Positions 1-64,000 of a DNA stretch of 64,000 bases are shown here, piece by piece. Positions within the stretch are counted from its first letter, which is position 1. The number at the start of each line of letters is the position of its first letter. A model generated the notes under the pieces. That model was given only the letters and a program-made list of their open reading frames with translations, made no database searches and was not told the origin of the DNA. The DNA is from Patescibacteria group bacterium. GTDB lineage: Bacteria; Patescibacteriota; Minisyncoccia; Minisyncoccales; RBG-13-36-15. The translations under genes and the position numbers were made by a program. The stretch covers positions 8,474-72,473 of the forward strand of contig JAHCSE010000004.1 in the NCBI GenBank assembly GCA_018609195.1. The letters run 5' to 3'.

Positions 1-2
1 AT

Positions 3-290
3 TTTGTTCTCATCTTTAATCAACATCAAACTAATTCCGATTTCTTTACTTTTTTAGAAGAAATCACTCATCCGAATGTCGTATTCTCTCAATTTAATTT
101 AACTAAACCTTCCCTTTTGCTTTCAGGAACAGCGGAAAACTTTGTAGTTTTAGGTCAGCAACTTTTAATTTTTCAAAAAAATTCTAAAATCTCAAAGACT
201 AATTTATCTACAATTTCATTAGGAAAAGAGGGAGAAGTTGAATTTACCTTTACCCTCTCTCTTTCGCCAGAAATTTTTGAATTTAAATAA
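3..290 (+). CDS. 3' part of a PilN-like pilus assembly gene (start lies left of the window)
   Basis: Frame 3 is open from the window edge to TAA at 288-290 (FVLIFNQ...GTAENFVVLGQQLLIFQKNSKISKTNLSTISL...EFK*). It directly abuts the pilO-like gene. Assignment rests on position and general pattern, not on a diagnostic motif. Confidence 0.4.
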   Translation, partial: FVLIFNQHQTNSDFFTFLEEITHPNVVFSQFNLTKPSLLLSGTAENFVVLGQQLLIFQKNSKISKTNLSTISLGKEGEVEFTFTLSLSPEIFEFK

Positions 291-809
291 ATGTCTAGAA
301 CTTTAATCACTGCGATTTGCCTGGGTTTAACTCTTATTTTGGGAATATTTTTCCTTTGGCCAAAATACCAGAGTTTTAAAAACCTCCAACTCCAACTTAA
401 AAATAAAGAAATTGAGTTTAGATATCAAGATGAATATTATCAAGAATTATTTTCCCTTTCAGAGAAATTAAAAGAATTTGAAACAGAGCTTTCAAATATT
501 GATTCAGCTTTACCCTCTAACCTTTCTTTGCCTTCTTTGTATAATTTCCTTCAAAAAACATCTTCAGAAAATGGATTGATTTTAAACAGTATAGGTTCTT
601 TTTCCCTTTCTCGCCTGCCTGAAAGAACAAATATTCAGTTAATCTCAATACCTATTGAAGTTTCAGGATCTTACCCTTCCCTTAAAAATTTCTTGAAGGC
701 TTTGGAAAAATCGACAAGAATAATTGAAGTTGATGGTATTTCTTTCTCCTCTCCTGAAGAGAGGGAACTATTTGGATTCAAATTAGGAGTTAAAACCCAT
801 TCTTACTAA
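291..809 (+). CDS. PilO-like type IV pilus assembly protein
   Basis: 172 aa. N-terminal TM helix (ITAICLGLTLILGIFFLW), then a coiled-coil segment and an alpha/beta C-terminal domain. Sits upstream of pilB in a pilus locus. Confidence 0.55.
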   Translation: MSRTLITAICLGLTLILGIFFLWPKYQSFKNLQLQLKNKEIEFRYQDEYYQELFSLSEKLKEFETELSNIDSALPSNLSLPSLYNFLQKTSSENGLILNSIGSFSLSRLPERTNIQLISIPIEVSGSYPSLKNFLKALEKSTRIIEVDGISFSSPEERELFGFKLGVKTHSY

Positions 810-814
810 ATTCA

Positions 815-1078
815 ATGGCAATTTTTACTTTGGGAGGAGAAAAACAAAAATATTTAACTTGGATTTTTCTAATTTTAGTTCTACTTTTAATAGTTTGGTT
901 TGGCAGAGGTTTTTTCATAAAACCTTCCCCTCCTCCCCCTCCATTACCTCAACCAAAGAAAGTAGAAATAAATTTTGAAGCATTGAAAAATCCTCTATTG
1001 AAAGATCTTAATCCTTTTGAAGAAATCCCCATTTTTGAAGAAGAAATTGGCAGAGAAAATCCCTTTTTAACTTTTTAA
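815..1078 (+). CDS. small membrane protein with proline-rich linker (unknown function, pilus locus)
   Basis: 87 aa with one TM helix (LTWIFLILVLLLIVWF) followed by PSPPPPPLPQP. Tightly packed between the pilO-like gene and pilB. Confidence 0.45.
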   Translation: MAIFTLGGEKQKYLTWIFLILVLLLIVWFGRGFFIKPSPPPPPLPQPKKVEINFEALKNPLLKDLNPFEEIPIFEEEIGRENPFLTF

Positions 1079-1105
1079 AAATTAAAAATGTAAAAATTTA
1101 AAAAT

Positions 1106-2836
1106 ATGTCAAGCTTAGTTCAAACTTTACTTAAAAAAGGAATCTTAGATAAGGAAAAGGCAACCTCTCTAGAGTTTGAAGTTAAAAGTTCAGGGAAAAA
1201 AGAGGAAGAGGTAATTTTAGAGAAGGAAATAGTTAATGAAAAATTTTTGTTTAATTTAAAAAGTGAGAGTCTTAAGATTCCTTTAAAAGAAGTTGACATT
1301 GAAGGAATTCCCCTCACTGTTTTAGAGTTAATTCCTGAGGAATCAGCCAGATATTATAAAATAATTCCTTTGGCGAAAAAAGATAATGTTTTAGAAGTGG
1401 GAATGGTCTATCCTGAAGATTTGGTTGCCCAGGAGGCTTTAAAATTTTTAGCTAGGCAAAGCAAATTTCCCTATCAGGTTTCTCTCATTACCCCTAGTAC
1501 TTTTGATAAACTCTGGAGGAAATACCGAACTTTAAGGGGAGAGGTGACAAAAGCTCTGGAAGAATTGAGGGCTGAACTGGAAATAGAAAGGGTTGAAGCT
1601 AAACCAATGAAGTTAGCTGAGCTGGAAAGGGTAGTTGAGGAAGCCCCCGTTACCAAGATTGTGGCGGTAATAACAAGGCATGCCGTTGAAGGAAAGGCCT
1701 CTGATATTCATATTGAACCCTTAAGGGAAAAATCAAGAGTCAGATTCAGGGTGGATGGAATTTTGCATTCCAGCCTCTTTTTACCTCTGAGAATTCATCC
1801 AGCGGTTGTGGCTCGGGTGAAAATTCTTTCTGATATGAGATTGGATGAAACCAGGGTTCCTCAAGATGGCAGATTCTCAACGAAAATAGGAGGGAAAGAT
1901 ATTGATTTTCGAGTTTCAACCTATCCTACCACCTTAGGGGAAAAAGTAGCAATTAGAATTTTAGATCCCAGTGAAGGATTGAAAGATATTGAAGAATTGG
2001 GGCTGGTTGGTAGAAATTTGAGCGTAGTGAGAGAAGCTCTTAAAAAAGCCTATGGGTTAATTTTCGTTACCGGTCCAACCGGTTGTGGAAAGACTACTAC
2101 CCTATATGCGATGTTATCCCGATTAAACAAAGAGGAAGTGAATATTTTAACTATTGAAGATCCAGTGGAATATTTCTTAGAAGGGGTAAATCAATCTCAA
2201 ATTAGACCAGAGATTGGCTACGATTTCGCCTCAGGTATGCGTCACATGGTAAGGCAAGACCCAGATATTATTATGGTAGGAGAAGTTCGGGATCCAGACA
2301 CAGCAGCTTTGGCCATCCATGCTACCTTAACTGGGCATGTGGTATTATCTACCTTGCACACTACCAATGCCCTAGCAGTAATTCCCAGATTGATTGAAAT
2401 GGGTGTTGAACCTTATTTAGTTCCTCCTACTGTTAATATTGTAATAGCCCAGAGATTGCTCAGGCTTTTATGTCCTGAATGCAAAAAGAAGGTCAGGCCC
2501 AAAGAAGAAATTAAAGCTCTGATTTTAAAAGAAATAGATTTTTTACCCCAAGCTATTAAAAAAGATGTAAAACTTCCAAAACCCTTTGTCATTTACGAAG
2601 GGAAAGGTTGCAAAAAATGTAATCAGCAAGGTTTAATTGGGAGAACCGCTATTTTTGAAGTCTTGAAGATGACCGATGAATTAGCTGATATTGTTATGCG
2701 AGAACCCTCAGAAGCTAGGATTCGAGAAGAGGCTCATCGCCAGAGAATGATTACTATGAAACAAGATGGAATTTTAAAGGTTTTAGAAGGGATAATACCA
2801 ATTGAGGAAGTTTTAAGAGTAGCTGAGGAAAAGTAG
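1106..2836 (+). CDS. pilB: type IV pilus assembly ATPase PilB (GspE family)
   Basis: 576 aa. Walker A GPTGCGKTT, Asp box DPDIIMVGEVRD, His box LTGHVVLSTLHT, tetracysteine CPEC...CKKC. Confidence 0.9.
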   Translation: MSSLVQTLLKKGILDKEKATSLEFEVKSSGKKEEEVILEKEIVNEKFLFNLKSESLKIPLKEVDIEGIPLTVLELIPEESARYYKIIPLAKKDNVLEVGMVYPEDLVAQEALKFLARQSKFPYQVSLITPSTFDKLWRKYRTLRGEVTKALEELRAELEIERVEAKPMKLAELERVVEEAPVTKIVAVITRHAVEGKASDIHIEPLREKSRVRFRVDGILHSSLFLPLRIHPAVVARVKILSDMRLDETRVPQDGRFSTKIGGKDIDFRVSTYPTTLGEKVAIRILDPSEGLKDIEELGLVGRNLSVVREALKKAYGLIFVTGPTGCGKTTTLYAMLSRLNKEEVNILTIEDPVEYFLEGVNQSQIRPEIGYDFASGMRHMVRQDPDIIMVGEVRDPDTAALAIHATLTGHVVLSTLHTTNALAVIPRLIEMGVEPYLVPPTVNIVIAQRLLRLLCPECKKKVRPKEEIKALILKEIDFLPQAIKKDVKLPKPFVIYEGKGCKKCNQQGLIGRTAIFEVLKMTDELADIVMREPSEARIREEAHRQRMITMKQDGILKVLEGIIPIEEVLRVAEEK

Positions 2837-2932
2837 TAGCTTGGGACTGGTAGCTGGTAGTTAGGGAATAGTTTTAATCTACAAGAAATCAATACCAAAA
2901 CTACTAGCTATCAACTACTAACTATAAAATTT

Positions 2933-3298
2933 ATGAAAACTATTTTATTAGTTGAAGATGATCCTTTCCTGACCGATCTTTATACTACCAGGTTAAAGGC
3001 AGCTGATTTCGAAATAGAAGTTGCTCTTACTGGTAAAGAAGGATTGGAAAAATTGAAAGAGCGGAAACCCGACCTTTTAGTTTTAGATATCGTTTTACCG
3101 ACTATTGATGGTTGGGAAATCCTTCAAGAACTTAGGAAAGATGAAAGATTTAATGATTTGAAAATCGTTGTTCTTTCTAATCTTGATCAAAAAGAAGATA
3201 TTAAGAGAGCCTTTGATTTTGAGGTGATGAAATATTTAATTAAAGCCCACTATACTCCAACCGAAGTAGTAGAGGAGATAAAGAAAATCTTAAAATAA
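2933..3298 (+). CDS. single-domain response regulator (receiver only)
   Basis: 121 aa. LLVEDD acidic pocket, phospho-acceptor context LLVLDIVLP, conserved K in MKYLIKA. No output domain. Confidence 0.85.
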   Translation: MKTILLVEDDPFLTDLYTTRLKAADFEIEVALTGKEGLEKLKERKPDLLVLDIVLPTIDGWEILQELRKDERFNDLKIVVLSNLDQKEDIKRAFDFEVMKYLIKAHYTPTEVVEEIKKILK

Positions 3299-3301
3299 AA
3301 T

Positions 3302-4369
3302 ATGGATTATTCTTCCCAACTAAAAAAATTACTCTCGCTGACTATTCAAGCTGATGCGTCTGATTTGCATATCTCAGTTGGCCATCCGCCCGTCTTGCGA
3401 ATTACCGGGAGATTAGTTCCTCTTTTAAAAGAAAAGAAAATTGTAGGAGAAGATTCTCAGGGTTTAGCTTTTGCTTTAATGACAGAAGATCAAAAATCAC
3501 GATTTTTAAAAGAAAAAGAAATTGATTTTTCCTATAGTTTTGAAAATCGGGTCCGATTCCGAATAAATATTTTTCATCAAAGTTCAGAAATTTCTATTGC
3601 CTGTAGATTGATACCAGCGAAAATTAGAACTATTGATGAACTAAACCTTCCTCCAATTTTGCATAATTTTACTAGACCTTCTCAGGGATTTATATTAATA
3701 ACTGGTCCTTCCAGTCATGGGAAGTCCACCACTTTAGCTGCACTTATTGATGAAATAAATCATACCAGAACAGATCATATAATTACCATTGAAGATCCTA
3801 TTGAATATGTATTTAAAGATGATAGATCGATTGTTGACCAGAGAGAACTCTATCAAGATACCTTATCTTTTGCGAGAGCTTTGAGATCCACTTTCAGAGA
3901 AGATCCAGACGTAATAATGGTTGGGGAAATGAGAGATCCTGAGACGATGGCAATAGCCATTACCGCTGCTGAAACCGGCCACTTAGTTTTTGCCACTTTA
4001 CATACTAACTCAGCCGGTCAGACCATTCATCGAATTGTTGACTCCTTTGCTTCTGGGCAACAAAATCAAGTTAGAGCTCAGTTATCTGCTTCTTTATTAG
4101 GCGTGATTTCTCAGAGGTTAATCCCTAGAACGAAGGGAGGATTGATTCCAGCTTGCGAAATGCTGATTAATACTCCAGCTGTTGCCAATTTAATTCGGGA
4201 AAATAAAATTCATGAAATTCCTTTAGTGATTGAAACTTCATTAGAAATAGGAATGATTTCCCTTAATCGCTCACTTGCCAGTCTGGTTAAGGGAAAAGAA
4301 ATTTCTTTTGATAATGCCTTACGTTATTCTTTAAATCCAGCTGAATTAAGAACTCTGGTCAGGAAATAG
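3302..4369 (+). CDS. pilT: twitching-motility retraction ATPase PilT
   Basis: 355 aa. Walker A GPSSHGKST, DPDVIMVGEMRD, TGHLVFATLHT. Size and lack of an N-terminal GspE domain are typical of PilT. Confidence 0.9.
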   Translation: MDYSSQLKKLLSLTIQADASDLHISVGHPPVLRITGRLVPLLKEKKIVGEDSQGLAFALMTEDQKSRFLKEKEIDFSYSFENRVRFRINIFHQSSEISIACRLIPAKIRTIDELNLPPILHNFTRPSQGFILITGPSSHGKSTTLAALIDEINHTRTDHIITIEDPIEYVFKDDRSIVDQRELYQDTLSFARALRSTFREDPDVIMVGEMRDPETMAIAITAAETGHLVFATLHTNSAGQTIHRIVDSFASGQQNQVRAQLSASLLGVISQRLIPRTKGGLIPACEMLINTPAVANLIRENKIHEIPLVIETSLEIGMISLNRSLASLVKGKEISFDNALRYSLNPAELRTLVRK

Positions 4370-4370
4370 T

Positions 4371-5585
4371 ATGAAATTTAATTATCAAGCGAGAACCAAG
4401 ACCGGAGATATTCAATCAGGAGTGGTAGAAGCTTCCAGTCAGGAAGGGGCTTTGACTATTTTGCAAAGGTATGGTCTGTATGTCACAATTTTGGAAGAAA
4501 TTAAACCTTCTCCACTCTTTGTAAAAAGAATAAGAATATTTGAGAGAGTTTCGAGGAGAGATCGGGCGATGTTTGCCAGACAACTCTCCATTATGTTTAA
4601 ATCAAAGGTTTCTTTAGTGGAGGCTTTACGAGTTTTAGTTGCCCAGACTCCAAGCCCTTTTTTTCGAGAAAAAATTTTAAAAATTGCTGGTGAGGTAGAA
4701 GGAGGATCTCCTTTATCTAAGGCTTTATCTCGCTTCCCGAATATTTTTTCTGGCTTTTTTGTGGCTATGGTTAAATCAGGAGAAACGGCTGGAAAATTAT
4801 CTGAAGCCTTAGAATATTTAGCTGACCATTTGGAACGAGAGCATCACTTTTACTCTCGGGTCTGGGGAGCAATGCTCTATCCTGTTATGGTAATAGTGGT
4901 AATGCTTGGAGTAGTTTTGGTAATGATTCTTTTTGTCTTCCCGCAAATAGCTCAAATTGTCGAAGAAACTGGGGTGGAGCCTCCTCTCATTACCAAAATA
5001 ACCTTTGGAGTGATTAATTTTATAAGGAAATGGATAATAGCTATAGTTTTAGCTTTAATTACTGCTGTTTTATTTCTTTTTCAGTATCTAAAAACCAAGG
5101 AAGGAAAGGAAGTTCTTTCCAAATTTTCTTTGAAAACCCCTATAATTAAAAATCTTTTACAAATGATTTATCTTTCTCGTTTTGCTGAAAACCTCTCCAC
5201 TTTATTTGCAGGAGGAGTACCCATTGCCCAGGCCCTGGAGGTTTCTGGGGAAGTAGTAGGGAGCGAAGTTTACAAAAAAATTATTTTAGAAATGAGAGAT
5301 GAAGTAAGAAAAGGAGGAACCATAAGTTCTGTTTTGCAAAGATATCCTGAAGCTTTCCCTCCGGTCTTTACCCAAATGACCTTAGTTGGAGAAAGAACCG
5401 GAACTTTAGATCAGACCTTACTCCATTTGGTAAGTTTTTATCAAAAAGAAGTGGAGAGAAATTTAGAGAATATCTTGACTCTCTTGGTACCTTTCACCAT
5501 TGTTTTTTTAGGGATTATTGTCGGGGGCTTAGTAGGTTCAGTTATCCTTACTCTCTATCAAGTAGTGGGCGAATTGGGCGTTTAA
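4371..5585 (+). CDS. pilC: type IV pilus platform protein PilC (GspF family)
   Basis: 404 aa polytopic membrane protein with the duplicated GspF-type cytoplasmic domain. Follows pilT with a 1-nt gap. Confidence 0.88.
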   Translation: MKFNYQARTKTGDIQSGVVEASSQEGALTILQRYGLYVTILEEIKPSPLFVKRIRIFERVSRRDRAMFARQLSIMFKSKVSLVEALRVLVAQTPSPFFREKILKIAGEVEGGSPLSKALSRFPNIFSGFFVAMVKSGETAGKLSEALEYLADHLEREHHFYSRVWGAMLYPVMVIVVMLGVVLVMILFVFPQIAQIVEETGVEPPLITKITFGVINFIRKWIIAIVLALITAVLFLFQYLKTKEGKEVLSKFSLKTPIIKNLLQMIYLSRFAENLSTLFAGGVPIAQALEVSGEVVGSEVYKKIILEMRDEVRKGGTISSVLQRYPEAFPPVFTQMTLVGERTGTLDQTLLHLVSFYQKEVERNLENILTLLVPFTIVFLGIIVGGLVGSVILTLYQVVGELGV

Positions 5586-5623
5586 GTTTTCCACAGTTTA
5601 ATGTAATGGAAATATGCTATAAT
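5586..5623 (+). promoter_or_regulatory. pilin promoter region: conserved box GTTTTCCACAG plus GCTATAAT -10
   Basis: GTTTTCCACAG at 5586-5596 and TATAAT at 5618-5623. The same two blocks, with nearly identical spacing, recur at 59088-59124 upstream of the other major pilin. Confidence 0.45.
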
Positions 5624-5683
5624 AAATAAAATAGAAATAACAAAGGTCGAGCAAAGTAAATTTTAAGATTAAAAATTAACAAA

Positions 5684-6193
5684 ATGATTCAAATTTTTAG
5701 CAAAAAAAGAGGGGAAAAAGGTTTTACCTTGATTGAATTGTTAGTGGTTATTGCCATCATTGGAATTTTAGCTGGAATTGTCTTGGTGGCTTTGGGTGGA
5801 GCGAGAAGTCAGGCCAAAGACGCCCGAATTATTGCTGCGATGGCTCAAATGCGGACCCAAGCTGAGATTTTCCAAATTGACGTTGCTAGTTACGCTGGCT
5901 TTGTCTGTGGTGCAGTTGCTGGTAGTGCTAATCCGCCAGAGATGGAAGGCATCTGTGTAGATGTTAATCTCCAAAATGGTACTCTTGGTGGGCGACCGGT
6001 AGTGATGGAAGATGGCACTAGTTATTGTGCCTATGCCGTTTTGGCCACATCAGGTTCTCCTGCAGACAAATGGTATTGTGTAGATTCTACTGGAGTGGCA
6101 GGTACTACCGCAATTGATCCTGGAGCTACTGTCGTTGGTGCTAGTAATGACTGTACTGGCGCAATAGCAACTAACGATTTCGTATGTCCATAG
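5684..6193 (+). CDS. type IV (major) pilin
   Basis: 169 aa. Class III signal and N-methylation motif KGFTLIELLVVIAIIGILAGIVL. Cys pairs in the C-terminal globular part. Confidence 0.85.
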   Translation: MIQIFSKKRGEKGFTLIELLVVIAIIGILAGIVLVALGGARSQAKDARIIAAMAQMRTQAEIFQIDVASYAGFVCGAVAGSANPPEMEGICVDVNLQNGTLGGRPVVMEDGTSYCAYAVLATSGSPADKWYCVDSTGVAGTTAIDPGATVVGASNDCTGAIATNDFVCP

Positions 6194-6288
6194 AGAATGA
6201 GTGTTAAGTCTATTTTTGACTATTCTGGCTCGAGTAAAAAAGGAAGTTTCTCAAAAATAAAAATAGGCCGACATTTCTTTCCCGCAAC

Positions 6289-6319
6289 CAACCCGCCTCT
6301 CCGGCGGGTTGATTTTTTT
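6289..6319 (+). terminator. rho-independent terminator after pilin 1
   Basis: CAACCCGCC-tctcc-GGCGGGTTG followed by a T7 run. Confidence 0.8.
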
Positions 6320-6400
6320 ATATTCCTAATTTTTCATTTTTAGAGTATCATATAAAAAAAGAAGTTATTTAACTTTCGGAGATCCAATCTCGGAAAATTA

Positions 6401-7063
6401 ATGTTACAAATTTTCATTAAAAAGCGCCAAGGGTTTACTCTGATTGAAATTATGGTCGTCATTGCTGTCATTGCTATTTTAGCTGGCATTGTGTTGGTGG
6501 CTTTCGGTCCAGCCAGAAAGCAGGCCAAAGATTCCAGGATTGAGAGCGATATGAATCAGCTTCAGAATTTTGCTGAAAATCTTTATTTGGAGGAGGGAAA
6601 TTATGATAATGTAGATCCTGTTCTTTCTCCTGAAATTGCTGCTCTGGAAAGTGATATTATTGCCCAACAAGGAAGTTCGCCAGGGTTAATAATTGAAAAA
6701 CCCTCATCTCCACCTCCAGCTGATCAATATTGCGTCTATGCTTCTTTAAATAGCTTTAACAATTGTGTTGATCCGGGGCCTGCTTCTGAGTTTTTCTGTG
6801 TTGATTCTTGGGGTACAGCGAAAAAGGTGGGTACTCCCCCAGATGTCCACTGCTTTCCCAACTTTCTCTGTGTCGCCTATTTTGATTTTAATGGGGACGG
6901 AGCAATAACAATAGATGAAATAGAACAAGGCCTTGTTCTCACTCCTTCATGGAACTGTTGTGGTACGGGTGTTCCATGCGATCCTAAACTAGATCTTAAT
7001 AATGATGGATGCGTAAATCTAATAGATTTCCTTCAAGTTAAGGGTAAACTATGTACTACTTAG
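6401..7063 (+). CDS. type IV pilin with C-terminal dockerin-like (paired Ca-binding loop) module
   Basis: 220 aa. N-terminal QGFTLIEIMVVIAVIAILAGIVL. The C-terminus carries two DxNxDGxxxxxD loops (DFNGDGAITIDE, DLNNDGCVNLID). Confidence 0.8.
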   Translation: MLQIFIKKRQGFTLIEIMVVIAVIAILAGIVLVAFGPARKQAKDSRIESDMNQLQNFAENLYLEEGNYDNVDPVLSPEIAALESDIIAQQGSSPGLIIEKPSSPPPADQYCVYASLNSFNNCVDPGPASEFFCVDSWGTAKKVGTPPDVHCFPNFLCVAYFDFNGDGAITIDEIEQGLVLTPSWNCCGTGVPCDPKLDLNNDGCVNLIDFLQVKGKLCTT

Positions 7064-7145
7064 CTACAGCGATTATTGAAATCTTTAATTCGACACAGGG
7101 AAAGAAACCCTGTATTTTATTTTCTAAATTAAATATAATTAAAAA

Positions 7146-7940
7146 ATGATTCTATTTTATTTCATTGTTTTTCCTTTCGGCTTGGCAGTAGGTTCTTTTT
7201 TGAATTCAATAATTTATCGCATCCAGACTGGCGAGGGTTTTTTATTTCAAAGATCCTATTGCCCCCATTGTAAAAAAATTCTCAGCTGGCAAGATTTAAT
7301 TCCCCTTTTGAGTTTTTTATTTTTAAAAGGAAAATGCAGCTATTGCCAAGAGAAAATCTCCTATCAGTATCCGTTAGTAGAGCTATCTACAGGGTTTTTA
7401 TTTGTCTTCACGGTTTATAAATTTTCTCCTTTAACCTTGGGAGATTTTTTAGCTATTAGTTATTGGCTATTAGCTATTAGCTTCTTAATTGTAATTTTTG
7501 TTTTTGATCTAAAATATTACATCATTCCAGATAAAATAATTTATCCAGCTATTTTTGTATCTGGTATCTGGTATCTGGTATCTGGTATTTTTTTTAACAT
7601 CTATACAAAATACGAGATACTAAATACGATATACGCTGCTTTCGGAGCCTCCACCTTTTTCTTATTTATTGTCTTGATCTCCCACGGAAAGTGGATGGGC
7701 TGGGGCGATCCTAAATTAGCTTTTTTTATGGGCCTGCTTCTTGGATTTCCAAATATTTTAACTGCCCTCTTTTTAGCTTTCTTTATCGGAGCTATAATAG
7801 GAATAGGATTGATAATTTTTGGAAAGAAAACCTTAAAGTCAGAGATACCTTTTGGCCCCTTTTTAGTGACCGGAACCCTTCTTTCTTTATTTTTTGGCGA
7901 GGAAATTCTAAACTTGTATTTAAAATTTTTTACAATTTAA
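7146..7940 (+). CDS. pilD: prepilin peptidase PilD (A24 family)
   Basis: 264 aa polytopic protein. N-terminal Cys pairs CPHCKK / CSYCQE. Aspartyl motifs FDLKYYIIPD and GWGDPKL. Confidence 0.85.
   Translation: MILFYFIVFPFGLAVGSFLNSIIYRIQTGEGFLFQRSYCPHCKKILSWQDLIPLLSFLFLKGKCSYCQEKISYQYPLVELSTGFLFVFTVYKFSPLTLGDFLAISYWLLAISFLIVIFVFDLKYYIIPDKIIYPAIFVSGIWYLVSGIFFNIYTKYEILNTIYAAFGASTFFLFIVLISHGKWMGWGDPKLAFFMGLLLGFPNILTALFLAFFIGAIIGIGLIIFGKKTLKSEIPFGPFLVTGTLLSLFFGEEILNLYLKFFTI
7557..7588 (+). repeat. heptanucleotide tandem repeat (GTATCTG)x4 plus partial unit, inside pilD
   Basis: Read directly: gtatctg gtatctg gtatctg gtatctg gtat. The unit length is not a multiple of 3. Confidence 0.9.
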
Positions 7941-7943
7941 AAA

Positions 7944-8492
7944 ATGGAAAAACAATATTCTAAAAAATCATTTACTATTATTGAACTAATCGTCGTTATA
8001 AGTATTATCATTATTATCTCAGGAATAGTTTTGGTTAATTATGGGGCAGGCCAAAAGCAACTTAATCTTCAAAGGTCAACTTCCAAATTAGCTCAGGATA
8101 TCAGAAGAGTCCAAGAAATGACAATGTCAGCGAAAGAATGTACTCATCCTACGGTATGCCCCGCAGGAGGGGTTCCTCCGGGAGGATACGGTATTTATTT
8201 TAACAAAGACGTAAAAGACAGTTATATTATTTATGCTGACATTAGTTCTCCGAATGAACAGCGGAATCCGGGAGGAGAAGAGGATATCGAAACTATTTCT
8301 TTGGGAAAAGAGGTGGAAATTGACTCCGTTACTCCCCCTAAAGCGAGTATAAATTTTAAGCCTCCTGATCCAATAGTAAGACTAAAAAATGAAGCCGGTA
8401 TTAATCAATCAAATGTAACAATAATTTTAAGAGCTGATTCCAACACTAAAACCATTCAAGTCAATAAAGTTGGCCGAATTGATATAGACTAA
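7944..8492 (+). CDS. minor pilin / pseudopilin (FimT/GspH-like position)
   Basis: 182 aa. N-terminal KSFTIIELIVVISIIIIISGIVL prepilin-type motif. Confidence 0.7.
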   Translation: MEKQYSKKSFTIIELIVVISIIIIISGIVLVNYGAGQKQLNLQRSTSKLAQDIRRVQEMTMSAKECTHPTVCPAGGVPPGGYGIYFNKDVKDSYIIYADISSPNEQRNPGGEEDIETISLGKEVEIDSVTPPKASINFKPPDPIVRLKNEAGINQSNVTIILRADSNTKTIQVNKVGRIDID

Positions 8493-8561
8493 AAATCATC
8501 TGAACATATAAACATGTAAACATCTAAACATGTTAAAATGCTAAAATGTTTAAATGTTAAA

Positions 8562-9056
8562 ATGAACAAAAAGGGCTTCACCCTTTTAGAAGTTATTGTC
8601 GCTATTTTTTTAGTTACCGTGGGGATTTCCGGTGTTTTTCTTTTAATTACCAGAACGATCGGCATAATATCCCTTTCTTTTTCCCAGCTTACAGCTGCTT
8701 ACTTAACCCAGGAAGGGATTGAAATTGTCAGAAACGTCAGAGATACAAATTGGTTAGATCCTCTCAATCCTTCTTGGGATGATGGGTTATCGGCCGGAAA
8801 TTGGGAGGCTGATTATACCACTCCGACTTTAAATGATACTTATGATGGTGATTTGTTAAATATTGATGGAGATGGTTTTTATAGTTATTCTCCTGGCACT
8901 CCAACTAAATTTAAAAGAAGAATCACTATTGTACCAGAAGATATAGATTTAGATGGAATAAACGATATTTTAAAGGTTACTGTTTTAGTTGAATGGCAAG
9001 AAAAAGGGAAAATCCATTCCCATACTGCCCAGGAAAATTTGTATAACTGGAAATAA
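8562..9056 (+). CDS. minor pilin (PilV-like)
   Basis: ORF track starts at 8538, but MNKKGFTLLEVIVAIFLVTVGISGVF begins at ATG 8562. The upstream codons lie in a word-repeat spacer. Confidence 0.7.
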   Translation: MNKKGFTLLEVIVAIFLVTVGISGVFLLITRTIGIISLSFSQLTAAYLTQEGIEIVRNVRDTNWLDPLNPSWDDGLSAGNWEADYTTPTLNDTYDGDLLNIDGDGFYSYSPGTPTKFKRRITIVPEDIDLDGINDILKVTVLVEWQEKGKIHSHTAQENLYNWK

Positions 9057-9083
9057 AATAATATTTAATTGTTAATAGTATAA

Positions 9084-9662
9084 ATGAATAAAAGCAAAGC
9101 TTTTACACTAATCGAAATGCTTGTTGCGGTAACCATTTTTTCCTTGGTTATTGGCTCAGCGAGCGGTCTTTTGATTTCAGCCATTAGGTCTCAGACTAAG
9201 GCTTTGGCCTCTCAGAAGATTTTGGACGAAACAAGTTTTGTAATGGAATATATGAGCAGAGCTTTAAGAATGGCGAAGAAGGAATTAAATTGTCCAGGTG
9301 TTGATTGTTGTCTTATTGATAATGGAAATGGTTATAATTACGAGAATCCAGGATTGGATACCACCAGAATAAAATTTATAAGATTTATAGGTACTCAAGA
9401 TGTCTGTCAAGAATTTCGCTTAAACAGCGTCAGTGATCAGTTAGAGGAATATAGAGATGGTATCTTTTTTGGAGAGTTAACTTCCGATGGGCTGGAAGTA
9501 TCTTCTCTCCAATTTAATCTTATAGGAGTAGCTCAACCTCCAACAGATGATCTTCAGCCGAGAGTCACTATCTCAATGAAAATAAAAAAGGCAGGAGTAG
9601 CAAAGCCAGAAATTAAAATACAGACCACCATTTCCCAGAGAAACTTGGATGTGCAACAATAA
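9084..9662 (+). CDS. minor pilin (PilW-like)
   Basis: 192 aa. N-terminal KAFTLIEMLVAVTIFSLVIGSASGLL. Confidence 0.7.
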   Translation: MNKSKAFTLIEMLVAVTIFSLVIGSASGLLISAIRSQTKALASQKILDETSFVMEYMSRALRMAKKELNCPGVDCCLIDNGNGYNYENPGLDTTRIKFIRFIGTQDVCQEFRLNSVSDQLEEYRDGIFFGELTSDGLEVSSLQFNLIGVAQPPTDDLQPRVTISMKIKKAGVAKPEIKIQTTISQRNLDVQQ

Positions 9663-9741
9663 AAACTAAACCAATAGAACAATGCAACAATGTAACAACG
9701 TAAAGTTGCGTGGCAACCACGTTGCTTTACGCAATAAAACA

Positions 9742-10095
9742 ATGCAACGTGGTATTGCTCTCTATTTAGCTCTTATTGTTATGTTTATTTTACTTGGCAT
9801 TGGCTTGGGAATAAGTACTATTTTAATTGGTCAAATTAAGATAATTAGAGGAGTAGGTAATTCAGTCGTTGCTTTTTATGCTGCCGATACCGGAGTCGAA
9901 AGAGTTTTATATGCGATTCGAAAAGAAGGATATTGTTCTCCTCCTCCTTTATTACCCGTTCAACCTTTTATAGATGTTGCTTTAGGCAATGGTGCGACTT
10001 ATACAGTGACTATTACTGCTTGTAATGGCGCTACAACTATTGATTCAAAAGGAACCTATCAAGAAACTCGTCGAGCAATAGAGATTACCTACTAA
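9742..10095 (+). CDS. PilX-like minor pilin
   Basis: ORF track starts at 9682. The likely start is ATG 9742 (MQRGIALYLALIVMFILLGIGLGIST), because the upstream part is a palindromic spacer. Last gene of the minor-pilin block. Confidence 0.55.
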   Translation: MQRGIALYLALIVMFILLGIGLGISTILIGQIKIIRGVGNSVVAFYAADTGVERVLYAIRKEGYCSPPPLLPVQPFIDVALGNGATYTVTITACNGATTIDSKGTYQETRRAIEITY

Positions 10096-10132
10096 AATAG
10101 CTTAACCTGAGATACAAAGGACTAAAAATTTT

Positions 10133-10157
10133 CGGAGGCCGATCTCCGATTTTTTTT
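10133..10157 (+). terminator. rho-independent terminator ending T4P locus 1
   Basis: CGGAG-gccgat-CTCCG followed by a T8 run. Confidence 0.7.
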
Positions 10158-10184
10158 GAGTATAATTGAATCCTCGGCTATAAT
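10156..10184 (+). promoter_or_regulatory. candidate sigma70-type promoter for ligA leader
   Basis: TTGAGT (10156-10161), 17 nt, TATAAT (10179-10184). Confidence 0.4.
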
Positions 10185-10188
10185 TAAA

Positions 10189-10330
10189 AGAGAACATAGG
10201 CCTCGTTACACTCGGCACTATGTTCTTTAGACACCCACGGTTTCTAACGTTTTCGTCCCTCGTTTCACTCAGGACGAAAGCCTGTTTTCCTACACGGAGA
10301 GATACCCAATCTCCCCGACCCCCTCTGTGC
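10189..10330 (+). repeat. structured repeat family, copy A (ligA leader)
   Basis: Contains TTAGACACC-CAC-GGTTTCTAA, hairpin TTCGTCC/GGACGAA, GAAAGCCTGTTTTCCTACACGG, hairpin GGAGAT-accca-ATCTCC and CCGACCCCC. The blocks are in the same order as in copies B-D. Confidence 0.8.
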
Positions 10331-10364
10331 TGTATCGAAATTATTGAAATTCCGATACAAAAAT

Positions 10365-12488
10365 ATGACAAAATCCGAAGCCAAAAAGAGGATTGAGAGA
10401 TTAAAAAAGCTAATCAATCACCATCGCTATCTCTATCACGTTTTGGATAAACAGGAGATTTCTCCTTCAGCTTTAGATTCTCTCAAAAAGGAGCTCTTTG
10501 ATTTGGAGCAAGAATATCCAGAATTTATTACCCTTGATTCTCCTACCCAGAGAATTGGGGGAGAACCCTTGGAAAAATTTAAGAAAGTGAGACACCTTAC
10601 TCCGATGTTATCTTTCAATGATGCTTTCTCTGAAAAAGATATGACCGATTGGCAAGATCGAATTTCAAAACTTTTAACTGATAAAGAGCAGCAAAAAATT
10701 GATTTTTTTTGTGAGTTAAAAATTGATGGGTTAGCTATTGAATTGATTTACAATAATGGAATTTTAAAAACAGGTTCAACGCGAGGAGATGGGATAATTG
10801 GGGAGGATGTCACTCAGAATCTAAAAACCATAGAGGCCATTCCTTTAAGACTAAGAGAAAAAGATGAAATTTTAAAAGATCTAAAAAAACTTAATCTTTC
10901 CCAAACTACCCGCCAGAGGCGAGGCTCGCCAGGGGCGGCCAACTACCAATTACCAGCTACTATTGTCGTCCGGGGAGAGATTTTTATTTCAAAAAAAGAA
11001 TTTGAGAAGTTAAATAAGGAAAGAAAAAAAGGGGGATTGACGCTCTATGCCAATCCAAGAAATGTGGCAGCAGGCTCGATTCGACAATTGGATCCGAAAG
11101 TGACCACTAAAAGGCATCTTGACTCGATTACTTATGATTTAGTTTCAGATCTTGGCCAGAAAACTCATGAGGAAGAACACCAGATTTTAAAAACCCTTGG
11201 ATTCAAGATCAACCTCCATAATAAATATTACAAAAATCTATCAGAAGTTTTTAAATTTCATAAATTTTGGCAAAAAGAGAGGGGAAATATTCCCTATGAG
11301 ATTGATGGGATAGTAGTTATGGTTAATCCAAATCAAATTTTTGAAAAATTAGGAGTGGTGGGAAAAGCTCCCCGGGGGGCAATAGCTTTCAAATTTGCCC
11401 TAAAACAGGCCACCACGAAAATTGAAGATATCAAAGTTCAGATTGGGAGGACTGGGGCTTTGACTCCAGTTGCTTATTTAAAACCTGTGAAAGTGGGAGG
11501 GGTGACTATTTCAAGAGCTACTTTGCACAATGAAGATGAAATAAAAAGACTGGGCGTGAAAATTGGCGATACCGTCATTGTAGGTCGGGCGGGGGACGTC
11601 ATTCCAGATATTATCAAAGTCTTGCCCGAATTAAGAACAGGCAGAGAAGAGGCCTTTCAAATGCCAAGAAAATGCCCAGCTTGTGGCAAAAAAGTGGTAA
11701 AACCTGAGGGGGAGGTGATGTCTCGCTGTGAAAATCCTAAATGCTTTGCCCAGCTGAGAAGATATTTTTACCATTTCATTTCAAAGGGGGCTTTTGATAT
11801 CGTTGGCCTTGGCCCAAAAATTATTGATAAATTAATTGATGCAGGATTAGCTTCAGATCCAGCCGACCTCTTTAAATTAGAAATAGGAGATATTTTGCCC
11901 TTGGAAAGCCTGCCCCGTAGGAAGCCGAAGGCTTTCATTCGGGGATTTGCTGAAAAATCAGCTCAAAATTTAATTTCAGCTATTCAATCACGGAAAAAAA
12001 TTACGCTATCTAAATTAATTTATGTTTTGGGAATTAGAAATGTTGGGGAAGAGACCGCGATAGATTTAGCTCAGCACTTCAAGAATTTAGAAAATTTAAA
12101 AAAGGCAAGGGTTGAGAATTTAGAGAGAGTAAAAGATATTGGTCCTGTCGTAGCCGAATCAATTTATGACTGGTTTCATCAAAAAAGAAATTTGCAATTT
12201 CTAAAGAAGTTGGAGGAAGCAGAAGTAAGAATAGAGAAACCTGAGGTGAAAGCGAAGAAGTTAAAACTTAAAGGATTGACTTTTGTTTTCACTGGCATCC
12301 TGGAGAGCATCACCAGAGATGAAGCGAAAGAAAAAATCAGAGAATTGGGAGGAAAAGTTTCTGAATCAGTATCCAAAAAGACGAATTATGTTATTTTCGG
12401 CAAAGAACCGGGATCGAAATATGAAAAGGCAAAAAAACTAAGCCTCAAGACAATAGGGGAACAGGAATTTCTAAAAATGATTAAATAG
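10365..12488 (+). CDS. ligA: NAD-dependent DNA ligase LigA
   Basis: Adenylation motif CELKIDGLA, Zn finger CPACG...C...C, HhH region, C-terminal BRCT (LTFVFTGIL...). The ORF track starts at TTG 10344 inside a hairpin; ATG 10365 (MTKSEAKKRI) is preferred. Confidence 0.92.
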   Translation: MTKSEAKKRIERLKKLINHHRYLYHVLDKQEISPSALDSLKKELFDLEQEYPEFITLDSPTQRIGGEPLEKFKKVRHLTPMLSFNDAFSEKDMTDWQDRISKLLTDKEQQKIDFFCELKIDGLAIELIYNNGILKTGSTRGDGIIGEDVTQNLKTIEAIPLRLREKDEILKDLKKLNLSQTTRQRRGSPGAANYQLPATIVVRGEIFISKKEFEKLNKERKKGGLTLYANPRNVAAGSIRQLDPKVTTKRHLDSITYDLVSDLGQKTHEEEHQILKTLGFKINLHNKYYKNLSEVFKFHKFWQKERGNIPYEIDGIVVMVNPNQIFEKLGVVGKAPRGAIAFKFALKQATTKIEDIKVQIGRTGALTPVAYLKPVKVGGVTISRATLHNEDEIKRLGVKIGDTVIVGRAGDVIPDIIKVLPELRTGREEAFQMPRKCPACGKKVVKPEGEVMSRCENPKCFAQLRRYFYHFISKGAFDIVGLGPKIIDKLIDAGLASDPADLFKLEIGDILPLESLPRRKPKAFIRGFAEKSAQNLISAIQSRKKITLSKLIYVLGIRNVGEETAIDLAQHFKNLENLKKARVENLERVKDIGPVVAESIYDWFHQKRNLQFLKKLEEAEVRIEKPEVKAKKLKLKGLTFVFTGILESITRDEAKEKIRELGGKVSESVSKKTNYVIFGKEPGSKYEKAKKLSLKTIGEQEFLKMIK
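10911..10940 (+). repeat. GC-rich palindromic mini-insertion in ligA (encodes RQRRGSPGAA)
   Basis: cgccagaggcgaggctcgccaggggcggcc. Its reverse complement shares an exact 22-mer, GCCGCCCCTGGCGAGCCTCGCC, with 34564-34585 in ychF. Confidence 0.8.
11904..11944 (+). repeat. second GC-rich palindromic mini-insertion in ligA
   Basis: GAAAGCC...GGCTTTC and CCCCG...CGGGG nested stems. Encodes SLPRRKPKAFIR just before the conserved GFAEKSAQNL. Confidence 0.65.
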
Positions 12489-12502
12489 TTACAATTGTAG
12501 CT

Positions 12503-13594
12503 ATGGCATCTATTATTGCTCACTTTAAAAAATTAGATTGGATAATTATTTTTTCTGTCCTGCTGCTGGTTGCCATTGGTCTTTTATCAATATATAGCTC
12601 CTCCCTATCTGGAGATTTTTTGAATTTTAAAAAACAGATTATTTTTTTAGGAATAGGCTTATTCATCCTGGTTTTATTTAGTTTTTTTGATTGGAGAGTG
12701 TTCAGAGATAATCCCTATTTAATTTTAGTTCTCTATTTTTTTTCTTTATTGGCTTTAGTCGGTCTATTTTTTTTAGCTCCAGAAATTAGAGGGGTGAAGA
12801 GCTGGTACAGATTGGGTCCTCTGGCTTTTGATCCAATAGAATTTACCAAAATTATTTTGATTATTCTGTTAGCTAAATTTTTTTCAATGAGGCATATCGA
12901 AATGTATCGTGTAGTGCATATTCTCCTTTCTGGAATGTATGTTTTCTTACCAGCTACCTTAATTTTTTTCCAGCCAAATTTTGGGTCGGCCCTCATCTTA
13001 ATTATTTTTTGGATAGCTATTTTAATTATTTCTGGGATAAAAACTCGCCATTTTTTAATTTTAATTATTTTGGGATTACTATCTCTAATTTTGATTTGGT
13101 CATTTTTATTAAAAGATTATCAACAAGAGAGAATTATTAGTTTTCTCCAACCTCAGATTGAACCTTTAGGAATTGGCTGGAGTCAGAAACAAGCTCAAAT
13201 TGCTATAGGAACAGGTGGAATTTTTGGTCAGGGAATTGGCCAGGGTTCTCAAACTCAATATGGGTTTTTAACTGTTCCCCAGACTGATTTTATTTTTTCT
13301 GCCATTGCTGAAGAAATGGGATTTTTTGGGGTTACAATTTTATTAATCCTTTTTTCTATTTTAATCTGGCGGATTTTTAAAATTGCCCTTTTAGCTAAAA
13401 CCAATTTCTCCCGGCTTTTTGCTGTGGGATTCGCCACCCTTTTAATTTCTCAGGCTTTCATCCACATTGGAATGAATTTAGGGCTTTTGCCCATTATCGG
13501 TATATCCTTGCCCTTGGTTAGTTATGGAGGATCGGGTTTGATTGCTACTTTTATCGGATTAGGGATATTGCAAAGCATCAGAACTAAAGCCTGA
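12503..13594 (+). CDS. SEDS-family peptidoglycan polymerase (FtsW/RodA)
   Basis: 363 aa, about 10 TM helices. C-terminal LPLVSYGGSGLIA motif typical of FtsW/RodA/SpoVE. Confidence 0.85.
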   Translation: MASIIAHFKKLDWIIIFSVLLLVAIGLLSIYSSSLSGDFLNFKKQIIFLGIGLFILVLFSFFDWRVFRDNPYLILVLYFFSLLALVGLFFLAPEIRGVKSWYRLGPLAFDPIEFTKIILIILLAKFFSMRHIEMYRVVHILLSGMYVFLPATLIFFQPNFGSALILIIFWIAILIISGIKTRHFLILIILGLLSLILIWSFLLKDYQQERIISFLQPQIEPLGIGWSQKQAQIAIGTGGIFGQGIGQGSQTQYGFLTVPQTDFIFSAIAEEMGFFGVTILLILFSILIWRIFKIALLAKTNFSRLFAVGFATLLISQAFIHIGMNLGLLPIIGISLPLVSYGGSGLIATFIGLGILQSIRTKA

Positions 13595-13860
13595 CAGCCA
13601 AAAGCCTGAAAGCTAAACAGCCTAGGGCCGTTAATATTACTGAGGGAAGCAGGAGGCGAACAATAAAAAATTGGAAACACTTTTATCTGATAACCGATAC
13701 TTCCTTTTAAGTTATGAATTGGGCTATATCATTAAAAAAGAGGTAACTAACTAACCAAGTTAGGGAAATAGGTAAAATGTTTTTTGGACTAAGCCGAGGA
13801 CTGTAAGGCTGGAGGCTGTAGGGCTGAGAGGCTGGCAAAGAGTTTTCCCCAGTCTCAGTC

Positions 13861-13889
13861 TTGACAAAGGTATTGGATATCCGATAATA
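13861..13889 (+). promoter_or_regulatory. candidate sigma70-type promoter
   Basis: TTGACA (13861-13866), 16-17 nt, GATAAT/ATAATA (13883-13889). Confidence 0.4.
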
Positions 13890-13921
13890 AAAAAAGCTGA
13901 GGAATAATCTCAGCTGGCTCT

Positions 13922-14036
13922 AAAAAAAAACATGCCTCTTCGGCATGTCCGCCGATGAGGCGGAAAATAAAGAAGGCCCATAAAATCAGGCCGAAATCTT
14001 GGGAGAATTCAAAGCCGATTTTTCTTTGAGCCTTCT
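13922..14036 (-). ncRNA. candidate small RNA (about 115 nt), unclassified
   Basis: Minus-strand promoter TTGACA (14070-14065), 16 nt, TAAAAT (14048-14043). Internal hairpins, including CCGCC-tcatc-GGCGG. Terminator CATGCC-gaagag-GCATG plus U9 (13947-13922). A second hairpin plus U7 lies at 13914-13889. Confidence 0.4.
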
Positions 14037-14064
14037 CACTTGATTTTACTCAACCAAAAATTTT

Positions 14065-14149
14065 TGTCAAGCCCTCCTAACTTTTTGGACCAGAGCCCCT
14101 GGCTCTCGATTGGACGAAAGCCAGTCCAAAAAGTTTGGAGGGCAAGCCC
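14065..14149. repeat. hairpin element IR1 (arms GCCCTCC.AACTTTTTGGAC / GTCCAAAAAGTTTGGAGGGC)
   Basis: Arms at 14065-14090 and 14124-14149 match 21/22 as an inverted repeat. The left end carries TTGACA on the minus strand. Confidence 0.85.
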
Positions 14150-14185
14150 TTATCTCCCAAATTTTTGGGCTATGGATAACTAGAT

Positions 14186-14473
14186 ATGCATTATGTTTAT
14201 GCTATCCAGGGTAAGAAAAATAAAAAGATATATATTGGTTATACCAACGATTTGCGAAAAAGATTTAAAATGCATAATTTAGGAAAAGTATTTTCTACTC
14301 AACCATATAAACCATTTGATTTGATATATTACGAGGCTTATCGAAATAAAAATGACGCTGTAGAAAGAGAAAAATTTCTTAAATCTGGTTGGGGAAAGAA
14401 TTATATGAAGCGAATCCTTAAACATTATTTTGCTGCCCAAAAATTTGGGAGGGCAAGTCCGCCCAAATTTTGA
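14186..14473 (+). CDS. small GIY-YIG nuclease-superfamily protein
   Basis: 95 aa. N-terminal YVYAIQGKKNKKIYIGYTNDLRKRFKMHN (GIY...YIG, conserved R). The last 13 codons are read from a repeat arm. Confidence 0.8.
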   Translation: MHYVYAIQGKKNKKIYIGYTNDLRKRFKMHNLGKVFSTQPYKPFDLIYYEAYRNKNDAVEREKFLKSGWGKNYMKRILKHYFAAQKFGRASPPKF

Positions 14474-14500
14474 GAAACAAAACTTGGGAGGGCAAGCCCT
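14436..14500. repeat. two tandem half-copies of the IR arm (TTGGGAGGGCAAG[T/C]CC)
   Basis: ccaaaaatttgggagggcaagtcc (14436-14460) and caaaacttgggagggcaagccc (14478-14500). Confidence 0.8.
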
Positions 14501-14526
14501 AAAGTTTAATTTTTAGGATAACTTCA

Positions 14527-17379
14527 ATGAATAATAAAGAAGAATCAAAATATATTTCTCTTCAGGAAGCTACAAAATACTGTTCCTATTCTCAGGATTA
14601 TTTATCTTTGCTGGCGAGAACCGGAAAATTGAAGTCAGTAAAGATTGGCAGGAATTGGGTGACTACCAAAGAATGGATTGAGGAATATATAGAAAGAGTG
14701 AAAGAGTTTAATAATTATAATCGGTTACCCAAAAAGAATCTCATCAGGGTTGAAGTTAAATTCGAGGAAGAGGAAATCTCAGAAAGTCCGTCCCCATTAT
14801 CTGAGTCTTCAGAGGACACTTCACCTTTTCAAGAGTTGCCAAAAGTTAGACAACCAGAGCAAGCCCCCCTCCTTATTTTAGCTTTTGCCCTGGTTTTTGT
14901 TTTACTGATAGCTGCCGGAATTTTTGGTAAAGAGAATTTCAAAAATGCTTTTCAACAGATCGATCCTTATGTAACAGCAATTAATCAAGAAGTTGATGAA
15001 GGAATTGTCCAAGGATGGAAAGGGATTCAGAAAGGGGTTCAGGGGATTGGTGGAGCTGGAGATTTTGTTTTTGAAGGGGCAGCTAAATCTTTTGAAGAAA
15101 GTTTTGTTACGGTCTCTAGGGATGCTTATCAATTCTCCCGGGAAGCTGTTTCCATGTTTGGAGAAATTACGGTTCTCGGTTCAGTAGGGGCTAATCAATT
15201 AGCTGAGGTTTCTCAGGAAATTCCAAAATCAATTTTGGAATCGATAAAAAACATTGGCCAATCAATAGGCCAAGGAACAAAAAATATGGCCTCTGGTATT
15301 AGTTCTCGGCTCTCAGGTTTGGCTCAATTCGTCAGCCAGCTTTTCAAAAGAGAAACACTGGTTAAAGTAGAAAAAGAAGTAATACCCGAAGAGTTAGAAA
15401 AAGAAATTGCTAAATTGGCAGATGAGATTGGAAAATTAAAACTGAGAGGATTTCCAGAAAAAGGTCCTCAAGGTCCTCAAGGTTCGCCTGGACCTCCTGG
15501 TCCTCAAGGTCTCTCCGGGCCTCAGGGCCCCACTGGTCCTCAAGGTCCCTCGGGCCCTCCAGGACCCTCTGGGCCTCAAGGAGTGGCAACTCTAGCTGCA
15601 CGTTTTGCAAATTTAAGCACCAATACCGTTTCCATCGGAGGTAATTTTGATTCTCTCAACATAGGAAGAGGGAATCTTACCGTTGATTCAGCTGGAAGTC
15701 TTACTACCTCAGGTTCTCTTACTGTTTCAGGAACAATTACAGAAGGAGGAACCTCCCTAACCTCCAAATATATTGGTATTCCCTCAGGCTCTACTCAGGG
15801 AGATGTTCTCTATTACAGTGGGGCTGCTTGGGCAAGATTAGCAGCAGGGAGCTCTGGCCAATTTTTACAAACCCAAGGTTCCGGAGCTAATCCTGTTTGG
15901 GCAACAGTAACTTCTGGTTCTACTCTCTGGACAGACGGAGGCACTGTAACTTATCTAACCGCAATCTCTGATGATCTGGCCCTGGGAGGAACTGATTCCA
16001 CTGCTCCCTTCTTCATGGATGTTTCAACTGGGAGCCTGGCACTCACTGGTTCTCTCACCGGAACCGTCCTCAACTTAACTGGTCTCACCAACCAGATTGT
16101 TTTAGATTCAGACGGAACAAACACTGGAACCTTAACCATGGCTTCTCTTTCTGCTTCAAGAACCTGGACCTTACCTAATGCTACCGGCACTGTGATCACC
16201 GCAGGAAACCTCACTGATATCACTTCTGTTACCGGGTTAAACACCCAAAATGCCCTCCAACTTGGTCCCTTCGGTTCCTCAGCAGGAAACACAGGAGAGA
16301 TCAGGTTCTTAGAACTTGCTGCCAGTGGTACTAACTATGTAGGATTTAAAGCTCCTGATGCCATTACCACCAATGTAATTTGGACTCTTCCTGCAGCAGA
16401 TGGCACAGCAGATCAGGTCTTATCCACTAATAGTTCAGGAGTTCTCTCCTGGGCTACTGCCGGAGGTCTCTTTACTGATGGCGGAACCACCACCTATCTG
16501 ACCTCAACCACTGATGATTTAGCCCTTGGAGGCACAGATTCCACTGCTCCCTTCTTCATGGATGTTTCAACTGGGAATTTGACTCTCACAGGTGATCTTG
16601 CTGTCAACGGTGGGGATATTACTTCAACTGGCGCACTTACAATCACGCCTGGAGCTGGAACCAACTTCAATATTGCTCTTTCAACCACTGGAGATTTTGC
16701 CGTCAACACCAATCAACTCTTTGTTGATACCTCAACCGGCCGCGTCGGCATCGGGACGGCGAGTCCAGCCTTCAAACTTGATGTGTTAGGCAGTATCAGA
16801 GCCTCGGACGCCTTTCTGTTCTTCGACGGCTCCACTCAAGCTATGGCAAGCACTCCCAGTGGATTTTCCTGGCGTGTCACTACAGCTTCCTTCCTCCAGT
16901 TATTTAACGTAGCAGGAGAGGAAACAAATCCCCGAGGCGTTTTCTTCAAGCCTGACGGAACAAAGATGTATATTATAGGACTTATTGGTGATGATGTCAA
17001 TGAATATAACTTGTCAACTCCCTGGGATGTCTCAACTGCTTCGTTCCTCCAGTTATTTAGCGTATCAGGAGAGGAAACAGTCCCTACAGGCGTTTTCTTC
17101 AAGCCAGACGGAACAAAGATGTATGTTATAGGGTCTACTGGTGATGACGTCAATGAATATAACTTATCAACTCCCTGGGATGTCTTAACAGCTTCGTTCA
17201 ACCAGTTATTTAGCGTGGCAGGAGAGGAAACAGTCCCTACAGGCCTCTTCTTCAAGCCAGACGGAACAAAGATGTATGTTATAGGGCAAAGTGGTGTTGA
17301 TGTCAATGAATATAACTTATCAACTCCCTGGAATGTCTTAACAGCTTCGTTCCTCCAGTTATTTAGCGTATTAGGATAG
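14527..17379 (+). CDS. giant surface-fibre protein, N-terminal part (HTH, TM, collagen-like, tail-fibre-like repeats, 51-aa repeats); ends at in-frame TAG
   Basis: 950 codons. N-terminal excisionase-type HTH ([46 protein letters not shown]), TM helix [22 protein letters not shown], 13 G-X-Y triplets, repeated [16 protein letters not shown] blocks. Confidence 0.85.
15463..15579 (+). repeat. collagen-like G-X-Y tract (13 triplets)
   Basis: [39 protein letters not shown], read in the gene frame. Confidence 0.9.
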
Positions 17380-17634
17380 GAAATAGTCCCTACAGGCGTT
17401 TTCTTCAAGCCAGACGGAACAAAGATGTATGTTATAGGGACTGCTGGTGATGAGGTCAATGAATATAACTTATCAACTCCCTGGGATGTCTTAACTGCTT
17501 CGTTCAACCAGTTATTTAGCGTGGCAGGAGAGGACACAGCCCCTACAGGCGTTTTCTTCAAGCCAGACGGAACAAAGATGTATGTTATAGGAGATAATGA
17601 TGATGATGTCAATGAATATGACTTAGGCCTTATC
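16870..17634 (+). repeat. five tandem 153-nt (51-codon) repeats inside the giant gene
   Basis: Units start at 16870, 17023, 17176, 17329 and 17482. Consensus W[DN][43 protein letters not shown]. Confidence 0.9.
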
Positions 17635-19395
17635 ATAGAAGGCAACGTCGGCATTGGGACGACGGGGCCGGGGTCCAAATTAGATGTTACTACCAACTCT
17701 CTGGGCATTACCCAGACTAATACTTCTGGCCTGGCTCTGGTCAATACCACTGCTGCTGCAGCTGGGTTGCAGCAGATATCCCCAGCTCTAAGGTGGAGAG
17801 GGTTTGGCTGGAAAACCGGTGGTCCTAACCCTGCTAGTCAGTCAGTCGACTTTAGATCTTTCGTGAGGCCAATTCAAGGAGCAGCCGCTCCCACGGGTGG
17901 ATTAGATTTTCAAAGCAGTATTAATGGTGGAGCTTACAGTGACTTGTTGACGATTTTAAGCACGGGCAACGTCGGCATCGGGACGGCGAGTCCTATAAAA
18001 AAACTCTCAGTCGCCGGTAAATTTTATTCACACAAAGACGCTGATATCACAGCCAGAAATTACCTCACTGATAATTCCTGGGTCTCCAGAACTTCAGCCG
18101 CTGACAATAGTTGGTTTGCCATAACCTGGTCTCCGGAGCTTGGCCTGTTCGCCGCCGTAGCTGACTCCGGCACAGACAACCGGGTCATGACCTCTCCAGA
18201 CGGCATTACCTGGACAATCAGAACTTCAGCCGCTGACAATGATTGGCTTGGCATAACCTGGTCTCCGGAGCTTGGCCTGTTCGCCGCCGTAGCTGCCACT
18301 GGCACAGGCAACAGGGTCATGACCTCGGTCAGCTCAAAATTGTCGCCTATGGTGAGCGTAGTAGCTGCTACGGACGACCGCGAAACTTTGTGTATAGCTA
18401 TCGGTGGCGGTGTTGTTACTAGAGATGCCGCAGGCAATGACTGCGACATTTCCTCTGCACGCTTCAAATATAATATTGAGGAACTTGATATTAACGGCAT
18501 TGACATCGTGAATTCTTTTAAACCTTCGTCCTTTATTAAAAATTCTGATAAGACAAACAGAATACAATGGGGATTTATTGCTGAAAATATTGCGGTAAGC
18601 AACCCACACCTTGCTTTGTATGACGAAGATGGTCTTCCGTATTCAATATCAAAGTATGGAATTATGGCGGTACTCGCCAAATCCATTCAAGAAATCTCCC
18701 AGCGCATAGATCTAACAGAAGAAAGCTTGGCATTCTTACAGCCTGACAGCCAACAGCCAGAAGGAGATTCTTTACTTGATGGTTTTGTTCAAAAAATAAA
18801 ACAAGCCTTAGCTTCCCTGGGGCTCGTAATTGAAAATGGAATTTTACAGGTTCAGAAATTAGTCGCAGGTGTTATAGAGACCGAAAATTTGAAAGTGGGA
18901 AGCCCAGAGAAGCCAACTGGCGTTACTCTCTATGATGAGGTGAGTGGTCAGTCATATTGTATTAAGATACGAAACGGGCAGATGGTAAGTTATGAGGGAG
19001 AATGCCAAGCAGGAAACCCTTCTGACCAAGCACTAACTGAAGAGCCGCCGGTTGAACAATCACCAGTAGAGCCATCTTCTACCGAACCACCTCCCACTGA
19101 GCCCCCGGTAGAGCCATCTCCAGCTGAGGAACCTTCAGGAGAACAACCCCCCACTGAAGAGCCTACGATTGAAGAACCACCAGCTGGACAAGAACCTCTG
19201 GTTGAAGAACCGCCAATAGGGGAGCCTCCATTAGAAGAACCACTTGCTGGAGAATCACCACCTACTGAGGAGCCACCAATTGAGGAACCACCTCCTTTAG
19301 AAGAACCACCAGCTGAGGAGGAACCTCCAGCTGAGGAACCCATAGTTGAAGAACCAGTTGTTGAGGAACCTGTTCTGGAGGAGCCAGCTGAATAA
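17425..19395 (+). CDS. giant surface-fibre protein, C-terminal part (same frame as 14527..17379; frame open from 17380)
   Basis: 656 codons. Contains VGIGT..P..KL.V tail-fibre motifs, two BNR/Asp-box-containing repeats (SPDGITW), an S74-type intramolecular chaperone signature (SSARFKYNIEEL...WGFIAENI) and a P/E-rich tail. Confidence 0.8.
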   Translation: MYVIGTAGDEVNEYNLSTPWDVLTASFNQLFSVAGEDTAPTGVFFKPDGTKMYVIGDNDDDVNEYDLGLIIEGNVGIGTTGPGSKLDVTTNSLGITQTNTSGLALVNTTAAAAGLQQISPALRWRGFGWKTGGPNPASQSVDFRSFVRPIQGAAAPTGGLDFQSSINGGAYSDLLTILSTGNVGIGTASPIKKLSVAGKFYSHKDADITARNYLTDNSWVSRTSAADNSWFAITWSPELGLFAAVADSGTDNRVMTSPDGITWTIRTSAADNDWLGITWSPELGLFAAVAATGTGNRVMTSVSSKLSPMVSVVAATDDRETLCIAIGGGVVTRDAAGNDCDISSARFKYNIEELDINGIDIVNSFKPSSFIKNSDKTNRIQWGFIAENIAVSNPHLALYDEDGLPYSISKYGIMAVLAKSIQEISQRIDLTEESLAFLQPDSQQPEGDSLLDGFVQKIKQALASLGLVIENGILQVQKLVAGVIETENLKVGSPEKPTGVTLYDEVSGQSYCIKIRNGQMVSYEGECQAGNPSDQALTEEPPVEQSPVEPSSTEPPPTEPPVEPSPAEEPSGEQPPTEEPTIEEPPAGQEPLVEEPPIGEPPLEEPLAGESPPTEEPPIEEPPPLEEPPAEEEPPAEEPIVEEPVVEEPVLEEPAE

Positions 19396-19437
19396 TCAAC
19401 TGAAGAACCAGTAAACGAATAATCTTGATCACGAAAT

Positions 19438-19465
19438 TTGACGCTTTTTTCAAAAAGATTATAAT
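19438..19465 (+). promoter_or_regulatory. promoter of the TA operon with internal palindrome
   Basis: TTGACG (19438-19443), 16 nt, TATAAT (19460-19465). The spacer contains the palindrome CTTTTTtcAAAAAG. ATG follows 8 nt after the -10. Confidence 0.55.
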
Positions 19466-19473
19466 ACAACTAT

Positions 19474-19698
19474 ATGGGGAAAATTATTACTATTCCAAAA
19501 GAATTAATTAAAAAGGGCGAATTAGTGATTATACCTCGGAAAGAATATGAGGCAATTTTGCGTGTTTTAAGGAAAAAAGCCAGAACCCAACTCAATAAGG
19601 ATCTTAAAGAGGCCCTAAAAGAGGTTAAACGAGGAAAGCTTATTGGACCCTTTGAGAACGTTAAAGATTTAATAAAATCCCTGAATAGCAAGAAATAA
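19474..19698 (+). CDS. putative antitoxin
   Basis: 74 aa basic protein, 6 nt upstream of a RelE/ParE-like toxin gene. Typical type II TA arrangement. Confidence 0.55.
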   Translation: MGKIITIPKELIKKGELVIIPRKEYEAILRVLRKKARTQLNKDLKEALKEVKRGKLIGPFENVKDLIKSLNSKK

Positions 19699-19704
19699 GA
19701 TTTA

Positions 19705-19950
19705 ATGAAGATTCTTTACGCTCCCCATTTTGAGAGAAGCTATAAATTTCTTCCCAAGGAAATTAAAAGAAAATTTAGAAAACAAGTTAATTATCTTCTG
19801 CAGAATCTACGTCATCCTTCGTTGCGGACTAAAAAGTATAATGAAAGACACGACATTTGGCAGGCCCGAGTAAATAGAAATTACCGTTTCTATTTTTTAA
19901 TTAGGGGCGATATTTATATTTTGTTAGATATTAAATTACATCCAGAATAA
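19705..19950 (+). CDS. RelE/ParE-superfamily toxin
   Basis: 81 aa. Pattern F.R.YK.LPKEIK...I..L...P...SLR.KK......IWQARVNRNYRFYF.I.GD.I.LLDI..H is typical of RelE/ParE-type toxins. Confidence 0.7.
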   Translation: MKILYAPHFERSYKFLPKEIKRKFRKQVNYLLQNLRHPSLRTKKYNERHDIWQARVNRNYRFYFLIRGDIYILLDIKLHPE

Positions 19951-19977
19951 TAAATTTTCTCTCAAACAAAAACACAA

Positions 19978-20181
19978 ATGAGTAGACTCTCACACTGTGA
20001 CTATCGCAGATGTAAAAGAAAGGCTTATGTTGAAGCCTATCCAAAACGAACCCCTACTTGGCCGCATCTTTGCAAAAAACATTTTGAGCAAGAAAAGAAA
20101 AATCTAAAATTTTGGAGTTTTGTTGATGAAAATTTGATTTATGATAATTTTTTATCAGTGATTGAGAAAATTGAGAAGTGA
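19978..20181 (+). CDS. small Cys/His protein, unknown function
   Basis: 67 aa with CDYRRC...HLCKKH, a possible zinc site. No other recognisable features. Confidence 0.35.
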   Translation: MSRLSHCDYRRCKRKAYVEAYPKRTPTWPHLCKKHFEQEKKNLKFWSFVDENLIYDNFLSVIEKIEK

Positions 20182-20332
20182 TATAATACGTGTAGTGGGA
20201 AAGAATGTCTCGCGGTCACCTTTAATAAGGATATCTGGGAGTTATCAATAAAAGTCTTCAAATTTATCTCCTGGCGCTCAAAACGCATCTAATCCGGAGC
20301 TAAACAGGAAAAATAGATTAAGCTCATTTTTT

Positions 20333-22519
20333 ATGCGCGAGCAATTGATTAATATTTTCTCCAAAATTATTGAGTGGGGAGTAATTCTCTTAGTTTTTTT
20401 ATTACCTTTGTTTTTTTTACCAATAACCACTGAGGCTTTTGAATTTCCCAAACAGTTATTAATTGTCTTTTTTATCAGTATTTTAGCCATTCTCTGGGCG
20501 ATCAAGATGATTCTGAAAGGACAGGTTAAGATTTTACATAGTCCTCTGACAATACCTATTCTCACTTTTTTTGGTCTTTTCTTTCTTTCAACAATCTTTT
20601 CCATCCATCGCTTTTCCTCAATGTTCGGTTCCTATCCCAGGTTTCATGACGGCTTCGTTAGCCTTTTTATTTATCTTTTTACTTTTTTCCTCGTAGCTTC
20701 TAACATCAGAGAAAAAAAACAGATTGTTAAAGTTTTAACCTCTCTCAGCTTTTCCGGGGTGTTAATTGCCATTTTTGGAATTTTGAATTTTTTTGATTTT
20801 TATCTCCTGGGTTCTTACCTGAGAAATCCTTTGCTTACTCCAGCTGGCTTTGCCGATAGAGCTGTTTTCTTTTTAGCGATTTTGTTCCCCATTGTATATT
20901 TTGTCTTTTTGTTTGAAAAGAGCAAAATTTCCCAGATTTTAGCAGCTTTGGCCAGCATCCTTTTCCTTTTTTACATTTCTTTGATTTCGCATTCGGCAGC
21001 AGTGGGAGCTGTCTTTTTAGTTTTTCTTTTACCTTTTCTCTTTACTCGTTTTCAGTTTTCGAAAACCATTACAATTAAAACTGCGATTATTTTTTTCATT
21101 TTCCTTTTGCTTTTGGTTATCAATAATGTTGGATTTATTAAGTCTCAAATTCCTTTTCTTAAAGACAAAGCTTTTCAACATGAATTGAGAATGGATGCGA
21201 ATACGGCCTGGGCAATTACTACAGGTGGATTTCAGAATCTAAAGATTTTAGCTCTGGGTTCAGGGCCTGGGACCTATATCTTTGACTTTACGAGCTTTAA
21301 ACCAGTAAGATTTAACCAAACCTCTGTTTGGGATCTTCGTTTTGAAAAATCTTCTAATGAATATTTCCAAATTATCTCAACTTTAGGAATTTTAGCTTTC
21401 TTCGCCTTTATTTGGATTTTGTTCAGATTTCTAAAAATGGCTAAGGAAGCATGGAAAAAAGCAGTTTCTGAAGAAAGAGTAGAGAAGAATTTAGCTTTTG
21501 GGTTGTTCTCTTCTCTTTTTGTATTTACCTTTATTATTTTATTTACTTCCTCTTTCACCGTAATTTACTTTACATTTTGGTTATTTTTAGGACTGGCTGG
21601 ATCTGTTTCTCGGCTTATTAATTTGGCCGGAGTAAGGGAGGTTGAGCTATCTTTAGCCACCATTCAGGTTCAAAGGATAACTGAAGGGAAGAGAGAGATT
21701 ATGCCTTGGTTAATAGGTTTAATTACCTTTCTGGTTTTAGTTCCTTTGCTCTGGCAGGAAGCTAAAATCTTCCGGGCCGAACTTCAATTTACCAGAGCCC
21801 AGAAAGAGCAGCTCAAAGAAAGGCCGGATCCTAATTTAATTTTAGAATCTTTAGTGAGAGCCAGAAATATAATGCCAAATAATGATAGCTATCGGAGGTC
21901 TCTCTCCTCTACCTCTCTTAATTTTGTCATTTTGGCTCAACAACAAGAATTATTATCAGAGGAAGGAAAGCAGCAGCTTTTACAGACAGCCGTCATTGAG
22001 GGAGAATTGGCAGTTCGCTTAGCCCCCCATAATATTTTCAATTGGGAAAATCTCCAGAGAGTTTACAGTTCAGTTACTCTTGAAAATCAAGATGATTTAT
22101 TAATAAACAATGTCTTCCCCCAAGAGATTTTCCTTGATCCTTTAAATCCCAGACATCGAAATGATTTGGGGTGGGCCTATCTTAACTTAAGAAATGATAC
22201 GGAGCTAGCGAAGAGAAACTTCCAAGATGCTATTTCCTTGAAACCAGATTTTGCCGATGCCCACTATAGTTTAGCCAGAGTGTATCGAGAGGAAGGGAAA
22301 AAAGGAAGAGCTTTACAAGAATACGGACAGACCCTCAATTTTCTTTCTGGGCAGATCTCCTCTCTGGAATCTGTGGCTTCATTGAGGGCAGATTTACAAA
22401 GAATTGTTAATCAGTTAAGGCAATTTGACGAGCAAGTTAAAAAAGAGAAAGAGGAACTTGAGAAAGAAATTGAAAAAGAGAAAACGCCACCCCTAGTTGA
22501 GGAAGAAGAAAAGGAATAG
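20333..22519 (+). CDS. O-antigen-ligase-like polytopic membrane protein with C-terminal TPR repeats
   Basis: 728 aa. More than 10 hydrophobic helices over the first roughly 480 aa, then TPR-like repeats (AYLNLRNDTELAKRNFQDAISLKPDFADAHYSLARVYREEGKKGRALQEY). Confidence 0.65.
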   Translation: MREQLINIFSKIIEWGVILLVFLLPLFFLPITTEAFEFPKQLLIVFFISILAILWAIKMILKGQVKILHSPLTIPILTFFGLFFLSTIFSIHRFSSMFGSYPRFHDGFVSLFIYLFTFFLVASNIREKKQIVKVLTSLSFSGVLIAIFGILNFFDFYLLGSYLRNPLLTPAGFADRAVFFLAILFPIVYFVFLFEKSKISQILAALASILFLFYISLISHSAAVGAVFLVFLLPFLFTRFQFSKTITIKTAIIFFIFLLLLVINNVGFIKSQIPFLKDKAFQHELRMDANTAWAITTGGFQNLKILALGSGPGTYIFDFTSFKPVRFNQTSVWDLRFEKSSNEYFQIISTLGILAFFAFIWILFRFLKMAKEAWKKAVSEERVEKNLAFGLFSSLFVFTFIILFTSSFTVIYFTFWLFLGLAGSVSRLINLAGVREVELSLATIQVQRITEGKREIMPWLIGLITFLVLVPLLWQEAKIFRAELQFTRAQKEQLKERPDPNLILESLVRARNIMPNNDSYRRSLSSTSLNFVILAQQQELLSEEGKQQLLQTAVIEGELAVRLAPHNIFNWENLQRVYSSVTLENQDDLLINNVFPQEIFLDPLNPRHRNDLGWAYLNLRNDTELAKRNFQDAISLKPDFADAHYSLARVYREEGKKGRALQEYGQTLNFLSGQISSLESVASLRADLQRIVNQLRQFDEQVKKEKEELEKEIEKEKTPPLVEEEEKE

Positions 22520-22537
22520 CATCTTTAATACTCTCTA

Positions 22538-22622
22538 GGGACTTGCCCTCCCAAATTTTTGGACTGCTTTTGCTAAATCTGAAACCCTTGGTTCCGGTCC
22601 AAAAACTTGGGAGGGCTTGACA
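22538..22622. repeat. hairpin element IR2 (inverted orientation relative to IR1)
   Basis: Arms gggacttgccctcccaaatttttggac (22538-22564) and gtccaaaaacttgggagggcttgaca (22597-22622). The reverse complement of the right arm matches the IR1 left arm 23/26. Confidence 0.85.
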
Positions 22623-22644
22623 AAATTTTCTAAGGGATTAAAGT
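22617..22644 (+). promoter_or_regulatory. candidate promoter carried by IR2, pointing at rpoB
   Basis: TTGACA (22617-22622), 16 nt, TAAAGT (22639-22644). Parallels the minus-strand TTGACA-16-TAAAAT of IR1. Confidence 0.4.
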
Positions 22645-22712
22645 AAAAATAGATTTTCTGGCCCGGATATTTTGATATTTGAATTTCTGCAATTAAATCT
22701 TTAGAGATTTTG

Positions 22713-22746
22713 CCCTAATAAAAAGAGTCTAATTAGGGATTTTTTG
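22713..22746 (+). terminator. terminator-like hairpin (possible attenuator) just upstream of the rpoB start
   Basis: CCCTAAT-aaaaagagtcta-ATTAGGG followed by aTTTTTTg. Ends 7 nt before ATG 22753. Confidence 0.45.
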
Positions 22747-22752
22747 TATTTT

Positions 22753-25700
22753 ATGGAGATTAAAATAAAAAATTTCGGGAAATCAAAAATTTCTCTCTTC
22801 CCTTCTTATCTATTAGAAACCCAGAAGGAAAGTTGGAAAATATTTTGGGAGAGAGATTTAAAAGAGCTCTTTTCTGAGATTTCTCCAATTAGAGATTATA
22901 CTAAAAAGGAGTTAGAGCTTTGGTTTTTGGATTATAAATTAGATCAGCCAAGATACAAATCAGATTTTGAAGCAAAACAGAACAATGATTCTTATGAAGC
23001 TCCATTAAGAGCGAAGACTAAATTAGTTAATCTCAAAACAAAAGAGATCAAAGAGCAAGAGGTTTTTTTAACTGATTTCCCCTTAATGACTGACAGGGGA
23101 ACTTTTATTGTAAATGGAGTAGAACGAGTGGTCATTTCCCAATTAATTCGCTCTCCCGGGGTATTTTTTACCAGCCAGTTAATTTCGGGCAAAAATTATT
23201 TTGGAGCAAAAATTATCCCCAATCGGGGAGCCTGGCTAGAATTTGAAACAGAAGGCTCAGGTTTAATTGGAGTGAAAATTGATAGAAAAAGAAAGTTACC
23301 AGTAACCACTCTTTTGAGGGCTCTGGGAATTGATAAAGACGCTCAAATAATTGATCTGTTTCAGGATGTAGATCGGGACCCAGAATTAAGTTTTATCAAA
23401 GAAACCTTACAGCGAGATCTAACTCACAACCAGGCTGAAGCTTTGGTTGAAATCTATAAGAGATTAAGGCCAGGAGATTTGGTTACCCCAGAAACTGCCA
23501 GAGAATTAATTGAAAATATGTTCTTTAATTTTGAAAGGTATGATTTGTCGAAAGTGGGAAGATGGAGAATGGGGCAAAGACTTCCAAAGTTAGAAGAAAA
23601 AACAAGAAGGGGAAAGCCGGTTTTAAAGAAAAAAGAAAAAATTAGAGGACATTCGGCTGAGGGCATTCGACAAGCTCACCGCCCTGAGTTTACCGAAGGG
23701 CTCAGTCGAAGCCTAGGAAATCCAGGAGAGGAGGGAATTTCAATAGAGGATAGAGTGTTGAAACCAGAGGATATTGTGGAAACCTTGAGAGAAATCATTA
23801 AGCTTAATAATACTGCTGAAGCTAAACCTGATCAAATTGATCATTTAGGTTCACGAAGGGTGAGAGTTCTTTCTGAGTTTTTACAAAATAGATTGAGAGT
23901 GGGATTAATGAGAATGGAAAGGATAATCAAAGATCGAATGTCAACCTTAGATTTAGCTACCTTGGCTCCAGTGCAGCTCATCAATCCACGGCCATTTATG
24001 GCAGTTGTAAAAGAGTTCTTCACCAACAGTCAGATTGCCCAATTTATGGATAATGAGAATCCTTTAGCGGAATTGGAGCACAAAAGAAGGTTATCAGCTA
24101 CAGGTCCAGGGGGCTTAACTAGAGAAAGGGCAGGTTTTGAGGTCAGAGATGTTCAGCCTTCCCATTATGGGAGAATTTGCCCCATTCAGACTCCTGAAGG
24201 CCCAAACATCGGTTTAGTGGGCCATTTAGCTTCTTTTGCCAAAATTAATCCCTATGGATTTTTGGAAGCCCCTTATTTTAAGGTGGAAAAGGGGAAAGTT
24301 ACTTCTGAAATTCGATATCTGAATGCCTATGAAGAAGAAAAATATAATATTGTTCCTGCTGGAATCTCAATTGGTGAAAAAGGAGATATTTTAGAACCAA
24401 AAGTTGAAGCCAGAATTAAAGGAGAGCCAGGCCAGATCGAAAAAGAAAAGATTGATTTTATTGATGTTTCTTCTACACAATCAATTTCCGTTGCCACTTC
24501 TCTTATCCCCTTTTTACAAAATGATGATGCCAATCGAGCTTTGATGGGTTCTAATATGCAGCGACAAGCCGTTCCTTTAATTAATCCTGAAATACCTTTT
24601 GTGTGCACTGGAATGGAGGAGAAAGTTGCCCAAGATTCTGGGCAGGAAATAGTGTCTGAAGGAGAGGGGCAGGTTGAAGAAGTAGATGGAGAAAAGATTA
24701 CTGTTTTATATAAAACTCCAAAGAAAAATCGTAAAACCTATCAATTAAAGACTTTCTTTAGAACCAATCAATATACCTGTTTCCATCAAAGGGCAATAGT
24801 TAAAAAAGGGAGAATGGTTAAGAAAGGAGAGATTTTAGCAGATGGAGCAGCGATTTCCAGAGGGTACTTGGCTTTAGGCAAAAATATTTTAGTTGCCTTT
24901 TTACCTTGGCGGGGAGGGAATTTTGAAGATGCTATTTTAATCTCCGAAAGATTGGTCAAAGATGATATCTTTACCTCAATTCATATTGACGACTTTAGTT
25001 GTGATATTAGAGAAACAAAGTTGGGACCTGAAATCACCACCGCTGATATTCCCAATGTGGGGGAGGAAAGATTGAAAGATCTTGATGAGGAAGGGATCGT
25101 TAGAATTGGGGCAGAGGTTGAACCTAATGATATTTTGGTTGGAAAAATTTCTCCCAAAGGTGAGACGGATTTGACGGCTGAAGAGAGATTACTTCGGGCA
25201 ATTTTTGGGGAAAAGGCGAGGGAGGTCAAGGATACTTCTTTACGAATGGAACATGGGAAAAAAGGAAGAGTAACTGAGGTTAAAATTTGGGAGAGAGAAA
25301 AAGGGGTGAAATTGGAGCCGGGAGTAATAAAAAGAATCCAGGTTGAAGTAGCTGAGATTCGAAAAATCCAAGCCGGTGATAAATTGACGGGGCGCCACGG
25401 AAATAAAGGAGTAGTTTCTAAAGTTTTACCTGATGAAGAAATGCCATTTTTAGAAGATGGAACTCCAGTAGACATTATCTTAAATCCTCTAAGTGTTGTC
25501 TCCAGAATGAATGTTGGTCAGGTCTTAGAGACTCATCTGGGATTGGCAGCTAAGAAACTGGGGTATATTGCTATCTCTCCGGCTTTAGCTGGAGCTACTG
25601 AGGAAGATATCAAAGAAGAGCTAAAAACAGCTTCTCTTTCTGAGGATGGTAAATTTACTCTCTATGATGGAAGATCTGGGGAGCCTTTTGAGGAGAAAAT

Positions 25701-26112
25701 TACAGTTGGGTATATTTACATGATGAAATTAATCCATATGGTGACAGATAAAATCCATATGCGCTCCATTGGTCCTTATTCTTTAATTACCCAGCAACCT
25801 TTGGGAGGGAAAGCCCAGTTTGGAGGACAGAGATTTGGAGAAATGGAAGTCTGGGCTTTAGAAGGGCATGGAGCTGCCAGTACTCTTCAGGAAATGTTGA
25901 CTATTAAATCTGATGATGTTCCAGGAAGAGCCGCTACCTATGAAGCAATCTTGAAAGGAGAACTAATAAAACCTCCCAGTCTGCCCGCTTCCTTTAATTT
26001 ACTAATCAGTGAATTAAAATCCCTTGGATTAAATGTAGAAGTGAAGGAGAAACCACCGCAAGAAAAATCCGAAATTCGAAATCCTAAATTCGAAACAAAT
26101 CCTAAATTATAA
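22753..26112 (+). CDS. rpoB: DNA-directed RNA polymerase subunit beta
   Basis: Conserved blocks include FMDNENPLAELEHKRRLSATGPGGL, GDKLTGRHGNKGVVS and QRFGEMEVWALE. ATG 22753 is preferred over TTG 22744. Confidence 0.95.
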   Translation: MEIKIKNFGKSKISLFPSYLLETQKESWKIFWERDLKELFSEISPIRDYTKKELELWFLDYKLDQPRYKSDFEAKQNNDSYEAPLRAKTKLVNLKTKEIKEQEVFLTDFPLMTDRGTFIVNGVERVVISQLIRSPGVFFTSQLISGKNYFGAKIIPNRGAWLEFETEGSGLIGVKIDRKRKLPVTTLLRALGIDKDAQIIDLFQDVDRDPELSFIKETLQRDLTHNQAEALVEIYKRLRPGDLVTPETARELIENMFFNFERYDLSKVGRWRMGQRLPKLEEKTRRGKPVLKKKEKIRGHSAEGIRQAHRPEFTEGLSRSLGNPGEEGISIEDRVLKPEDIVETLREIIKLNNTAEAKPDQIDHLGSRRVRVLSEFLQNRLRVGLMRMERIIKDRMSTLDLATLAPVQLINPRPFMAVVKEFFTNSQIAQFMDNENPLAELEHKRRLSATGPGGLTRERAGFEVRDVQPSHYGRICPIQTPEGPNIGLVGHLASFAKINPYGFLEAPYFKVEKGKVTSEIRYLNAYEEEKYNIVPAGISIGEKGDILEPKVEARIKGEPGQIEKEKIDFIDVSSTQSISVATSLIPFLQNDDANRALMGSNMQRQAVPLINPEIPFVCTGMEEKVAQDSGQEIVSEGEGQVEEVDGEKITVLYKTPKKNRKTYQLKTFFRTNQYTCFHQRAIVKKGRMVKKGEILADGAAISRGYLALGKNILVAFLPWRGGNFEDAILISERLVKDDIFTSIHIDDFSCDIRETKLGPEITTADIPNVGEERLKDLDEEGIVRIGAEVEPNDILVGKISPKGETDLTAEERLLRAIFGEKAREVKDTSLRMEHGKKGRVTEVKIWEREKGVKLEPGVIKRIQVEVAEIRKIQAGDKLTGRHGNKGVVSKVLPDEEMPFLEDGTPVDIILNPLSVVSRMNVGQVLETHLGLAAKKLGYIAISPALAGATEEDIKEELKTASLSEDGKFTLYDGRSGEPFEEKITVGYIYMMKLIHMVTDKIHMRSIGPYSLITQQPLGGKAQFGGQRFGEMEVWALEGHGAASTLQEMLTIKSDDVPGRAATYEAILKGELIKPPSLPASFNLLISELKSLGLNVEVKEKPPQEKSEIRNPKFETNPKL
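23651..23716 (+). repeat. GC-rich mini-insertion in rpoB (encodes about SAEGIRQAHRPEFTEGLSRSLG)
   Basis: Locally GC-rich with TTCGAC...GTCGAA pairing. Shares the 15-mer CATTCGACAAGCTCA (23664-23678) with the intergenic palindrome at 59149-59163. Confidence 0.7.
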
Positions 26113-26192
26113 TGTTCCAAACGTGTTTGGGATTTGGAAAATTAGAAAATTCGAATTTGTTTAGGATTTAGATATTAGAATTTAGAATTTTA
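26066..26192. repeat. AT-rich word-palindrome element, copy 1 (rpoB 3' end to rpoC start)
   Basis: Left words aaatccgaaattcgaaatcctaaattcgaaacaaatcctaaa, centre CCAAAC-gt-GTTTGG, right words ttcgaatttgtttaggatttagatattagaatttagaa. Homologous to 60556-60684. Confidence 0.8.
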
Positions 26193-26196
26193 AATT

Positions 26197-29100
26197 ATGC
26201 GTGTAGCTGACCTTGAATCAATAAAAATAAAATTAGCATCCCCAGAAGAAATTTTGTCTTGGTCAAAAGGGGAGGTGACAAAACCTGAGACCATTAATTA
26301 CCGAACCCAGAGGTCAGAAAAGGATGGTTTATTTGATGAGAAAATCTTCGGACCCGTAAAAGATTATGAATGTTATTGTGGGAAGTATCGAAGGATTCGT
26401 TACAAAGGAATAATCTGTGATCGCTGTGGAGTGGAGGTGACAAAGTCTCAAGTGAGAAGAGAAAGGATGGGTCATATAAAATTAGCAGCTCCAGCTTCTC
26501 ATATTTGGTTTTTACGGGGGGTTCCTTCCAGAATAGGAATGGTTTTGGGTATTCCAATGCTCCAACTAGAAAGAGTGATTTATTTTGCAGCCTATATTAT
26601 TACTAAAGTTAACAGAGAAAAAAGGAAGGAAGTTTTACAAGAAATTGAAAGAGAGTACAAACAAAAATTAAGAAGTTTAAAATCTGAGACAAAAAAGAAA
26701 AAATCTTCTTCGACAGACTCCCGCTCCAAAGGAACGAAGCTCGCCTCTCGTGAGGCGGCAGGACGAGTTCCTTCTTTGGAATCAAGAACTCAAGCTCTTC
26801 AGACAGCTAAAGAGAAAGCGAGAGGGGAAGTTTTAGGGTTAGATATCCTAAAAACTCTTTCTGAGGTAGATTATCATAATCTCTCTCTAAAATATGGAGA
26901 AATTTTTGAAGCAGGAACGGGAGCTGAAGTTTTAAGGAAGATCTTTGAAGAGATTGATCTGGCAAAGACCATAGATCCGCTAAAAAAAGAAGCCAAAGAG
27001 GCTTCTTCCCTCAATCAAAGGAAAATTTTAAGAAGATTGCAGTTTCTCCGGGAAATGCTAAAAGCCAAAATTCGACCAGAATGGATGTTTTTAACAATTT
27101 TACCAATTTTACCTCCTGATTTGAGACCTATGGTTCAATTAGATGGGGGAAGATATGCCTCTTCTGATTTAAATGATCTTTATCGCAGGGTGATTAACAG
27201 AAATAACCGGCTCAAATATTTACTAGAAGTTAAAGCTCCTGAGGTTATTGTTAGAAATGAAAAAAGAATGCTGCAAGAAGCAGTTGATGCCTTAATTGAT
27301 AACAGTATGCGAAAAGGGACCACTACCCTAGCTACCACCGGGGGAAGGAGGCTTTTGAAATCGTTAGCTGATATGCTCAAAGGGAAACAAGGGAGATTTA
27401 GGCAGAATCTTTTAGGAAAGAGAGTAGATTATTCTGGAAGATCGGTAATTGTGGTAGGGCCTGAATTGAAATTTAATCAAGTAGGTCTTCCGAAGAAAAT
27501 GGCCCTGGAATTATTCAAACCCATGGTCATTCAAAAAATCTTAGCAAAGGAATTAGCTTATAATGTTCGGGGAGCCTCAAGGTTAATTGAACAAGAAACT
27601 GATGAGGTTTGGGAGAGTTTAGAAGAGGTGGTTAAGGATAAATTGGTCTTGCTCAACCGAGCTCCAACCTTACATCGATTGGGTATTCAGGCTTTCCAAC
27701 CAATCTTAATTGAAGGAGAGGCAATGAGAGTTCACCCTTTAGTTTGTAAGGCCTTTAATGCCGATTTTGATGGCGACCAGATGGCAGTGTATTTACCCCT
27801 ATCTAAAGAAGCTCAAAAGGAAGCTAAAGAGATAATGTTATCAAGTCTTAATTTGTTAAAACCTGCTACCGGTACTCCCATTGTTTCCCCGGAGCAAGAT
27901 ATTGTTTTGGGTTGCTATTGGGTAACTAAAATTAAAGACTACACCGTTCCTGGAGCAATGGGGGAGGGAAAAGTCTTTGGATCTCAAGGTGAAGCTATTT
28001 TAGCCTATGACACAGGCATTATTGATTTGAGAGAAAAAATTAAGGTCAGACTACAATCCATCCACCCACGCACCACCTCCGGTCAGCCCGAAAAATCGGG
28101 AATGATTATAGAAACCTCGGTGGGGAGAATTCTTTTTAACCAAACCTTACCTCTTGAGCTCCCGTTTATTAATGAAGAAATCAATGGAAAGAAGCTAGAG
28201 AAGATAGTGGGTTTGATAATTGGCAAAATAGGGATTGATCTGACCCACATATATTTAGATAAAATTAAAAATTTAGGATTTGAAATGTCTACCAAATCAG
28301 GTATTTCTTGGGGAATGACAGATTTAATTACCCCTCCAGGGAAAGGGAAAATAATTAAAGACGCAGAGAAAGAGATTGAAGTAATAGATAAACATTATAA
28401 AAAAGGGTTATTATCAAGAGATGAAAAAAGAATTCAGGCTATTGAAGTTTGGCAGAGAGCAAAATTAGAAATTGAAAAATTAGTTCCCAAAACTTTGCCT
28501 GAATTGGGGCCAGTGCATTATATTATTTCTTCTGGGGCTAGGGGGTCCTGGGTACAGACTGTGCAGATGGCTGGGATGAAAGGATTGGTGATTAATCCCT
28601 CAGGTCAGATTATTGAGCTACCGGTTAAGAATTCTTACAAGGAAGGATTTAGTATTTTGGAATATTTTATTTCTACCCATGGAGCAAGGAAAGGTACAGC
28701 AGATACCGCCTTGAGAACTTCAACTGCGGGGTATCTGACTCGAAGACTAGTTGACGTTGCTCATGAAATGATAATTAGTGAAGAAGATTGCCGAGATAAA
28801 AAGGGAATGACGATTTTTAGAGAAGATGCTACAGATCTTGGTCAAAATCTCCTTTTTAAGATTTTGGGAAGAATATCTTTACAAAATATAACAGCCAAAC
28901 AGCCAGGCGCAAAAGTTGTAAAGCTAAAGGTTAGAAGGCTGATTGTGAAAGAAGGAGAAATCATCGATTGGGATAAGGCAGATCTCATCTCAAAAGCTGC
29001 AATTGAAAAATTACAAGTTCGCTCTCCTCTTAGTTGCAAAAGTTTACAAGGAATTTGTCAAAAGTGTTATGGTTGGGACTTAGGCTTAAATCAGCTCATT

Positions 29101-29931
29101 AAATTAGGAGAAGCGGTAGGAGTGGTGGCAGCCCAGGCCATTGGAGAACCTGGTACCCAGTTGACGATGAGAACTTTCCATATGGGAGGGGTAGCGGGGG
29201 AAGGAGATATTACTTTAGGATTGCCTCGGGTGGAAGAGATTTTTGAAGCAAGACCTCCGAGTTTGGAAGCTCCGATTTCAGTTGCTGAAGGGAAGGTAAT
29301 TGATATTACTCCAGAAAGAGTGTTGAGAATAAAAATAAAAAATAACCTCCGTGAACTGCGGTTGAAGAAGAAAAAGAATGCAATTTTAGATTATAAAATT
29401 GCGGATAGACAGGCGATATTAGTTAAAAAAGGGGAGGAGGTGAAAAAGGGTCAAACTCTAGCTGAGGGTAATTTAAATTTAAAAGAATTATATAAATTGA
29501 CGGGGGATCACAACACTCAGAGATATATTATTAAAGAGATTCAAAAAATCTATGTTTCTCAAGGAGCAGTTATTCACGATAAACACCTGGAAGTGATAAT
29601 TCGACAGATGTTTTCTCGATTGAGGATTTTAGATCCAGGAGCCACAGATTTTACTGCCGGAGAAATTTTAGGGAAAGCAAAGGTTCTTCAAGAGAACCTC
29701 CGATTAAAAAAAGAGAAAAAAAGAATAATTTCTTTTCAACCAATTCTATTAGGAATTTCTAAGGTAGCTCTGACGACTGATTCATTTTTATCTGCAGCAT
29801 CTTTCCAGGAAACTTCCCGAGTTTTGATTAAAGCTGCAATGGAAGGAAAATCTGATCAATTAAAGGGATTGAAAGAGAATGTTATAATAGGAAAGCTAAT
29901 CCCAGCTGGAACTGGTTTTAAAAAACAGTAG
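26197..29931 (+). CDS. rpoC: DNA-directed RNA polymerase subunit beta'
   Basis: Zn-binding CYCGKYRRIRYKGIICDRCGVEV, catalytic NADFDGDQMAV, trigger-loop and bridge-helix regions. Confidence 0.95.
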   Translation: MRVADLESIKIKLASPEEILSWSKGEVTKPETINYRTQRSEKDGLFDEKIFGPVKDYECYCGKYRRIRYKGIICDRCGVEVTKSQVRRERMGHIKLAAPASHIWFLRGVPSRIGMVLGIPMLQLERVIYFAAYIITKVNREKRKEVLQEIEREYKQKLRSLKSETKKKKSSSTDSRSKGTKLASREAAGRVPSLESRTQALQTAKEKARGEVLGLDILKTLSEVDYHNLSLKYGEIFEAGTGAEVLRKIFEEIDLAKTIDPLKKEAKEASSLNQRKILRRLQFLREMLKAKIRPEWMFLTILPILPPDLRPMVQLDGGRYASSDLNDLYRRVINRNNRLKYLLEVKAPEVIVRNEKRMLQEAVDALIDNSMRKGTTTLATTGGRRLLKSLADMLKGKQGRFRQNLLGKRVDYSGRSVIVVGPELKFNQVGLPKKMALELFKPMVIQKILAKELAYNVRGASRLIEQETDEVWESLEEVVKDKLVLLNRAPTLHRLGIQAFQPILIEGEAMRVHPLVCKAFNADFDGDQMAVYLPLSKEAQKEAKEIMLSSLNLLKPATGTPIVSPEQDIVLGCYWVTKIKDYTVPGAMGEGKVFGSQGEAILAYDTGIIDLREKIKVRLQSIHPRTTSGQPEKSGMIIETSVGRILFNQTLPLELPFINEEINGKKLEKIVGLIIGKIGIDLTHIYLDKIKNLGFEMSTKSGISWGMTDLITPPGKGKIIKDAEKEIEVIDKHYKKGLLSRDEKRIQAIEVWQRAKLEIEKLVPKTLPELGPVHYIISSGARGSWVQTVQMAGMKGLVINPSGQIIELPVKNSYKEGFSILEYFISTHGARKGTADTALRTSTAGYLTRRLVDVAHEMIISEEDCRDKKGMTIFREDATDLGQNLLFKILGRISLQNITAKQPGAKVVKLKVRRLIVKEGEIIDWDKADLISKAAIEKLQVRSPLSCKSLQGICQKCYGWDLGLNQLIKLGEAVGVVAAQAIGEPGTQLTMRTFHMGGVAGEGDITLGLPRVEEIFEARPPSLEAPISVAEGKVIDITPERVLRIKIKNNLRELRLKKKKNAILDYKIADRQAILVKKGEEVKKGQTLAEGNLNLKELYKLTGDHNTQRYIIKEIQKIYVSQGAVIHDKHLEVIIRQMFSRLRILDPGATDFTAGEILGKAKVLQENLRLKKEKKRIISFQPILLGISKVALTTDSFLSAASFQETSRVLIKAAMEGKSDQLKGLKENVIIGKLIPAGTGFKKQ
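26725..26780 (+). repeat. GC-rich palindromic mini-insertion in rpoC
   Basis: TCCAAAGGAAC...GTTCCttcTTTGGA outer stem with CGCCTC-tcgt-GAGGCG inner hairpin. Encodes part of SRSKGTKLASREAAGRVPSLES. Confidence 0.7.
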
Positions 29932-29980
29932 TTTGTATCTGGTAGTTGGTAGGTTAGGATTCAAACTACAAAAAGCAGAA

Positions 29981-32053
29981 GTGGCCAAGAATAAAAGACC
30001 AAAAAACTTAAAAAAAAATCCGGAAGATAAAAAAAATTATTCTCCCTTTTCAGACCAGATAAGATCTCGAATTTTTAGTGTTTTATTTCTCGCTTTTTCT
30101 TTAATTCTGATTTTGAGCTTTTTTGAAAAGGCTGGAATAGGAGGGGAATTTTTACTTAGATTTTTTGGTTTTTTAATTGGGAAAACCACTCTTTTGATTC
30201 CTTTCGTCTTCCTCTTTTTAGCCCTTTTATTTCTTAAAAAAGAATATCGGAAAATATATTTTTTGGGAGCAGCCCTTTTTATTTTAGGAATTGCTGGTTT
30301 TTTATCTTTTTTCAATCAAGAGGCGCAACTAGGAGGGAGCTTAGGATATCTTATAGCCTGGCCTGTATCTTCGCTTTTTGGTTTTTGGGTCAGCCAGATT
30401 ATTTTTTCAGCTTTAATTCTAATCGGAATTTTAATTTTATTTCAATCTTTTTTAATAAGAAGAGAAAAAGAAACTGAAATTAAGAAACCCTCTTTCATAA
30501 AAAAAATTTTTGCCCCCCGTTTTAAAGTTAAAGAAATCCCTCCAGCGACAAAAGAGAAAGAAATTTCTCCAGAGGAAGAAAAGAGTCCTCCGGTGGTGCC
30601 TTTTGAATTGAAGCGCATATCGATTGAAAAAGAACAAAAAGCCTCCTATCTTCTTCCTCCTCTTAATTTGCTGAATGCTGATTCTGGAACTCCAACTTCA
30701 GGGGATATTAAAAATAACTTAGCTATTATCAAAAAAACTTTGCAAAATTTTGGAATTCCAGTTGAAATGAGTGAAGTTCATGTTGGTCCTACTGTTACCC
30801 AATATACTTTAAAACCAGCTGAAGGAGTAAAATTGTCAAAAATTGTCAATCTGGGCAATGATTTGGCGCTGTCCTTAGCCTCTCATCCTATCCGGATTGA
30901 AGCTCCCATCCCTGGCAAGGCTTTGGTGGGAGTTGAAGTACCAAATAAAGTGAGAGCACAAGTTCGAATGAGAAACTTGATAGCTCATCCCGATTTTCAA
31001 AATTCAGTTTCAAATTTGACTTTTGCTTTAGGAAGAGATGTGGCAGGAAGAATGGTCTTTGCAGATTTGGCTAGGATGCCTCACCTTTTGGTAGCAGGTT
31101 CTACTGGCACCGGTAAGACTATTTGTTTGAATAGTTTAATTATTTCCCTTTTGTATCAGAATTCTTCAGAAACTTTGAAATTCATTTTAATTGATCCGAA
31201 AAGAGTAGAATTCCCAGTTTACAATCCTCTTCCCCATCTTTTGACTCCAGTAATATTTGATGTAAACAACACGGTCTTGGTCCTAAAGTGGTTAATAAAT
31301 GAAATGGAAAGAAGATTTGAAGTTTTTTCAGCTAAAAACACCAGAGATATTATCAGCTACAATCAAGTAGTAAAAGAAGAAGGTTCTCCTTTACTTCCGT
31401 ACATTGTTTTGATTATTGATGAATTGGCAGATTTAATGGCAGCTAAGGGGAGAGAGATTGAAGCAGAAATTGTCAGATTAGCCCAGATGGCAAGAGCCGT
31501 AGGAATTCATTTAGTGGTAGCCACTCAGAGGCCTTCGGTTGAGGTTGTGACCGGTTTAATTAAAGCGAACATTACTTCTCGAATTGCCTTCCAGGTGGCT
31601 AGCCAAGTTGATTCGAGAACAGTTTTGGATATGGCAGGAGCTGAGAAACTATTGGGTTTAGGAGATCTTCTCTATACTTCTGCTGAGACAGCTAAACCAA
31701 AAAGGGTTCAGGCAGCCTATATTTCAGAGAAAGAGGTCAAAAAAGTGGTAAATGATCTAAAATCAAAAGGACTTGAGACTCAGAAAATAGAATTTGATGA
31801 GTTGGAGAAGAGCGTTGAGAAAAGTTTCAAAGAAGAACTCGAATTTTTCGGTACTGAGGACCCCTTATATGAAACGGCAAAGAGAGTGGTTAGAGAGGCC
31901 AAAAAGGCATCTGCCTCTCTTTTACAACGAAGATTAAGAATAGGGTATGCCCGAGCAGCCAGATTAATAGATATATTAGAAGATAGGGGGGTGGTAGGAC
32001 CAGGAGAAGGAGCAAAACCAAGGGAGGTGTATATTGAGAGTGAGGAGGAGTAA
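29981..32053 (+). CDS. ftsK: DNA translocase FtsK/SpoIIIE
   Basis: N-terminal TM helices, Walker A GSTGTGKT, Walker B LIIDELADL, C-terminal gamma winged helix (ASASLLQRRLRIGYARAARLIDILEDRGVVG). GTG 29981 is preferred over TTG 29933, which lies in a hairpin. Confidence 0.9.
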   Translation: MAKNKRPKNLKKNPEDKKNYSPFSDQIRSRIFSVLFLAFSLILILSFFEKAGIGGEFLLRFFGFLIGKTTLLIPFVFLFLALLFLKKEYRKIYFLGAALFILGIAGFLSFFNQEAQLGGSLGYLIAWPVSSLFGFWVSQIIFSALILIGILILFQSFLIRREKETEIKKPSFIKKIFAPRFKVKEIPPATKEKEISPEEEKSPPVVPFELKRISIEKEQKASYLLPPLNLLNADSGTPTSGDIKNNLAIIKKTLQNFGIPVEMSEVHVGPTVTQYTLKPAEGVKLSKIVNLGNDLALSLASHPIRIEAPIPGKALVGVEVPNKVRAQVRMRNLIAHPDFQNSVSNLTFALGRDVAGRMVFADLARMPHLLVAGSTGTGKTICLNSLIISLLYQNSSETLKFILIDPKRVEFPVYNPLPHLLTPVIFDVNNTVLVLKWLINEMERRFEVFSAKNTRDIISYNQVVKEEGSPLLPYIVLIIDELADLMAAKGREIEAEIVRLAQMARAVGIHLVVATQRPSVEVVTGLIKANITSRIAFQVASQVDSRTVLDMAGAEKLLGLGDLLYTSAETAKPKRVQAAYISEKEVKKVVNDLKSKGLETQKIEFDELEKSVEKSFKEELEFFGTEDPLYETAKRVVREAKKASASLLQRRLRIGYARAARLIDILEDRGVVGPGEGAKPREVYIESEEE

Positions 32054-32136
32054 TCGCTCGGCAACAAAGTTTTAAATGCGAAGAGATTTAGAAAGGTTAT
32101 TTTAAAGACTTATTGACTCGCTTACTTTATATTTTA

Positions 32137-32164
32137 TTGACATTATTTTCAAAAGGAATATTAT
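32137..32164 (+). promoter_or_regulatory. candidate recA promoter (leaderless geometry)
   Basis: TTGACA (32137-32142), 16 nt, TATTAT (32159-32164). ATG at 32173, 8 nt after the -10. Confidence 0.45.
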
Positions 32165-32172
32165 AAAAAAGT

Positions 32173-33168
32173 ATGGCAAAGAAGAAAGAACAAAAAATCG
32201 AAAAAAAGGATTTGGAAGAGGCAGTGGAGGAAATCAAGCAGCGATTTGGGGAAGGAGCGATTATGAAATTAAAGGAAGTGAGGGCAGTTGATATTGATGT
32301 CATTCCTACCGGTTCCATGTCTCTTGATTTAATCTTAGGCGTAGGAGGGGTTCCTCGAGGCAGGGTAATTGAAATTTATGGCCCTGAGATGACAGGAAAA
32401 ACAACTTTGGCTCTTCATATTTTGGCTGAAGTTCAAAAAAAAGGGGGGATTGGTGCTTTTATTGATGCGGAACATGCCCTAGACCCTGATTATGCTAGGA
32501 AAATTGGAGTTAATGTTGACGATCTTTTAATTTCTCAGCCGGATTCTGGGGAGCAGGCTTTACAAATTGTGGAGACCTTAGTTAGATCCGGTCAAGTTGA
32601 TGCTATTGTTATTGATTCGGTGGCAGCACTAGCTCCTAAAGCAGAAATTGCCGGTGAAATGGGAGAATTTCAGATCGGGCTTCAGGCTCGATTGATGTCT
32701 TCCGCTTTGAGAAAGCTTTCCGGTATTGTTGCCAAAACAAAGACGTCAATTATCTTTTTGAATCAAACCAGAATGAAAATAGGAGTTCGTTTTGGCAATC
32801 CAGAGACTACTCCCGGAGGTTTGGCCCTTAAATTTTACGCCTCAGTGAGAATTGATTTGAGACGGATAGCCCAGATCAAATCTGGTGATGAAATTGTGGG
32901 ATCCAGAATTAAAGCAAAAATTGTAAAGAGTAAGGTAGCGGCCCCTTTCAAGACTGCTGAATTTGATATTTACTATAACGAAGGAATTTCCTATTTTGGC
33001 GATATTTTAAATTTAGCTTTGAAACAAGAGATTGTTAAAAGATCTGGTAGTTGGTTTCAATATGAAAATACAAAATTGGGCCAAGGAATGGAAGCAAGTA
33101 AAAATTTTTTAAAAGAGAATCCAGAAATAGGGGAGAAGATAAAACAGGTAATTATATCTAGTAGCTAG
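32173..33168 (+). CDS. recA: recombinase RecA
   Basis: 331 aa. Walker [14 protein letters not shown]1/L2 loop regions, [23 protein letters not shown]. Confidence 0.95.
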
Positions 33169-33207
33169 ACGATTTTTTTAGTTAGAGTTAAATAACTTAT
33201 TAAATAT

Positions 33208-33238
33208 ACAAAAACTGCTTTTAAAAGCAGTTTTTGTT
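33208..33238. terminator. bidirectional terminator between convergent recA and rpsR
   Basis: ACAAAAACTGC-ttttaaaa-GCAGTTTTTGT, A/T-flanked on both sides. Confidence 0.75.
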
Positions 33239-33293
33239 GTCTTTATTTCTTAAATGCCCACTGTTTTCACACACAGCAAGCTACCCAAACTAC

Positions 33294-33491
33294 TTATTTA
33301 GTAATATATGGAAGTAATCCAAGATAACGAGCCCTCTTTATTGCTCGAGCTAATTTTCTTTGATGAAAAGAACAGACCCCAGTTCTTTTTTTAGCTCTAA
33401 TTTTAGCTAAACCGGAAATAAATCTTCCTAAAAGTCTCGTATCTTTGAAATCGATTTCCTCTATACTCTTTTGGCAAAAATAACACTCCAT
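33294..33491 (-). CDS. rpsR: 30S ribosomal protein S18
   Basis: CYFCQKSIEEIDFKD...FISGLAKIRAKKRTGVCSFHQRKLARAIKRARYLGLLPY. ATG 33491 (MECYFC) is preferred; the track start at 33542 extends into a palindromic spacer. Confidence 0.85.
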   Translation of the reverse strand: MECYFCQKSIEEIDFKDTRLLGRFISGLAKIRAKKRTGVCSFHQRKLARAIKRARYLGLLPYITK

Positions 33492-33612
33492 CCTTCGCTC
33501 CTCCCTTCGCTCGGAGCTACGGATGGCAAGCCATCCTTTCAATCCTTATAGCTCTTTACTTTATAAGGAGCGAAGGATGTCCTCCGTAGTTTTAGCGAAG
33601 GAGGGCAGATAA
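33491..33612. repeat. GC-rich palindromic element in the ssb-rpsR spacer
   Basis: TCCTTCGCTCC / GGAGCGAAGGA, CCCTTCGCT / AGCGAAGGAGGG, CTACGGA / TCCGTAG, and hairpin GGATGG-caag-CCATCC. Shares CCTTCGCTCG with 62281-62290. Confidence 0.7.
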
Positions 33613-33616
33613 TATT

Positions 33617-34075
<459 letters not shown>

Positions 34076-34462
34076 TTATTCCCCTAATATTTCTTCGATT
34101 TTTTTCTCTATCTCCTCTAAAGCTACTTTTTCTTCTTTTTTTATTTTTGGTATTTTTGGCAACTCCATTTTTCTTGGTAGTTTTTTAGTTAAAATAAGGG
34201 AGCGGAGAATTTGATCATCAGAATCGATTTTTTTTGTTAGGTTTTCTATTTTTTCAGGTTCAAAATAAAAATTTAGACTGGTTAAGGAACCTTCAGACTC
34301 TTTTTTAATTTGATAAGCCAATTTTCTCCTTTTGGGATTTTTAATCTCGTCTAAAATTCCCCCCCCCTTTTTTATCAAATCAATTATCGTTTCTGAAAAT
34401 TCTTGTGCCTCCATTGTAGTTAATTTTGGAGAAATGAAATAAACAAGTTCGTAAAATTTCAT
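34076..34462 (-). CDS. rpsF: 30S ribosomal protein S6
   Basis: MKFYELVYFISP... is a typical S6 N-terminus. ATG 34462 is preferred, which avoids overlap with ychF. rpsF-ssb-rpsR order. Confidence 0.8.
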   Translation of the reverse strand: MKFYELVYFISPKLTTMEAQEFSETIIDLIKKGGGILDEIKNPKRRKLAYQIKKESEGSLTSLNFYFEPEKIENLTKKIDSDDQILRSLILTKKLPRKMELPKIPKIKKEEKVALEEIEKKIEEILGE

Positions 34463-34472
34463 CTTTGTAAAA

Positions 34473-35540
34473 TTATATCTTAAACTCAATTACATCCCCG
34501 TCTTCCACAACATGATCTTTCCCTACTATTTTTAGCCATCCCAGTTCCCGGGTTCTTGGCCAAGCCGCCCCTGGCGAGCCTCGCCCTTCGAGGCGGGAAC
34601 CCGCCTCTATTAATTTGTCCCAACTAATTACTTCAGCCTTTATGAATTTTCCCTCAAAGTCAGAATGGACTTTTCCCCCTGCTTCTGGGGCCCTGCTTCC
34701 TTTCATTACAGTCCAAGCTCTTGTTTCTTTTCCCCCAGCTATCGTATAAAAAGTAATGAGGTCAAGAATATCGTAGCATTTTAAAATAAGCTGGTCAAGG
34801 GAACTTGAAATTTCAAGCTCTTTTAATTCTGAAGGATTTAATTCAGAGATTTCCTCTTCTATTTTGAGATTAAGGGGAATGAAATTTTCTCCTTTAAATT
34901 CAACATTCTTTTGATTAATATTTAAGACCAACACTTTTGGTTTTGCAGTTAAAAATTGGTATTCTTGAATTTCTGATTTTTCTTCTTCGGTTAAATCAAG
35001 ATCTGCAATTAACTTTCCTTCAGATACCGAAGCTTTAATTTTTTCGAAGATACCGATTTTTTTTAAAGCAATTTTACTTGAGGATTTGGCATCTTTTTCA
35101 AGTTTTTTTATTAAATTTTCTAATGTTTCTAAATCCTTCATTAAAAGTTCAACCTTTATTATCTCAATTTCTTTTTCTGGATTAATCTCTCCAAGAACAT
35201 TTTCAACTTCAGGATCGTTAAAGGTTCTCACCACCTCTAAAATGGCATCACAATTTCTGATATGGGCCAAAAATTGATTTCCTAGACCCTCTCCTTTGTG
35301 AGCTCCTTTCACTAAACCTGCAATATCAATAAATTCAATAACAGTGGGAGTGACCTTCTCCGGTTTAATAATTTCAGCAATTTTTTCTAATCTTTCATCA
35401 GGGACAATAACTACTCCAACATTAGGATGGATAGTAGTGAAAGGGTAGGCAGCAATATCAATTTTCTTTTTGGTTAAAGCTTTAAATAAAGTTGATTTGC
35501 CGACATTAGGTAAACCGACAATACCTATTGAAAAACTCAT
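34473..35540 (-). CDS. ychF: ribosome-binding ATPase YchF
   Basis: 355 aa. G1 GLPNVGKSTLFKALT, DIAGLVKGAHKGEGLGNQFL, C-terminal TGS-like VVEDGDVIEFKI. Confidence 0.9.
   Translation of the reverse strand: MSFSIGIVGLPNVGKSTLFKALTKKKIDIAAYPFTTIHPNVGVVIVPDERLEKIAEIIKPEKVTPTVIEFIDIAGLVKGAHKGEGLGNQFLAHIRNCDAILEVVRTFNDPEVENVLGEINPEKEIEIIKVELLMKDLETLENLIKKLEKDAKSSSKIALKKIGIFEKIKASVSEGKLIADLDLTEEEKSEIQEYQFLTAKPKVLVLNINQKNVEFKGENFIPLNLKIEEEISELNPSELKELEISSSLDQLILKCYDILDLITFYTIAGGKETRAWTVMKGSRAPEAGGKVHSDFEGKFIKAEVISWDKLIEAGSRLEGRGSPGAAWPRTRELGWLKIVGKDHVVEDGDVIEFKI
34548..34604 (-). repeat. GC-rich nested-palindrome mini-insertion in ychF (57 nt, encodes about RLEGRGSPGAAWPRTRE)
   Basis: CGGGTTC...GAACCCG, TTGGCCAA, CCGCC...GGCGG, GGCGAG-c-CTCGCC. 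Contains the exact 22-mer shared with ligA. Confidence 0.8.
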
Positions 35541-35604
35541 AATAAAACATTATATTAAATTTAGACAACAGTCAATTGTTATATTAAAATTTTAATTACC
35601 TAAG

Positions 35605-36378
35605 ATGAAAAACTTAGAGGATATAACCAGAGAAGAATTGGAAGCAATAAAAATTGTTACTTTTGATATTGATGGTGTGATTATACCAACTGGCACAGAG
35701 TTAAGAGAAAATTTGGACGGTACTGAGTTATATATGAAATCCAAGCAGTTATCAGCAAGGTTTATAGAGAACCTAAAAAAACTTAAAAAATATGTGAGAT
35801 TAAACTTTTCTTCAGGTAGAAATATCTTATATCTGAAAAGTTTGGTCAATGAAATTTTTGACCAAGAAATTATTCTGCAGGCCGAGAACGGAAACTTAAC
35901 TTGGTTTGAAGGCAGCATTATTCACCCCACTTATCCTACCAGCTATTTTAATAAATTAAGGGATATAAAAGAAAGAGTTAAGTCGATGATGGCTGTTGAT
36001 AAACGAATAAGAGGTTTTGAGCCGAAAATGTTTATTTTGACCGTCCATTGTGATCAAATGAGAGAAATACCGGATTTAGTGAAAGAGATGGATATAGAGA
36101 ACGATTTGTATTGTCTCTGGACTAACGAAGGTTATGATATAGGTAGTAAAAATATGAGTAAAGGGAAGGGAATTCTCAATTTAGCCGAGTATCTTAATAT
36201 CGACCCCAAACATATTATGACTACCGGAAATAATTATAATGACAAAGAAATGCTTGAGATTGGTAAGGGGGTTTCGGTGGAACCGGATCGAGTTCAAGCA
36301 GAATATTTTATTGAGCATAAACCAGAACAGTTAGGAGGTGAATTATTAGCAGAATTTTTACTTAAATATTATACCTAA
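35605..36378 (+). CDS. HAD-superfamily hydrolase (Cof/IIB-like)
   Basis: 257 aa. Motif I FDIDGVI, C-terminal GNNYNDKEML (motif IV). Confidence 0.7.
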   Translation: MKNLEDITREELEAIKIVTFDIDGVIIPTGTELRENLDGTELYMKSKQLSARFIENLKKLKKYVRLNFSSGRNILYLKSLVNEIFDQEIILQAENGNLTWFEGSIIHPTYPTSYFNKLRDIKERVKSMMAVDKRIRGFEPKMFILTVHCDQMREIPDLVKEMDIENDLYCLWTNEGYDIGSKNMSKGKGILNLAEYLNIDPKHIMTTGNNYNDKEMLEIGKGVSVEPDRVQAEYFIEHKPEQLGGELLAEFLLKYYT

Positions 36379-37352
36379 ACGAGACCCATTTTTTTTCTGA
36401 CTCCAATCATTGTTGAGGCAGCTAAAATCTTTGCTCTTTTTGTCCCTTGATTTAAAATTTCTTCCACATAGACTTCTCTGGCGAGAAGTTCTTTTCTTTT
36501 ACGTCTGAAGGGTTCCAAAGAATTTATTAAAACTTTGGCCAAAGATCTTTTAAAATCTTCGTAACCTCGTCCCTTAAAATCCTTTTCCAATTTTTTTATT
36601 GATTTGCCAGAAAATAAAGAATAAATAGTTAAAAGATTGGATATTCCGGGTTTTTTCTGAGGATCATACTTTATTTGTTTTCCTGGGTCGGTAACTGCCG
36701 TCATTACTTTCTTTTTAATTTCATCTGGTTCATCAAAGAGGGAAATATAAGACTTGGGACCCAAGGTTTTTGACATTTTCTTTTTCGGATTATTCAGAGC
36801 CATGATTTTAGCTCCTATTTTGGGGATTTGACTTTTCGGTTCAACAAAAACCTTTCCAAACCTTTGATTAAATTTTCTGGCAATGGTTCTGGCTAACTCC
36901 ACATGCTGTAATTGATCTTTTCCTACCGGCACAATATCTGTTTGATAAAGCAAGATATCAGCTGTCTGTAAAATTGGATAATTCAAAAGGCCAGCATTGA
37001 TCATTCTTTTAAATTGTTTAGACTTTTCTTTATATTGGGTCATCCTGAGGAGATCTCCTACTGGGCAGACAGTACCCAGTAACCAGCAAAGTTCGGTATG
37101 TTCTTTTATTTGAGATTGCACAAACAAAATTGATTTTTCAGGATCGATTCCAGCTGCCAAGTATGCAATGGCAGTGTCAAAAATATTTTTTTTCAATTCC
37201 TCCGGCTGATAAGGAATGGTGATCGCATGCAGGTCAACGATAACAAAAACACATTCAGCTTTTTTCTGAAGTTCTACCCAATGCTTAATCGCCCCTAGAT
37301 AGTTTCCGATATGAATTGCCCCAGTTGGTTGAATACCACTAAAAACGCGCAT
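36375..37352 (-). CDS. trpS: tryptophan--tRNA ligase
   Basis: 325 aa. GIQPTGAIHIGNYLG (HIGH-type) and KMSKT. Confidence 0.9.
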   Translation of the reverse strand: MRVFSGIQPTGAIHIGNYLGAIKHWVELQKKAECVFVIVDLHAITIPYQPEELKKNIFDTAIAYLAAGIDPEKSILFVQSQIKEHTELCWLLGTVCPVGDLLRMTQYKEKSKQFKRMINAGLLNYPILQTADILLYQTDIVPVGKDQLQHVELARTIARKFNQRFGKVFVEPKSQIPKIGAKIMALNNPKKKMSKTLGPKSYISLFDEPDEIKKKVMTAVTDPGKQIKYDPQKKPGISNLLTIYSLFSGKSIKKLEKDFKGRGYEDFKRSLAKVLINSLEPFRRKRKELLAREVYVEEILNQGTKRAKILAASTMIGVRKKMGLV

Positions 37353-37355
37353 AAT

Positions 37356-39038
37356 TTACACTTCAATCACTACTGGTAATATCATTGGTCTTCTTTGGGT
37401 CTTGGTATATAAGAATTGGCCGATTTTGTTTTTAATTTCATCTTTCACATAAGTCCAATTCACGGCTCCTCCTGAACCTGCTGCCCGGTTGACAATTTGT
37501 ATTACCTTTTTTCTAGTCTCTTTGAGAAGTTCTTTTGATTCTCTAAGGTAGACAAAACCTCTGGAAATTATATCTGGGGAACCCTTCACCTTTCCTAATT
37601 GTCTATCTACTACCGCAACAATAACAAACATCCCATCTTTCGCTAAAGTAGTCCGGTCCCTCAAAACCACCTCTCCTACATCTCCAATCCCAAGCCCATC
37701 TACCATTACATAATGGGCAGGAACAGGTATTTTCTCAACAAAAATTCTGTTTGGGCTTACGTTCGCGATCTGACCGTTTTCAATGACCGCAATATTTCTT
37801 TCAGGAATCCCGACATTTTCGGCTATCGCGGCATGATTGACCAACATTGAATATTGGCCATGAATTGGCAAAAAGAATTTTGGCCTTAAAATTTTAATAA
37901 TTTGTTTTAGCTCCTCTTGTTGAGCATGGCCACTGGCGTGAATATCCATCATCCGGTAATGGAAGACCTGAGCTCTCTGTCGATAAAGTTCATCTTTTAC
38001 AATTTGGACAGTCCTTTCATTCCCGGGAATTACTGAAGAAGAAAAGATTACCGTGTCCCCCTTTTTCAGTCTTATAAATGGGTGTTCTCTATTGGCAATT
38101 CTCATCAAAACCGCACGCCCTTCTCCCTGCGCTCCCGTACAGAGTACAGTAATATTTGAATCAGGATAGTTTTGGATATCTTTTGCCTTAATCAAGGTGC
38201 CCTTCTGGGCTTTAATATAACCCATGGCCTTACAGATTTCTACATTCGTTTTCATGGAATAGCCATCAACTATTACCTTCCTTCCATATTTTTCTGATAA
38301 AGCAATAATTTGTTGAATTCTGTTAATAAGAGAAGCAAAGGTGGCAGCAATAATTCTGCCCTTCGAGGCCCTAAAAATTTCATCCAAATTTTCTAAGATA
38401 GTCTTTTCAGAAAGAGAATGGCCTTCGTTTTCTGCACCGGTGGAGTCTGACATCAAAAGCAAAATTTTTCTTGAGCCCATTTCCCCCAATTTTTGAAAAT
38501 CAGTTGGTAAATCATTTACTGGCGAAGAATCAAATTTAAAATCGGAAGTATGGATTACATTTCCCACAGGAGTTTTGATAAAAAGGCCAAGATTATCGGT
38601 AATATTGTGGTTTTGGCGGAAAAATTCAATCTGAAAGGGGCCAAGTTGAATTTTACTGCCATCCTTGACCAATGTTATATTGAGCTTGGGTTGTAAAGAG
38701 AAATCTTCCTGTCTTTTTAAAATAATTCCTCGAGTGAGCCGAGACCCATAAATTGGGGGATTACCAAGACTCCTAATAAAATAGGGAATAGCCCCAATGT
38801 GATCGTAATGGCCATGGGTAAAGACTATTCCTAAAATATTTTTTTCTTTTCCCTTTAGATAAGAAATATTGGGGACAATATAATCCACCCCTGGCATGTC
38901 TTCTTCTGGTAATCTGAATCCCATATCAATGATTAAAATCGTCCTTCCATACTCAAGGAGCATCATATTTCTTCCAACTTCACCAAGACCTCCCAAAGGA
39001 ATAATCCTGAGATTTAATTGTTTTTTATATTTTTTCAT
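37356..39038 (-). CDS. rnj: ribonuclease J
   Basis: 560 aa. Metallo-beta-lactamase HGHYDHIG, beta-CASP, C-terminal domain. Confidence 0.88.
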   Translation of the reverse strand: MKKYKKQLNLRIIPLGGLGEVGRNMMLLEYGRTILIIDMGFRLPEEDMPGVDYIVPNISYLKGKEKNILGIVFTHGHYDHIGAIPYFIRSLGNPPIYGSRLTRGIILKRQEDFSLQPKLNITLVKDGSKIQLGPFQIEFFRQNHNITDNLGLFIKTPVGNVIHTSDFKFDSSPVNDLPTDFQKLGEMGSRKILLLMSDSTGAENEGHSLSEKTILENLDEIFRASKGRIIAATFASLINRIQQIIALSEKYGRKVIVDGYSMKTNVEICKAMGYIKAQKGTLIKAKDIQNYPDSNITVLCTGAQGEGRAVLMRIANREHPFIRLKKGDTVIFSSSVIPGNERTVQIVKDELYRQRAQVFHYRMMDIHASGHAQQEELKQIIKILRPKFFLPIHGQYSMLVNHAAIAENVGIPERNIAVIENGQIANVSPNRIFVEKIPVPAHYVMVDGLGIGDVGEVVLRDRTTLAKDGMFVIVAVVDRQLGKVKGSPDIISRGFVYLRESKELLKETRKKVIQIVNRAAGSGGAVNWTYVKDEIKNKIGQFLYTKTQRRPMILPVVIEV

Positions 39039-39052
39039 AGTAAAACTTTTAG

Positions 39053-39136
39053 TGCCCCCGGCTGGACTCGAACCAGCACGACTTTTAAGTCCTTGGTTCC
39101 TGAAACCAAGGCGTCTTCCAATTCCGCCACGGGGGC
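39053..39136 (-). tRNA. tRNA-Leu (anticodon CAG)
   Basis: Hand-folded: acceptor GCCCCCG/CGGGGGC, anticodon arm TTGGT-TTCAGGA-ACCAA, long variable arm GACTT-aa-AAGTC, T arm GCTGG-TTCGAGT-CCAGC, discriminator A. CCA is not encoded. Confidence 0.9.
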
Positions 39137-39144
39137 AAATTGGG

Positions 39145-39173
39145 TTGACAAAAAATTACGGAATTGTTATATT
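39145..39173 (+). promoter_or_regulatory. near-consensus promoter of the candidate sRNA
   Basis: TTGACA (39145-39150), 17 nt, TATATT (39168-39173). Confidence 0.55.
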
Positions 39174-39179
39174 ATTATT

Positions 39180-39377
39180 TAGTACCTTCCTGGGCGGGTT
39201 GTCCCGAGGTATACCGGTCGCTGCTGAAGATGAAGAGCCAACTACTTAGAGGCCATTCCATTGTGAGTGGGGGTGGTTCTTCCTCTGCTAGACTGTAGCA
39301 ATCCGGTCCGGCAATATACCATCTGGGCAACCCGTCCTCCAGCGCCTTCAAGTTCCAGCTAAGGCTGGAACTTTTTG
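39180..39377 (+). ncRNA. candidate sRNA of about 200 nt with rod-like fold (unclassified; 6S-like shape only)
   Basis: 13-bp closing helix GGGCGGGUUGUCC (39192-39204) / GGGCAACCCGUCC (39325-39337). Further paired blocks GGUAUA/UAUACC, CCGG/CCGG, GAAGAGCCA/UGGUUCUUC. Terminator AGTTCCAGC-taag-GCTGGAACT plus T5 (39351-39376). Confidence 0.45.
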
Positions 39378-39425
39378 CTTTCGGCTAGCCTCTTCTTTTT
39401 TATTTCCACACTCGCTTGGTCTTAA

Positions 39426-39607
39426 TGTACCAATTCGTCGCTCGCCCTCATCCAGCCTTACGGCTGGCCCGAGCACATAAATTATGTGCTCGGTTCGGGC
39501 TCGCTCCCCAGACACCCTCGGTTTCTGGCGTTCGTCGCTTCGCTCCTCACTGTTTTCCTACACGGGAAAACACCCAGTTTTCCCGACCCCTTTCTGAAGA
39601 ATGGTAC
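39426..39607 (+). repeat. structured repeat family, copy B
   Basis: 5' domain with hairpins CCAGCCTTACGGCTGG and CGAGCACATAA-at-TTATGTGCTCG. Then CCAGACACC-ctc-GGTTTCTGG, CTGTTTTCCTACACGG, GGGAAAAC-accca-GTTTTCCC and CCGACCCC. Ends pair as TGTACCA / TGGTACA. Confidence 0.85.
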
Positions 39608-39615
39608 AGACAAAG

Positions 39616-41634
39616 CTATTTCCATGCTCGCTTTGTCTTGATGTACCATTCTTCAATTCCGATAAATCTTTTTGAGGGGTCAGCGATTACTCCTTCTTCT
39701 ATTCCTTTGATTTCTCTGGATACAGGATAAAGATAATTAGGGGTGTATAAAAAGACAGCTGGGACATCAGTAATTAAAATTTCCTGGAACCTTTCATATT
39801 TTTCTCTTCTTTCTTCCTCATCAAAAATCTTTCGAGCTTCCTCTAAAATTTTATCCACCTCTCTATTTTCATAAAGTGCCAGATTCAATCCAGGGTCTTT
39901 TTTTTGAGAAGAATGCCAAAAAGGATAAGGATCCGCTATTAAACCTGTTACTTTGCCAAAGAGCAAAATTTCATAATTTCTTGATTCTAAGTAATCTTGC
40001 CGAAAAGTTGAAAGATCAAATTTTTTAATTTCAAGATCTACTCCTAATTTTTTCCATTGCTCCTTTAAGATGTCTGCTACCTGGGAAAGTTCCTCTTGAT
40101 CAACGGTAACTAAAGAAAGCTTTAAAATTAAGCGTTCCTCTGGAGCCTCAATACAAATTTCATTAAGTTTAGCCCGCGTCGTTTTACTCACTATCCCTGT
40201 TCCTGCTGTAAAACCCCAGGGGTCTAAAATATCTTCGGCATATTTTTCTTGAAATCTGATTACCGCCCCTTTCGTTTTTTGGCCAAAATAACCTGTAATT
40301 TGACCTTCAGGATAAATCTGGAAGTCTTTGGCTAGACAGGCCTGTAATTCTCTAACCTCTCCCCCCTGAGATCCAGATTTAAGGTCTAATGTAAAGAGAG
40401 AGGCTATTGCTTTTTTAAGAATTTTTTCCCTTTGACCATCTTGATCTTCATCCTTCCAGTTAGCTGCTTCTAAAATCTCTATTCCTTTTTCTAAATTAAA
40501 TGGGTAGATATTGAGAGGAGGAGAAAAAGCTGAGATTTCAGGAAGAAGAGGGGAATGAATTATTCTCCCTTCGTTAAAAAGGACCTCTTTAATAATCTCC
40601 TCTTTGTCAGTTCCATAATTTAAGGCTTTTCTTACCTCTTTTTCAGCTAAGATCTTTGAATTTTTGAGATTGAAAGAGAGATCAAAGTATCTTGGGAAAG
40701 AGAGTTTATGAATCTTAAATTCCTCTCGATTTAAACTTTGGGCAGATTTCGGCGATATTACTGATGCTCCTTTTATTTCTTTTTTTTCTAAGGCCTCAAT
40801 AAGATCTTTTTCTTCTTCAAAGAAATGGAAGGTAATTTCCCTAAGAAAAGGTTTTTTCCCGAAATAATTAGGATTTCTAACTACGGTTAAAGATTGAATA
40901 TACCCTAATTTATTTTTAGTTAAATTCTTAAATTGAAAGGGACCTGTACCAACTGGTTGAAGATTAAGAATGGCTAAAGGAAAATTCTGGGGAGGAATAT
41001 CTTGCCAGATATGTTTTGGCAAAACCTTCAGGGTTAAAGTTTCTAAGAAAGGAGGATAAGGATTTTTTAATTTGAAGCGAACTCTTAAGTCGGAAACTTT
41101 CTCAACTGTAACGCCGAGAAGAGAAGCGCGGATGGAACTTTTGTAATCTGGATCTTGAATTGTCTTTATAGTAAATAAAACATCTTCTGCCGAGAAAGGT
41201 TCCCCATCTGAAAAATAAACATTATCTCTCAAAAAAATTTCATATACTTTTCCCTCATCAGTAATTTTATATTCTTTAGCTAAGTCAGGAATTATTTCTC
41301 CTTCTCCATTGTATTTTAACAAGCCAGAGAATAAAAGCTCAGTTAAATCCCTGTCTACATCAGATGATGTCGCATAGATTGGATTGATAAATTGGGGTCT
41401 GCCAATTACGCCCTCCGTATACACTCCTCCTGGGGCTGGTTGAATTTTGGTATTTTGAAAATAAAAATTTAAAATCAAAAAGAGACCAGACGAAAACGCT
41501 AAAAAAAATAAGATAGAAAAAGCAATTTTCTCTTCTTTTTTAAAGACTTTTAGAGCCTGTCTCCACTGAGAAAAACTTGGGAATTTTCTTAGTTCTTGAA
41601 AAGCCAATTTAATTTTTCTTAATTGAAAAACCAT
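39616..41634 (-). CDS. family-5 (OppA/DppA-like) substrate-binding protein with embedded peptidoglycan-binding domain
   Basis: 672 aa with an N-terminal TM anchor and SBP_bac_5-like body. An insert at about 40180-40392 matches the PG_binding_1 pattern (GGEVRELQACLAK...GYFGQKTKGAVIRFQEKY...TRAKLNEI). Confidence 0.75.
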   Translation of the reverse strand: MVFQLRKIKLAFQELRKFPSFSQWRQALKVFKKEEKIAFSILFFLAFSSGLFLILNFYFQNTKIQPAPGGVYTEGVIGRPQFINPIYATSSDVDRDLTELLFSGLLKYNGEGEIIPDLAKEYKITDEGKVYEIFLRDNVYFSDGEPFSAEDVLFTIKTIQDPDYKSSIRASLLGVTVEKVSDLRVRFKLKNPYPPFLETLTLKVLPKHIWQDIPPQNFPLAILNLQPVGTGPFQFKNLTKNKLGYIQSLTVVRNPNYFGKKPFLREITFHFFEEEKDLIEALEKKEIKGASVISPKSAQSLNREEFKIHKLSFPRYFDLSFNLKNSKILAEKEVRKALNYGTDKEEIIKEVLFNEGRIIHSPLLPEISAFSPPLNIYPFNLEKGIEILEAANWKDEDQDGQREKILKKAIASLFTLDLKSGSQGGEVRELQACLAKDFQIYPEGQITGYFGQKTKGAVIRFQEKYAEDILDPWGFTAGTGIVSKTTRAKLNEICIEAPEERLILKLSLVTVDQEELSQVADILKEQWKKLGVDLEIKKFDLSTFRQDYLESRNYEILLFGKVTGLIADPYPFWHSSQKKDPGLNLALYENREVDKILEEARKIFDEEERREKYERFQEILITDVPAVFLYTPNYLYPVSREIKGIEEGVIADPSKRFIGIEEWYIKTKRAWK

Positions 41635-41642
41635 CTAAGCCT

Positions 41643-41861
41643 TTAGAAAATAAGATTTAAAAGAGCTAAGGTAATAAAAAGAGCTCCTAAAATTACTGAT
41701 CCCCAAAAAATTTTTTTTTGGATTCCTCGTCTTGTTCCATAAAATCCTCCTCCTCCCCCACCAAAAGCTGATCCCAACGCCGTTCCTCTTTGTTGCAATA
41801 AAATAAAGACAATTAACAAAATAGCAACAATAATTTGGGCAAGGATCAAAAATTTTTCCAT
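41643..41861 (-). CDS. secG: preprotein translocase subunit SecG
   Basis: 72 aa. Two TM helices flanking LLQQRGTALGSAFGGGGGGFYGTRRG, the glycine-rich loop typical of SecG. Confidence 0.8.
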   Translation of the reverse strand: MEKFLILAQIIVAILLIVFILLQQRGTALGSAFGGGGGGFYGTRRGIQKKIFWGSVILGALFITLALLNLIF

Positions 41862-41864
41862 ATT

Positions 41865-42263
41865 TTATTTACGAGCTCTTTGAAATTTAGGAAAGAAAAT
41901 TGAGACCAAAATACTAGTTCCCAAAACCAAAAGAGTGGTCAAAAAAAGGGGTAATAATCCTTCGATTTTCAGTTCCGGGAAAATAATATCTACCAGTAAA
42001 ATCATTCCTACATTAATGACTAAACTAAAAAGGCCAAAAGTTAGAAACCAAAGGGGGAGAGTAATAAATTTTAAAATAGGTTTTAAAAAAAAATTCAAAA
42101 GACCAAGAATAATCCCTGCTAAAAACAGAATTTGAATTTCTCCTTCAAATTCTACCCCAGAGACAAATTGAATAGCTAAGAAAAGACCTAAGATACCAGC
42201 AATTATTTGCAAAAGAAGTCCTCTCACACCACTTAGAATAGCTAAAATTAAAAAAGAAGTCAA
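41865..42263 (-). CDS. four-TM membrane protein (holin-4/YvlD-like family)
   Basis: 132 aa, four hydrophobic helices. The pattern ...FLKPILKFITLPLWFLTFGLFSLVINVGMILLVD... resembles the PF04020-type family; this was not verified. Confidence 0.5.
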   Translation of the reverse strand: MTSFLILAILSGVRGLLLQIIAGILGLFLAIQFVSGVEFEGEIQILFLAGIILGLLNFFLKPILKFITLPLWFLTFGLFSLVINVGMILLVDIIFPELKIEGLLPLFLTTLLVLGTSILVSIFFPKFQRARK

Positions 42264-42272
42264 TTGAACGGC

Positions 42273-43628
42273 TTAATACCCAATCAAGGCCTTCCTTCTT
42301 AGTTTTCTATGGTAGCTTATTGCAAAACGGTGGGCTTCATCTCTCAGTTGTAAAATGAGATTGAAAATTGGGCGAGAAAGAATTTTTAGTAAAATGGGCT
42401 TCTTTCTGTTTTCTACATAAAGCTCATTTTTTCTCTTAGCTAAAGCTAAGACGCTGATTTTTGCTGATTTTAAGACTGATTTTCGCTGATATTTCTTAAG
42501 AACCTGTAAAGCTGCATTTAATTGGGCCTTGCCGCCATCAATTAACATTACATCTGGAAAAGGCCATTCAATATGCCTGAGCCTTCTTGATAAAATTTCT
42601 TTGAGCATTGCAATATCATTGGGTTTCTCCTCAATTTTTATTTTAAATTTCCGATAAAAATTTTTATCTGGCATGCCTTTTACAAATGTAACCATTGAAC
42701 CAGTAGCTTGTTTCCCTTGAATATTAGAGACATCATAGGCTTCAATTCGGGAAATTTGTTTCTTTGTTTTGAGAAGATTTTGCAGGATTTTTTGAATATC
42801 AGACCAATCTTTTTCTGGCATCAATTTTTCTTCCTTAAATATTTTAGCATGAGCAAAGACATTTTCCAAAGCTCTTATTTGATCTCTTATTTTAGCTGCC
42901 TTTTCAAAATCTTGGACTGAGCTTAAAAATTTCATTTCTTTTTTGAGGGTTCTTAAAACCGATTTTCTTTTCCCCTTCAAAACACTGATTACATATTTGA
43001 TATTTTTCCTGTATTCTTTTATATCAGGATCAGGCCCCGGACAAAGCCCTAAATTGCAATAAACACAGGGAGTTTTCGTGTGCGTTTTTGAGGTGTAGTA
43101 AGGGAAAACTCTCCTGAGAAATCGTAAAGTAAGCTTCAGCGGTCTCCCTATAACAAAAGGACCAATATAAATAGCTTTTGGGCTTGCCCGCCTAGTCCCG
43201 CCTCTTTTGGAAAGGGGCGGGATTTGGGTGGGTTGATGAGTGATAAAAATTCTTGGTAAATTTTCCTTTGTAATACCAATGTAAAAAAATTTTTTGTCAT
43301 CCCGCCAGATGACATTATATTTTGGCTGGTATTTTTTAATTAAATTTGCCTCTAAAATTAAAGCCTCAATTTCTGAGTCAGTTTTGAGGTATCCTACTTT
43401 TTGGACAAGATTTAAGAAAAGATTATCTCGAAAGCCTGGGTGTTGAAAATGATTCTTCACCCTTTCTCGGATATTTGAGGCCTTCCCAATATATAAGAAC
43501 CTTGACTTCGTCAAGAACCTTGAATGCTCCGCATTTAAAAATTCTCTACCTTGCTTAAAGGCATAAACCCCAGGACTTTTTGGCAAAATTTTAATGTTAT
43601 TTTTTGTGATGAATTTAAATTTCTCCAT
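42273..43628 (-). CDS. uvrC: excinuclease ABC subunit C (short form without C-terminal HhH2)
   Basis: 451 aa. GIY-YIG N-terminus (PGVYAF...LYIGKASNIRERVKNHF), UVR motif QDFEKAAKIRDQIRALENV, endonuclease domain ending RDEAHRFAISYHRKLR. Confidence 0.88.
   Translation of the reverse strand: MEKFKFITKNNIKILPKSPGVYAFKQGREFLNAEHSRFLTKSRFLYIGKASNIRERVKNHFQHPGFRDNLFLNLVQKVGYLKTDSEIEALILEANLIKKYQPKYNVIWRDDKKFFYIGITKENLPRIFITHQPTQIPPLSKRGGTRRASPKAIYIGPFVIGRPLKLTLRFLRRVFPYYTSKTHTKTPCVYCNLGLCPGPDPDIKEYRKNIKYVISVLKGKRKSVLRTLKKEMKFLSSVQDFEKAAKIRDQIRALENVFAHAKIFKEEKLMPEKDWSDIQKILQNLLKTKKQISRIEAYDVSNIQGKQATGSMVTFVKGMPDKNFYRKFKIKIEEKPNDIAMLKEILSRRLRHIEWPFPDVMLIDGGKAQLNAALQVLKKYQRKSVLKSAKISVLALAKRKNELYVENRKKPILLKILSRPIFNLILQLRDEAHRFAISYHRKLRRKALIGY
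43180..43232 (-). repeat. GC-rich palindromic mini-insertion in uvrC
   Basis: Plus-strand gggcttgcccgcctagtCCCGCCtcttttggaaagGGCGGGatttgggtgggt. Encodes about PPLSKRGGTRRASPK. Confidence 0.65.
43495..43523 (-). repeat. 18-nt-period direct duplication inside the GIY-YIG motif of uvrC
   Basis: AAGAACCTTGA cttcgtc AAGAACCTTGA on the plus strand, with palindrome CTTGAC-ttc-GTCAAG. Protein reads SRFLTKSRFL. Confidence 0.7.
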
Positions 43629-43729
43629 AACACAAGTATTATAGTAAAAAATTCTCGATTATTCAATTCTTCGCCCACTCTCTTTCAAAAAGCTGTTTTT
43701 CTATAAAACTTCTGGTTATAATTAGTATA

Positions 43730-44593
43730 ATGCAAACTTTTAATTTCAATATAATATTGCAGGCTGGAATTGTCATCTTGCTTTTCTTCACAATTATGAG
43801 CCTTTATGGTTTTTTTATTGCGATCCGACCATCCAAAATTCATTCCTCTTTGACTCCGGCTAATTTTGATTTGGATTTCGAAAGCTTGACCATAAAGACA
43901 GCAGATAAAGTTGAGCTGAAAGGATGGCTTATCTCAAACCAAAATTCAGACAAAATTATCATTGCTCTTCACGGGTATCCTGCAGATAAAGGTAATATTC
44001 TTCCTGCGCTTTTGTTTCTCCAGGAAGATTTTAACCTCCTCTTTTTTGATTTTCGCTACCTGGGAGAAAGCAGCGGGTTTTACACTACTATAGGGGCAAA
44101 GGAGGTGAATGATCTTTTAGCTGCACTTTCGTTTGCAAAAGAGCGAGGTTTTAAAAAAATTGGGGTGTGGGGATTCTCTATGGGGGGAGCGGTAGCCTTA
44201 ATGACCGCCCATAAAACCTCAGATATCAATGCCATTGTAGCTGATTCAAGCTATGCAGCGCTTTCCTTGCTTTTAACTGAACCTTATCGTAATTTCGCTT
44301 TCTTTAAATATCCCTTGGCATTTTTCACGCGCCTTTGGCCCAGAATATTTCTTGGAATATCTATTACTGAAGCCTCCCCTGTCAAAAAAATAAAAGGGAT
44401 AAAAATCCCCATTTTGCTCATCCATTCCCCAGAGGATGAAGTTATTCCTTTCTCGCATGCTCTTTTATTAAAAGAAGCGCTTAAGGATAATCCCAGGGCT
44501 GAATTTTGGTTTGAGGAGGGAGCTTTACACGGGGAAATCAAAAAAGAATACCAAGAACGCATCAGAGAATTTTTCCAAAAAAATCTCCAATGA
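43730..44593 (+). CDS. alpha/beta-fold hydrolase with N-terminal membrane anchor
   Basis: 287 aa. Nucleophile elbow GFSMGG, HG oxyanion motif ALHGYP, C-terminal Asp/His region. Confidence 0.75.
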   Translation: MQTFNFNIILQAGIVILLFFTIMSLYGFFIAIRPSKIHSSLTPANFDLDFESLTIKTADKVELKGWLISNQNSDKIIIALHGYPADKGNILPALLFLQEDFNLLFFDFRYLGESSGFYTTIGAKEVNDLLAALSFAKERGFKKIGVWGFSMGGAVALMTAHKTSDINAIVADSSYAALSLLLTEPYRNFAFFKYPLAFFTRLWPRIFLGISITEASPVKKIKGIKIPILLIHSPEDEVIPFSHALLLKEALKDNPRAEFWFEEGALHGEIKKEYQERIREFFQKNLQ

Positions 44594-44644
44594 ATTTTAT
44601 AAACACATTAACTTTCTCCTTGTCGCAATGAGTAAAGCTTATTT

Positions 44645-44755
44645 TTATTTCTCACAAGTGCATTCTTCTGCCTTTTTTCCGCATCCTGAACAGGCATCAT
44701 CTTTAATTTCTCCTCCGCATTTATTACATGGTGTGCAGCCGCAAACTTGACACAT
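44645..44755 (-). CDS. 36-codon cysteine-rich small ORF (9 Cys), below the ORF-track cutoff
   Basis: Hand-translated: MCQVCGCTPCNKCGGEIKDDACSGCGKKAEECTCEK*. Lies 52 nt downstream of, and co-oriented with, the TrxR-like gene. No clear Shine-Dalgarno. Confidence 0.4.
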   Translation of the reverse strand: MCQVCGCTPCNKCGGEIKDDACSGCGKKAEECTCEK

Positions 44756-44807
44756 AATTTTTTTACATTTTTAATTAGTTATAAGAAACGACCTTTCCAA
44801 CTTTACT

Positions 44808-45725
44808 TTATGTTTGATCTGCGTATTGTTCAAGACCTTTTAACTTTTTAATAATGGAAATGGCTGCATTACAGCCCTCTCCTGCGTCTTTTGCAATCTG
44901 GGGGTTACCCCCAGTGGCGCCTCCTGCAGCATATACACCTTCTACCTTAGTGAAACTATCCTGATTAATGACAATAAATCCATCTTTTAAAGGAAGTTTG
45001 AGTTTTTCAGCAAAGGTTAAAGAAGGTGTCACCCCCAATGCTAAAAAAATTCCATCGAGGATTAGATTTTCACCATCGCTGGTCTCGGCCGCCTCCACAT
45101 TTTTTTTGCCTAAAACTTTCACAATTTTTTTCTCTTCAAGCTTTATTCCTTTTTCTCTTAGGTTCTTTTTTATATGTTCTGAAAATTTCCAAGGCCTCTT
45201 TTGGGAGAAAATAACGACACCCTTCGTAAAAGAAGTGAGTTCTAATGCTTCCTCAGCTGCATGATTCCCTTCCCCAATTACTGCGACTTTCTTGTCTTTG
45301 TAGAGAAAACCATCACATACGACACAAGTATGCACTCCTTTTCCTAAAAACTCTTTTTCTCCCTCAATTCCAGCCATAGTAGGAGCAGCTCCATTTGCAA
45401 TAATGATTGTTTTTCCGAAATATTCTTTACCCTCACCAGTTTTCATCTGAAAATCACCCTCTTTTTTTACTATATCTATAACCTCTTCCCGGAGAAGTTC
45501 TCCTCCATACCTTCTCATTTGCTCAACTGAATTTTCAAGAAGTGATAAACCTGTCGGCTCTCCTAAAATTCCAAAAATATTGCCGATTCTTTTTCCAAAA
45601 GCTAAATCTGATTCTTCTGGTTTTCCAATCACCAGAGTCTTTATTTGAGCTCTTGTCAAAAAGAGAGCAGCTTGCAATCCAGCCGGTCCCGCCCCAATAA
45701 TGATGGTATCAAAATTTTTGTTCAC
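44808..45725 (-). CDS. thioredoxin-reductase-like FAD/NAD(P) oxidoreductase
   Basis: 305 aa. GAGPAG FAD motif, redox pair CVVCDG (canonical TrxR has CATCDG), second dinucleotide fold VAVIGEGNHAAEEA. Confidence 0.8.
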   Translation of the reverse strand: MNKNFDTIIIGAGPAGLQAALFLTRAQIKTLVIGKPEESDLAFGKRIGNIFGILGEPTGLSLLENSVEQMRRYGGELLREEVIDIVKKEGDFQMKTGEGKEYFGKTIIIANGAAPTMAGIEGEKEFLGKGVHTCVVCDGFLYKDKKVAVIGEGNHAAEEALELTSFTKGVVIFSQKRPWKFSEHIKKNLREKGIKLEEKKIVKVLGKKNVEAAETSDGENLILDGIFLALGVTPSLTFAEKLKLPLKDGFIVINQDSFTKVEGVYAAGGATGGNPQIAKDAGEGCNAAISIIKKLKGLEQYADQT

Positions 45726-45805
45726 CTCATCTTTATAATAATCTCAAAAAAATAAAGGGTCAAACTAGCTTTTCTAGTGGTAAGACTTTAATCTCACCGC
45801 TTTTA

Positions 45806-45834
45806 TTGATTTTTTTGAAAATTTAATATATAAT
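45806..45834 (+). promoter_or_regulatory. candidate promoter for the uvrA leader
   Basis: TTGATT (45806-45811), 17 nt, TATAAT (45829-45834). Confidence 0.5.
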
Positions 45835-45840
45835 GGGAAA

Positions 45841-46047
45841 CTCAATATGCCTGAGTCGCGGCACGCGACACTTACCTTCGGCAAGTGCGCTATCACCGCT
45901 CCTTAGAAACCCACGGTTTCTAAGTATCACCCCAAATTCGCTTGCGCTAGAATTTGGGGACCCCGATTTTGGCGAAAGCCTGTTTTCCTTCACGGGAAAA
46001 CGCCCACTGTTCACACACAGCCCAGTTTTCCCGACCCCTTTCTCATT
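45841..46047 (+). repeat. structured repeat family, copy C (uvrA leader)
   Basis: Hairpins GTCGCG-gca-CGCGAC and CACTTACC-ttcg-GCAAGTG. Then TTAGAAACC-cac-GGTTTCTAA, CCCCAAATTC...GAATTTGGGG, GAAAGCCTGTTTTCCTTCACGG, GGGAAAAC-(23-nt loop)-GTTTTCCC and CCGACCCC. Confidence 0.85.
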
Positions 46048-46056
46048 TTCATTAAC

Positions 46057-48963
46057 ATGAAAAATAATTACATAAAAATTAGGGGAGCCAAAGTTCATAA
46101 CCTAAAGAATATTGATATTGATATTCCCAAAAATAAAATGGTGGTAATTACCGGGATTTCAGGATCTGGAAAGAGTTCTTTAGCTTTTGATACTTTGTAT
46201 GCAGAAGGCCAGCGCCGATATGTGGAAAGTTTATCTGCTTATGCCCGTCAATTTTTAGGTGTGATGGACAAACCGGATGTCGAAAGGATTGAGGGAATTT
46301 CTCCTGCTATTTCCATTGATCAGAGAAAGGCAGCCCATAACCCAAGATCGACAGTGGGTACCATTACTGAAATTTACGACTATTTAAGGTTATTATTTGC
46401 CAAAATTGGGAAGCCTCATTGCCCAAAATGTAAAAAGCCAGTTTCCAAACAGACCATTGATCAGATTACAGAGCAAATTTTAAAATTACCTAAAAAAACA
46501 GAGATTACAATTTTGGGACCAGTCATTCGGGGCAGAAAGGGAGAGCATCGGGGAATATTAGAAGAAATTCAAAGAGGAGGATTTGTGAGGGTGAGGATTG
46601 ATGGAATTTTATATCGGATTGAGGAAGCGCTAGAGCGAATTTTAGAGCGCAAGAAAAAACACAATATTGAAGTAGTGGTGGATCGAGTGGTGATTGAAAA
46701 AAATCTGGAACGGGCTCGTCTCGTTGATTCGATGGAGACTGCCCTAAAATTAGGAAAAGGCATAGCGATTGTTGGAGTTGTTGGAAATGTCCAATCAGCC
46801 TCCAACCCTGTTTTAAATATTCATCATCAACAGAGGAAACTAACCAACAAAGGAAAGCGATCAAACATCTCAGACATTATATTCAGCGAGCATTTTACCT
46901 GTGAAGAATGTCGAATTTCTCTACCTGAGTTAGAGCCGAGACTCTTTTCTTTTAATTCCCCCTACGGAGCTTGTCCGGCCTGTCAAGGATTGGGGGAGAA
47001 ATTGGAAGTTGACCCAAAATTAGTCATTCCCAATAAAAACTTAACCATAACTGAAGGAGCAATTCGTCCTTGGATGAGAGCCTCTCATAAATTAGGCCGC
47101 CAGAGTTATTTCTGGTGGCAGTTATCTGATTTATCTGAGAGAAGAAATTTTTCCTTATCCATCCCAGTTAAAAATTTATCCAAAAAGATTACCGATGTTA
47201 TTTTATATGGCGATGAGGAGTTTGAAGGAGTTGTTCCTTCCCTGGAAAGAAGATATCGCGAGACTGAATCAGAATATACCAGAGAAGAAATTGAGCAATA
47301 CATGATTGAAAAAAAGTGTGAAGCTTGCCAAGGAAAGAGATTAAAGCCCGAAGTGCTATCTGTAACCATAACTGGGAAATCAATTGATGATTTAGTCTCA
47401 ATAAGTGTAGATAGATTAAAGGAGTTTTTTGAAAAATTAATAAAAAATCGAGGAAATCTGTCCTCGAGTTTTAAAATTGCTGCCCCTATTATCAAAGAAC
47501 TTATCAATCGTTTGCAATTTTTGATTGATGTCGGTTTAAATTACTTAACTATTGATCGAAAGGCAGGGACTTTAGCGGGTGGTGAGGAGCAAAGAATAAG
47601 GTTAGCTACTCAAATTGGCTCAAAACTGACAGGGGTATTATACATTTTGGATGAACCCTCAGTTGGCCTCCATGCTAGAGATCAAGGAAGATTAATTGAA
47701 ACTTTAAAAAAATTGAGAGATTTGGGAAACACCATTGTGGTGGTAGAACATGATCCCCAGACAATTAAAGCTGCAGATTGGATAATCGATATAGGGCCTG
47801 GGGCAGGGGAACAAGGAGGAAAAATAACTTTTGAGGGTACACCAAAAGCACTTCTCAAGGCTCACACTTTAACTGGTGAGTATCTGGCAGGTAAAAAGAA
47901 AGTGGAAATCAAAGCTTCCCAGTCATCTGTCTCTAGTCAGACAAGTACAAAAAGCTCAGATCGGAAGGAGCTTATTATCAAGGGGGCAACAGAGCACAAT
48001 TTAAAAAATATCGATGTGAAAATTCCTTTAGGTAAATTTGTTTGTATTACCGGAGTTTCGGGATCTGGAAAAAGTTCTTTAATGAATGATATTTTAGCCC
48101 GGGCCCTTCTTCAAAAATTTTACAATAGCAAAGAAGGACCAGGAAGACACAAAGATATTTTAGGTTGGGAAAATTTAAACAAGATAGTTTTGGTTGACCA
48201 ATCACCAATCGGCAGAACTCCGAGATCTAATCCAGCTACCTACACAGGAGCTTTTTCTTACATGAGAGATCTTTTTTCTAAAACCAGGGAAGCCAGAATT
48301 AGGGGGTATCTGCCAGGTAGGTTTTCTTTTAATGTCAAAGGAGGAAGATGTGAGGCCTGTGAAGGTCAAGGAGTGAAAAAAATTGAGATGTATTTTTTAC
48401 CAGATGTCTATGTTGAATGTAAAGAATGCAAGGGGAAAAGATTTAATAAAGAAACTCTATCCATTGAATATAAAGGAAAAAATATTTCAGAGGTTTTAAC
48501 AATGACAGTTAAGGAAGCTCTTGATTTTTTCAAAGCAATTCCTGGTCTTTTCCAAAAATTAAAAACTTTAGATGAAGTTGGTTTAGGTTACGTTCAGCTT
48601 GGTCAACCTGCTCCTTCTCTTTCTGGAGGAGAGGCTCAGAGGGTAAAATTATCCACTGAGCTTTCCAGAAAGGCAACTGGAAAAACTTTATATATTTTAG
48701 ATGAGCCCACCACTGGTTTGCATTTTGACGATATTAAAAAACTTTTAAGGGTTTTAAGAGAATTAGTAGACCGAGGAAATACAGTTTTGATAATTGAACA
48801 CAATTTAGATGTAATCAAGAATACTGATTGGATAGTTGATCTGGGGCCAGAAGGCGGTGAGGAAGGAGGATACATTGTTACCGAAGGTGAACCTTTTGCG
48901 ATAATCAAAAATAAAAAAAGTTATACTGGAAAATATCTCAAACCAGTGTTGAGAAAAACTTGA
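46057..48963 (+). CDS. uvrA: excinuclease ABC subunit A
   Basis: 968 aa. Two ABC modules (GISGSGKSS, GVSGSGKSS; LSGGE signatures) and zinc-finger Cys clusters. Confidence 0.95.
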   Translation: MKNNYIKIRGAKVHNLKNIDIDIPKNKMVVITGISGSGKSSLAFDTLYAEGQRRYVESLSAYARQFLGVMDKPDVERIEGISPAISIDQRKAAHNPRSTVGTITEIYDYLRLLFAKIGKPHCPKCKKPVSKQTIDQITEQILKLPKKTEITILGPVIRGRKGEHRGILEEIQRGGFVRVRIDGILYRIEEALERILERKKKHNIEVVVDRVVIEKNLERARLVDSMETALKLGKGIAIVGVVGNVQSASNPVLNIHHQQRKLTNKGKRSNISDIIFSEHFTCEECRISLPELEPRLFSFNSPYGACPACQGLGEKLEVDPKLVIPNKNLTITEGAIRPWMRASHKLGRQSYFWWQLSDLSERRNFSLSIPVKNLSKKITDVILYGDEEFEGVVPSLERRYRETESEYTREEIEQYMIEKKCEACQGKRLKPEVLSVTITGKSIDDLVSISVDRLKEFFEKLIKNRGNLSSSFKIAAPIIKELINRLQFLIDVGLNYLTIDRKAGTLAGGEEQRIRLATQIGSKLTGVLYILDEPSVGLHARDQGRLIETLKKLRDLGNTIVVVEHDPQTIKAADWIIDIGPGAGEQGGKITFEGTPKALLKAHTLTGEYLAGKKKVEIKASQSSVSSQTSTKSSDRKELIIKGATEHNLKNIDVKIPLGKFVCITGVSGSGKSSLMNDILARALLQKFYNSKEGPGRHKDILGWENLNKIVLVDQSPIGRTPRSNPATYTGAFSYMRDLFSKTREARIRGYLPGRFSFNVKGGRCEACEGQGVKKIEMYFLPDVYVECKECKGKRFNKETLSIEYKGKNISEVLTMTVKEALDFFKAIPGLFQKLKTLDEVGLGYVQLGQPAPSLSGGEAQRVKLSTELSRKATGKTLYILDEPTTGLHFDDIKKLLRVLRELVDRGNTVLIIEHNLDVIKNTDWIVDLGPEGGEEGGYIVTEGEPFAIIKNKKSYTGKYLKPVLRKT

Positions 48964-48987
48964 CAAAGTTTTTGCAGAAGCTAATAT
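48960..48987 (+). promoter_or_regulatory. groESL promoter
   Basis: TTGACA (48960-48965, overlapping the uvrA stop), 16 nt, TAATAT (48982-48987). Confidence 0.6.
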
Positions 48988-48998
48988 GAAAAATAGAA

Positions 48999-49025
48999 TT
49001 AGCACTCAAACGCTTTGTTTGCTAA
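48999..49025 (+). promoter_or_regulatory. CIRCE-like operator (HrcA site)
   Basis: TTAGCACTC-N9-GTTTGCTAA versus consensus TTAGCACTC-N9-GAGTGCTAA. The left half is perfect and the right half matches 7/9. Confidence 0.7.
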
Positions 49026-49035
49026 AATGGCGATT

Positions 49036-49326
49036 ATGAAAATTAAACCTCTCTCTGATCATATTTTAATTGAGCCAATGAAACGGGAGGAGAAAACTAA
49101 GACGGGGATTTTGTTACCAGAAACTGCTGAAAAAGATAAGCCAGAACAAGGGAAGGTGGTGGCTGTGGGACCAGGGAGGAAGACTTCCTCAGGTAAAGTT
49201 ATTCCTTTAGAAGTAAAAGAAGGGGATATTGTTTTATTTACAAAATATGGACCAAATGAAATAAAAATTGATGATAAGGAATATTTAGTTGCTAAAGAAG
49301 AAGATATATTAGCGATCCTCGAATAG
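49036..49326 (+). CDS. groES: co-chaperonin GroES
   Basis: MKIKPLSDHILIEP...GKVVAVGPG.... The track start at 49015 lies inside the CIRCE site. ATG 49027 and ATG 49036 are both possible. Confidence 0.9.
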   Translation: MKIKPLSDHILIEPMKREEKTKTGILLPETAEKDKPEQGKVVAVGPGRKTSSGKVIPLEVKEGDIVLFTKYGPNEIKIDDKEYLVAKEEDILAILE

Positions 49327-49327
49327 C

Positions 49328-51153
<1,826 letters not shown>

Positions 51154-51174
51154 AACTAGATCTTAGTAAATTTG

Positions 51175-51212
51175 CCAAAGCCTGGGAAAAACCCGGGCTT
51201 TGTTGTTTTTTA
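51175..51212 (+). terminator. rho-independent terminator after groEL
   Basis: CAAAGCCtGGG-aaaaa-CCCgGGCTTTG followed by ttgTTTTTT. Confidence 0.8.
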
Positions 51213-51235
51213 TATTTTCAGTTATAATAAATTTA

Positions 51236-51994
51236 ATGGAAAAAAATAATCGGAGAAAAACCGAATCTCCAATTAATATTTATGCAAAGAGGCCAAAAAT
51301 CTCAGAAGTAATTTCAGTAGTGGCTCATCAATTGAGACATCCTATTTCAGTTATCAAAAACTATCTCGAGGCTTTAATTTCACAAGATTTTGGAAAAATA
51401 AATCAAAAGCAAGAAGAATATCTTCAAGATGCGTTGTATAATGTCAAAAGGATGGCAGAACATGTTGATCATCTTTTAGATGTTTCCAGAGTTGAGGAAG
51501 GAAATTATGCACTGAAATTGAAACCTCTTTCTTTAGAAGAGATTACTAAACCTGTAATTAAGGATCTGGCTTTATGGATTGAGGCTTCAAATTGCGAAAT
51601 TTCCTTTAAGAAATCAACTGAGGTTTTACCCAAAGTTTTAGCCGATCCTATAAAAACTCGCGAAGTAGTAGAGAATCTAATCACCAATACTATTAAATAT
51701 AAAAAAGCAGGGAGGGGGAAAATAGAAATATCTTTGGAAAAGAAAGGTAATCAAATTTTATTCAGCTGCAAAGATAATGGAATTGGCATTCCCCGAGAAG
51801 ATTTTAAAAAAGTTTTTACTAAATTCTATAGGTCCGAAGAAGCAATGGAAATGGATCCCTCAGGATTTGGCTTAGGTTTATACTTAAACAGAGCTATCAT
51901 TGAATTATCCGGTGGTAAAATTTGGTTTTCCAAAAACAAAGATTTTGGAATGATATTCTATTTCACTTTACCTATTGCGAAAAAAGAGACTTAA
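51236..51994 (+). CDS. soluble histidine kinase without sensor or TM region
   Basis: H-box VVAHQLRHPISV about 35 residues from ATG 51236. N box ENLITNTIKY, G boxes DNGIGI and GFGLGLYL. TTGTTG-17-TATAAT (51200-51228) places the ATG 7 nt after the -10. Confidence 0.8.
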   Translation: MEKNNRRKTESPINIYAKRPKISEVISVVAHQLRHPISVIKNYLEALISQDFGKINQKQEEYLQDALYNVKRMAEHVDHLLDVSRVEEGNYALKLKPLSLEEITKPVIKDLALWIEASNCEISFKKSTEVLPKVLADPIKTREVVENLITNTIKYKKAGRGKIEISLEKKGNQILFSCKDNGIGIPREDFKKVFTKFYRSEEAMEMDPSGFGLGLYLNRAIIELSGGKIWFSKNKDFGMIFYFTLPIAKKET

Positions 51995-51999
51995 TTAAT

Positions 52000-52389
52000 A
52001 TGCCTGAAGAAAAAATAAAAATTTTAATGATTGAGGAGGATCGTTTTTTGAGAAAAATTTATCGGGACAAATTATCTCGGTTAGGTTTTGATTTTTTGGA
52101 GGCAACCAATGGAGAGGAGGGTTTGAATAAAGTAATAGCTGAGAAACCAGATTTGGTACTATTGGACTTAATTTTACCCAGGAAAAACGGCTTCGATGTT
52201 TTAATTGATATGAAAAGCAACAAAAATACTGAAAACATTCCAGTAATTATTCTTTCAAATTTAGGCCAAGAGTCTGATATTGAGAGAGGACTTTCCCTGG
52301 GCGCAGAAGATTACTTAGTCAAAACCGATGTTAGTTTATCTAAAGTGGTAGATAAAGTAAAAGAACAGCTAGTAAAAATGAAAACTTAA
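52000..52389 (+). CDS. single-domain response regulator (receiver only)
   Basis: Start at ATG 52000 (MPEEKIKILMIEED). Acceptor context LVLLDLILP, conserved K in DYLVKT. No output domain. Confidence 0.85.
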   Translation: MPEEKIKILMIEEDRFLRKIYRDKLSRLGFDFLEATNGEEGLNKVIAEKPDLVLLDLILPRKNGFDVLIDMKSNKNTENIPVIILSNLGQESDIERGLSLGAEDYLVKTDVSLSKVVDKVKEQLVKMKT

Positions 52390-52401
52390 AATTAATTTTT
52401 A

Positions 52402-54093
52402 ATGGAAATTACTGGAAAAATTTTAAAAAAAATTTTCGTTGATTCAGGTTTAATTAACCAAAAAAAATTTTCTTTAGCAAAAAAAATAGCGAAGGAGCGA
52501 AAAGAGTCTCTGACAAACGTAATTTTAGATCAAAGATTAATTTCTGATGAAGAGTTAGGCCAGTTAATTGCAGATTATCTCGGCTTCCCTTTTGTAAATT
52601 TGAGAAAAATAGAAATCAATCGCGAAATTTTAACTATCTTACCCGAAATTGTGGCTAAAAAACAGGAAATTATTATCTTTGATAGAAACCAAAAAGGAAT
52701 AAAAGTAGCATTTCGCCAACCCGAAAATTTAGAGATTAGAGAATTTATTGAAAGGAAAACAGGGGATAAGGTAATCCCTTACTATGCCACTAAAAGAGAT
52801 ATTCAAGAATCCTTAAAATATTACCGCAAAGAGATAAAAACGGAATTTGAAGAAATTATTAAAAAGTCCCTTGAAGAACTCAAAAAAACCCATAAAAGAC
52901 CTACGGATGAACCCTTGCCGATAATTAAGGCTATGGATTTAATTTTACATTATGGCTACGACAATAAAGCTTCTGACATCCATATTGAACCTTATAAGAA
53001 CGAAACCGTGTTGAGATATCGGATCGATGGAGTTTTACACGATGTATTAACTTTACCTAAAATTCTTCATGATTTTTTAGTTTCGAGGATTAAGATTCTA
53101 TCTAAACTTCGAATTGATATTCATGATGCCGCCCAAGATGGCCATTTTTCATTTCAAGTTCCCTCAGAGAAAGTCGATGTAAGGGTTTCTGTTGTTCCTA
53201 TTGAAGAGGGAGAAAAAGTAGTGTTGAGGCTTCTTTCAGAAAGAGCAAGAAGGTTTGAGTTGAAAGATTTAGGCTTGGAATTAAATGAACTAAAAATTAT
53301 TAGGAAAAATATAAAAAAACCTTGGGGGATGATTTTAGTTTCAGGGCCTACTGGTTGCGGTAAAACAACTACGTTATATGCCATTTTGAAAATTTTGAAT
53401 GTGAGAGAAGTTAATATTTGTACTATTGAAGATCCAATTGAATATGATATTGAAGGAATAAGTCAGATTCAGGCCAATCCTAAAACAGGATTGAATTTTT
53501 CCAAAGGCCTTAGAGCAATAATTCGCCAGGACCCCGATATTATTATGGTGGGTGAAATCAGAGATGAGGAAACTGCTGCATTAGCCGTAAATTCGGCAAT
53601 GACCGGGCACCAAGTTTTATCTACCTTTCACGCTACCGATTCTTCCACCACTTTACCCAGGCTTTTAGATATGAAAATTGAACCTTTTTTACTTTCAACC
53701 TCCTTAATCTTAGTTATTGCCCAAAGACTCGTGAGAAAAATTTGTCCAAAGTGTATTGAAAGTTATGAAATTTCTTTTGCCAGGTTATCTCAGTTTTTAG
53801 GTAAAGATTTGGCCGTAAAATTTCCCAGAACAAAAGAAAATAAAATTCGCCTTTTCCGGGGAAAGGGATGCCCGCTTTGCCAGAAAACAGGATATTTGGG
53901 AAGAACAGGAATTTTCGAGGCTTTAGAAATAAAAGACCCGATTAAAAAGCTAATTATGGAAAAAGCTAATGCTTCTCAGATCAGGGCCAAAACTCAAAGG
54001 CTGGGAATGAGAACAATGGTTGAAGATGGTCTCAATAAAGTTGAAAGAGGGATTACTGCTCTGGAAGAGGTTTTAAGAGCAGCCCAAGAATAA
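52402..54093 (+). CDS. second PilB/GspE-family assembly ATPase
   Basis: 563 aa. Walker A GPTGCGKTT, DPDIIMVGEIRD, MTGHQVLSTFHA, CPKC...CPLC. Confidence 0.9.
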   Translation: MEITGKILKKIFVDSGLINQKKFSLAKKIAKERKESLTNVILDQRLISDEELGQLIADYLGFPFVNLRKIEINREILTILPEIVAKKQEIIIFDRNQKGIKVAFRQPENLEIREFIERKTGDKVIPYYATKRDIQESLKYYRKEIKTEFEEIIKKSLEELKKTHKRPTDEPLPIIKAMDLILHYGYDNKASDIHIEPYKNETVLRYRIDGVLHDVLTLPKILHDFLVSRIKILSKLRIDIHDAAQDGHFSFQVPSEKVDVRVSVVPIEEGEKVVLRLLSERARRFELKDLGLELNELKIIRKNIKKPWGMILVSGPTGCGKTTTLYAILKILNVREVNICTIEDPIEYDIEGISQIQANPKTGLNFSKGLRAIIRQDPDIIMVGEIRDEETAALAVNSAMTGHQVLSTFHATDSSTTLPRLLDMKIEPFLLSTSLILVIAQRLVRKICPKCIESYEISFARLSQFLGKDLAVKFPRTKENKIRLFRGKGCPLCQKTGYLGRTGIFEALEIKDPIKKLIMEKANASQIRAKTQRLGMRTMVEDGLNKVERGITALEEVLRAAQE

Positions 54094-54123
54094 AAATCTA
54101 AAAAACTAAAAAGTTTTTAAATC

Positions 54124-55179
54124 ATGGGGGTTTCTTTAAAAGAAAAAATGTTTTTTGCTGAACATTTATCCTTAATGATTAAAGGAGGGATTCCAATATC
54201 TGAGGCTTTGGAAATTTTAAAGTCCGAAGCTAAATCTAGAGGACTGAAAAGGGCTTTAAACGATATTTTAAAAAGAGTTTTGGAAGGGGAGAGATTAGAG
54301 AAGAGTTTTGAAAAGCATCCTCGAATTTTTGATAGATTTTTCAGAAATATAGTTCGGGTAGGAGAAGAATCAGGAACCTTAGAAGAGAATTTACGATATT
54401 TGGCTTCGCAAATTCAGAAGGACTATGAGTTAAAAAGAAAAGTGGTAGGGGCTTTACTCTATCCTCTCTTAGTCCTTGTTTTAGCTACTGTCATTATTTC
54501 GGTAGTCACCTTTTTTGTTATACCAAAGATAACTCCCCTTTTTCAGGCTCTGCCGCAAGCGGAGGCGGGGCTACCCTTCGCTACGGAAATTTTAATTTCC
54601 CTTTCCTCTTTTTTAAAACAGTTTTGGTTTTTAATAATCGCAGCTTTTATTTTCTTTGTCGTAATTTTTAAAATTTTGCAGAAAATAAGATTTATTAAAT
54701 TTTATTTTGATAAAATAAGCCTTTCTTTACCGTTTTTTGGTCAAATGTATAAAAATCTCGCGCTATCCAGGTTTTCTCGAAATCTATATACACTTTTGGG
54801 GAGTGGAATGCCAATTTTGGAAGCTCTGGAAATTTGCGCAGATTCGCTTCCAAATGAAATTCACAAAAGGAATGTAATGAAAGTGAGAGCAGGAGTAGAA
54901 AGGGGAGAAAAGATAAGTTCTGGTCTCAGAAAAAATCCCCAAAATTTCCCTCCGATTTTCTCAGAAATGGTCTTGGTAGGAGAGAAAACAGGTTCCCTAG
55001 AAGAAAGCCTTCTGTATCTCGCTGAATTTTATGAAAAAGAATTTGATACTACAATAAAAAATCTCTCGGGGTTGTTGGAACCTGTATTATTAATATTCGT
55101 TGGAATTTTTGTTGCCTTTGTGGCTTTCGCTATCATCACCCCAATTTATCAATTTACCTCTGGCCTCCGTATTCGTTAA
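54124..55179 (+). CDS. second PilC/GspF-family platform protein
   Basis: 351 aa. Duplicated GspF-type domains and 3 TM helices. Shorter N-terminus than the locus-1 PilC. Confidence 0.85.
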   Translation: MGVSLKEKMFFAEHLSLMIKGGIPISEALEILKSEAKSRGLKRALNDILKRVLEGERLEKSFEKHPRIFDRFFRNIVRVGEESGTLEENLRYLASQIQKDYELKRKVVGALLYPLLVLVLATVIISVVTFFVIPKITPLFQALPQAEAGLPFATEILISLSSFLKQFWFLIIAAFIFFVVIFKILQKIRFIKFYFDKISLSLPFFGQMYKNLALSRFSRNLYTLLGSGMPILEALEICADSLPNEIHKRNVMKVRAGVERGEKISSGLRKNPQNFPPIFSEMVLVGEKTGSLEESLLYLAEFYEKEFDTTIKNLSGLLEPVLLIFVGIFVAFVAFAIITPIYQFTSGLRIR

Positions 55180-55202
55180 ATAAGCATTAGAGGAGATTTT
55201 TT

Positions 55203-55637
55203 ATGGAAAAAGGGTTTACTTTAATCGAAGTCTTACTTGTAGTGGGAGTTTTGGCGATTTTACTTACTCTAGCTATACCCGTTACCATAGATTTTTACAA
55301 AAGCCAGCAACTCGATACTCATACTCAAGGAATTATTCAGACTCTCAGAAGAGCTCAACTAAAGGCAATGTCAATAGAAGAAGATTCAAGTTTTGGAGTT
55401 TTTTTGACGAATGATAACTATATCCTTTTTAGAGGAAATTCTTTTGCTACTCGTGATGCGGCTTTTGATGAAATTTTTGATTTACCAGTGGTTATCACAG
55501 TTCAAGATTCCCCAAAAGACGTTGTTTTTTCAAAATTTGAGGGAAAGCCGAATGCCATAGGTAGCATTATACTAAGTAACGATGGCTTAATTCAAGTGAT
55601 AAATATTAATGAGATAGGGAGAATAAATTTAGAATAA
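55203..55637 (+). CDS. minor pilin / pseudopilin (GspH/FimT-like)
   Basis: 144 aa. MEKGFTLIEVLLVVGVLAILLTLAIP. Confidence 0.7.
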   Translation: MEKGFTLIEVLLVVGVLAILLTLAIPVTIDFYKSQQLDTHTQGIIQTLRRAQLKAMSIEEDSSFGVFLTNDNYILFRGNSFATRDAAFDEIFDLPVVITVQDSPKDVVFSKFEGKPNAIGSIILSNDGLIQVININEIGRINLE

Positions 55638-55639
55638 CA

Positions 55640-56485
55640 ATGAATAGGGGGCAGTCTTTAATTGAATTATTGGTTGCGATTGGAATTTTTGTCATAGTAG
55701 TGAGCGTTTTGATTTTTTTAATTCTTAATAGCTATGTCACCGGCCGCTTGGCTTCAGAAATAACTATAGCCAATTTTTTTGCCGAAGAGGGATTGGAGGC
55801 AGCAAGATCAATTAGAGATAGAAATTTCGCTGGCCTCACAAATGGAAATCATGGGTTAATAATTTCTGGAGGAAATTGGCAATTTTCTGGCCAATCTGGG
55901 GTAATTGATGGAAAATTTACCAGAGCTATCAAGGTAGACGAGATTGATCCTAATCGAAAAAAAATAACCTCTCAGGTCACTTGGCAATTTACTGAAGCAA
56001 GGCCCCAGGAAATTACATTGGTTACCTATCTAACCAATTGGCAAATAGGTTTAGAAATCCGAAAACCCACTGTCTTTACTGATATAGCGAAAGCTACCAC
56101 TGATCCTACTAATGCCTTTGATTACCCTGACGGAGTCACCTTTGCGACTACTGACTACGGAGCAATTTCCGATCCTTCGATCACCTTCCATACCTGGGAA
56201 ACACCAACTCAGACTTATAATAGTTTAGTTCTCAAATATCGTTATCATGTAGATTCAGCTACTGATGATACCTATGCTGTTGCCTATTCAACAGATTCAG
56301 GTTTGAATTGGGTTGACTTAATTTCCCCAACTTCAGTTGGAGCTAGGGATACCACTATTTTAGTTGATCTTTCTCCTTCTCAAGATTTATCCTTCCTGCA
56401 AGTAAAAATCTATACAACAAAGATGAAGAAGCCTGATAAGAGAAACCTTTATACGAGAGATATCTGGACTGAAGGCAATTTTTAA
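55640..56485 (+). CDS. minor pilin with extra C-terminal domain (shared with next gene)
   Basis: 281 aa. NRGQSLIELLVAIGIFVIVVSVLIF. A C-terminal region of about 140 aa is homologous to the C-terminus of 56491..57441. Confidence 0.65.
   Translation: MNRGQSLIELLVAIGIFVIVVSVLIFLILNSYVTGRLASEITIANFFAEEGLEAARSIRDRNFAGLTNGNHGLIISGGNWQFSGQSGVIDGKFTRAIKVDEIDPNRKKITSQVTWQFTEARPQEITLVTYLTNWQIGLEIRKPTVFTDIAKATTDPTNAFDYPDGVTFATTDYGAISDPSITFHTWETPTQTYNSLVLKYRYHVDSATDDTYAVAYSTDSGLNWVDLISPTSVGARDTTILVDLSPSQDLSFLQVKIYTTKMKKPDKRNLYTRDIWTEGNF
56180..56336 (+). repeat. 157-nt near-identical segment, copy 1 (pairs with 57136-57292)
   Basis: atcaccttccata...ccccaacttcag aligns with only a handful of mismatches to the neighbouring gene, while the flanks are much more diverged. 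Confidence 0.85.
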
Positions 56486-56490
56486 TTTTT

Positions 56491-57441
56491 ATGAAGGGAT
56501 TCACCTTGGTTGAATTTATAATTTATATTACCATTTTAACGACAATTTTGGTTTCAATAACTGGATTTTTATGGCTCGTTGTTTTAGGCAATATTAAAGA
56601 GACTTCCTACCAAGAAATTCAGCAAAATGGTCGTTTTGCCATGACAAAAATAACTCAGGAAATAAAAAAAGCCACAGGGGTAAATCACCCTCTTCCTGGA
56701 AATCCCCCTTCTGATTCTCTTTCCCTATTTATAGCCGATCCTAATTTGAATCCAACTATATTTGATGTCGTTGATGGAAAATTAAGAATTACTCAAGGAA
56801 CTAATACTCCTTTTGAGCTAACTTCTGATCAGGTAATAGTGAGCAATCTCCAATTTACCAATCTTTCTTATTCTGATACTCCAGGAATAATTCGAATAGA
56901 AATGACTGTCGATCATGTCAATCCTGGCAATAGAGGGGAATATCAGGCTTCAATTGATTTAACTTCAAGTATATCTTTAGTTCCAGGAGGAGCAGTTACT
57001 CCTCCTTTTGAAATCCTGAGGCCAACTGCCTTTAATGATGTAGCGAGAAGAACTACTAATCCAGAATTAGCCTTCGATGAACCTAATGGAACTACTTTTG
57101 CCACTACTCAATACGGAGGTAAAGCCGACCCTTCTATCACCTTCCATACTTGGGAAACACCAACTCAGACTTATAATAGTTTAGTTCTCAAATATCGTTA
57201 TCATGCAGATTCAGCTACTGATGATACCTATGCTGTTGCCTATTCAACAGATTCAGGTTTAAATTGGGTTGACTTAGTTTCCCCAACTTCAGCGGGAGTA
57301 TCAGATACGACTGTTTCTGCTATCCTTTCTCTTGCTCAGGACTTATCTCAACTCCGAGTCAAAATCCATACTCGCCAGACCAAAGGTCCAGATAACAAAA
57401 ATCTTTATACCAGAGATATTTGGACAGAGGGCACCTTCTAA
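56491..57441 (+). CDS. minor pilin with extra C-terminal domain
   Basis: 316 aa. MKGFTLVEFIIYITILTTILVSITGF. C-terminal domain DPSITFHTWETPTQTYNSLVLKYRYH.DSATDDTYAVAYSTDSGLNWVDL. Confidence 0.65.
   Translation: MKGFTLVEFIIYITILTTILVSITGFLWLVVLGNIKETSYQEIQQNGRFAMTKITQEIKKATGVNHPLPGNPPSDSLSLFIADPNLNPTIFDVVDGKLRITQGTNTPFELTSDQVIVSNLQFTNLSYSDTPGIIRIEMTVDHVNPGNRGEYQASIDLTSSISLVPGGAVTPPFEILRPTAFNDVARRTTNPELAFDEPNGTTFATTQYGGKADPSITFHTWETPTQTYNSLVLKYRYHADSATDDTYAVAYSTDSGLNWVDLVSPTSAGVSDTTVSAILSLAQDLSQLRVKIHTRQTKGPDNKNLYTRDIWTEGTF
57136..57292 (+). repeat. 157-nt near-identical segment, copy 2
   Basis: See 56180-56336. Confidence 0.85.
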
Positions 57442-57458
57442 TAAATGAAAAATTTAAA

Positions 57459-57926
57459 ATGAAAAATGAAAAATTAAAATCCTTTGGCCCTCAGTCTTTC
57501 AGATTCAGACTTCAGAAAGGTCTTACCCATCCAAATTTTGCGAAGCAAAACTCGGATGGGTTTATTGCCCTAATAACTATTTTAATAATTTTGGGTGCGG
57601 TTTTGTTAATTAGTTTGGGAATTTCTCAGCGTTCCTTTGGTGAAATTCAGATGAGTTTACAAAAATCACAGTCCTCCCAGGCATTTTATTTAGCCAATCT
57701 TTGTGCGGAAGATGCTTTAATGAAATTGAAAGAAGATAGTAATTATTTAGGGAATGAGACTATTACTATTGGAGAGGAATCTTGTCAGATTTTACCAATT
57801 GAAGGCCAATGGACAGTTAAAGTTTCAGCCAATTTTCAAAATCAAATAAGAAAAATAAAAATCGTTATCAGCCAAGTTAATCCAAAAATGATTATTGGTT
57901 CTTGGCAAGAGGTACCTGATTTTTAA
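57459..57926 (+). CDS. PilX-like protein with repeat-encoded N-terminal extension (start uncertain)
   Basis: Hydrophobic segment GFIALITILIILGAVLLISLGIS. The only in-frame starts (TTG 57420, ATG 57459) lie upstream of a word-repeat and of the 37-nt palindrome at 57525-57561. Confidence 0.45.
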   Translation: MKNEKLKSFGPQSFRFRLQKGLTHPNFAKQNSDGFIALITILIILGAVLLISLGISQRSFGEIQMSLQKSQSSQAFYLANLCAEDALMKLKEDSNYLGNETITIGEESCQILPIEGQWTVKVSANFQNQIRKIKIVISQVNPKMIIGSWQEVPDF

Positions 57927-57928
57927 AA

Positions 57929-59017
57929 ATGTTTAATTTTTTTAAAAAACCAACTTTTGGATTAGATATTTCAGATTACTCTATTGAGATAATTTCTTTG
58001 GAAGGAACGGTTGAAAAACCTAGACTTTCGGCTTTGGGAAGAGAAATCTTAGAGCCAGGGATTGTTGAGGATGGTAAGATTCTTGAAAAGGAGAAGCTGG
58101 AAGTTATTCTCAGGGCCTTATTAGAAAAACTCAAATTTGGTAAAATCAAGACAAAGAAATTAATTTTTGCTCTGCCTGAGTCAAAAACTTTTCTTCATTT
58201 TTTTGAGTTGCCCGAAGTTTTGGAAAAAGAAAGAATTGAGAAAGAAATCAAATTACAGGCTATGCACACTTTCCCTTTTCCCTTGAAAGAGCTCTATTTT
58301 GATTTTAAAGTGGGAGACAAAGAAGTTCTTTTAGTAGCTGCCCAAAAAGATATAGTTGATGATTATTTGGAAGTATTTAAAAATGTAGAAATCCAACCAA
58401 TAGCCCTGGAAATTGAATCAATAAGTTTGGCTCGATCTCTCATCGGAAATCAGAAGGAAACTATTTTAATTGCTGATATCGGTGCTCGAACAACCAATTT
58501 TAGCCTTTTTGACCAAAATCGTCTCAGGCTTAGTATTTCAATTAATATTGCTGGAGATAGATTTAACCAGGCCTTAATGGAAAAATCAAATATTTCCTTC
58601 CAAGAGGCTGAAAATCTTAAAAAAGAAATTGGCCTTGATCCAGAGAAAAAAGAGGGAAAGGTTTTTTTAATCTTACAGAAAGAGATTCAGGAGATAATAG
58701 CCGAAATTAAAAAAATTGCGGATTATTTTCAAAATAAAACTGGGAAAAAGATTGAAAAAGTAATTTTGGCTGGGGGGTCAGCTATCCTTCATCATCTCCC
58801 GGAATATTTGGCTGAAAATTTGGAAAAACCAGTTTCAATTGGCGACCCCTGGGAAAAAATAAATATCGATATTTTAAAAGAGAAAGAATATTTTGAGAAA
58901 GCTTTAGAAATTAACCCAATTTTATATGCCACAGTCATTGGTTCTACCCTGCGGGGATTAACAAAAGAACCAGAAAAAGCGGGAATAAATTTGTTGCCAA
59001 GAGAGAGAAAATTTTGA
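57929..59017 (+). CDS. pilM: type IV pilus assembly protein PilM (actin-like ATPase fold)
   Basis: 362 aa. GLDISDYSIEII, IADIGARTTNFSLF, ILAGGSA phosphate and adenosine motifs of the PilM/FtsA-like family. Confidence 0.85.
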   Translation: MFNFFKKPTFGLDISDYSIEIISLEGTVEKPRLSALGREILEPGIVEDGKILEKEKLEVILRALLEKLKFGKIKTKKLIFALPESKTFLHFFELPEVLEKERIEKEIKLQAMHTFPFPLKELYFDFKVGDKEVLLVAAQKDIVDDYLEVFKNVEIQPIALEIESISLARSLIGNQKETILIADIGARTTNFSLFDQNRLRLSISINIAGDRFNQALMEKSNISFQEAENLKKEIGLDPEKKEGKVFLILQKEIQEIIAEIKKIADYFQNKTGKKIEKVILAGGSAILHHLPEYLAENLEKPVSIGDPWEKINIDILKEKEYFEKALEINPILYATVIGSTLRGLTKEPEKAGINLLPRERKF

Positions 59018-59087
59018 AATTTGAGCTTAATAAAATGGAAAATGTATTAAAATCTAAAAATTATAAGTCGACTTTAAACATCACTTA

Positions 59088-59124
59088 GTTTTCCACAGGA
59101 CTTTAATTTAGGAGTTGCTATAAT
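59088..59124 (+). promoter_or_regulatory. pilin promoter region (same boxes as 5586-5623)
   Basis: GTTTTCCACAG (59088-59098) and GCTATAAT, with TATAAT at 59119-59124. Confidence 0.45.
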
Positions 59125-59145
59125 AAAATAAAAACAGAAAGGTCG

Positions 59146-59193
59146 ACCCATTCGACAAGCTCAGGGTCGATGCTGAGCTAGTCGAAGCATCGA
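59146..59193. repeat. GC-rich palindrome inserted in the pilin 5' leader
   Basis: TTCGACaAGCTCAG-ggtcgatg-CTGAGCTaGTCGAA, flanked by TCGA at 59143-59146 and 59190-59193. Absent from the paralogous leader at 5640-5683. Confidence 0.75.
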
Positions 59194-59223
59194 ATTTAAA
59201 TCTTACATTCAATAAAAACCAAA

Positions 59224-59712
59224 ATGAAAATTTCCAGTAAAAAGAAAGGCTTCACCTTGATCGAACTTTTGATTGTCATTGGAATTATAGCAGTCTTAGT
59301 TGCAATAGCTATTGTAGCAATTAACCCTGCTCGACAATTTGCCAAAACCAACAATGCCGTACGCTTTGCAGATGTTAATACTACCTTGAATGCTGTTTCC
59401 CAGAATGTTGTGGACGGGAGAGGAATCTGGACTTGTCCTGAGGTCCTTCCTACAACAGCTGAACCAATAAAAGCAGATGATGCAGATCCACTTACTGACG
59501 AAGCCGATATTTGTGATTGTCTTGTCCCAACATATATTGGCTCCATGCCTTCAGATCCCACCGCTGGTGTTGCACCAACTACGCCGCCTTGTACTGGCTA
59601 TGATACTGGTTACACTATTTCCCAAGATGCCACTACGGGCCGAGTGACTATCGTTGCTCCCAGTGCTCAGTCAGAAAACGGAGCTGCTCCAATAATTTCA
59701 GTTACCCGCTAA
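59224..59712 (+). CDS. type IV (major) pilin, locus 2
   Basis: 162 aa. KKGFTLIELLIVIGIIAVLVAIAIVAINP. Confidence 0.85.
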   Translation: MKISSKKKGFTLIELLIVIGIIAVLVAIAIVAINPARQFAKTNNAVRFADVNTTLNAVSQNVVDGRGIWTCPEVLPTTAEPIKADDADPLTDEADICDCLVPTYIGSMPSDPTAGVAPTTPPCTGYDTGYTISQDATTGRVTIVAPSAQSENGAAPIISVTR

Positions 59713-59781
59713 AGTATTCTTCCAATAAAACTAAAAAAGTCCTTCAAAATAGGGAAAGCCCTTCTCGATATAGTTTTTCCA

Positions 59782-59806
59782 AAGCGGCGGCTTTGCCGCC
59801 GCTTTT
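59782..59806 (+). terminator. rho-independent terminator after pilin
   Basis: AAGCGGCGG-ctttg-CCGCCGCTT followed by TTTT. Confidence 0.8.
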
Positions 59807-59808
59807 AG

Positions 59809-59836
59809 TTGAAAAAAATTTTAAAGAATCTATAAT
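59809..59836 (+). promoter_or_regulatory. candidate lemA promoter
   Basis: TTGAAA (59809-59814), 16 nt, TATAAT (59831-59836). Confidence 0.5.
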
Positions 59837-59929
59837 AGAAGTAATTCTACCTTAAACGTGGACAGTGGGGCTGTGGTAGATAATAAGTAAAAGGTCGATT
59901 AAATATTTCTTAATAATAATTACAAAATT

Positions 59930-60559
59930 GTGGAAGCAATTTTTACGATCCTTATTGCCTTAACCATTATTGTTTTGTGGGTAAGCGGCCTTTTTGGGAA
60001 AATTAGTTGGGCGATTAATTTACCGGTAATCGGCCTTTTGTTAATCTTTTGGCTTGTTTTTCTTTATAATACCTTGGTTAAATTAAGAACGAGAGTGAGG
60101 GAAGCTTGGGCAGATATTGATGTCCAGTTGAAAAGGAGATATAACTTAATCCCAAATTTAGTTGAGACGGCCAAGGGGTATGCTGCCCATGAAAAAGAGG
60201 TTTTTGAAAAAGTTACGGAAGCTAGAACTAAAGCAATGGGAGCTCAAACCCCAGCTGAGCATACGAAAGCAGAAAATATGTTAACAGGCGCTCTTAAGAC
60301 CCTCTTTGCCGTTTCTGAAAATTATCCTCAATTGCGAGCTTCAGAGAATTTTTTGGAACTACAAAGAGAACTCCGTGATACCGAAGATAAAGTTCAAGCT
60401 GCCAGGAGATTTTATAACAGTAATGTCCGTGAATACAATATCAAAATTCAAAGCTTACCAGATAAAGTAATTGCCAGCCTTTTTAGATTCAAAAGAGAAG
60501 AATTTTTTGAACTAGAAGAGGAAACAGCAGCCAGAGAATCAGTCAAGGTCAAATTCTAA
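59930..60559 (+). CDS. lemA: LemA family protein
   Basis: 209 aa, GTG start. [47 protein letters not shown] is typical of LemA. Confidence 0.85.
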
Positions 60560-60684
60560 ATCCGAAATTCTAAATTCTAAACAAATTCCAAATTCGAAAT
60601 CACAAATTCTAAACCGTTTGAGATTTGGGAAATTGGGGTTTAGATATTGTTTAGGATTTCGTGCTTAGGATTTAGGATTTTAGG
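60556..60684. repeat. AT-rich word-palindrome element, copy 2 (lemA-htpX spacer)
   Basis: Shares AAATCCGAAATT, TTTAGATATT and GTTTAGGATTT with copy 1 at 26066-26192. Confidence 0.8.
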
Positions 60685-60689
60685 AGGCT

Positions 60690-61586
60690 ATGCCGACGTT
60701 ATATACTCACGCTGAATCAAATATCCGGAAAACCTGGCTTTATTTAACTTTCTTTTTTCTTTTTATTATTGCCTTAGGTTGGCTGATTTCTTATTTTTTA
60801 CAAACTTCATTAATTTTGTGGATAGCTGTTGTTTTAAGCATTCTAATGAGTTTTTTCAGCTATTGGTATTCTGATAAGATTGTTTTGGCAATGGCAAAAG
60901 CAAAACCTATTCAAAAGAAAGATAATCCTGAACTCTATCGAATCGTTGAGAATCTTTCAATCACTGCTGGCCTTCCCCTTCCAAAAATTTATATAATTAA
61001 TGAGGACCAGCCTAATGCCTTCGCTACCGGAAGAAATCCAAAGAAAGCTGTGGTGGTTGTAACTCGGGGATTACTGGAAAGATTAGAAAGAGTGGAACTT
61101 GAAGGAGTTATATCTCATGAATTATCCCATATTGGAAACAAAGACATCTTACTTTCAACGATTATTGTAGTTTTGGTGGGAATGGTAGTTATTATGACTG
61201 ACTTTTTCTTTCGAATTAGTTTTTGGGGAGGAATTGGCGGAAGAAATCGCCAGGGTGGTGGAGTTGTGATTCTGATTGCTTTGGCTCTGGCAATTTTAGC
61301 TCCGCTTTTTGCTATCTTGATTAAATTGGCAATTTCCAGAAAAAGAGAGTTTTTAGCTGATGCTTCAGGAGCTCTTTTGACAAGATACCCAGAAGGTTTG
61401 GCCAGAGCTTTGGAAAAAATTTCTCAAGATCCCAGACCTTTAAAAGTGGCTAACGATGCCACTGCCCATTTATATTTTGCTAATCCCTTTCGGGGAAGAG
61501 AAAAAACCTTCTGGCTCCACAAACTTTTTATGACCCATCCTCCGGTTGAAGAGAGAATTAAAGCCCTTCAGGGGTTAAAAATCTAA
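60690..61586 (+). CDS. htpX: zinc metalloprotease HtpX (M48)
   Basis: 298 aa. HELSHIGN zinc motif, 4 TM helices, AGGAGG Shine-Dalgarno upstream. Confidence 0.9.
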   Translation: MPTLYTHAESNIRKTWLYLTFFFLFIIALGWLISYFLQTSLILWIAVVLSILMSFFSYWYSDKIVLAMAKAKPIQKKDNPELYRIVENLSITAGLPLPKIYIINEDQPNAFATGRNPKKAVVVVTRGLLERLERVELEGVISHELSHIGNKDILLSTIIVVLVGMVVIMTDFFFRISFWGGIGGRNRQGGGVVILIALALAILAPLFAILIKLAISRKREFLADASGALLTRYPEGLARALEKISQDPRPLKVANDATAHLYFANPFRGREKTFWLHKLFMTHPPVEERIKALQGLKI

Positions 61587-61620
61587 AAACTTAAAAATTA
61601 TTTTTAGATTTTTAATTTTT
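61581..61620 (+). terminator. AT-rich terminator hairpin after htpX
   Basis: ATCTAAAAA-cttaaaaatta-TTTTTAGAT followed by ttttaattttt. Confidence 0.55.
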
Positions 61621-61632
61621 TAAATTTTTATT

Positions 61633-62163
61633 GTGCTTTGCCCTTCTTGTAAAATTAATTTAGAAAAAGCCATTTTCTATGGAGTGGAAGTTGATTACTG
61701 TCCAAAATGCCTTGGAATTTTTTTTGAAGAGGAAGAACTCAGATTAGCTAAAGATGAAAAAGATAAGAATTTAACGTGGCTAGATATTGATCTTTGGAAA
61801 GAAAGGGAAAAATTTAAAATTTCTCGGAATCAGAAACTTTGTCCTTTTGATAGATTACCTTTGTATGAAGTGAATTATGGTGAATCCGGTATAAAAATTG
61901 ATCTCTGTAGTTTATGCCTTGGGATTTGGCTGGATCGAGGAGAATTTAAAAAAATTATTGAATACCTGAAACAAAGAAAAGACTACGAAATTTTTAATAA
62001 TTTTATTAAAAAAATAGCTGAGGAATTTTGGGAGATTTTTGTGGGGCCTGAACCCTTAAGAGAAGAAATTTTAGATTTTCTGAAAGTTTTAAAGTTATTA
62101 AGTTATAAATTTGCTGCCCAGCATCCTTTCATTTTTCAGATGATTTCCAGATTGCCAAGATAG
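61633..62163 (+). CDS. double zinc-ribbon protein (TFIIB-type zf pattern)
   Basis: 176 aa, GTG start. Two CPxC...CPKC/CSLC ribbons, each followed by G[IV][FW][FL][DE]..E. Confidence 0.6.
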   Translation: MLCPSCKINLEKAIFYGVEVDYCPKCLGIFFEEEELRLAKDEKDKNLTWLDIDLWKEREKFKISRNQKLCPFDRLPLYEVNYGESGIKIDLCSLCLGIWLDRGEFKKIIEYLKQRKDYEIFNNFIKKIAEEFWEIFVGPEPLREEILDFLKVLKLLSYKFAAQHPFIFQMISRLPR

Positions 62164-62194
62164 ATCCTCCTTACTTGAGACTTTAAAAAACAAG

Positions 62195-62279
62195 GGAGGG
62201 GTGCGCCGAATGGTAAGGCACTGGTTTGGAGAACCAGCGGGAAGAAATTCCCTTGCAGGTTCGAATCCTGTCCCCTCCG
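62195..62279 (+). tRNA. tRNA-Ser (anticodon GGA)
   Basis: Hand-folded: acceptor GGAGGGG/CCCCTCC, anticodon arm CTGGT-TTGGAGA-ACCAG, long variable arm GGGAA-gaa-ATTCCC, T arm GCAGG-TTCGAAT-CCTGT, discriminator G. Confidence 0.9.
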
Positions 62280-62341
62280 CCTTCGCTCGCTGAAGCTTTA
62301 GCGAAGACGAGCTTCGCCTGATAGTTAAATCAAGGAAAAAT

Positions 62342-62770
62342 ATGGATAAACCATTACCTAAAATCGGAGTGGGTATTATTGTAAGGAATGGTGATAAGAT
62401 TCTGTTGCAAAAACGCATCGGGTCTCATGGAGAGAATACATGGTCGTTGCCAGGCGGTCATCTTGAATGGAATGAAACATTAGAAGATTGTGCATGTCGT
62501 GAGGTGCGCGAAGAAACAGGAGTTGAAGTTGGAGAAATAGAATTTTATGCTATTACCAATGATATAATGAAAGAAGAGAACAGGCATTACATTACGATAT
62601 TTCTAGAGGCCAAATACCTTAAGGGTGAGCCACAAATTATGGAAAACCATCGGATGAAAGAAATTGGGTGGTTTAAAGCTAATGATTTACCAAACCCATT
62701 ATTCCTTCCTTTAAAAAATCTGGTGGAAGGCAAAAGCTACCCCGTCAAACAATGGGGAGGAAAGATTTAA
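62342..62770 (+). CDS. Nudix hydrolase (MutT-like)
   Basis: 142 aa. Nudix box GGHLEWNETLEDCACREVREETGV. Confidence 0.85.
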   Translation: MDKPLPKIGVGIIVRNGDKILLQKRIGSHGENTWSLPGGHLEWNETLEDCACREVREETGVEVGEIEFYAITNDIMKEENRHYITIFLEAKYLKGEPQIMENHRMKEIGWFKANDLPNPLFLPLKNLVEGKSYPVKQWGGKI

Positions 62771-62805
62771 GAGTTCAATCTTGATCTTTCGCCAGAGGCC
62801 ATTTT

Positions 62806-63675
62806 ATGCCTATTAATTTCCAAAACATTCTTCAAAATTTAACTCCCTGGTTTTTATCTCATGGGGTAAAAATAATTTTAATTTTAATTGGAGCCTGGCT
62901 CATAAATCGAATTGCTAAAATTTTTATTGCGAAATTAGTTAAAAGTTTTGTCGGGCAAACCTATAAAATTAGAGATGGGCAAGCTTTAGAAAAAAGATCA
63001 AAAACCTTAACAGGAGTTTTAGGGGGAGCGGTAGGCGTAATCATCTGGATAATGGCAGGATTGATGATTATTTCTGAGCTTGGGGTAAATATTGGCCCCC
63101 TTTTAGCTTTAGCTGGAGTGGCAGGATTAGCTTTTGGTTTTGGAGGTCAATATTTAATTCGAGATTTAATCTCAGGTTTGTTTATTATTGTAGAAGATCA
63201 ATACCGAGTAGGAGATGTGGCTTGCGTGGCAGATACCTGCGGACTGGTGGAAGATATAAATTTAAGAAGAACTATTTTGAGAGATTTAGATGGTATAGTC
63301 CATCATGTTCCAAATGGTGAAATAAAAAAAGCCTCTAATTTGTCGAAAGGATTTTCCAGGGTTAATTTAAATGTTGGGATAGCCTATGGTTCAGATCTGG
63401 AAAAGGTGATTAAAGTGGTTAACAAAGTGGGGCAGGGATTGGCTGAAGATCCTCAATGGAAAAAAGATATTTTAAAACCTCCTCAATTTTTGAGAGTAGA
63501 TGATTTTGCAGATTCAGCCATTATCATCAAAATTTTGGGTGATACGAAACCCTTAAGGCAGTGGGATGTAACCGGGGAGCTCAGAAAAAGAATAAAAATT
63601 GCCTTTGATAAAGAAGGAATTGAAATTCCATTTCCGCAAATTACAGTCTGGCCGAGAGGAAAATGGGAAAAATAA
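62806..63675 (+). CDS. small-conductance mechanosensitive channel (MscS family)
   Basis: 289 aa. 3 TM helices, pore helix GLAFGFGGQYLIRDLISGLFII, beta domain YRVGD. Confidence 0.85.
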   Translation: MPINFQNILQNLTPWFLSHGVKIILILIGAWLINRIAKIFIAKLVKSFVGQTYKIRDGQALEKRSKTLTGVLGGAVGVIIWIMAGLMIISELGVNIGPLLALAGVAGLAFGFGGQYLIRDLISGLFIIVEDQYRVGDVACVADTCGLVEDINLRRTILRDLDGIVHHVPNGEIKKASNLSKGFSRVNLNVGIAYGSDLEKVIKVVNKVGQGLAEDPQWKKDILKPPQFLRVDDFADSAIIIKILGDTKPLRQWDVTGELRKRIKIAFDKEGIEIPFPQITVWPRGKWEK

Positions 63676-63681
63676 AGGAGT

Positions 63682-64000
63682 GTGAAAACAATTTCAAAGA
63701 TTAAAAAGCAACTACTGGAAGAAATAGAAAGCTTAAAAGATGAAAGGGGATTGATTCAAGCCGGTCTCCCTCGTTATGACCGGTTTTTTGGTCGTGATTC
63801 TCTTATAACTTCTTGGCAGCTTTTACCTATTCAACCTGACATCTGTCGTCAGACCTTAAAAACCTTAGCTTTCCTTCAAGGAAAGAAAATCGATAAGCAA
63901 AGTGAAGAAGAACCAGGCAAGATAATTCACGAAACTCACTGGAAATTAAAATGGAATCCAGACCTTACGAAGGTACCCTTTCCTTATTATGCTTCGGTCG
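63682..64000 (+). CDS. 5' part of an amylo-alpha-1,6-glucosidase / glycogen-debranching-like gene (runs off the window)
   Basis: GTG 63682 preceded by AAGGAG. Open to the window end. FFGRDSLITSWQLL...EEPGKIIHE resembles the N-terminal region of bacterial GDE-type enzymes (from memory, unverified). Confidence 0.5.
   Translation, partial: MKTISKIKKQLLEEIESLKDERGLIQAGLPRYDRFFGRDSLITSWQLLPIQPDICRQTLKTLAFLQGKKIDKQSEEEPGKIIHETHWKLKWNPDLTKVPFPYYASV

Follow-up and report, generated by a model that had tools for sequence, protein, structure and literature searches.

The rpoB gene in a 64-kb window of a Patescibacteria contig (the whole stretch of DNA that was analyzed) most probably carries, in frame, a selfish palindromic repeat similar to REP sequences and to the Rickettsia palindromic elements (RPEs), which is tolerated as a neutral or near-neutral passenger; we estimate the probability of this reading at roughly three in four. 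Under this scenario, a dispersed GC-rich double-hairpin repeat would have entered rpoB in the ancestry of this Nealsonbacteria genome and would have landed in a loop of the beta lobe, equivalent to betaIn5, that tolerates nearly any length and sequence in this clade. Given that the length of the inserted DNA (63-66 nt) is divisible by three and that the frame in use (...GIRQAH...) has no stop codon, rpoB would have been kept intact, with the element translated as ~22 additional residues that are surface-exposed and disordered by prediction, a passenger status akin to that of the RPEs. The rpoB mRNA would now contain a hairpin of about -30 kcal/mol for the ribosome to unwind. We infer a gain here rather than a loss in the relatives, as well as the translation, neutrality and insertion mechanism of the rpoB element, and see no sign of a new function in the insert.

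An in-frame insert in RpoB

The host gene (22744-26112, plus strand, ORF listing) encodes an RNA polymerase beta subunit of 1122 aa, the nearest named matches of which come from Candidatus Nealsonbacteria; for the protein P0001, which is 100% identical to the RpoB of the window, all six Rpb2 Pfam domains are recorded. The GC-rich palindromic element (23647-23713, plus strand) has no counterpart in the orthologous DNA of two compared loci (L001 and L002). Its size is 66 nt by the protein alignment (23647-23712) or 63 nt by the DNA alignment (23651-23713), and the ends are defined only within this 63-66 nt range because the nearest insert-free relatives are no closer than 82% protein identity. 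For the same site, no target-site duplication could be defined, the candidates AGGA / GGA and GAGGRC being too short and the relatives too divergent. The insert comprises 22 codons, G302-S323, and encodes GHSAEGIRQAHRPEFTEGLSRS as read from the frame, which is open and stop-free throughout in the ORF listing. The initial annotation located the peptide SAEGIRQAHRPEFTEGLSRSLG at 23651-23716, the right region with slightly displaced borders: the coding positions of this peptide are 23653-23718, and the extra segment itself is delimited by the alignments as given above. That stretch was also described as locally GC-rich, which holds, with GC content reaching 0.62 compared to the window mean of 0.373. 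The predicted tryptic peptide of the insert is QAHRPEFTEGLSR, and the predicted junction peptides are GHSAEGIR and SLGNPGEEGISIEDR.

In the RpoB alignment, the window protein reads KEKIR[GHSAEGIRQAHRPEFTEGLSRS]LGNPGEE at this site, whereas the motif-free P0003 has KEKIK followed directly by LGNPNPGEE and the motif-free P0002 has KAR followed by TGNPGGDE. The two nearest RpoB orthologs (81-82% identity) lack the insert and retain the conserved flanks. Across the alignment of 120 orthologs, a real length difference falls exactly at the insert, which bears out its original description as such, and the peptide signature of the repeat family is confined to this lineage among these 120 closest RpoB proteins.

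The insert resides in a hypervariable loop (RpoB aa 281-335; 23584-23748, plus strand) that the alignment places at the betaIn5 position of the beta lobe, a known position of lineage-specific insertions, which is what the initial annotation had proposed to check. This loop is the most length-variable segment of RpoB, ranging from 6 to 62 aa with 82 distinct variants in the 121 aligned sequences, and the relatives have unrelated sequences or nothing there. A phmmer comparison aligns aa 213-280 of the window RpoB with residues 212-279 of the Bacillus subtilis protein and aa 332-460 with residues 369-496, so that the loop corresponds to the unaligned stretch between residues 279 and 369 of the B. 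subtilis protein; for the Staphylococcus aureus chain, the alignment resumes at residue 371. betaIn5 is defined as S. aureus L281-K373 (PMC11156646), the beta2 lobe is a recognized hot spot of lineage-specific insertions (PMC7749167), and betaIn5 has no structural relative and no known function (PMC7749167). The similarity is one of position in the RpoB alignment, and no sequence homology between the insert and the betaIn5 of Firmicutes is implied. The latter is a folded domain of ~90 aa that packs on the lobe (S. aureus L281-K373; PMC11156646), with about 180 aa cited for B. subtilis (PMC7749167), whereas here the entire loop is 55 aa long and hypervariable among close relatives. Moreover, AlphaFold2 yields pLDDT below 50 and no secondary structure over RpoB residues 300-329, which predicts disorder for the 22 residues of the insert; together with the short hypervariable loop, this led us to reject the folded betaIn5 domain as the identity of the insert.

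Structure of the rpoB copy and its intergenic counterpart

The minimum-energy fold of the rpoB copy has -30.9 kcal/mol, with a z score of -3.1 for the sense strand as opposed to only -0.3 for the antisense strand. The initial annotation proposed pairing between TTCGAC and GTCGAA; both hexamers are indeed present, but in the minimum-energy fold each has a different partner, namely the outer TTCGGC (23652-57) for GTCGAA (23705-10) and CCGAA (23693-97) for TTCGAC (23666-71). The restriction of the strong hairpin potential to the sense strand could hint at selection at the RNA level rather than pure neutrality.

Reading along the plus strand, the copy starts with an outer left arm TTCGGCTGAG (23652-23661) that pairs with 23701-23710 according to the minimum-energy fold and a pattern search. 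The stem half S (GGGC, 23661-23664) is complementary in sequence to S' (23681-23684), a layout that recurs in the family, and is followed by the conserved core TTCGACAAGCTCA (23666-23678), which is read here as I-R-Q-A-H and is identical in loci of many phyla. The stem half S' (GCCC, 23681-23684), complementary to both S and S'', precedes a degenerate complementary core TGAGTTTACCGAA (23685-23697), which is supported by the fold and by the minus-strand match TTCGGTAAACTCAG with 3 mismatches, the family consensus for this part being TGAGC-NNN-GTCGAA. The stem half S'' (GGGC, 23698-23701) and the outer right arm CTCAGTCGAA (23701-23710; fold and pattern search) complete the element. The resulting order, GGGC-core-GCCC-core'-GGGC, is the stem/core/stem plan of the family. 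The rpoB copy is a composite with extra outer arms and a 14-nt near-duplication at the left end, and its score with the compact-form covariance model (see below) is low, all of which we count against the passenger reading; a pattern search for the outer arm TTCGRCTGAGGGC yielded no further copy within the window.

The second element of the window is a canonical compact copy (59140-59196, plus strand; identified by sequence, fold and the covariance model described below) that reads TCGA-CCC-A-[TTCGACAAGCTCA]-GGG-TCGA-TGC-[TGAGCTAGTCGAA]-GCA-TCGA and folds at -24.4 kcal/mol (z = -4.2). It is located between pilM (57929-59017) and an ORF for a prepilin-type protein with an N-methylation motif (59224-59712, plus strand; Pfam N_methyl, E = 1.6e-8), 28 nt upstream of the ATG of the latter, which makes its earlier designation as a palindrome of the pilin leader a fair one. 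A promoter and terminator scan around this copy produced nothing convincing.

The 15-mer CATTCGACAAGCTCA, reported as common to the two places, is confirmed at 23664-23678 and 59149-59163, both on the plus strand, with 0.06 expected by chance; none of 100 shuffles contained two or more matches, and no third copy was detected in the window even when 2 mismatches were allowed. A second common block, AGTCGAAGC, follows in the same order in both copies (23704-23712 and 59180-59188). To these matches can be added the results of a covariance model, R1, which was built from intergenic compact copies only, with the rpoB copy left out. In the window, apart from the intergenic copy (74.3 bits, itself a training member), R1 recovers the rpoB copy as the sole match (23660-23721, 17.4 bits, E = 0.055, a marginal value if taken alone), and it also finds copies in the sister genome (L002, 9434-9527, upstream of rpoB; L003, 16179-16237). 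These findings support the proposal that the same type of element exists both between genes and within RpoB, with translation of the latter deduced from the open frame. Rather than near-identical siblings, the two copies in the window represent distinct sub-architectures within one superfamily. The window holds only these two elements and no sibling of the rpoB sub-type, and this too we count against the passenger reading.

The GC-rich lineage-specific segments of rpoC were considered as additional family hairpins and excluded because their fold is not significant (z = 0.0 and -0.7). Within rpoC, the sequence at 26707-26718 (TTCGACAGACTC) resembles the core, and we do not count it as a family member.

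A dispersed double-hairpin repeat family

A wide search for the motif, which the initial annotation had recommended, revealed a dispersed family, mostly intergenic but with further copies in frame within other genes. The family is a double-hairpin repeat of ~45-66 nt built on a nearly invariant core of 13-14 nt, TTCGACAAGCTCA(G), and on the complement of this core, with short covarying closing stems; exact matches to the core come from more than 10 bacterial phyla. The pattern used to scan genomes specified only 21 bases and gave 133 matches at 120 loci. The right arm TGAGY, which the pattern left unspecified, is nevertheless present in 93 of the 133 matches and at 80 of the 120 loci (GC content 0.32-0.73), and the bases that flank the core are complementary over a mean stem of 3.9, compared to a shuffle value of 1.7, and the stems come in more than 100 different forms. 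Across 48 distinct compact copies, pairing reaches 94.3% in stem 1 and 99.4% in stem 3; changes on both sides affect 4 of the 7 pairs of stem 1 and 3 of the 7 pairs of stem 3. The observed percentage of paired positions, number of cells changed on both sides and covariation score were reached in none of 500 shuffles, and the counts of pairs and pair types in 4-11 of 500; slid controls fell far below the observed stem pairing and covariation.

The compact form is mostly intergenic in CPR genomes. The core can be translated in three frames (FDKLR, STSSG and IRQAQ/H), and in-frame copies were identified in CPR genes for LeuRS, a PMT_2 glycosyltransferase, phosphoglucomutase (twice), an S1-domain protein and IspD, and, in other phyla, in a pullulanase gene and in the NuoE-NuoF linker. 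For phosphoglucomutase, filled sites (L003, L169) can be compared with empty ones (L125, L126), and this comparison, the one filled/empty pair that could be resolved, shows a gain of 48 nt flanked by a direct repeat of 5-8 nt, (A)TCAA(CCC). The stem of the element itself has this sequence too, and the observation fits either a target-site duplication or insertion by microhomology.

An Rfam 15 search at the gathering threshold, covering the window and five loci with canonical copies, returned only tRNAs. Full-text literature searches for the DNA motif and its peptide translations retrieved no paper, and a literature search on CPR, repeats and in-frame insertions yielded nothing on this element. 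A protein-database search in which three variants were joined into a 54-aa query yielded 51 candidates with one match and is uninformative, and a plasmid BLAST search with a canonical copy gave one unannotated match. The resemblances to hammerhead, box C/D and IHF-site motifs noticed in a by-eye check are too weak to claim.

Alternative explanations for the rpoB insert

The insert could act as a functional element, at the RNA or DNA level, within the coding part of rpoB, such as a site of RNase processing or of stability, a pause in translation that lets the beta lobe fold or a site for a core-binding factor, in which case the peptide would be a by-product. Such a role would agree with the sense strand folding significantly better than shuffles when the antisense strand does not, and with the covariation of the family stems, which indicates selection on the structure in at least part of the family; a CPR precedent is provided by the stem-loop tigRNAs that lie in frame inside tas genes (preprint 10.64898/2026.09.09.750476). 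We nevertheless consider it unlikely: the insert is found in one lineage only among the 120 closest RpoB proteins, with unrelated sequence or none at the site in the relatives, the inner right arm has degenerated and mismatches its partner at 3 positions, and the family is dispersed across unrelated contexts.

Somewhat less probable still is formation of the palindrome in place, through slippage, template switching or duplication-inversion in a low-complexity loop, with its likeness to the intergenic element due to convergence or chance. The loop is indeed an indel hot spot that is filled by diverse low-complexity, repeat-like sequences, and the left end of the insert contains a 14-nt near-tandem duplication (GAGGACATTCG / GAGGGCATTCG). 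However, an origin of this kind is hard to reconcile with the exact 15-mer and 9-mer that are common to both window copies in the same order, with the occurrence of the same 13-nt core at many loci in many phyla, with the preserved stem/core/stem layout and the detection of the insert by a model trained on other copies, or with a GC content of 0.62 that is foreign to the otherwise lysine-codon-rich loop.

That the insert is absent from the mature protein, either through bypass of the T4 gene 60 type from GGA 23647-49 to GGA 23716-18 or through removal from the mRNA, appears very improbable. Matching GGA codons do flank the element with a stable hairpin between them, but the frame is open and the first GGA is followed by CAT rather than by a stop, at variance with T4-type bypass. 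Furthermore, the orthologs have X-G-N-P where the window protein has L-G-N-P after the insert, so that bypass would remove native residues as well. No bacterial mechanism is known that excises 66 nt from an mRNA. Finally, repeats are a classic cause of metagenome misassembly, but an assembly or chimerism artifact can be practically dismissed given that the insert is in frame and stop-free, that the same family occurs in frame in other genes from unrelated samples, and that a second assembly (L179; 99.9% identical overall) contains the insert unchanged while differing at 10 of 10,616 positions and in the copy number of a tandem repeat.

Implications for lineage-specific insertions

If a selfish palindrome did insert into rpoB and is carried as a passenger, the consequences extend beyond this gene. 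There is as yet no explanation for how lineage-specific insertions arise in the RNA polymerase of bacteria, and the betaIn5 site would here be seen taking up raw repeat DNA; under the mobile-element reading, this would be a lineage-specific insertion caught at birth. Neighboring lineages have other repeat-derived or palindromic fillers at the site, and with both observations in hand the hypothesis that selfish DNA is the starting point of such insertions becomes directly testable. The protein-coding palindromes of the Rickettsia kind would then extend to CPR/Patescibacteria, with their reduced, AT-rich, host-dependent genomes, and would affect essential genes such as rpoB and leuS. At the practical level, the elements create spurious ORFs or lengthen ORFs, with peptides such as FDKLR, STSSG and LSLSK, and can thereby mislead annotation.

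REP-like repeats are normally species- or genus-specific. An identical core across genomes of 32%-73% GC in more than 10 phyla is unusual for repeats of this type and suggests a shared recognition factor. A much bolder, doubtful extension of this idea is that the TTCGACAAGCTCA(G) double hairpin represents an undescribed pan-bacterial mobile element, the loops of which would be recognized by a widespread putative enzyme, with S' pairing with, and selecting, a target that becomes duplicated as S and S''; in CPR, the element would on this view repeatedly supply essential proteins with new peptide segments, including at the betaIn5 site of RNA polymerase.

Comparison with known repeat systems

The REP sequences and BIMEs resemble the present family in being short GC-rich palindromes that occupy short intergenic spacers, are often oppositely paired and have occasional intragenic copies (Di Nocera et al. 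2013, PMC3733652). The REPs of the GTAG and CGTC superfamilies are palindromes of 20-40 bp in which a stem of 8-9 bp or longer is conserved and the loop measures ~4-5 nt (PMC3733652), whereas in the family described here a 13-14-nt loop is conserved and the stems vary. Neither a GTAG/CTAC nor a CGTC/GACG tag is present in 23647-23713 or 59140-59196, and with the tag missing and a conserved loop combined with variable stems, the opposite of the REP definition, membership in these superfamilies was rejected.

With MITEs such as ERIC, RU and the Coxiella QMITE1, the elements share small size, a non-autonomous character, inverted arms and the possibility of translational fusions (PMC10969869, PMC2759123, PMC5896051), and the phosphoglucomutase copy has a short flanking direct repeat, although this coincides with the stem of the element; at rpoB, no clean duplication could be defined. 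However, MITEs are typically 100-400 bp long, with terminal inverted repeats derived from a recognizable insertion sequence, and the element described here is far smaller. The tigRNAs of the TIGR-Tas systems of CPR are likewise structured elements located in frame in a CPR gene, at disordered protein segments, but they occur as arrays, located within tas genes or next to them, in which the spacers vary and box C/D motifs are present (preprint 10.64898/2026.09.09.750476). The rpoB element is instead a single unit with an invariant core, the copies of the family are dispersed over unrelated contexts and no tas gene is nearby, so that a TIGR array was rejected as its identity.

The RPEs are described, in the summary of Ogata et al. 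(2000, 2002) given in PMC10969869, as elements of ~100-150 bp restricted to Rickettsia. According to the same summary, they are dispersed palindromes inserted in frame into unrelated, often essential genes, and they add a short peptide where folding allows, in small, AT-rich genomes of host-dependent bacteria. The elements analyzed here differ in that they are ~45-66 nt long, are GC-rich within an AT-rich genome and have a core that is common to many phyla and readable in three frames, and size (45-66 nt) and the Nealsonbacteria host alone set the rpoB element apart from RPE-1 to RPE-10. The defining behavior of the RPEs, that of a dispersed palindrome located in frame in coding genes, is found here in rpoB as well as in the genes for LeuRS, phosphoglucomutase, the S1-domain protein, IspD, the PMT_2 glycosyltransferase, pullulanase and NuoEF.

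A probable repeat-derived segment in rpoB and its intergenic counterpart

The rpoB gene (22744-26112, plus strand in the ORF listing), with rpoC downstream (26197-29931), contains a GC island that peaks at 0.62 around 23644-23735, the window as a whole having a GC content of 37.3%. The initial annotation held that this segment shares a 15-mer with a palindrome in the pilin leader, and this is borne out: CATTCGACAAGCTCA occurs at 23664-23678 and 59149-59163 against an expectation of 0.06, no shuffle yields two copies, and no third site was found in the window with two mismatches allowed. A second block, AGTCGAAGC, follows at both sites. The intergenic copy (59140-59196) is flanked by pilM on one side and a prepilin-type ORF on the other, 28 nt upstream of the start codon of the latter, and folds strongly on either strand (z = -4.2 and -4.95).

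We compared the window RpoB with its best 120 matches, all from Candidatus Nealsonbacteria / Patescibacteria, the closest of which, other than the window's own protein, show 82% and 81% identity. The most indel-prone part of RpoB in this alignment is the loop between GRWRMGQRLP and EI[ST]VxDRVLKPEDV, which spans 6 to 62 residues in 82 distinct variants. The suspected length difference is present: the window protein reads KEKIR-GHSAEGIRQAHRPEFTEGLSRS-LGNPGEE, and the nearest orthologues lack the segment (KEKIK-LGNPNPGEE in P0003, KAR-TGNPGGDE in P0002). Comparison at the DNA level gives 63-66 additional bases in the window between conserved flanks. The GC-rich segment stands but the coordinates first assigned to it do not, the extra part being 23647-23712 or 23651-23713; the 18% divergence of the nearest empty site does not allow exact ends to be assigned. 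Among the best 120 proteins, the TTCGACAAGCTCA family is found at this loop in the window lineage only.

The loop in the beta lobe and other lineage-specific segments

In alignments to solved structures, the sequence before the loop corresponds to residues 212-279 of Bacillus subtilis beta and that after it to 369-496, whereas Escherichia coli beta has only about 5 residues at this position. The Staphylococcus aureus alignment resumes at residue 371, consistent with betaIn5, a lineage-specific insertion in the Firmicutes beta lobe (L281-K373; PMC11156646), so that the loop falls at a known insertion site. The beta2 lobe is a hot spot of such insertions (PMC7749167). The insert occupies the betaIn5 site, and identity with the Firmicutes domain was rejected. 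When RpoB 140-470 was modeled with AlphaFold2 (mean pLDDT 70.5), residues 300-329, including the insert, were predicted with pLDDT below 50 and no secondary structure.

Insertions recur at this loop, and the fillers found there in relatives are unrelated. In L125, the genome encoding the RpoB P0007 and representing another Nealsonbacteria lineage, a 131-nt GC-rich hairpin (-67.7 kcal/mol, z = -3.9) covers most of the 204-nt loop (10826-11029); this palindrome, different from that of the window and much stronger, encodes ...LPAPQAPRPTSPLAQPKAGGQASGGQAG.... The loops of two other contigs contain an ADKKSAKIS-type repeat that forms a hairpin (-36.5 kcal/mol; L126) and the AT-rich repeat AAATTCAAAATTC (L127). 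Nothing structured is present there in L001 and L002, the orthologous DNA lacking the insert.

The RpoB C-terminus also seems to take up repeat DNA. The tail SEIRNPKFETNPKL is encoded by an AT-rich octamer repeat, AAATYCGAAAT (26065-26096, the last 16 rpoB codons), which reappears about 34 kb away; the spacer after rpoB likewise matches a second locus. The other positions involved in these matches are 26150-26192, 60551-60614 and 60640-60682. Among relatives, tail length ranges from 4 to 23 aa. GC-rich lineage-specific segments are present in rpoC at 26703-26791, opening with the core-like TTCGACAGACTC, and at about 28045-28090; neither folds better than shuffles. The RpoC segment of about 25 aa has a diverged form in the P0002 genome and is missing from the P0003 genome, and the 14-aa segment QSIHPRTTSGQPEK occurs in the window only.

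A widespread repeat family

As proposed in the initial annotation, the motif was searched for widely. A scan for TTCGACAAGCTCA-N(4-34)-GTCGAAGC in one genome per GTDB species detected at least 120 loci, compared to about 8 expected by chance by our own arithmetic (596 Gb x 2 strands x 31 gap lengths / 4^21). Hosts among the matches listed include Actinomycetota, Chloroflexota, Bacteroidota, Alpha- and Betaproteobacteria, Campylobacterota, Cyanobacteria, Spirochaetota, Nitrospinota, Calditrichota, Latescibacterota, Binatia, Eremiobacterota and Patescibacteria, with locus GC from 0.32 to 0.73. The right arm TGAGY, absent from the scan pattern, is present in 93 of the 133 matches listed; a few matches are plain coding coincidences, e.g. 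in DnaK-like ORFs.

Members are typically built as x-TTCGACAAGCTCAG-x' ... y-CTGAGCYTGTCGAAGC-y', in which the two cores are mutually complementary and each is closed by its own short stem that varies by genome: across 226 core occurrences, flanking bases form stems of 3.9 bp on average (1.7 in shuffles), with more than 100 different stems. The compact form typical of CPR, TCAAYCC-A-core-GGRTTGA-TGC-TGAGC-NNN-GTCGAA-GCA-TCAA, was found in 51 metagenome contigs. Across 48 distinct compact copies, compensatory changes are seen in each of the two small stems: stem 1 is 94.3% paired with both sides changed in 4 of 7 pairs, and stem 3 is 99.4% paired with both sides changed in 3 of 7. No shuffle attains the observed percentage paired, two-sided changes or covariation score, and slid controls collapse; for the numbers of pairs and of pair types, 4-11 of 500 shuffles attain the observed values. 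Rfam contains no family for the repeat, and a full-text literature search found the motif and its translations in no paper, although a description of the cross-phylum core may exist beyond the searched literature. Roughly one in four compact copies lies within a period-7 NNNTCAA array; these arrays run on both sides with the same unit (AAGTCAA, ATCTCAA, AGTTCAA and others) and contain the element stem TCAA (e.g. L149, L139, L161, L167, L178).

Of the two window copies, the intergenic one is a canonical member of the compact form. The other, in rpoB, retains the family layout as GGGC-A-core-CC-GCCC-TGAGTTTACCGAA-GGGC, with an additional outer arm pair, TTCGGCTGAG / CTCAGTCGAA, that recalls the betaproteobacterial variant GTTCGGGCTGAGCCC-core. 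A longer member, CCCTTCGACCCTTCAACAGGCTCAGGGTC...CTGAGCCTGTCGAAG, is located at 9434-9527 of L002, from the genome of the closest RpoB relative, in a 668-nt spacer upstream of rpoB; the corresponding 225-nt window spacer lacks it.

The window carries other repeats. Four copies of an intergenic, GC-rich repeat, each about 170-200 nt long, are present at 10150-10350, 39400-39600 and 45830-46050 (plus strand) and 49295-49540 (minus strand), with conserved blocks TAGAMACCCACGGTTTCTAA, CTGTTTTCCTWCACGG and CCCGACCCC and an internal hairpin with compensatory changes (GGGAAAAC/GTTTTCCC versus GGAGAGAT/ATCTCCCC); given that it has no Rfam match, this repeat may represent a structured RNA not yet described, or else a mobile element. 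The very GC-rich intergenic stretches 10886-10981 and 34520-34627 (up to 0.68-0.78 GC) contain one palindrome in opposite orientations (GGCGAGGCTCGCC / GGCGAGCCTCGCC type), a further small repeat family in this genome. A large surface-protein gene (15453-15611, 16868-17626) has collagen-like repeats of 9 nt (GPQ-type) together with four tandem repeats of 153 nt, and the copies in the tandem-repeat region are arranged differently in a second, 99.9%-identical assembly (L179).

In-frame copies in other genes

In low-GC genomes, canonical copies occupy short intergenic spacers. Some compact copies lie in frame within genes: internally in leucyl-tRNA synthetase (...QNQESR[INPFDKLRIDAEQSRSIK]NQSEQ...) and a PMT_2 glycosyltransferase, at the N-termini of phosphoglucomutase (two genomes) and an S1-domain protein, and at the C-termini of IspD (all these hosts confirmed by Pfam) and a YbeY-like protein (by sequence only). 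Beyond CPR, one in-frame copy occurs in a pullulanase and another in the linker joining NuoE to NuoF in a fusion protein. The family acts like protein-coding selfish DNA. The core is open in all three sense frames (FDKLR, STSSG, IRQAQ/H), of which the rpoB copy reads the third; the TTGA stem of the compact form closes this frame, and the GCCC stem of the rpoB variant leaves it open. The leucyl-tRNA synthetase of L170 (357-3446, minus strand) contains other repeat-like peptides beside the compact element (SEIRNPKSEITAAGG..., GNPTSSGSAGLRGARKGE..., LKLRGTSRGARKGE...), which suggests that essential CPR proteins may hold many repeat-derived inserts.

For phosphoglucomutase, filled and empty sites can be compared. 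The compact element follows codon 5 in two genomes (L003, 16175-16240, and L169), and the native MKINP codons ATCAACCC are duplicated on either side of it. The empty site in L125 (23089) and L126 (22983) reads ATGAAAATCAACCC|TAATATT; the filled site in L003, which belongs to the same genome as the nearest RpoB relative, has the sequence ATGAAAATCAACCC[ATTCGATAAATTCAGGGTTGATGCTGAGTATAGCCGAAGCATCAACCC]GAATATT, a gain of 48 nt (16 codons) flanked by a direct repeat that is the element's own stem sequence. The L003 copy is shifted towards AT (TTCGATAAATTCAGG).

Origin of the insert and comparison with known systems

The best-supported reading, to which we assign a confidence of 0.75, is that a REP/RPE-like palindrome inserted in frame into a permissive loop of RpoB; the inserted palindrome would then have been translated with RpoB and tolerated. 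The insertion mechanism is the weakest step: the phosphoglucomutase site would be compatible with a target-site duplication of 5-8 nt and equally with microhomology to the element stem.

A functional RNA structure embedded in rpoB appears unlikely. In its favor, the segment 23645-23725 folds as RNA at -30.9 kcal/mol (z = -3.1), and its antisense is unremarkable (z = -0.3). We consider it somewhat less likely still that the palindrome arose in place; the only further window match of a covariance model trained solely on five intergenic compact copies was the rpoB copy (17.4 bits, E = 0.055), and the model also picked up copies in the sister genome. Translational bypass of the insert is highly improbable. 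An artefact can practically be dismissed, since an identical insert is present in a JGI contig (L179) that matches the window at 99.9% identity across 10.6 kb, with 10 differing positions and another number of tandem repeats.

Insertion of a palindrome into translated sequence resembles the behavior of both Rickettsia palindromic elements (RPE) and intragenic REPs. However, the rpoB element does not fit RPE in size and host; compared with REPs, it lacks the GTAG or CGTC tag, and its family inverts their logic of a conserved stem and a variable loop. Membership in either class was therefore rejected, as were a TIGR array and gene-60-type bypass as the identity of the element, which works like RPE and REPs but belongs to neither.

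Follow-up and report, generated by a model that had tools for sequence, protein, structure and literature searches.

The window analysed here, a stretch of 64,000 nucleotides from a Patescibacteria group bacterium, is AT-rich (37% GC), and the best matches of its proteins are labelled Parcubacteria, Pacebacteria or Patescibacteria. One open reading frame on its minus strand (34473..35540) encodes 355 amino acids and was assigned to ychF on the basis of the list of reading frames, Pfam domains and matches in the Protein Data Bank (PDB). The protein matches MMR_HSR1 (PF01926, 5e-24) and YchF_C (PF06071, 1e-24), so that an N-terminal P-loop GTPase domain is combined with a C-terminal YchF_C/TGS part, the arrangement that identifies YchF, the Obg-like ribosome-binding ATPase. 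The solved YchF structures 8kie, 1jal and 2dby align with it over their full length (PDB, E ~1e-83). The gene is the first of a cluster in the order ychF–rpsF–ssb–rpsR, and its final 17 nt overlap the listed rpsF reading frame (34076-34489, TTG start).

Within the part of ychF that encodes the C-terminal domain lies a block of 57 nt (34548-34604, CCGGGTTCTTGGCCAAGCCGCCCCTGGCGAGCCTCGCCCTTCGAGGCGGGAACCCGC) with a GC content of 75.4%, compared with 33.1% in the remainder of the gene. It fills exactly 19 codons of the minus-strand ychF frame and translates to AGSRLEGRGSPGAAWPRTR. Inverted sequences are packed into it: an outer stem formed by CGGGTTC (34549-34555) and GAACCCG (34597-34603), the stem sequence TTGGCCAA (34556-34563), CCGCC (34565-34569) with GGCGG (34592-34596), and GGCGAG (34573-34578) separated by a single c from CTCGCC (34580-34585). 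The original prediction, made from the letters of the sequence, described the block as a nested palindrome of 57 nt. The length, the composition, the codon count and every named stem are confirmed; the nesting does not hold as a single structure. The 73-nt stretch around the block is predicted to fold more stably than its dinucleotide shuffles (z = -3.2 as RNA and -2.5 as DNA), and the minimum-energy fold consists of three neighbouring hairpins rather than one nested 57-nt palindrome. The outer 7-bp stem, which lies within ancestral codons, is matched in 0.5% of composition-matched shuffles and at 2.5% of window positions; as this test was post hoc, the corresponding p of about 0.005–0.025 makes the stem only nominally unusual.

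The block had also been proposed to be a 19-codon insertion, and here the kind of event is upheld and its size is not. We aligned YchF to its 119 best homologues (67–75% identical, mostly 343–347 amino acids long). Only RLEGRGSPGAA is extra relative to them: 11 codons or 33 nt (residues 316–326), placed between the conserved EAGS and W-x-x-A-R-E-x-G-W motifs. The other 8 codons of the block (AGS and WPRTR) are ancestral, with counterparts in essentially all 119 homologues. What remains is a GC-rich, frame-preserving insertion in the conserved C-terminal domain that, as had been supposed, is not ancestral to the YchF of this lineage, being missing in 117 of the 120 close homologues. The same 11 residues have no counterpart in Escherichia coli YchF (8kie), and the Pfam match to YchF_C spreads 95 residues over 83 profile positions.

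On the coding (minus) strand the inserted piece reads C-CCGCC-TCGAAG-GGCGAG-G-CTCGCC-AGG-GGCGG-C and occupies 34564..34597, as delimited by the alignment, the codon view and the skeleton of the repeat family described below. Its core is 34565-34596, with flanking C's (G on the plus strand) at 34597 and 34564; as one C is ambiguous, the net insertion of 33 nt is either 34564-34596 or 34565-34597. It interrupts the conserved EAGS|W within its Ser codon (TC|N). On one side lie the ancestral codons of E-A-G-(S) (GAG GCG GGT TC; 34598..34609, minus strand), recognized from the alignment, the codon view and the folds. Their GAGGCGG pairs with the left arm CCGCCTC of the insert in the first hairpin of the predicted fold, and they hold the GAACCCG (plus-strand) arm of the outer stem. 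On the other side, outside the insertion, are the ancestral codons of W-P-R-T-R-E-L-G (TGG CCA AGA ACC CGG GAA CTG GGA; 34539..34563, minus strand), which contain both the TTGGCCAA sequence and the second arm of the outer stem, together with the rare codons CGG and CTG. By the codon usage of the window, GCG (9%) and CGG (8%) are rare among the ancestral codons of the block, as is CTG (6%) just outside it.

The AlphaFold model of this YchF has a mean pLDDT of 73.7, and its C-terminal domain is poorly modelled. Residues 313–325 form a coil between two helices, and pLDDT drops below 50 at residues 316–323. In this model the 11 added residues sit in a predicted surface or disordered loop, and we infer that the insert is a tolerated passenger and no functional part of YchF.

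The block might have been a one-off feature of ychF, as first assumed, but the repeat is also found in ligA of the window and, in other genomes, at many sites within and between genes. The 22-mer GGCGAGGCTCGCCAGGGGCGGC is present exactly on the coding strand of ligA (10918-10939), in the same reading frame (RGSPGAA), and shuffles give zero expected occurrences of such an exact match shared by ychF and ligA. The full ligA copy (10909..10939, plus strand; core 10910-10938) reads C-CCGCC-AGA-GGCGAG-G-CTCGCC-AGG-GGCGG-C, which is the canonical form, and encodes RQRRGSPGAA. At this variable linker LigA of the window is 10 residues (30 nt) longer than P0132, its closest homologue in that region, and about 28 residues longer than E. 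coli LigA. A GC-rich hairpin is also present in uvrC, with a sequence different from that of the ychF and ligA element; the other GC-rich hairpins of the window have no family in common with the element-bearing loci.

Beyond the window, we found more than 140 copies of this family in metagenome-assembled genomes (MAGs) and metagenome contigs of low-GC uncultured bacteria, labelled by their depositors as Patescibacteria, Melainabacteria, Chlamydiae and low-GC Gammaproteobacteria. When GTDB species, each represented by one genome, were scanned with the 21-mer, 29 loci came up: around 24 in low-GC MAGs that bear the labels of several phyla, and approximately 5 that are chance matches in GC-rich genomes. 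At the low-GC loci the full unit is conserved, beyond the 21-mer itself. These loci include Patescibacteria of many classes, one Chlamydiae MAG, two ‘Gammaproteobacteria’ MAGs at 38% GC and one Melainabacteria MAG with four loci on three contigs of 81–556 kb; no photosynthetic cyanobacterium was among the 21-mer matches in the GTDB species genomes. A looser scan of metagenomes added up to at least 120 loci, mostly from groundwater and sediment samples among the matches listed. No copies were found in viral contigs, phages or plasmids. Copies occur both within genes and in spacers; their host genes include gatA (L131), and the flanking motifs of two further copies (L019 and L010) suggest GAPDH-like and Mur-ligase-like frames. 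The stems are the same across phyla, which a decaying passenger would not predict and which therefore counts against a mobile repeat; the scans demanded exact stems, however, so this identity is partly a matter of ascertainment. For the same reason—copies chosen for exact stems make covariation meaningless—a covariance model was dropped.

The anatomy of the unit was profiled from 118 non-redundant canonical copies, picked by exact stems among the matches listed. Their consensus is C-CCGCC-NNN-GGCGAG-G-CTCGCC-NNN-GGCGG-C. The flanking bases are C in 115 of the 118 copies on one side and in 117 of the 118 on the other, and they are linked to the central G; being fixed and linked in this way, they are part of the unit and give it polarity. 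Outward of them, T is found in 60% of these copies on the 5′ side and A in 52% on the 3′ side. One strand of the loops is rich in purines (GAA, AAA, AGA / AAG, AAA, AGA), regardless of the polarity of the skeleton, and approximately 80% of the copies found by the 21-mer have 3-nt loops. Every position of the more general skeleton, C-CCGCC-loop-GGCGAG-S-CTCGCC-loop-GGCGG-C, is present in the ychF copy, which has a left loop of 6 nt in place of the usual 3. Two structures are predicted for the unit as single-stranded DNA: one combines an inner hairpin of about -10.7 kcal/mol with a 3x3 purine internal loop and a 5-bp stem, and the alternative consists of two CGCC-NNN-GGCG mini-hairpins.

The length of the unit follows from its surroundings. 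About one third of the copies (38 of 120, among the matches listed) are held in tandem heptamer arrays, and the flanks carry a specific period-7 signal (0.40, compared with 0.27 for controls), whereas no other period rises above background. The heptamer phase is continuous across the junction (0.77 versus about 0.3) only after exactly 30 nt are removed, and the canonical net insertion is therefore 30 nt, or ten codons; in ychF it is 33 nt because of the 6-nt left loop. The junction has a 1-nt ambiguity (C) and no longer target duplication. Written out in full, the unit is C-CCGCC-NNN-GGCGAG-S-CTCGCC-NNN-GGCGG-C; its canonical net length is 30 nt and its fixed ends are C...C, usually in the setting T-C...C-A.

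A unit of this length that contains no stop codon in any of its six frames has frame preservation largely built in. This bears on the suggestion, made for ychF, that selection favours frame-preserving insertions. We counted a copy as intragenic when the open frame around it continues for at least 80 codons on each side, using non-redundant canonical copies at low-GC loci. Among the matches listed, 35 copies are intragenic, 75 have no long spanning frame and 18 with mixed loops were left unclassified. Of these 35, 30 are read from the purine-loop strand and 4 from the opposite one, and 1 is open on both (again among the matches listed); all three sense frames are used. Read from the opposite strand, the unit would give more hydrophobic peptides, such as PPLASLAFGG and RPWRASP, and selection for hydrophilic loops is a sufficient, if not a proven, explanation of the 30:4 bias. 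Selection is still visible in the strand that is tolerated and in the placement within a low-confidence coil, and to that extent the suggestion stands; the preservation of the frame itself, on which it was built, is largely intrinsic to the element.

The ychF site is also occupied in other lineages. A YchF from L001 (protein P0058) carries a 14-codon relative of the insert with identical junctions (GGTTC|CCGCC ... GGACGGC|TTGG) and partly decayed stems. In L029, a Curtissbacteria MAG with a far more divergent YchF C terminus, the sequence ETGS|RPDGRGSPGAA|WQKAK shows a copy that shares both site and frame and likewise has a left loop of 6 nt. L002 (P0010) has a reversed copy 12 nt upstream of this site, and a reversed copy at a different position implies at least two independent gains in the ychF loop. 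A search with short C-terminal peptides for further insert-bearing YchFs gave 18 candidates, none of which had an insert, and no close relative showed an empty site, the most similar YchF being only about 75% identical.

One alternative to a mobile repeat is vertical inheritance. It holds that the element was gained once, before the split of Microgenomates and Parcubacteria, and then lost precisely many times, with gene conversion keeping the stems uniform and no recent transposition. The copies in the window, L001 and L029 do share the junctions GGTTC|CCGCC ... GGCGGC|YTGG, and their left loops are unusually long (6, 6 and 11 nt), when about 80% of the 21-mer copies have loops of 3 nt; the copies that were reached by protein homology (L001 and L002) have decayed stems. 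All ychF copies have non-canonical long loops, a pattern that fits an old insertion followed by many losses as well as it fits repeated insertion. In a neighbour-joining tree, however, the YchF of the window and P0058 are not sisters, and their common ancestor spans all 120 sequences, so that a single gain would need dozens of exact losses among these homologues. It would also have to accommodate the separate gain represented by the reversed copy, and it leaves the copies in unrelated genes unexplained. As an account of the element we consider vertical inheritance unlikely. For the identical-site copies taken by themselves, either a hot spot or a single old gain followed by many precise losses may apply: the long loops favour common descent, and the tree favours recurrence.

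The position of the hairpin, around 75–110 nt upstream of the listed rpsF start, raises a second alternative, in which it is kept as a cis-acting RNA or DNA signal for rpsF–ssb–rpsR that stabilizes or processes the mRNA, couples translation or serves as a protein-binding palindrome. The neighbourhood agrees with this, as rpsF directly follows ychF in the window, L001, L003 and L029, and three non-sister lineages are occupied at the same ychF site; so do the conservation of the stems at the nucleotide level, the significantly stable predicted fold and the 30:4 strand bias of intragenic copies, which would suit a role as RNA. The bias is also explained by the more hydrophobic peptides of the other strand, however; the identical unit is found mid-gene in ligA, gatA and the GAPDH-like and Mur-ligase-like frames, as well as in many spacers that have no neighbour in common, and all but 3 of the 120 YchF homologues do without the insert. 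No T-run follows the hairpin, which is thus not an intrinsic terminator. With Rfam 15, the whole window gave two tRNAs only at the gathering score, and the region 34380-34720 in E-value mode gave chance-level matches; no match to a ribosomal-protein leader, or to any other family, supports a signal. The S6:S18 (rpsF) leader was considered as a specific candidate and rejected, for want of Rfam support and because the unit is also found in unrelated genes. A cis-acting signal is accordingly improbable. A GC-rich patch arisen by chance, or an artefact of assembly or sequencing, is a further alternative, for which it can be said only that the window comes from a single assembly. It is already refuted by the zero matches expected in shuffles, by the recurrence of the unit across more than 140 contigs that different projects and assemblers produced independently, by its in-frame position within conserved genes and by an identical protein recorded on two contigs and in four sources.

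We therefore favour, with a probability of roughly three in four, the reading that the ychF block contains a copy of a very small dispersed repeat, a non-autonomous mobile hairpin that the protein tolerates as a passenger. The element would be, or would have been, mobile without autonomy, spreading as a hairpin-forming piece of DNA and entering beside a C, for the most part at T-C|A. A putative enzyme supplied in trans would probably handle it as single-stranded DNA, as the analogy to REP/RAYT and IS200/IS605 suggests. Within genes, copies would survive only where the protein can bear ten or eleven residues rich in Gly, Arg, Pro, Ser and Ala without harm, and only if the purine-rich loops fall on the coding strand.

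A tblastn search for such an enzyme with a single query protein detected no Y1 transposase, either in the window or across 848 kb of loci that carry the element. In L003, a PF01797 (Y1) gene adjoins ychF and is flanked by a different repeat, of the GGGACAGTCCC type. This Y1/RAYT gene was rejected as the mobilizer, given that its own flanking repeat is different and that neither the window nor the carrier loci yielded a homologue of it.

A more far-reaching version of the mobile-repeat reading can be offered tentatively, and we lean somewhat against it as a whole. It would see a ‘codon-phased’ family of mobile hairpins, currently or recently active, ten codons long, open in six frames and conserved nearly base for base across Patescibacteria, Melainabacteria and other low-GC groundwater bacteria. 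Such a family would be spread by putative machinery acting in trans, possibly together with the heptamer arrays, and would be a general source of loop insertions in the conserved proteins of reduced genomes, including repeated hits at a single position in ychF.

Several known classes of small repeat can be compared with the element. MITEs (Correia/NEMIS, RUP, Nezha and others) are 70–300 bp long, with terminal inverted repeats of 15–30 bp and target-site duplications. They share with the ychF and ligA unit a non-autonomous nature and inverted symmetry; the unit differs in measuring 30 nt, lacking terminal inverted repeats and permitting, by its phase, a duplication of at most 1 nt. Double-hairpin elements of Allomyces mitochondrial DNA were reportedly described by Paquin et al. 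in 2000. Along with the mitochondrial GC clusters of yeasts (PMC4478555), they resemble the present family as short GC-rich hairpins in very AT-rich genomes that are occasionally in frame. They are, however, organellar, unrelated in sequence and without heptamer association, and offer an analogy only.

Rickettsia palindromic elements (RPEs) are said to have been reported by Ogata et al. in 2000 as in-frame insertions in open reading frames. Like them, the ychF element is palindromic and dispersed in an AT-rich reduced genome, and its in-frame insertion in conserved genes extends the protein by a surface segment but leaves it intact. Size and taxon set the two apart: RPEs have about 100–150 bp and are restricted to Rickettsia, whereas the ychF and ligA unit has 30 nt (33 in ychF), always divisible by three, is very GC-rich and is found in several phyla as labelled. 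The element thus shares the in-frame insertion of RPEs and neither their size nor their host range.

RPEs are mentioned in PMC3733652, alongside REP and REPIN sequences, the GTAG- or CGTC-tagged repeats that are associated with RAYT (Y1, HUH) transposases (PMC3733652, PMC3116915); some REPs are intragenic, notably in replication and repair genes (PMC3733652). The present unit is likewise an imperfect palindrome of 20–40 bp with many copies, and its ligA copy parallels the intragenic REPs. Neither GTAG nor CGTC is present at either end of the family’s copies, however (118 copies, among the matches listed), and no RAYT was seen near them in the window and the 848 kb of loci with the one query protein. 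The copies are, moreover, mostly single rather than in inverted pairs, and around a quarter of them lie deep within genes.

Closest in behaviour are the small dispersed repeats (SDRs) of 21–27 nt that Elhai et al. are said to have described in 2008 (in Genome Res 18:1484) from Nostoc and its relatives, where they reportedly lie in tandem heptamer repeats. In both cases the hairpins are far smaller than MITEs, embedded in heptamers and present or absent among orthologous sites, with no known enzyme. The present family differs in its taxa (Patescibacteria, Melainabacteria and others) and in a slightly larger unit; a codon-phased length of 30 nt and a coding-strand bias are not known to have been described for SDRs. 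A full-text literature search found neither the core sequence nor a description from candidate phyla, which is not proof of novelty. The best reading is a miniature mobile repeat like REPs, RPEs and SDRs that belongs to an apparently undescribed family.

The ychF element is best classed as an in-frame palindromic repeat of very small size, which goes beyond the known examples in its codon-phased 30-nt unit, in its near-identity across phyla as labelled and in recurring at a single ychF site. Odd insertions in conserved genes are a known trait of candidate-phyla bacteria, and the source of their short protein insertions has—to our knowledge—so far not been traced. A 30-nt repeat that is free of stop codons and intrinsically preserves the frame would be a simple maker of new surface loops in essential proteins. 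Copies of it inflate the apparent divergence of proteins and can mislead alignments, gene calling and marker phylogenies (ychF, ligA and gatA). The link to heptamers connects an old observation on cyanobacterial SDRs to a much wider set of organisms. Near-identity across phyla would imply either a novel mobilizing enzyme or frequent exchange among groundwater bacteria, and the family provides a clean sequence signature with which the machinery can be sought.

Besides the GC-rich hairpin element shared by ychF and ligA, the window carries other GC-rich hairpins inside genes. The strongest of all window hairpins (-29.5 kcal/mol) is CCCGCCTCTTTTGGAAAGGGGCGGG, located in uvrC at 43189-43232 on the minus strand; it occupies residues about 133-147, between the GIY-YIG and UVR domains of UvrC. 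It appears to be a further GC-rich insertion that keeps the reading frame, from a sequence family other than that of the ychF/ligA element. A second GC-rich hairpin in ligA (11909-11952, plus strand; CCCCG..GGAAGCC-GAA-GGCTTTC..CGGGG) also differs in sequence from that element. Its product is a 12-residue insert, SLPRRKPKAFIRG, in the helix-hairpin-helix region of LigA. Of 120 LigA homologues, 22 carry this insert; the others lack it, as does E. coli LigA. GC-rich hairpin patches also occur at 26729-26772, within a 1,244-aa ORF (26197-29931), and at 23661-23704, within a 1,122-aa ORF (22744-26112); these two ORFs look like RNA polymerase subunits. Two more patches (8145-8188 and 54545-54588) lie within long ORFs.

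A distinct repeat family, made of CCTTCGCT/AGCGAAGG-type motifs, forms GC-rich palindromic patches in the ssb–rpsR spacer (33483-33600) and at 39425-39553 and 62282-62321. Owing to the spacer patch, the longest rpsR ORF begins too early, at MKGWLAIRSSERREERR...; the real start is probably MECYFCQ.

Two large ORFs (14527-17379 and 17425-19395) bear long internal repeats. Across this region (14527-19395) we found a collagen-like GPxGPx tract of 9-, 18- and 36-nt units (15461-15581), 4.9 copies of a 153-nt unit (16882-17625), 132-nt units (18087-18326) and PE-rich repeats of 15-48 nt (19171-19387). Tandem heptamer arrays are numerous (7449-7635, 10939-10960, 26065-26190, 57443-57479 and 60551-60685; units TTAGCTA, GTATCTG, AAATCCG, TTTAGAA, AAATGAA, AAATTCT, TTTAGGA and CCAACTA), and some apparently lie within ORFs. 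In other genomes, the ychF/ligA element frequently sits within such arrays.

L003 comes from a relative that lacks an insert in its ychF, and there a gene for a Y1 transposase (PF01797; 1848-2483) adjoins ychF. Direct and inverted repeats of the GGGACAG(T/A)CC type lie on either side (1760-1860 and 2440-2600), a REPtron-like layout; these repeats are unrelated to the ychF/ligA element.

Units of the element itself are tandem or clustered in some genomes, as at loci L005 (1741-1808), L021 (about 1462-1530) and L070 (three copies). The left loop of some units, including those of L018 and of L001, where a related copy sits at the same ychF junctions, holds a small additional palindrome (CTGAAGTATTCAG, CAGTAAAACTG), suggesting that insertions have nested or that the loop has grown.

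Follow-up and report, generated by a model that had tools for sequence, protein, structure and literature searches.

A structured non-coding repeat family of Patescibacteria with direct and inverted copies of its target at its flanks

Introduction

The DNA at 39426-39607 (+) raises the question of what kind of element it is, since it recurs in the window (the whole stretch of 64,000 nucleotides analysed here) at 10189-10330 (+), 45841-46047 (+) and 49328-49530 (-), with sequence differences that preserve the pairing of its hairpins. A sequence-only reading had described these four copies, A (10189), B (39426), C (45841) and D (49328), as an unclassified functional RNA fold on a dispersed, probably mobile, element. 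Structured RNA genes, leaders of the adjacent genes, scars of integrated elements and a mobile element of another kind are considered below.

Four copies in the window

The four copies were verified in the sequence at these coordinates and on these strands. A covariance model constructed from 77 homologous cores from other genomes and copy B recovered all four in the window with scores of 47.3-93.7 bits (E 1.5e-22 to 1.4e-10), namely copy B with 93.7 bits at 39490-39596 (+), copy A with 79.4 bits at 10209-10328 (+), copy D with 71.5 bits at 49337-49461 (-) and copy C with 47.3 bits at 45900-46044 (+). The 16-mer CTGTTTTCCTNCACGG occurred four times exactly, and with up to three mismatches six matches were found, compared to 1.35 expected. 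The parts of the copies are listed here, P1 to P4 being stems and Z1 and Z2 the two direct copies of the target.

39426-39608, + strand: copy B, the fullest copy, with closing stem P1, 5' domain, P2, degenerate P3, conserved strand, P4 and tail
39400-39436, + strand: Z1 of copy B, a second copy, in reverse complement, of the final ~11 codons and stop of SBP_bac_5 (WYIKTKRVWK-stop)
39452-39492, + strand: 5' domain of copy B, common to copy D, with hairpins CCAGCCTTACGGCTGG (39452-39467) and CGAGCACATAA..TTATGTGCTCG (39470-39492) in the MFE structure
39508-39528, + strand: P2 (hairpin 1) of copy B, CCAGACACC-CTC-GGTTTCTGG
39550-39562, + strand: invariant single strand of copy B, CTGTTTTCCTACA, in invariant alignment columns
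39563-39585, + strand: P4 (terminal hairpin) of copy B, CGGGAAAAC-ACCCA-GTTTTCCCG, with covarying pairs
39587-39594, + strand: tail of copy B, candidate third strand, CCCCTTTC, which mirrors the P4 3' strand
39596-39616, + strand: inverted target copy of copy B, GAAGAATGGTACA + GACAAAGC, the 3' arm of P1 (MFE fold), with additional pairing to Z2
39617-39654, + strand: Z2 of copy B, the reverse complement of the working SBP_bac_5 3' end (EWYIKTKRAWK-stop)
39616-41634, - strand: SBP_bac_5 gene, from its ORF and Pfam
10189-10330, + strand: copy A, with 5' hairpin 10190-10226, P2 10227-10247, P3 10251-10279, conserved strand 10282-10294, P4 10295-10317 and tail 10319-10326
45841-46047, + strand: copy C, with P2 45903-45923, P3 45930-45959, conserved strand 45980-45992, P4 45993-46033 including a 24-nt loop insert, and tail 46035-46042
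49328-49530, - strand: copy D, with core start 49517, P2 49443-49423, P3 49420-49391, conserved strand 49389-49377, P4 49376-49348 and tail 49346-49338
33190-33301, + strand: degenerate partial copy that follows recA and its terminator, with 61 % identity to copy A over 41 nt

All stems named in the sequence-only reading were found: hairpin 1, the variable hairpins of copies A, C and D, the terminal hairpins and the 5' domain common to copies B and D. The compensatory swap of TT..AA to CC..GG in hairpin 1 of copy B was confirmed, as was that of CGAGCACATAA/TTATGTGCTCG to CGAACACATAA/TTATGTGTTCG in the 5' domain, a region in which copy B has a 47-nt match (91 % complementary) to 49474-49520 of copy D.

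Two further fragments had been claimed. The one at 33256-33281 (+) is part of the degenerate partial copy, which was the next best match of the covariance model in the window after copies A to D (33190-33293, 10.5 bits, E 0.44), whereas the one at 13803-13815 is a bare 13-mer identity without model support (E 2.5) and was regarded as a chance match, because dozens of 13-mer repeats are expected randomly in 64 kb. The loop insert of copy C (46002-46025) is related to 33256-33281 in the remnant behind recA, and both hold CTGTT(TT)CACACACAG, a variant of the conserved CTGTTTTCCTNCACGG; an internal partial duplication of the element is suggested.

Distribution of the family

With a two-part search pattern taken from the element's 3' half, genomes of bacteria and archaea, one for each species, were searched. 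More than 116 loci were among the matches listed, and ~107 of those listed were from Patescibacteria (Parcubacteria/Paceibacteria), representing at least ~76 genomes, including Nealson-, Staskawicz-, Yonath-, Taylor-, Niyogi-, Vogel-, Zambryski- and Azambacteria and other Parcubacteria/Paceibacterota. The ~9 matches in other phyla lacked the rest of the element, and their number equalled the chance expectation. When 100 of the pattern loci were scanned with the covariance model, 111 matches were obtained, of which ~9 were extra copies missed by the pattern. The group closest to the window genome by GroES identity was Nealsonbacteria.

The earlier designation as unclassified was upheld, since no family of Rfam 15 was found on any copy. 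At gathering thresholds the whole window gave two tRNAs only, and at E<=10 the regions 39300-49700 and 39130-39620 gave nothing credible on any copy. A literature search by motif strings and topic gave no description of the element, and a scan of 2.9 million viral contigs gave 0 matches to it. The element is a previously undescribed repeat family, restricted to Patescibacteria, small (about 100-210 nt) and non-coding. The family is large and extends over much of the Parcubacteria.

No transposase, integrase or reverse transcriptase was found to be encoded in the 64-kb window, from its ORFs and from Pfam searches of the unassigned ORFs. All-against-all clustering of 910 flanking ORFs revealed no recurring mobility gene, but housekeeping families only. 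No RAYT-like gene was seen near the 100 loci or in the window, and as regards retrons and group II introns, there was neither a recurrent neighbouring protein family nor an Rfam intron match.

In one genome with the groES-groEL copy (L120, 1792-1837) the contig end falls inside the element, right after groES, which suggests that the repeat breaks short-read assemblies of these genomes.

Gene context and orientation

The four copies in the window, about one per 16 kb, comprise two sense leaders (A and C) and two antisense copies (B and D). Copy A is preceded by the terminator stem of the gene before it (10132-10149) and a promoter-like sequence, TTGAGT-17-TATAAT (10156-10184), and followed by the ligA ATG at 10366 (LigA by Pfam). 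Copy C lies between the promoter-like TTGATT-17-TATAAT (45806-45834) and the uvrA ATG at 46057 (UvrA by Pfam), with a divergent thioredoxin-reductase-like gene opposite; both promoter-like sites resemble the consensus and end 5-7 nt upstream of the copies. Copy B is flanked by tRNA-Leu (-) and the 3' end of SBP_bac_5 (-) and is antisense to both, and copy D occupies, also in antisense, the spacer between groES and groEL (Cpn10 and Cpn60 by Pfam).

The placement of copies A and C between a promoter-like site and the start of ligA or uvrA, together with the remnant after recA, could indicate a cis-regulatory, riboswitch-like leader of DNA-repair genes. However, copies B and D and ~80 % of the homologues are antisense to their neighbours, and the contexts in the family are diverse, including tRNAs, EF-G, ribosomal proteins, NusG, chaperonins and many others. 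A DNA-repair regulon or cis-leader was rejected, since it is contradicted by the context statistics: the gene downstream was convergent for 69 of 81 copies and the gene upstream divergent for 55 of 70. Such a leader is highly improbable.

Copies of the family are situated at gene boundaries, most commonly in antisense directly behind the 3' end of a protein, tRNA or tmRNA gene. With ~80 % of the copies antisense to their neighbours and the rest sense, the reverse complement of the element is therefore co-directional with the host genes in ~80 % of cases. The bias could result from the insertion mechanism, from coupling to the direction of replication, or from selection against disturbed host transcription.

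Several other features of the window were recorded. Between tRNA-Leu and copy B, at 39145-39375 (+), a strong promoter-like TTGACA-17-TATATT with an upstream TG is followed by ~175 nt of GC-rich sequence and an intrinsic terminator (39350-39373); the region, a candidate small RNA, matched nothing in Rfam at E<=10. The 590-nt intergenic region at 13594-14186 contains several GC-rich hairpins and two terminator-like hairpins, again with no Rfam match at E<=10. Inverted repeats of ~113 nt at 14040-14152 and 22536-22647 (71-93 % complementary), with a third partial copy at 14432-14460, bracket 8.4 kb encoding collagen-like and tail-fibre-like repeat proteins (Collagen, Peptidase_S74, HTH_17 N-terminus), and this region could be a cassette or an invertible segment. 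Tandem coding repeats (15454-15581, 16868-17626 and 19024-19360), with units that are 9-nt collagen-like, 153-nt, or proline/glutamate-rich, were present within large surface-protein-like ORFs.

Fold and covariation of the core

In the orientation of the sequence-only reading, the first block of the core is GTCGCT..CGCTC, often interrupted by extra hairpins such as the 5' domain of copies B and D. P2 follows as a 9-bp hairpin, UAGAAACC-CNC-GGUUUCUA, in which the inner 7 bp were invariant and the outer 2 bp covaried (UA/CG/AU) across 78 sequences. P3 is free in sequence and length and sometimes absent, but nearly always perfectly paired, so that perfect stems unrelated in sequence occur at different loci. 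The invariant strand 3' of P3 is CUGUUUUCCUNCA. P4 consists of CGG and a purine-rich strand, a loop, and a pyrimidine-rich strand and CCG, and it is followed by a single A and a pyrimidine tail beginning with CCCC.

In P2 and P4, 97.8 % of the cells were paired among the 78 sequences. The covarying pairs of P4 were GC42/AU35, AU49/GC27 and AU55/GC20. Doubly changed cells numbered 143, compared to 42.5 ± 6.3 in shuffled alignments (0 of 500 shuffles as high), and slid registers had far lower covariation scores than the true stem register. The compensatory changes that the sequence-only reading had seen in four copies thus persist when homologues are added, and they are as expected of a structured RNA.

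The tolerance of G:U pairs and the strand asymmetry expected of a structured RNA were, however, absent. Wobble-type cells made up only 3 of 1248 stem cells. The ratio of G:T to A:C was 8:14 in P1 and 3:2 in P3, with no stem having an excess of G:T, and P3 folded slightly better on the reverse strand. Copy B folded with -70.8 kcal/mol (z -7.5) and its reverse complement with -81.2 kcal/mol (z -6.6), i.e. with similar z-scores on both strands. The apparent UUCG loops, considered as a strand cue, were mostly UUC triloops. The symmetric compensation in the stems still argues that the element acts while single-stranded. Of the functional RNA fold on a mobile element that had been proposed, the structure and the mobility were supported, while action as RNA is only putative, given the 3 wobble cells in 1248 and the folding of both strands.

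The tail as a candidate third strand

The tail, which begins with the tag CCGACCCC, is a mirror image of the 3' strand of P4, as in GGGAGGAU..AUCCUCCC GA CCCCUCCUU, GGGGAAAC..GUUUCCCC GA CCCCUUUC and GGGAAGGA..UCCUUCCC GA CCCCUUCCU. When base i of the purine strand, its Watson-Crick partner and tail base i+28 were read together, the combinations were mostly (G,C,C) or (A,U,U). Among 64 distinct sequences the counts of (G,C,C) and (A,U,U) at three variable positions were 30+22, 23+37 and 16+32, and three further tail/P4 positions were invariant (G,C,C). Over four variable positions, 191 of 256 cells fitted this parallel register, compared to 115 ± 7 after shuffling (0 of 10000), and all shifted registers of the tail fitted at most 133 of 256 cells. 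An independent pair counter gave the tail register a score of 0.577, compared to 0.310 ± 0.021 (0 of 500 shuffles). A search for an antiparallel partner that accounts for the covariation of the tail found none.

The covariation suggests that the tail may lie as a third strand in the major groove of P4, with C.G-C and U.A-U triples, because a complement-like relation in parallel register is the expectation for a pyrimidine strand in the major groove. The rules of the pyrimidine motif, under which the third strand runs in parallel with the purine strand and places C at G-C and U/T at A-U pairs, were observed in the covariation. A purine-motif triplex is equally allowed on the reverse strand. Runs of C+.G-C triples are unfavourable at neutral pH.

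The core could alternatively belong to functional structured-RNA genes or modules, with the flanking copies described below as part of their design; variants would be a stable small RNA with a 5' arm antisense to the 3' end of the neighbouring gene, or an RNA protected at its 3' end by the triple helix. This would agree with the invariant unpaired nucleotides and covarying stems in ~76 genomes, with the consensus-like promoters 5-7 nt before copies A and C, with the bidirectional terminator that follows copies of the tRNA type and is common with the tRNA, and with the pyrimidine-motif register, which fits known RNA triplexes. Against it are the near absence of wobble pairs (3 of 1248), the lack of any promoter travelling with the element, the ~80 % of copies antisense to both neighbours while the remainder are sense, a density of about one copy per 16 kb, which is high for an RNA gene, and sites that are filled in some genomes and empty in close relatives. 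On balance a functional RNA was considered unlikely.

Direct and inverted copies of the target

In well-preserved loci the target end Z is followed by the core, a short inverted target copy and Z again. Direct repeats exceeded the shuffled sequences in 54 of 99 loci, and Z ranged from 10 to at least 113 bp. The longest, in L018, consisted of 113 bp (possibly about 135 bp) of the upstream region and first 12 codons of fusA, and other long Z were of 73 bp (L008), 66 bp (L020) and 64 bp (L027). The inverted copy sits between the tail and the second Z; in some loci, such as L059 and L066, it spans the uninterrupted insertion point. It can pair with the end of the first Z to form the stem that closes the element, and closing stems with a score of at least 8 were found in 39 of 100 loci, compared to 1 of 100 shuffled controls. 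The arms of this stem (P1) have a different sequence in each locus, matching the target there, and terminal inverted repeats owned by the element were not present.

The whole pattern of Z, core, inverted copy and Z is visible in copy B, in which the 5' arm of P1 is formed by the last 11 nt of Z1. The direct repeat of Z1 and Z2 had a score of 45, compared to a shuffle maximum of 17, and third codon positions account for most differences between Z1 and Z2. No clear target repeats were seen in copies A, C and D.

A tRNA or tmRNA gene was located 44-81 nt downstream in 38 of 106 elements, and all 38 were antisense and 0 sense. On the tRNA strand the order is the tRNA, usually a bidirectional terminator-like hairpin, the inverted 3' part of the T-arm/acceptor, the core and the direct repeat. 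The latter usually starts 18 or 15 nt before the 3' end of the tRNA (T loop) and usually stops within a few nt of this end. At these 38 loci a direct repeat of the tRNA 3' end therefore flanks the insert, as is characteristic of integrative elements. In L076, at about 6360-6600, three successive remnants of tmRNA 3' ends lie behind one element, which points to serial events, and in L080 two adjacent copies (1979-2069 and 2142-2234) follow one tRNA-Lys; the arrangements in L076, L018 and L080 point to repeated use of the same targets.

This layout could also be left by miniature integrative elements or their scars, with the core as an attP-like arm, the repeats as attL and attR, and a tyrosine or Cas1-type integrase acting in trans. 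The direct repeat from the T loop to the tRNA 3' end is the classic layout of an integrase site, successive remnants are found at a tmRNA gene, and fusA 3' ends are also targets; casposons target aEF-2 and tRNA genes. However, there are dozens of targets, each with its own matching repeat, which one attP cannot supply: near-identical cores were found at tRNA-Thr, -Arg, -Gln and -Cys and at tmRNA, contrary to the specificity of a single attP. Repeat lengths of 10 to at least 113 bp and an inverted target copy are foreign to att sites, in the fusA locus of L004 it is the displaced copy, not the working one, that looks foreign, no integrase was nearby, and the viral contigs gave no match. Integrase scars are thus quite improbable.

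Signs of mobility and of exchange between genomes

That the element is dispersed and probably mobile, as first proposed, is supported by near-identical cores at different targets and by a site that is filled or empty. Near-identical cores, including the variable P3 and the 5' domain, were found at tRNA-Thr, tmRNA and tRNA-Arg in one genome, and at tRNA-Gln, tRNA-Arg and tRNA-Cys in other genomes. The groES-groEL junction is 2-3 nt long, and empty, in L121 and L123 (88-89 % GroES identity), filled by the element in the window and in L120, and occupied by unrelated inserts in L119, L124 and L122. L119 (1792-1942) and L124 (992-1144) have in common a different GC-rich structured element of ~150 nt, and L122 (992-1078) has an 86-nt palindromic CCCTAA-like insert. 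The groES-groEL junction is a hot spot for insertions.

Identical cores at different targets could also be the result of gene conversion, not of recent jumps, and the conservation of the core across distant lineages, together with the diverged copies of the window, fits a selected function as well as mobility.

The subfamily that includes copy D has a common flank, GCGAC-TAACTTTGTATTACCACT-ATG on the gene strand, which runs into the start codons of unrelated genes (groEL, nusG, rpmF, rplN and others) in L012, L014, L047, L061, L086, L091, L106, L107 and at 49518-49539 of the window. The D-type element may supply the upstream sequence of those genes. An interpretation of D-type copies as orthologous inserts of groESL was rejected, as the same flank motifs are found beside nusG, rpmF, rplN, a pilB-like gene and other genes.

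Gene ends other than those of tRNAs include fusA, which in L004 and L008 carries a copy of the element at the 3' end and in L018 has copies at both ends (1149-1253 and 3455-3545). At 16 protein-gene ends the differences between Z copies were distributed 37:22:79 over the three codon positions. In L004 the split was 2:3:21, with two amino-acid changes in 25 codons; both stops were kept, and the codon usage of the displaced copy was unlike that of the resident genome. The split and the codon usage exclude for L004 that the displaced gene end is a decaying fossil of the resident gene. Judged from this pattern of divergence, the displaced copy is probably part of an fusA that was working in another lineage until recently. 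The orthologue-like divergence in L004 therefore indicates that the element, together with adjoining gene ends, is involved in sequence exchange among genomes.

Proposed origin of the copies

The preferred reading, with a probability of roughly 0.55, is that of a non-autonomous mobile element that would insert by a copying-type process, spread by recombination at gene ends and depend on a factor, encoded outside it, that recognises its single-strand fold. Single-stranded, the core forms P2, P3 and P4 with the mirror-image tail, and the factor, encoded at another place in the genome, would recognise the invariant P2 and CTGTTTTCCTNCACGG. Insertion would proceed by copying on a single-stranded intermediate, through template switching or target-primed fill-in synthesis, and such copying would leave the direct-inverted-direct footprint; the template-switching step is proposed because of the footprint alone. 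Recombination at conserved gene ends would then carry copies, with the gene ends next to them, from one lineage to another. Any influence on host genes, as through the leaders of ligA and uvrA, the groESL spacer and the hairpins after stop codons, would be a side effect. The footprint, the sites filled or empty, the variety of targets and the divergence like that of orthologues were all observed; to these, this reading adds a copying mechanism and a factor in trans, which we infer.

A more far-reaching possibility, conceivable but tentative, is a new class of mobile elements without proteins of their own, in which a single-stranded core with a triple helix would drive or guide its copying into the ends of genes, or else a new catalytic or guide RNA. 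Each insertion would write the direct-inverted-direct triplication of its target, and the captured gene end would serve as portable homology for spread between genomes.

CPR genomes are very small, yet the window has ~1 element per 16 kb, and the element is found inside core operons (between groES and groEL), before ligA and uvrA and after genes for tRNA and tmRNA. If the picture of a mobile element with a structured core holds, this would be an unannotated class of repeats that could confuse gene calls at gene ends, with an insertion footprint that fits no described scheme of bacterial transposition or integration, and it may bring to light a new way in which DNA moves and diverged genomes recombine. 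It would also be a rare natural case of three-way covariation suggesting a contiguous triple helix.

Comparison with known systems

MITEs, REP/BIME/REPIN, BOX, ERIC and Correia elements are, like the present element, short, non-coding, intergenic, multi-copy and hairpin-forming, often within transcripts and lineage-restricted. The element differs from them in having neither terminal inverted repeats of its own nor a target duplication of fixed length; in the test for the latter, a feature of MITEs, the direct repeats varied from 10 to at least 113 bp. It has instead variable direct and inverted target copies, a multi-hairpin core and a mirror-repeat tail, and, in one orientation, shows a strong preference for tRNA and tmRNA 3' ends. 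REP and REPIN sequences are palindromes of 20-40 nt, single or in inverted pairs, associated with RAYT, whereas the core of the element is ~100 nt with three hairpins.

Tyrosine-integrase islands, CIMEs and casposons share with the element a repeat from the T loop to the tRNA 3' end, which leaves the host gene intact, as well as serial insertions at one site and the targeting of EF-G/EF-2 gene ends. Unlike integrase islands and casposons, the element is ~150 nt long and without an integrase, has many targets, each with its own repeat of variable length, and has an extra inverted segment of the target.

Pyrimidine-motif triple helices, as in H-DNA, the ENE/MALAT1 3' ends and the SAM-II and preQ1-II pseudoknots, resemble the proposed triplex in the parallel orientation of the third strand and the purine strand, in the logic of C.G-C and U.A-U triples and in the mirror-repeat signature. 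The mirror-repeat tail can be likened to designed intramolecular triplexes and, loosely, to RNA triplexes of the ENE type. Compared to H-DNA and RNA triplexes, the order in the element is purine strand, loop, pyrimidine strand, a linker of 1-2 nt and third strand, the triples would number ~6, the first three or four being C.G-C, and the putative triplex lies within a mobile repeat and is known from covariation alone.

Template switching, as in quasi-palindrome or fold-back events and DUP-INV-DUP rearrangements, produces the same direct-inverted-direct arrangement, with turns at hairpins and short joint spacers of unknown origin. In contrast to DUP-INV-DUP, the pattern of the element recurs at over 50 independent sites, and one of its turns is always occupied by the same foreign core.

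Follow-up and report, generated by a model that had tools for sequence, protein, structure and literature searches.

Judged by sequence comparison, the 36-codon, nine-cysteine open reading frame (ORF) on the minus strand of the window (the whole 64-kb stretch of DNA that we analyzed) is a real gene of a widespread, undescribed family of tiny proteins. We judge it not to be a chance frame because it has the top cysteine content in the window and because purifying selection acts on its homologues, which number in the hundreds. With somewhat better than even confidence, we favor the reading that its product is a translated cytoplasmic protein of this family, in which the nine cysteines likely bind metal as the functional center. 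The locus comprises the following features:

44645..44755, minus strand: nine-cysteine mini-protein gene (ATG to TAA, stop codon included; 36 aa)
44756..44807, minus strand: A/T-rich spacer of 52 nt from the reductase stop to the mini-protein ATG, read from the sequence
44808..45725, minus strand: thioredoxin-reductase-like flavoenzyme, probably TRi-type, 305 aa (Pyr_redox_2; best PDB match 5NII)
45735..45763, minus strand: sigma-70-like promoter match upstream of the reductase (TTGACC, 17 nt, TATTAT; consensus match only)

An earlier note on this DNA had reported the 36-codon frame, and its translation of the minus strand from 44755 to 44645 was reproduced exactly (MCQVCGCTPCNKCGGEIKDDACSGCGKKAEECTCEK). 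The cysteines occupy positions 2, 5, 7, 10, 13, 22, 25, 32, and 34 and form three CxxCG knuckles (C2-C5, C10-C13, and C22-C25, which read C2QVC5G, C10NKC13G, and C22SGC25G in the window copy), an extra C7, and a C-terminal CxC (C32 and C34), which places at least two knuckles in a protein of <70 aa. The window copy has zero aromatic residues and histidines. The frame is closed on its 5' side by a stop 5 codons before the ATG and offers no alternative start. Among the 382 window ORFs of at least 30 aa, it has the highest cysteine share (25%, versus 14.7% for the runner-up). The description of the frame as unannotated holds for the window copy: gene calling on the identical public contig skipped it, and proteins of this size are routinely overlooked by gene callers.

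The frame is conserved at the codon level among a large number of relatives. A metagenome scan yielded 268 tblastn-confirmed relatives, and protein searches, which used the mini-protein padded with its five real upstream codons or an alignment headed by a 40-aa member, gave 165 clusters when grouped at 90% identity; at 50% identity the family has 44 representatives. In host DNA that ranges from 35 to 68% GC, codon position 3 is the most variable (entropies of 0.49, 0.34, and 1.33 bits at positions 1, 2, and 3), mean pN is 0.16 versus a pS of 0.84, and dN/dS is ~0.1 in the less diverged pairs, which answers the conservation check proposed in the earlier note. Start and stop are conserved among hundreds of homologues, most of which carry a strong Shine-Dalgarno site 5-10 nt before the ATG, and terminator-like hairpins are more frequent after distinct homologues (24 of 74) than after control regions (7 of 53). 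Invariant in the 121 aligned members are C2, C5, C7, C22, C25, C32, and C34, whereas >90% of these members retain C10 and C13; the full set of nine is present in 138 of 170 family members, with natural variants that have six, seven, or eight cysteines and with a length variation from CxxC to CxC at the second knuckle. Conservation is even along the stretch from M1-C2 to C34, identity at non-cysteine positions is 65-80% across phyla, and only the tail varies: members measure 34-45 aa, many have Lys-rich tails, and tail charge ranges from strongly basic (a KPKK tail in some) to strongly acidic (a long tail in others). Annotated members are all named "hypothetical protein". Named members come from Phycisphaerae, Sedimentisphaerales, and Planctomycetota, the window copy sits in a Patescibacteria-like genome, and the hosts are anaerobic bacteria of sediment, groundwater, and sludge, in which the mini-protein gene is among the better-conserved small genes; it has no family assignment. 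A scan of viral contigs returned no homologue and hence no sign of phage carriage.

The family is undescribed: the searches that we ran matched it to nothing in Pfam, NCBIfam, the PDB, or the literature. Pfam and NCBIfam gave nothing above threshold for the peptide alone or for 121 and 28 family members; below threshold, Pfam listed Zn_Ribbon_1 (best E 0.0044; 5 of 121 members), zf-dskA_traR, and Metallothio_Euk (best E 0.13; weak matches in 17 of 121 members). A PDB profile search gave weak zinc-ribbon matches only, with L37e the best (E 0.039) and Nop10 and Fpg also present. An AF2 model calculated without metals (mean pLDDT 85.6) predicts a beta-hairpin (strands 17-18 and 21-22) in the segment between C13 and C22 that links knuckles two and three, and upon comparing the model with the PDB using Foldseek, all matches were nonsignificant (E >1), rubredoxin and rubrerythrin among them. 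Searches of the literature by sequence motifs, Cys-spacing, bacterial metallothionein, and Planctomycetes found nothing relevant in the literature covered.

The composition of these proteins points to metal binding. We arrive at a metal-thiolate reading because cysteine makes up 27% and aromatic residues plus His <1% of the protein (26.6% Cys, 13% Gly, and 0.7% F+W+Y+H in 130 distinct cores), with three CxxCG knuckles and a CxC. Most likely, the thiolates would enclose two or three ions of Zn, Fe, or Cu without an aromatic core, arranged as two nested Cys4 sites or as one metal-thiolate cluster, and this metal center would be the functional unit of the mini-protein. Packing nine cysteines into 34 residues that lack a hydrophobic core amounts to an extreme metal-to-protein design, of interest to metalloprotein chemists whatever the metal. 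The Cys-loss variants fit neither simple two-site model cleanly, and this misfit and the swing in tail charge count against the metal-thiolate reading.

Metallothioneins (the vertebrate MT beta-domain and the bacterial SmtA/BmtA and MymT) resemble the family in their low mass, in having ~25% Cys in CxC and CxxC motifs, in being rich in Lys, Gly, and Ser, and in the near absence of aromatics and His. Nine is also the cysteine count of an M(II)3Cys9 cluster, as in the M3S9 beta-domain of vertebrate MT. The family nevertheless falls outside every metallothionein Pfam family (best E 0.13), and its regular CxxCG knuckles and predicted hairpin suggest a defined fold. The strong conservation of its non-Cys residues across phyla, which exceeds what is usual for metallothioneins, hints at a specific partner.

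In the window, both the 52-nt gap and the shared orientation with the thioredoxin-reductase-like gene were confirmed from the sequence. Because no promoter-like or terminator-like site is predicted in the spacer, the reductase and mini-protein genes are probably co-transcribed, and the predicted consensus match at 45735..45763 is the sole candidate promoter for the unit. A Shine-Dalgarno site is absent before the mini-protein ATG in the window, which is normal for the source genome because just 9 of 35 large window genes have such a motif. Rfam searches of the window and of 20 homologous loci gave neither a riboswitch nor a leader RNA.

The neighboring flavoenzyme is probably a TRi-type, NAD(P)H-independent thioredoxin-reductase homologue. 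The earlier label "TrxR-like" stands insofar as the enzyme is a thioredoxin-reductase homologue with the reported CVVCDG active site (C134-V-V-C137-D-G at 45315-45326), but TRi-type describes it better: its score against TIGR01292, the canonical NADPH thioredoxin reductase, is 221 bits, under the curated cut-off of 343, and the closest solved structure is 5NII (E 1.6e-46). Its motifs, all on the minus strand, are as follows:

45678-45695, minus strand: FAD motif GAGPAG
45336-45344, minus strand: GKG, residues 128-130, a thioredoxin-binding motif (PMC5627308)
45315-45326, minus strand: redox pair CVVC, residues 134-137
45249-45275, minus strand: GEGNHAAEE, at the position of GGGxxAxE in NADPH-dependent enzymes
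45195-45206, minus strand: SQKR, at the position of HRRD in NADPH-dependent enzymes

TRi enzymes carry CxxC, a G[R/K]G thioredoxin-binding motif, a degenerate GGGxxAxE, and TQ/NGK in place of the lost HRRD; they are not reduced by NAD(P)H, and their physiological electron donor is unidentified (PMC5627308). The window reductase shares with DvTRi, the "isolated" thioredoxin reductase from Desulfovibrio vulgaris that works without NAD(P)H and is represented by 5NII, the CxxC, the GKG, a GEG for GGG (its GEGNHAAEE resembles the GEGVFAAN of 5NII), and an [ST]Q-type motif at the place of HRRD, where SQKR is near but not identical to the published TQ/NGK and relatives have SQGK, TQGE, or SNGK. It differs from DvTRi in this SQKR, in having VHT where TRi has VSY, and in its hosts, which are Parcubacteria and DPANN archaea as opposed to Desulfovibrionales or Clostridia. 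Unlike DvTRi, some of its relatives are operonic with a Rieske ferredoxin: in three lineages, a Rieske 2Fe-2S gene of 74-101 aa lies immediately 5' of, or overlaps, homologues that are 53-57% identical. A search for Rieske proteins together with TRi found nothing relevant in the literature covered.

Comparison among relatives indicates that the placement of the mini-protein gene behind the thioredoxin-reductase-like gene is recent and lineage-specific and is not a conserved pair. A genome scan with the reductase as query returned two loci. The earlier note's gene pair is present in L094, where the reductase is 90% identical and a 51-nt spacer lies at the same place, but in L002 (reductase 83% identical) the same slot holds a different gene, and unrelated neighbors occur at >90 other loci. 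The refutation conditions that the earlier note proposed come out in favor of its reading: the ORF is conserved at the codon level and persists behind the 90% identical reductase, although the slot is otherwise filled at 83%. Across the family, the neighbors of mini-protein genes sort into 45 context groups that are unrelated to one another. The gene stands alone in most genomes, where it has a strong ribosome-binding site and often a terminator to itself, and because it is mostly standalone in this manner, the mini-protein may be a general-purpose small metalloprotein, acting as a metal or thiol buffer or as a small carrier, and not half of a fixed two-gene system. In the source genome, it occupies a variable slot behind the TRi-type reductase in an arrangement that is young.

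Among the three functions that the earlier note had put forward, the metallothionein-like buffer and the redox substrate or carrier both remain, and the precursor peptide is dropped. A different alternative, possible though on the unlikely side, is a zinc-finger micro-protein that binds a conserved protein, RNA, or DNA partner as a regulator or adaptor, like the haloarchaeal C(P)XCG micro-proteins. Zinc-finger proteins of small size with a single domain form an established class (PMC6562870, PMC11241148), and the three CxxCG motifs in <70 aa, the weak best matches to zinc ribbons, the many Lys-rich tails, and the unusual conservation of non-Cys positions across phyla are consistent with it. 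However, nine cysteines exceed the needs of one or two structural sites, acidic-tailed members exist, gene context names no partner, and no structural match is significant. The haloarchaeal proteins, such as HVO_2753, HVO_0758, and Brz, resemble the family in being <70 aa, cytoplasmic, built of CxxCG knuckles nearly alone, mostly standalone, and, for the most part, of unknown function. Neither sequence nor fold links them detectably to the family, which is distinguished by nine Cys in 34 core residues, CGC and CTC motifs, an obligatory Met-Cys N-terminus, and its occurrence in bacteria.

An ultra-small electron carrier, either an Fe(Cys)4 protein of the rubredoxin/desulforedoxin type or a small Fe-S cluster protein, that feeds flavoenzymes including the TRi-type reductase is unlikely in our estimation. 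The reductase, being closest to 5NII and without HRRD, probably falls in a class that NAD(P)H does not reduce (PMC5627308), and the search of the 64-kb window found no thioredoxin, glutaredoxin, rubredoxin, ferredoxin, flavodoxin, peroxiredoxin, DUF378, or Rieske gene. The Rieske genes beside the 53-57% identical homologues also speak for a carrier, as does L004, where a gene of the ferredoxin-NAD+ reductase family (HcaD, AndAa, NorW-like) precedes the mini-protein and a terminator lies 3' of the mini-protein. Directly upstream on the same strand, a Pyr_redox_2 flavoenzyme occurs in 2 of 43 contexts (post hoc binomial P 0.007-0.07). Rubredoxins and ferredoxins are themselves typically standalone genes with flavoenzyme neighbors now and then, and desulforedoxin from Desulfovibrio gigas, an Fe(Cys)4 protein of 36 aa, is similar in size to the mini-protein. 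Like these proteins, the family has CxxCG knuckle pairs, comes from genomes of anoxic habitats, and sometimes sits beside flavoenzymes served by small Fe or Fe-S carriers. Yet it has no rubredoxin-like aromatic core, no Pfam rubredoxin or ferredoxin match, five additional conserved Cys, and an 8-residue spacing between the central knuckles. The carrier is further disfavored by the absence of the pair in the 83% relative, the other 43 of 45 context groups without Pyr_redox_2 upstream, the basic tails of many members compared to typically acidic carriers, the CxxC/CxC length variation at the second knuckle, and terminators that separate the mini-protein from FMN_red/flavodiiron genes in L013 and L082. 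A bolder version, which we regard as quite doubtful, is that the mini-protein is a new ultra-small (~36 aa) Fe or Fe-S carrier and the missing reductant of TRi-type reductases, replacing in this lineage the small Rieske ferredoxin whose gene lies beside the same reductase in related CPR bacteria and also serving ferredoxin-reductase-type flavoenzymes in other anaerobes. For TRi-class reductases, this locus and the Rieske-reductase operons offer two candidate donors.

It is improbable that the mini-protein is a redox substrate of the reductase, that is, a thiol/disulfide buffer or zinc-thiolate switch re-reduced by the CVVC flavoenzyme instead of thioredoxin. The probable co-transcription, the lack of a thioredoxin gene in the window, and the stress-related neighbors of other members (SOD, a csbD-like gene, and FMN_red with a flavodiiron protein) would fit such a role, but the pairing is confined to one shallow lineage, and a 36-aa peptide has no thioredoxin fold. 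TRi moreover retains the GKG docking motif, and DvTRi reduces the canonical Trx1 (PMC5627308).

A RiPP precursor of the SCIFF/ranthipeptide/sactipeptide type, which the small size and Cys richness of the mini-protein might suggest, has a very low probability and was rejected because none of the 45 unrelated contexts holds a maturase: no radical-SAM, YcaO, Lan, or peptidase/transporter gene recurs in 129 immediate neighbors or in the context groups, and conservation starts at Met1 and covers the full length without dividing it into leader and core; the protein also has no signal or export feature. A chance ORF or noncoding sequence has next to no probability and is refuted by codon-position entropy and dN/dS, as the missing Shine-Dalgarno site and the oversight by gene callers are set against hundreds of homologues with conserved start and stop and a genome mostly without such sites.

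Two apparent neighborhood links were rejected. A conserved mini-protein/FMN_red/flavodiiron operon occurs in one lineage only (two versions, 78-86% identical), with a terminator after the mini-protein. A link to a convergent alpha/beta-hydrolase was set aside as well: DLH-type hydrolases lie near three loci without forming a single homology cluster, and such hydrolases are common generally. Some family neighbors are stress-related, namely SOD, the csbD-like gene, and FMN_red with the flavodiiron protein, and the family may be linked to oxidative stress. These few neighborhoods, together with the flavoenzymes dependent on small Fe or Fe-S partners, suggest a more specific redox role and to that extent count against the metal-thiolate reading.

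Two co-oriented genes of the window frame the analysis:

44645-44755, minus strand: mini-protein gene, ATG to TAA, translating to MCQVCGCTPCNKCGGEIKDDACSGCGKKAEECTCEK
44808-45725, minus strand: reductase gene, 305 aa, Pyr_redox_2, with C134-V-V-C137-D-G

Translation reproduced exactly the 36-codon ORF with nine cysteines (positions 2, 5, 7, 10, 13, 22, 25, 32 and 34) that the earlier note had read from the minus strand, and coordinates and translation also bear out its 52-nt distance from, and co-orientation with, the gene for the CVVCDG flavoenzyme. As an in-frame stop lies five codons 5' of the ATG, this is the sole start. The cysteine share of 25 percent was likewise computed as claimed and is by a wide margin the highest among the 382 window ORFs with 30 aa or more (runner-up 14.7%), and the ORF was indeed unannotated, having been missed by gene calling on the identical public contig.

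We found this ORF to be a real gene that is far more widespread than the single locus implied. A padded protein query returned two homologues with all nine cysteines, a back-translated scan of metagenome contigs gave 268 tblastn-confirmed relatives (80 loci retained), a profile search gave 165 clusters at 90% identity, and an exhaustive HMM search gave 44 representatives at 50% identity. In 80/80 loci, on host contigs with a GC of 35 to 68%, the ORF opens precisely with Met-Cys and terminates 34-42 codons further on; none was found on viral contigs. Upon comparing 71 distinct coding sequences, we obtained entropies of 0.49, 0.34 and 1.33 bits at codon positions 1, 2 and 3, the third being the most variable, and a mean pN of 0.16 versus a pS of 0.84, while the median dN/dS was ~0.1 in 172 less saturated pairs. 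The conservation search and the dN/dS test called for in the earlier note thus both speak for a gene, and a chance ORF is rejected by the codon-position entropy, the low dN/dS and the hundreds of homologues starting at Met-Cys. A strong Shine-Dalgarno (SD) site stands 5-10 nt 5' of the ATG in almost every homologue, and terminator-like hairpins lie 3' of 24/74 distinct copies, compared to 7/53 control regions. The A-rich leader of the window copy has no SD, which is normal here because an SD-like motif (loose pattern) precedes only 9 of 35 large window genes, most of which have A/T-rich leaders, suggesting that translation initiation in this Patescibacteria-like genome is mostly SD-independent.

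The family consensus reads MCQxCGC[TS]PCxKCGxxIxxGVCSGCxKPxxxCxC, followed by a variable tail, which is basic (KPKK) in some members and in others an extended poly-Asp/Glu stretch with a Trp or Tyr end. The 121 aligned members show no variation at C2, C5, C7, C22, C25, C32 and C34, and >90% of them retain C10 and C13; all nine cysteines occur in 138 of 170 family sequences, whereas 18/170 form a six-Cys subtype without C2, C5 and C7, and 6/170 lack C13, with or without loss of C10. The core consists of 26.6% Cys, 13% Gly, 8.5% Lys and 0.7% aromatic residues plus His. As there is no hydrophobic core, the fold must rest on metal-thiolate bonds or disulfides, and we infer from a cytoplasmic location and three CxxCG knuckles that metal is the likelier of the two.

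Pfam and NCBIfam gave no match for the mini-protein itself, and scans with 121 and 28 family members gave only sub-threshold matches (zf_C2H2_13, Metallothio_Euk, Zn_Ribbon_1, zf-dskA_traR and DUF1289 in Pfam; NuoE in NCBIfam). A PDB profile search found just weak zinc-ribbon alignments over C10-C25 (L37e, Nop10, Fpg; E at least 0.04). AF2, run on the 121-sequence alignment, predicted a hairpin spanning residues 17-22 and, at the N-terminus, a short helix (mean pLDDT 85.6); for this model, Foldseek returned no significant match in the PDB, the non-significant list being mostly zinc ribbons, rubredoxin and rubrerythrin. Full-text searches with the sequence motifs turned up no publication that describes the family. 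Abundant and strongly conserved as it is, the family is missing from Pfam, NCBIfam and the PDB as well as from the literature searched. We place it, as a probable member, among the Cys-rich metal-binding micro-proteins, a kind already known, although its architecture, with nine cysteines in 34 residues and an obligatory N-terminal Met-Cys, fits none of the described metallothionein or zinc-ribbon families. The cysteines could be shared out in three ways: two nested Cys4 sites (C10/C13/C22/C25 and C2/C5/C32/C34), favored by the zinc-ribbon similarity; a module site (C22/C25/C32/C34) with an N-terminal five-Cys site, favored by the natural variants and by the repeats of P0022, a 397-aa metagenome member with about eleven tandem copies of the C-terminal module CxxCG-x6-CxC; or a single M3Cys9-type cluster, which fits the CxxC/CxC interchange in the second knuckle. 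The P0022 repeats suggest that the four-Cys module may function on its own.

The pairing with the reductase is real but shallow. No promoter-like or terminator-like site was predicted in the 52-nt spacer and the sole predicted promoter match lies 5' of the reductase (45735-45763), so the two genes are likely co-transcribed. The arrangement recurs in contig L094, whose reductase is 90% identical: 51 nt past its stop stands ATG TGT CAA GTT TGC GGC TGC ACT CCG TGC ACT AAA TGC GGG, and over these 14 codons, after which the contig stops, four synonymous changes and one replacement separate it from the window. In L002, a Patescibacteria MAG with a reductase 83% identical, uvrA, reductase and the hydrolase after it show synteny with the window, and the slot between the latter two lacks the mini-protein gene and is taken up by an opposite-strand gene for an unrelated 232-aa hydrolase:

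Window 44585-44807 versus L002:3919-4811: variable slot before a conserved 287-aa alpha/beta-hydrolase gene

Conservation of the gene pair in relatives, as the earlier note had wanted examined, therefore holds for L094 and fails for L002.

The reductase scored 221 bits on TIGR01292 (cut-off 343), and its best solved relative was 5NII (E 1.6e-46), ahead of the E. coli enzyme and well ahead of the ferredoxin-dependent FFTR structures 6GNA and 6GNC (~1e-25 to 1e-28). The 5NII chain, which in keeping with its motifs we take to be the Desulfovibrio vulgaris NAD(P)H-independent thioredoxin reductase (DvTRi), carries GEGVFAAN and TQGK where NADPH-dependent enzymes carry GGGxxAxE and HRRD. DvTRi shows the same degenerate positions, is O2-induced and accepts electrons from neither NADH nor NADPH, its physiological reductant being unknown (Valette et al. 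2017; PMC5627308). With GKG, CVVC, GEGNHAAEE and SQKR (SQGK, TQGE or SNGK in its relatives), the window enzyme agrees in part with this pattern and is filed as TRi-like. Among its homologues, found in Parcubacteria and DPANN archaea, three lineages (L095/L096, L099 and L100; 53-57% identity) encode a Rieske 2Fe-2S protein of 74-101 aa (CxH...CPCH) immediately 5' of the reductase, overlapping it by 4 nt or 8 nt apart:

L095:2199-3415, L096:1521-2737, L099:964-2111 and L100:2253-3412: Rieske and reductase genes

The Rieske gene is absent next to the reductase in the L097/L098 and archaeal L101-L103 lineages, and the 64-kb window contains no Rieske, ferredoxin, rubredoxin, flavodoxin or thioredoxin gene. 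The arrangement looks like a conserved operon and suggests the Rieske protein as a candidate electron donor for TRi-type reductases, a link for which we found no paper in the searched literature; the locus also offers testable candidates for their reductant.

Across the family, 83 loci fell into 45 unrelated neighborhood groups, with three further contexts from exact look-ups, which, together with the shallow pairing, weakens the functional link to the reductase implied by the earlier note. No maturase, transporter or regulator recurs in the neighborhoods examined, and Rfam gave no riboswitch or other element 5' of the gene. The sole frequent neighbor, adjacent in 20/83 loci, is DUF378 (PF04070), an uncharacterised two-helix membrane protein (minimum identity between copies 57%), upstream in most loci and downstream with a 10-nt gap in L027 and L030:

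L027:5122-5322, L010:476-838, L038:1334-1564 and 17 further loci: DUF378 genes

This link may be real, partial and functional. Other neighbors are an Fe/Mn superoxide dismutase (twice), a csbD/YjbJ-like general-stress gene directly 5' in one lineage (read-through ORF calls P0297 and P0035), and, downstream and beyond a terminator, FMN_red and a flavodiiron-type protein, likewise in one lineage. Overall, the gene is standalone, with a mild, statistically weak lean toward redox and stress neighbors.

We consider it fairly probable that the mini-protein is a metal-thiolate protein with a general cellular role, whose gene stands by itself in the majority of carriers and, in the window lineage, has only recently come to lie behind a TRi-type reductase; within this reading, a metallothionein-like metal/thiol buffer is roughly as likely as a zinc-finger adaptor. 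That it is instead a tiny electron carrier for flavoenzymes seems improbable. In favor of a carrier, the reductase would require a non-pyridine-nucleotide donor, the neighboring slot codes for a small Fe-S protein in relatives of the reductase, and in L004 a second, unrelated carrier-requiring flavoenzyme (408 aa, ferredoxin-NAD+ reductase family) directly precedes a mini-protein gene that is followed by a terminator, bringing the contexts with such an upstream flavoenzyme to 2/43 (post hoc P 0.007-0.07). Against it, no such neighbor occurs upstream in the other 43/45 context groups, the family has no rubredoxin or ferredoxin signature, and many members have basic tails. The precursor-peptide option of the earlier note is rejected, as no maturase recurs across the 45 neighborhood groups.

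A further small ORF (67-75 aa), rich in Cys and His (e.g., ...CTSEGHGTHLCHLMYEGFHLSHPQEY...CQNCGR...) and without Pfam or NCBIfam match, lies 3' of the mini-protein gene in the DUF378 clade:

L059:2205-2432, L020:5151-5354 and 4 further loci: second small ORF

The P0022 repeats read CxxCG-x6-CTCEK, and the protein continues into a fused C-terminal domain that is not repetitive. Most members have a short Lys-rich tail, and P0006, P0023, P0026, P0084, P0088, P0104 and others a poly-Asp/Glu tail of 25-60 residues ending in Trp, Tyr-Ser or Tyr-Asn, with the same core in both. Members are named 'hypothetical protein' throughout, bar a few 'predicted amidophosphoribosyltransferase', and the named ones come from MAGs of Phycisphaerae, Sedimentisphaerales, Phycisphaerales and Planctomycetota. 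One member (L092:4001-4120, GCA_053530555.1) is located on a 109-kb contig, with CitG/DUF447 genes on one side and leuA/ilvB genes on the other, a neighborhood that might be archaeal.
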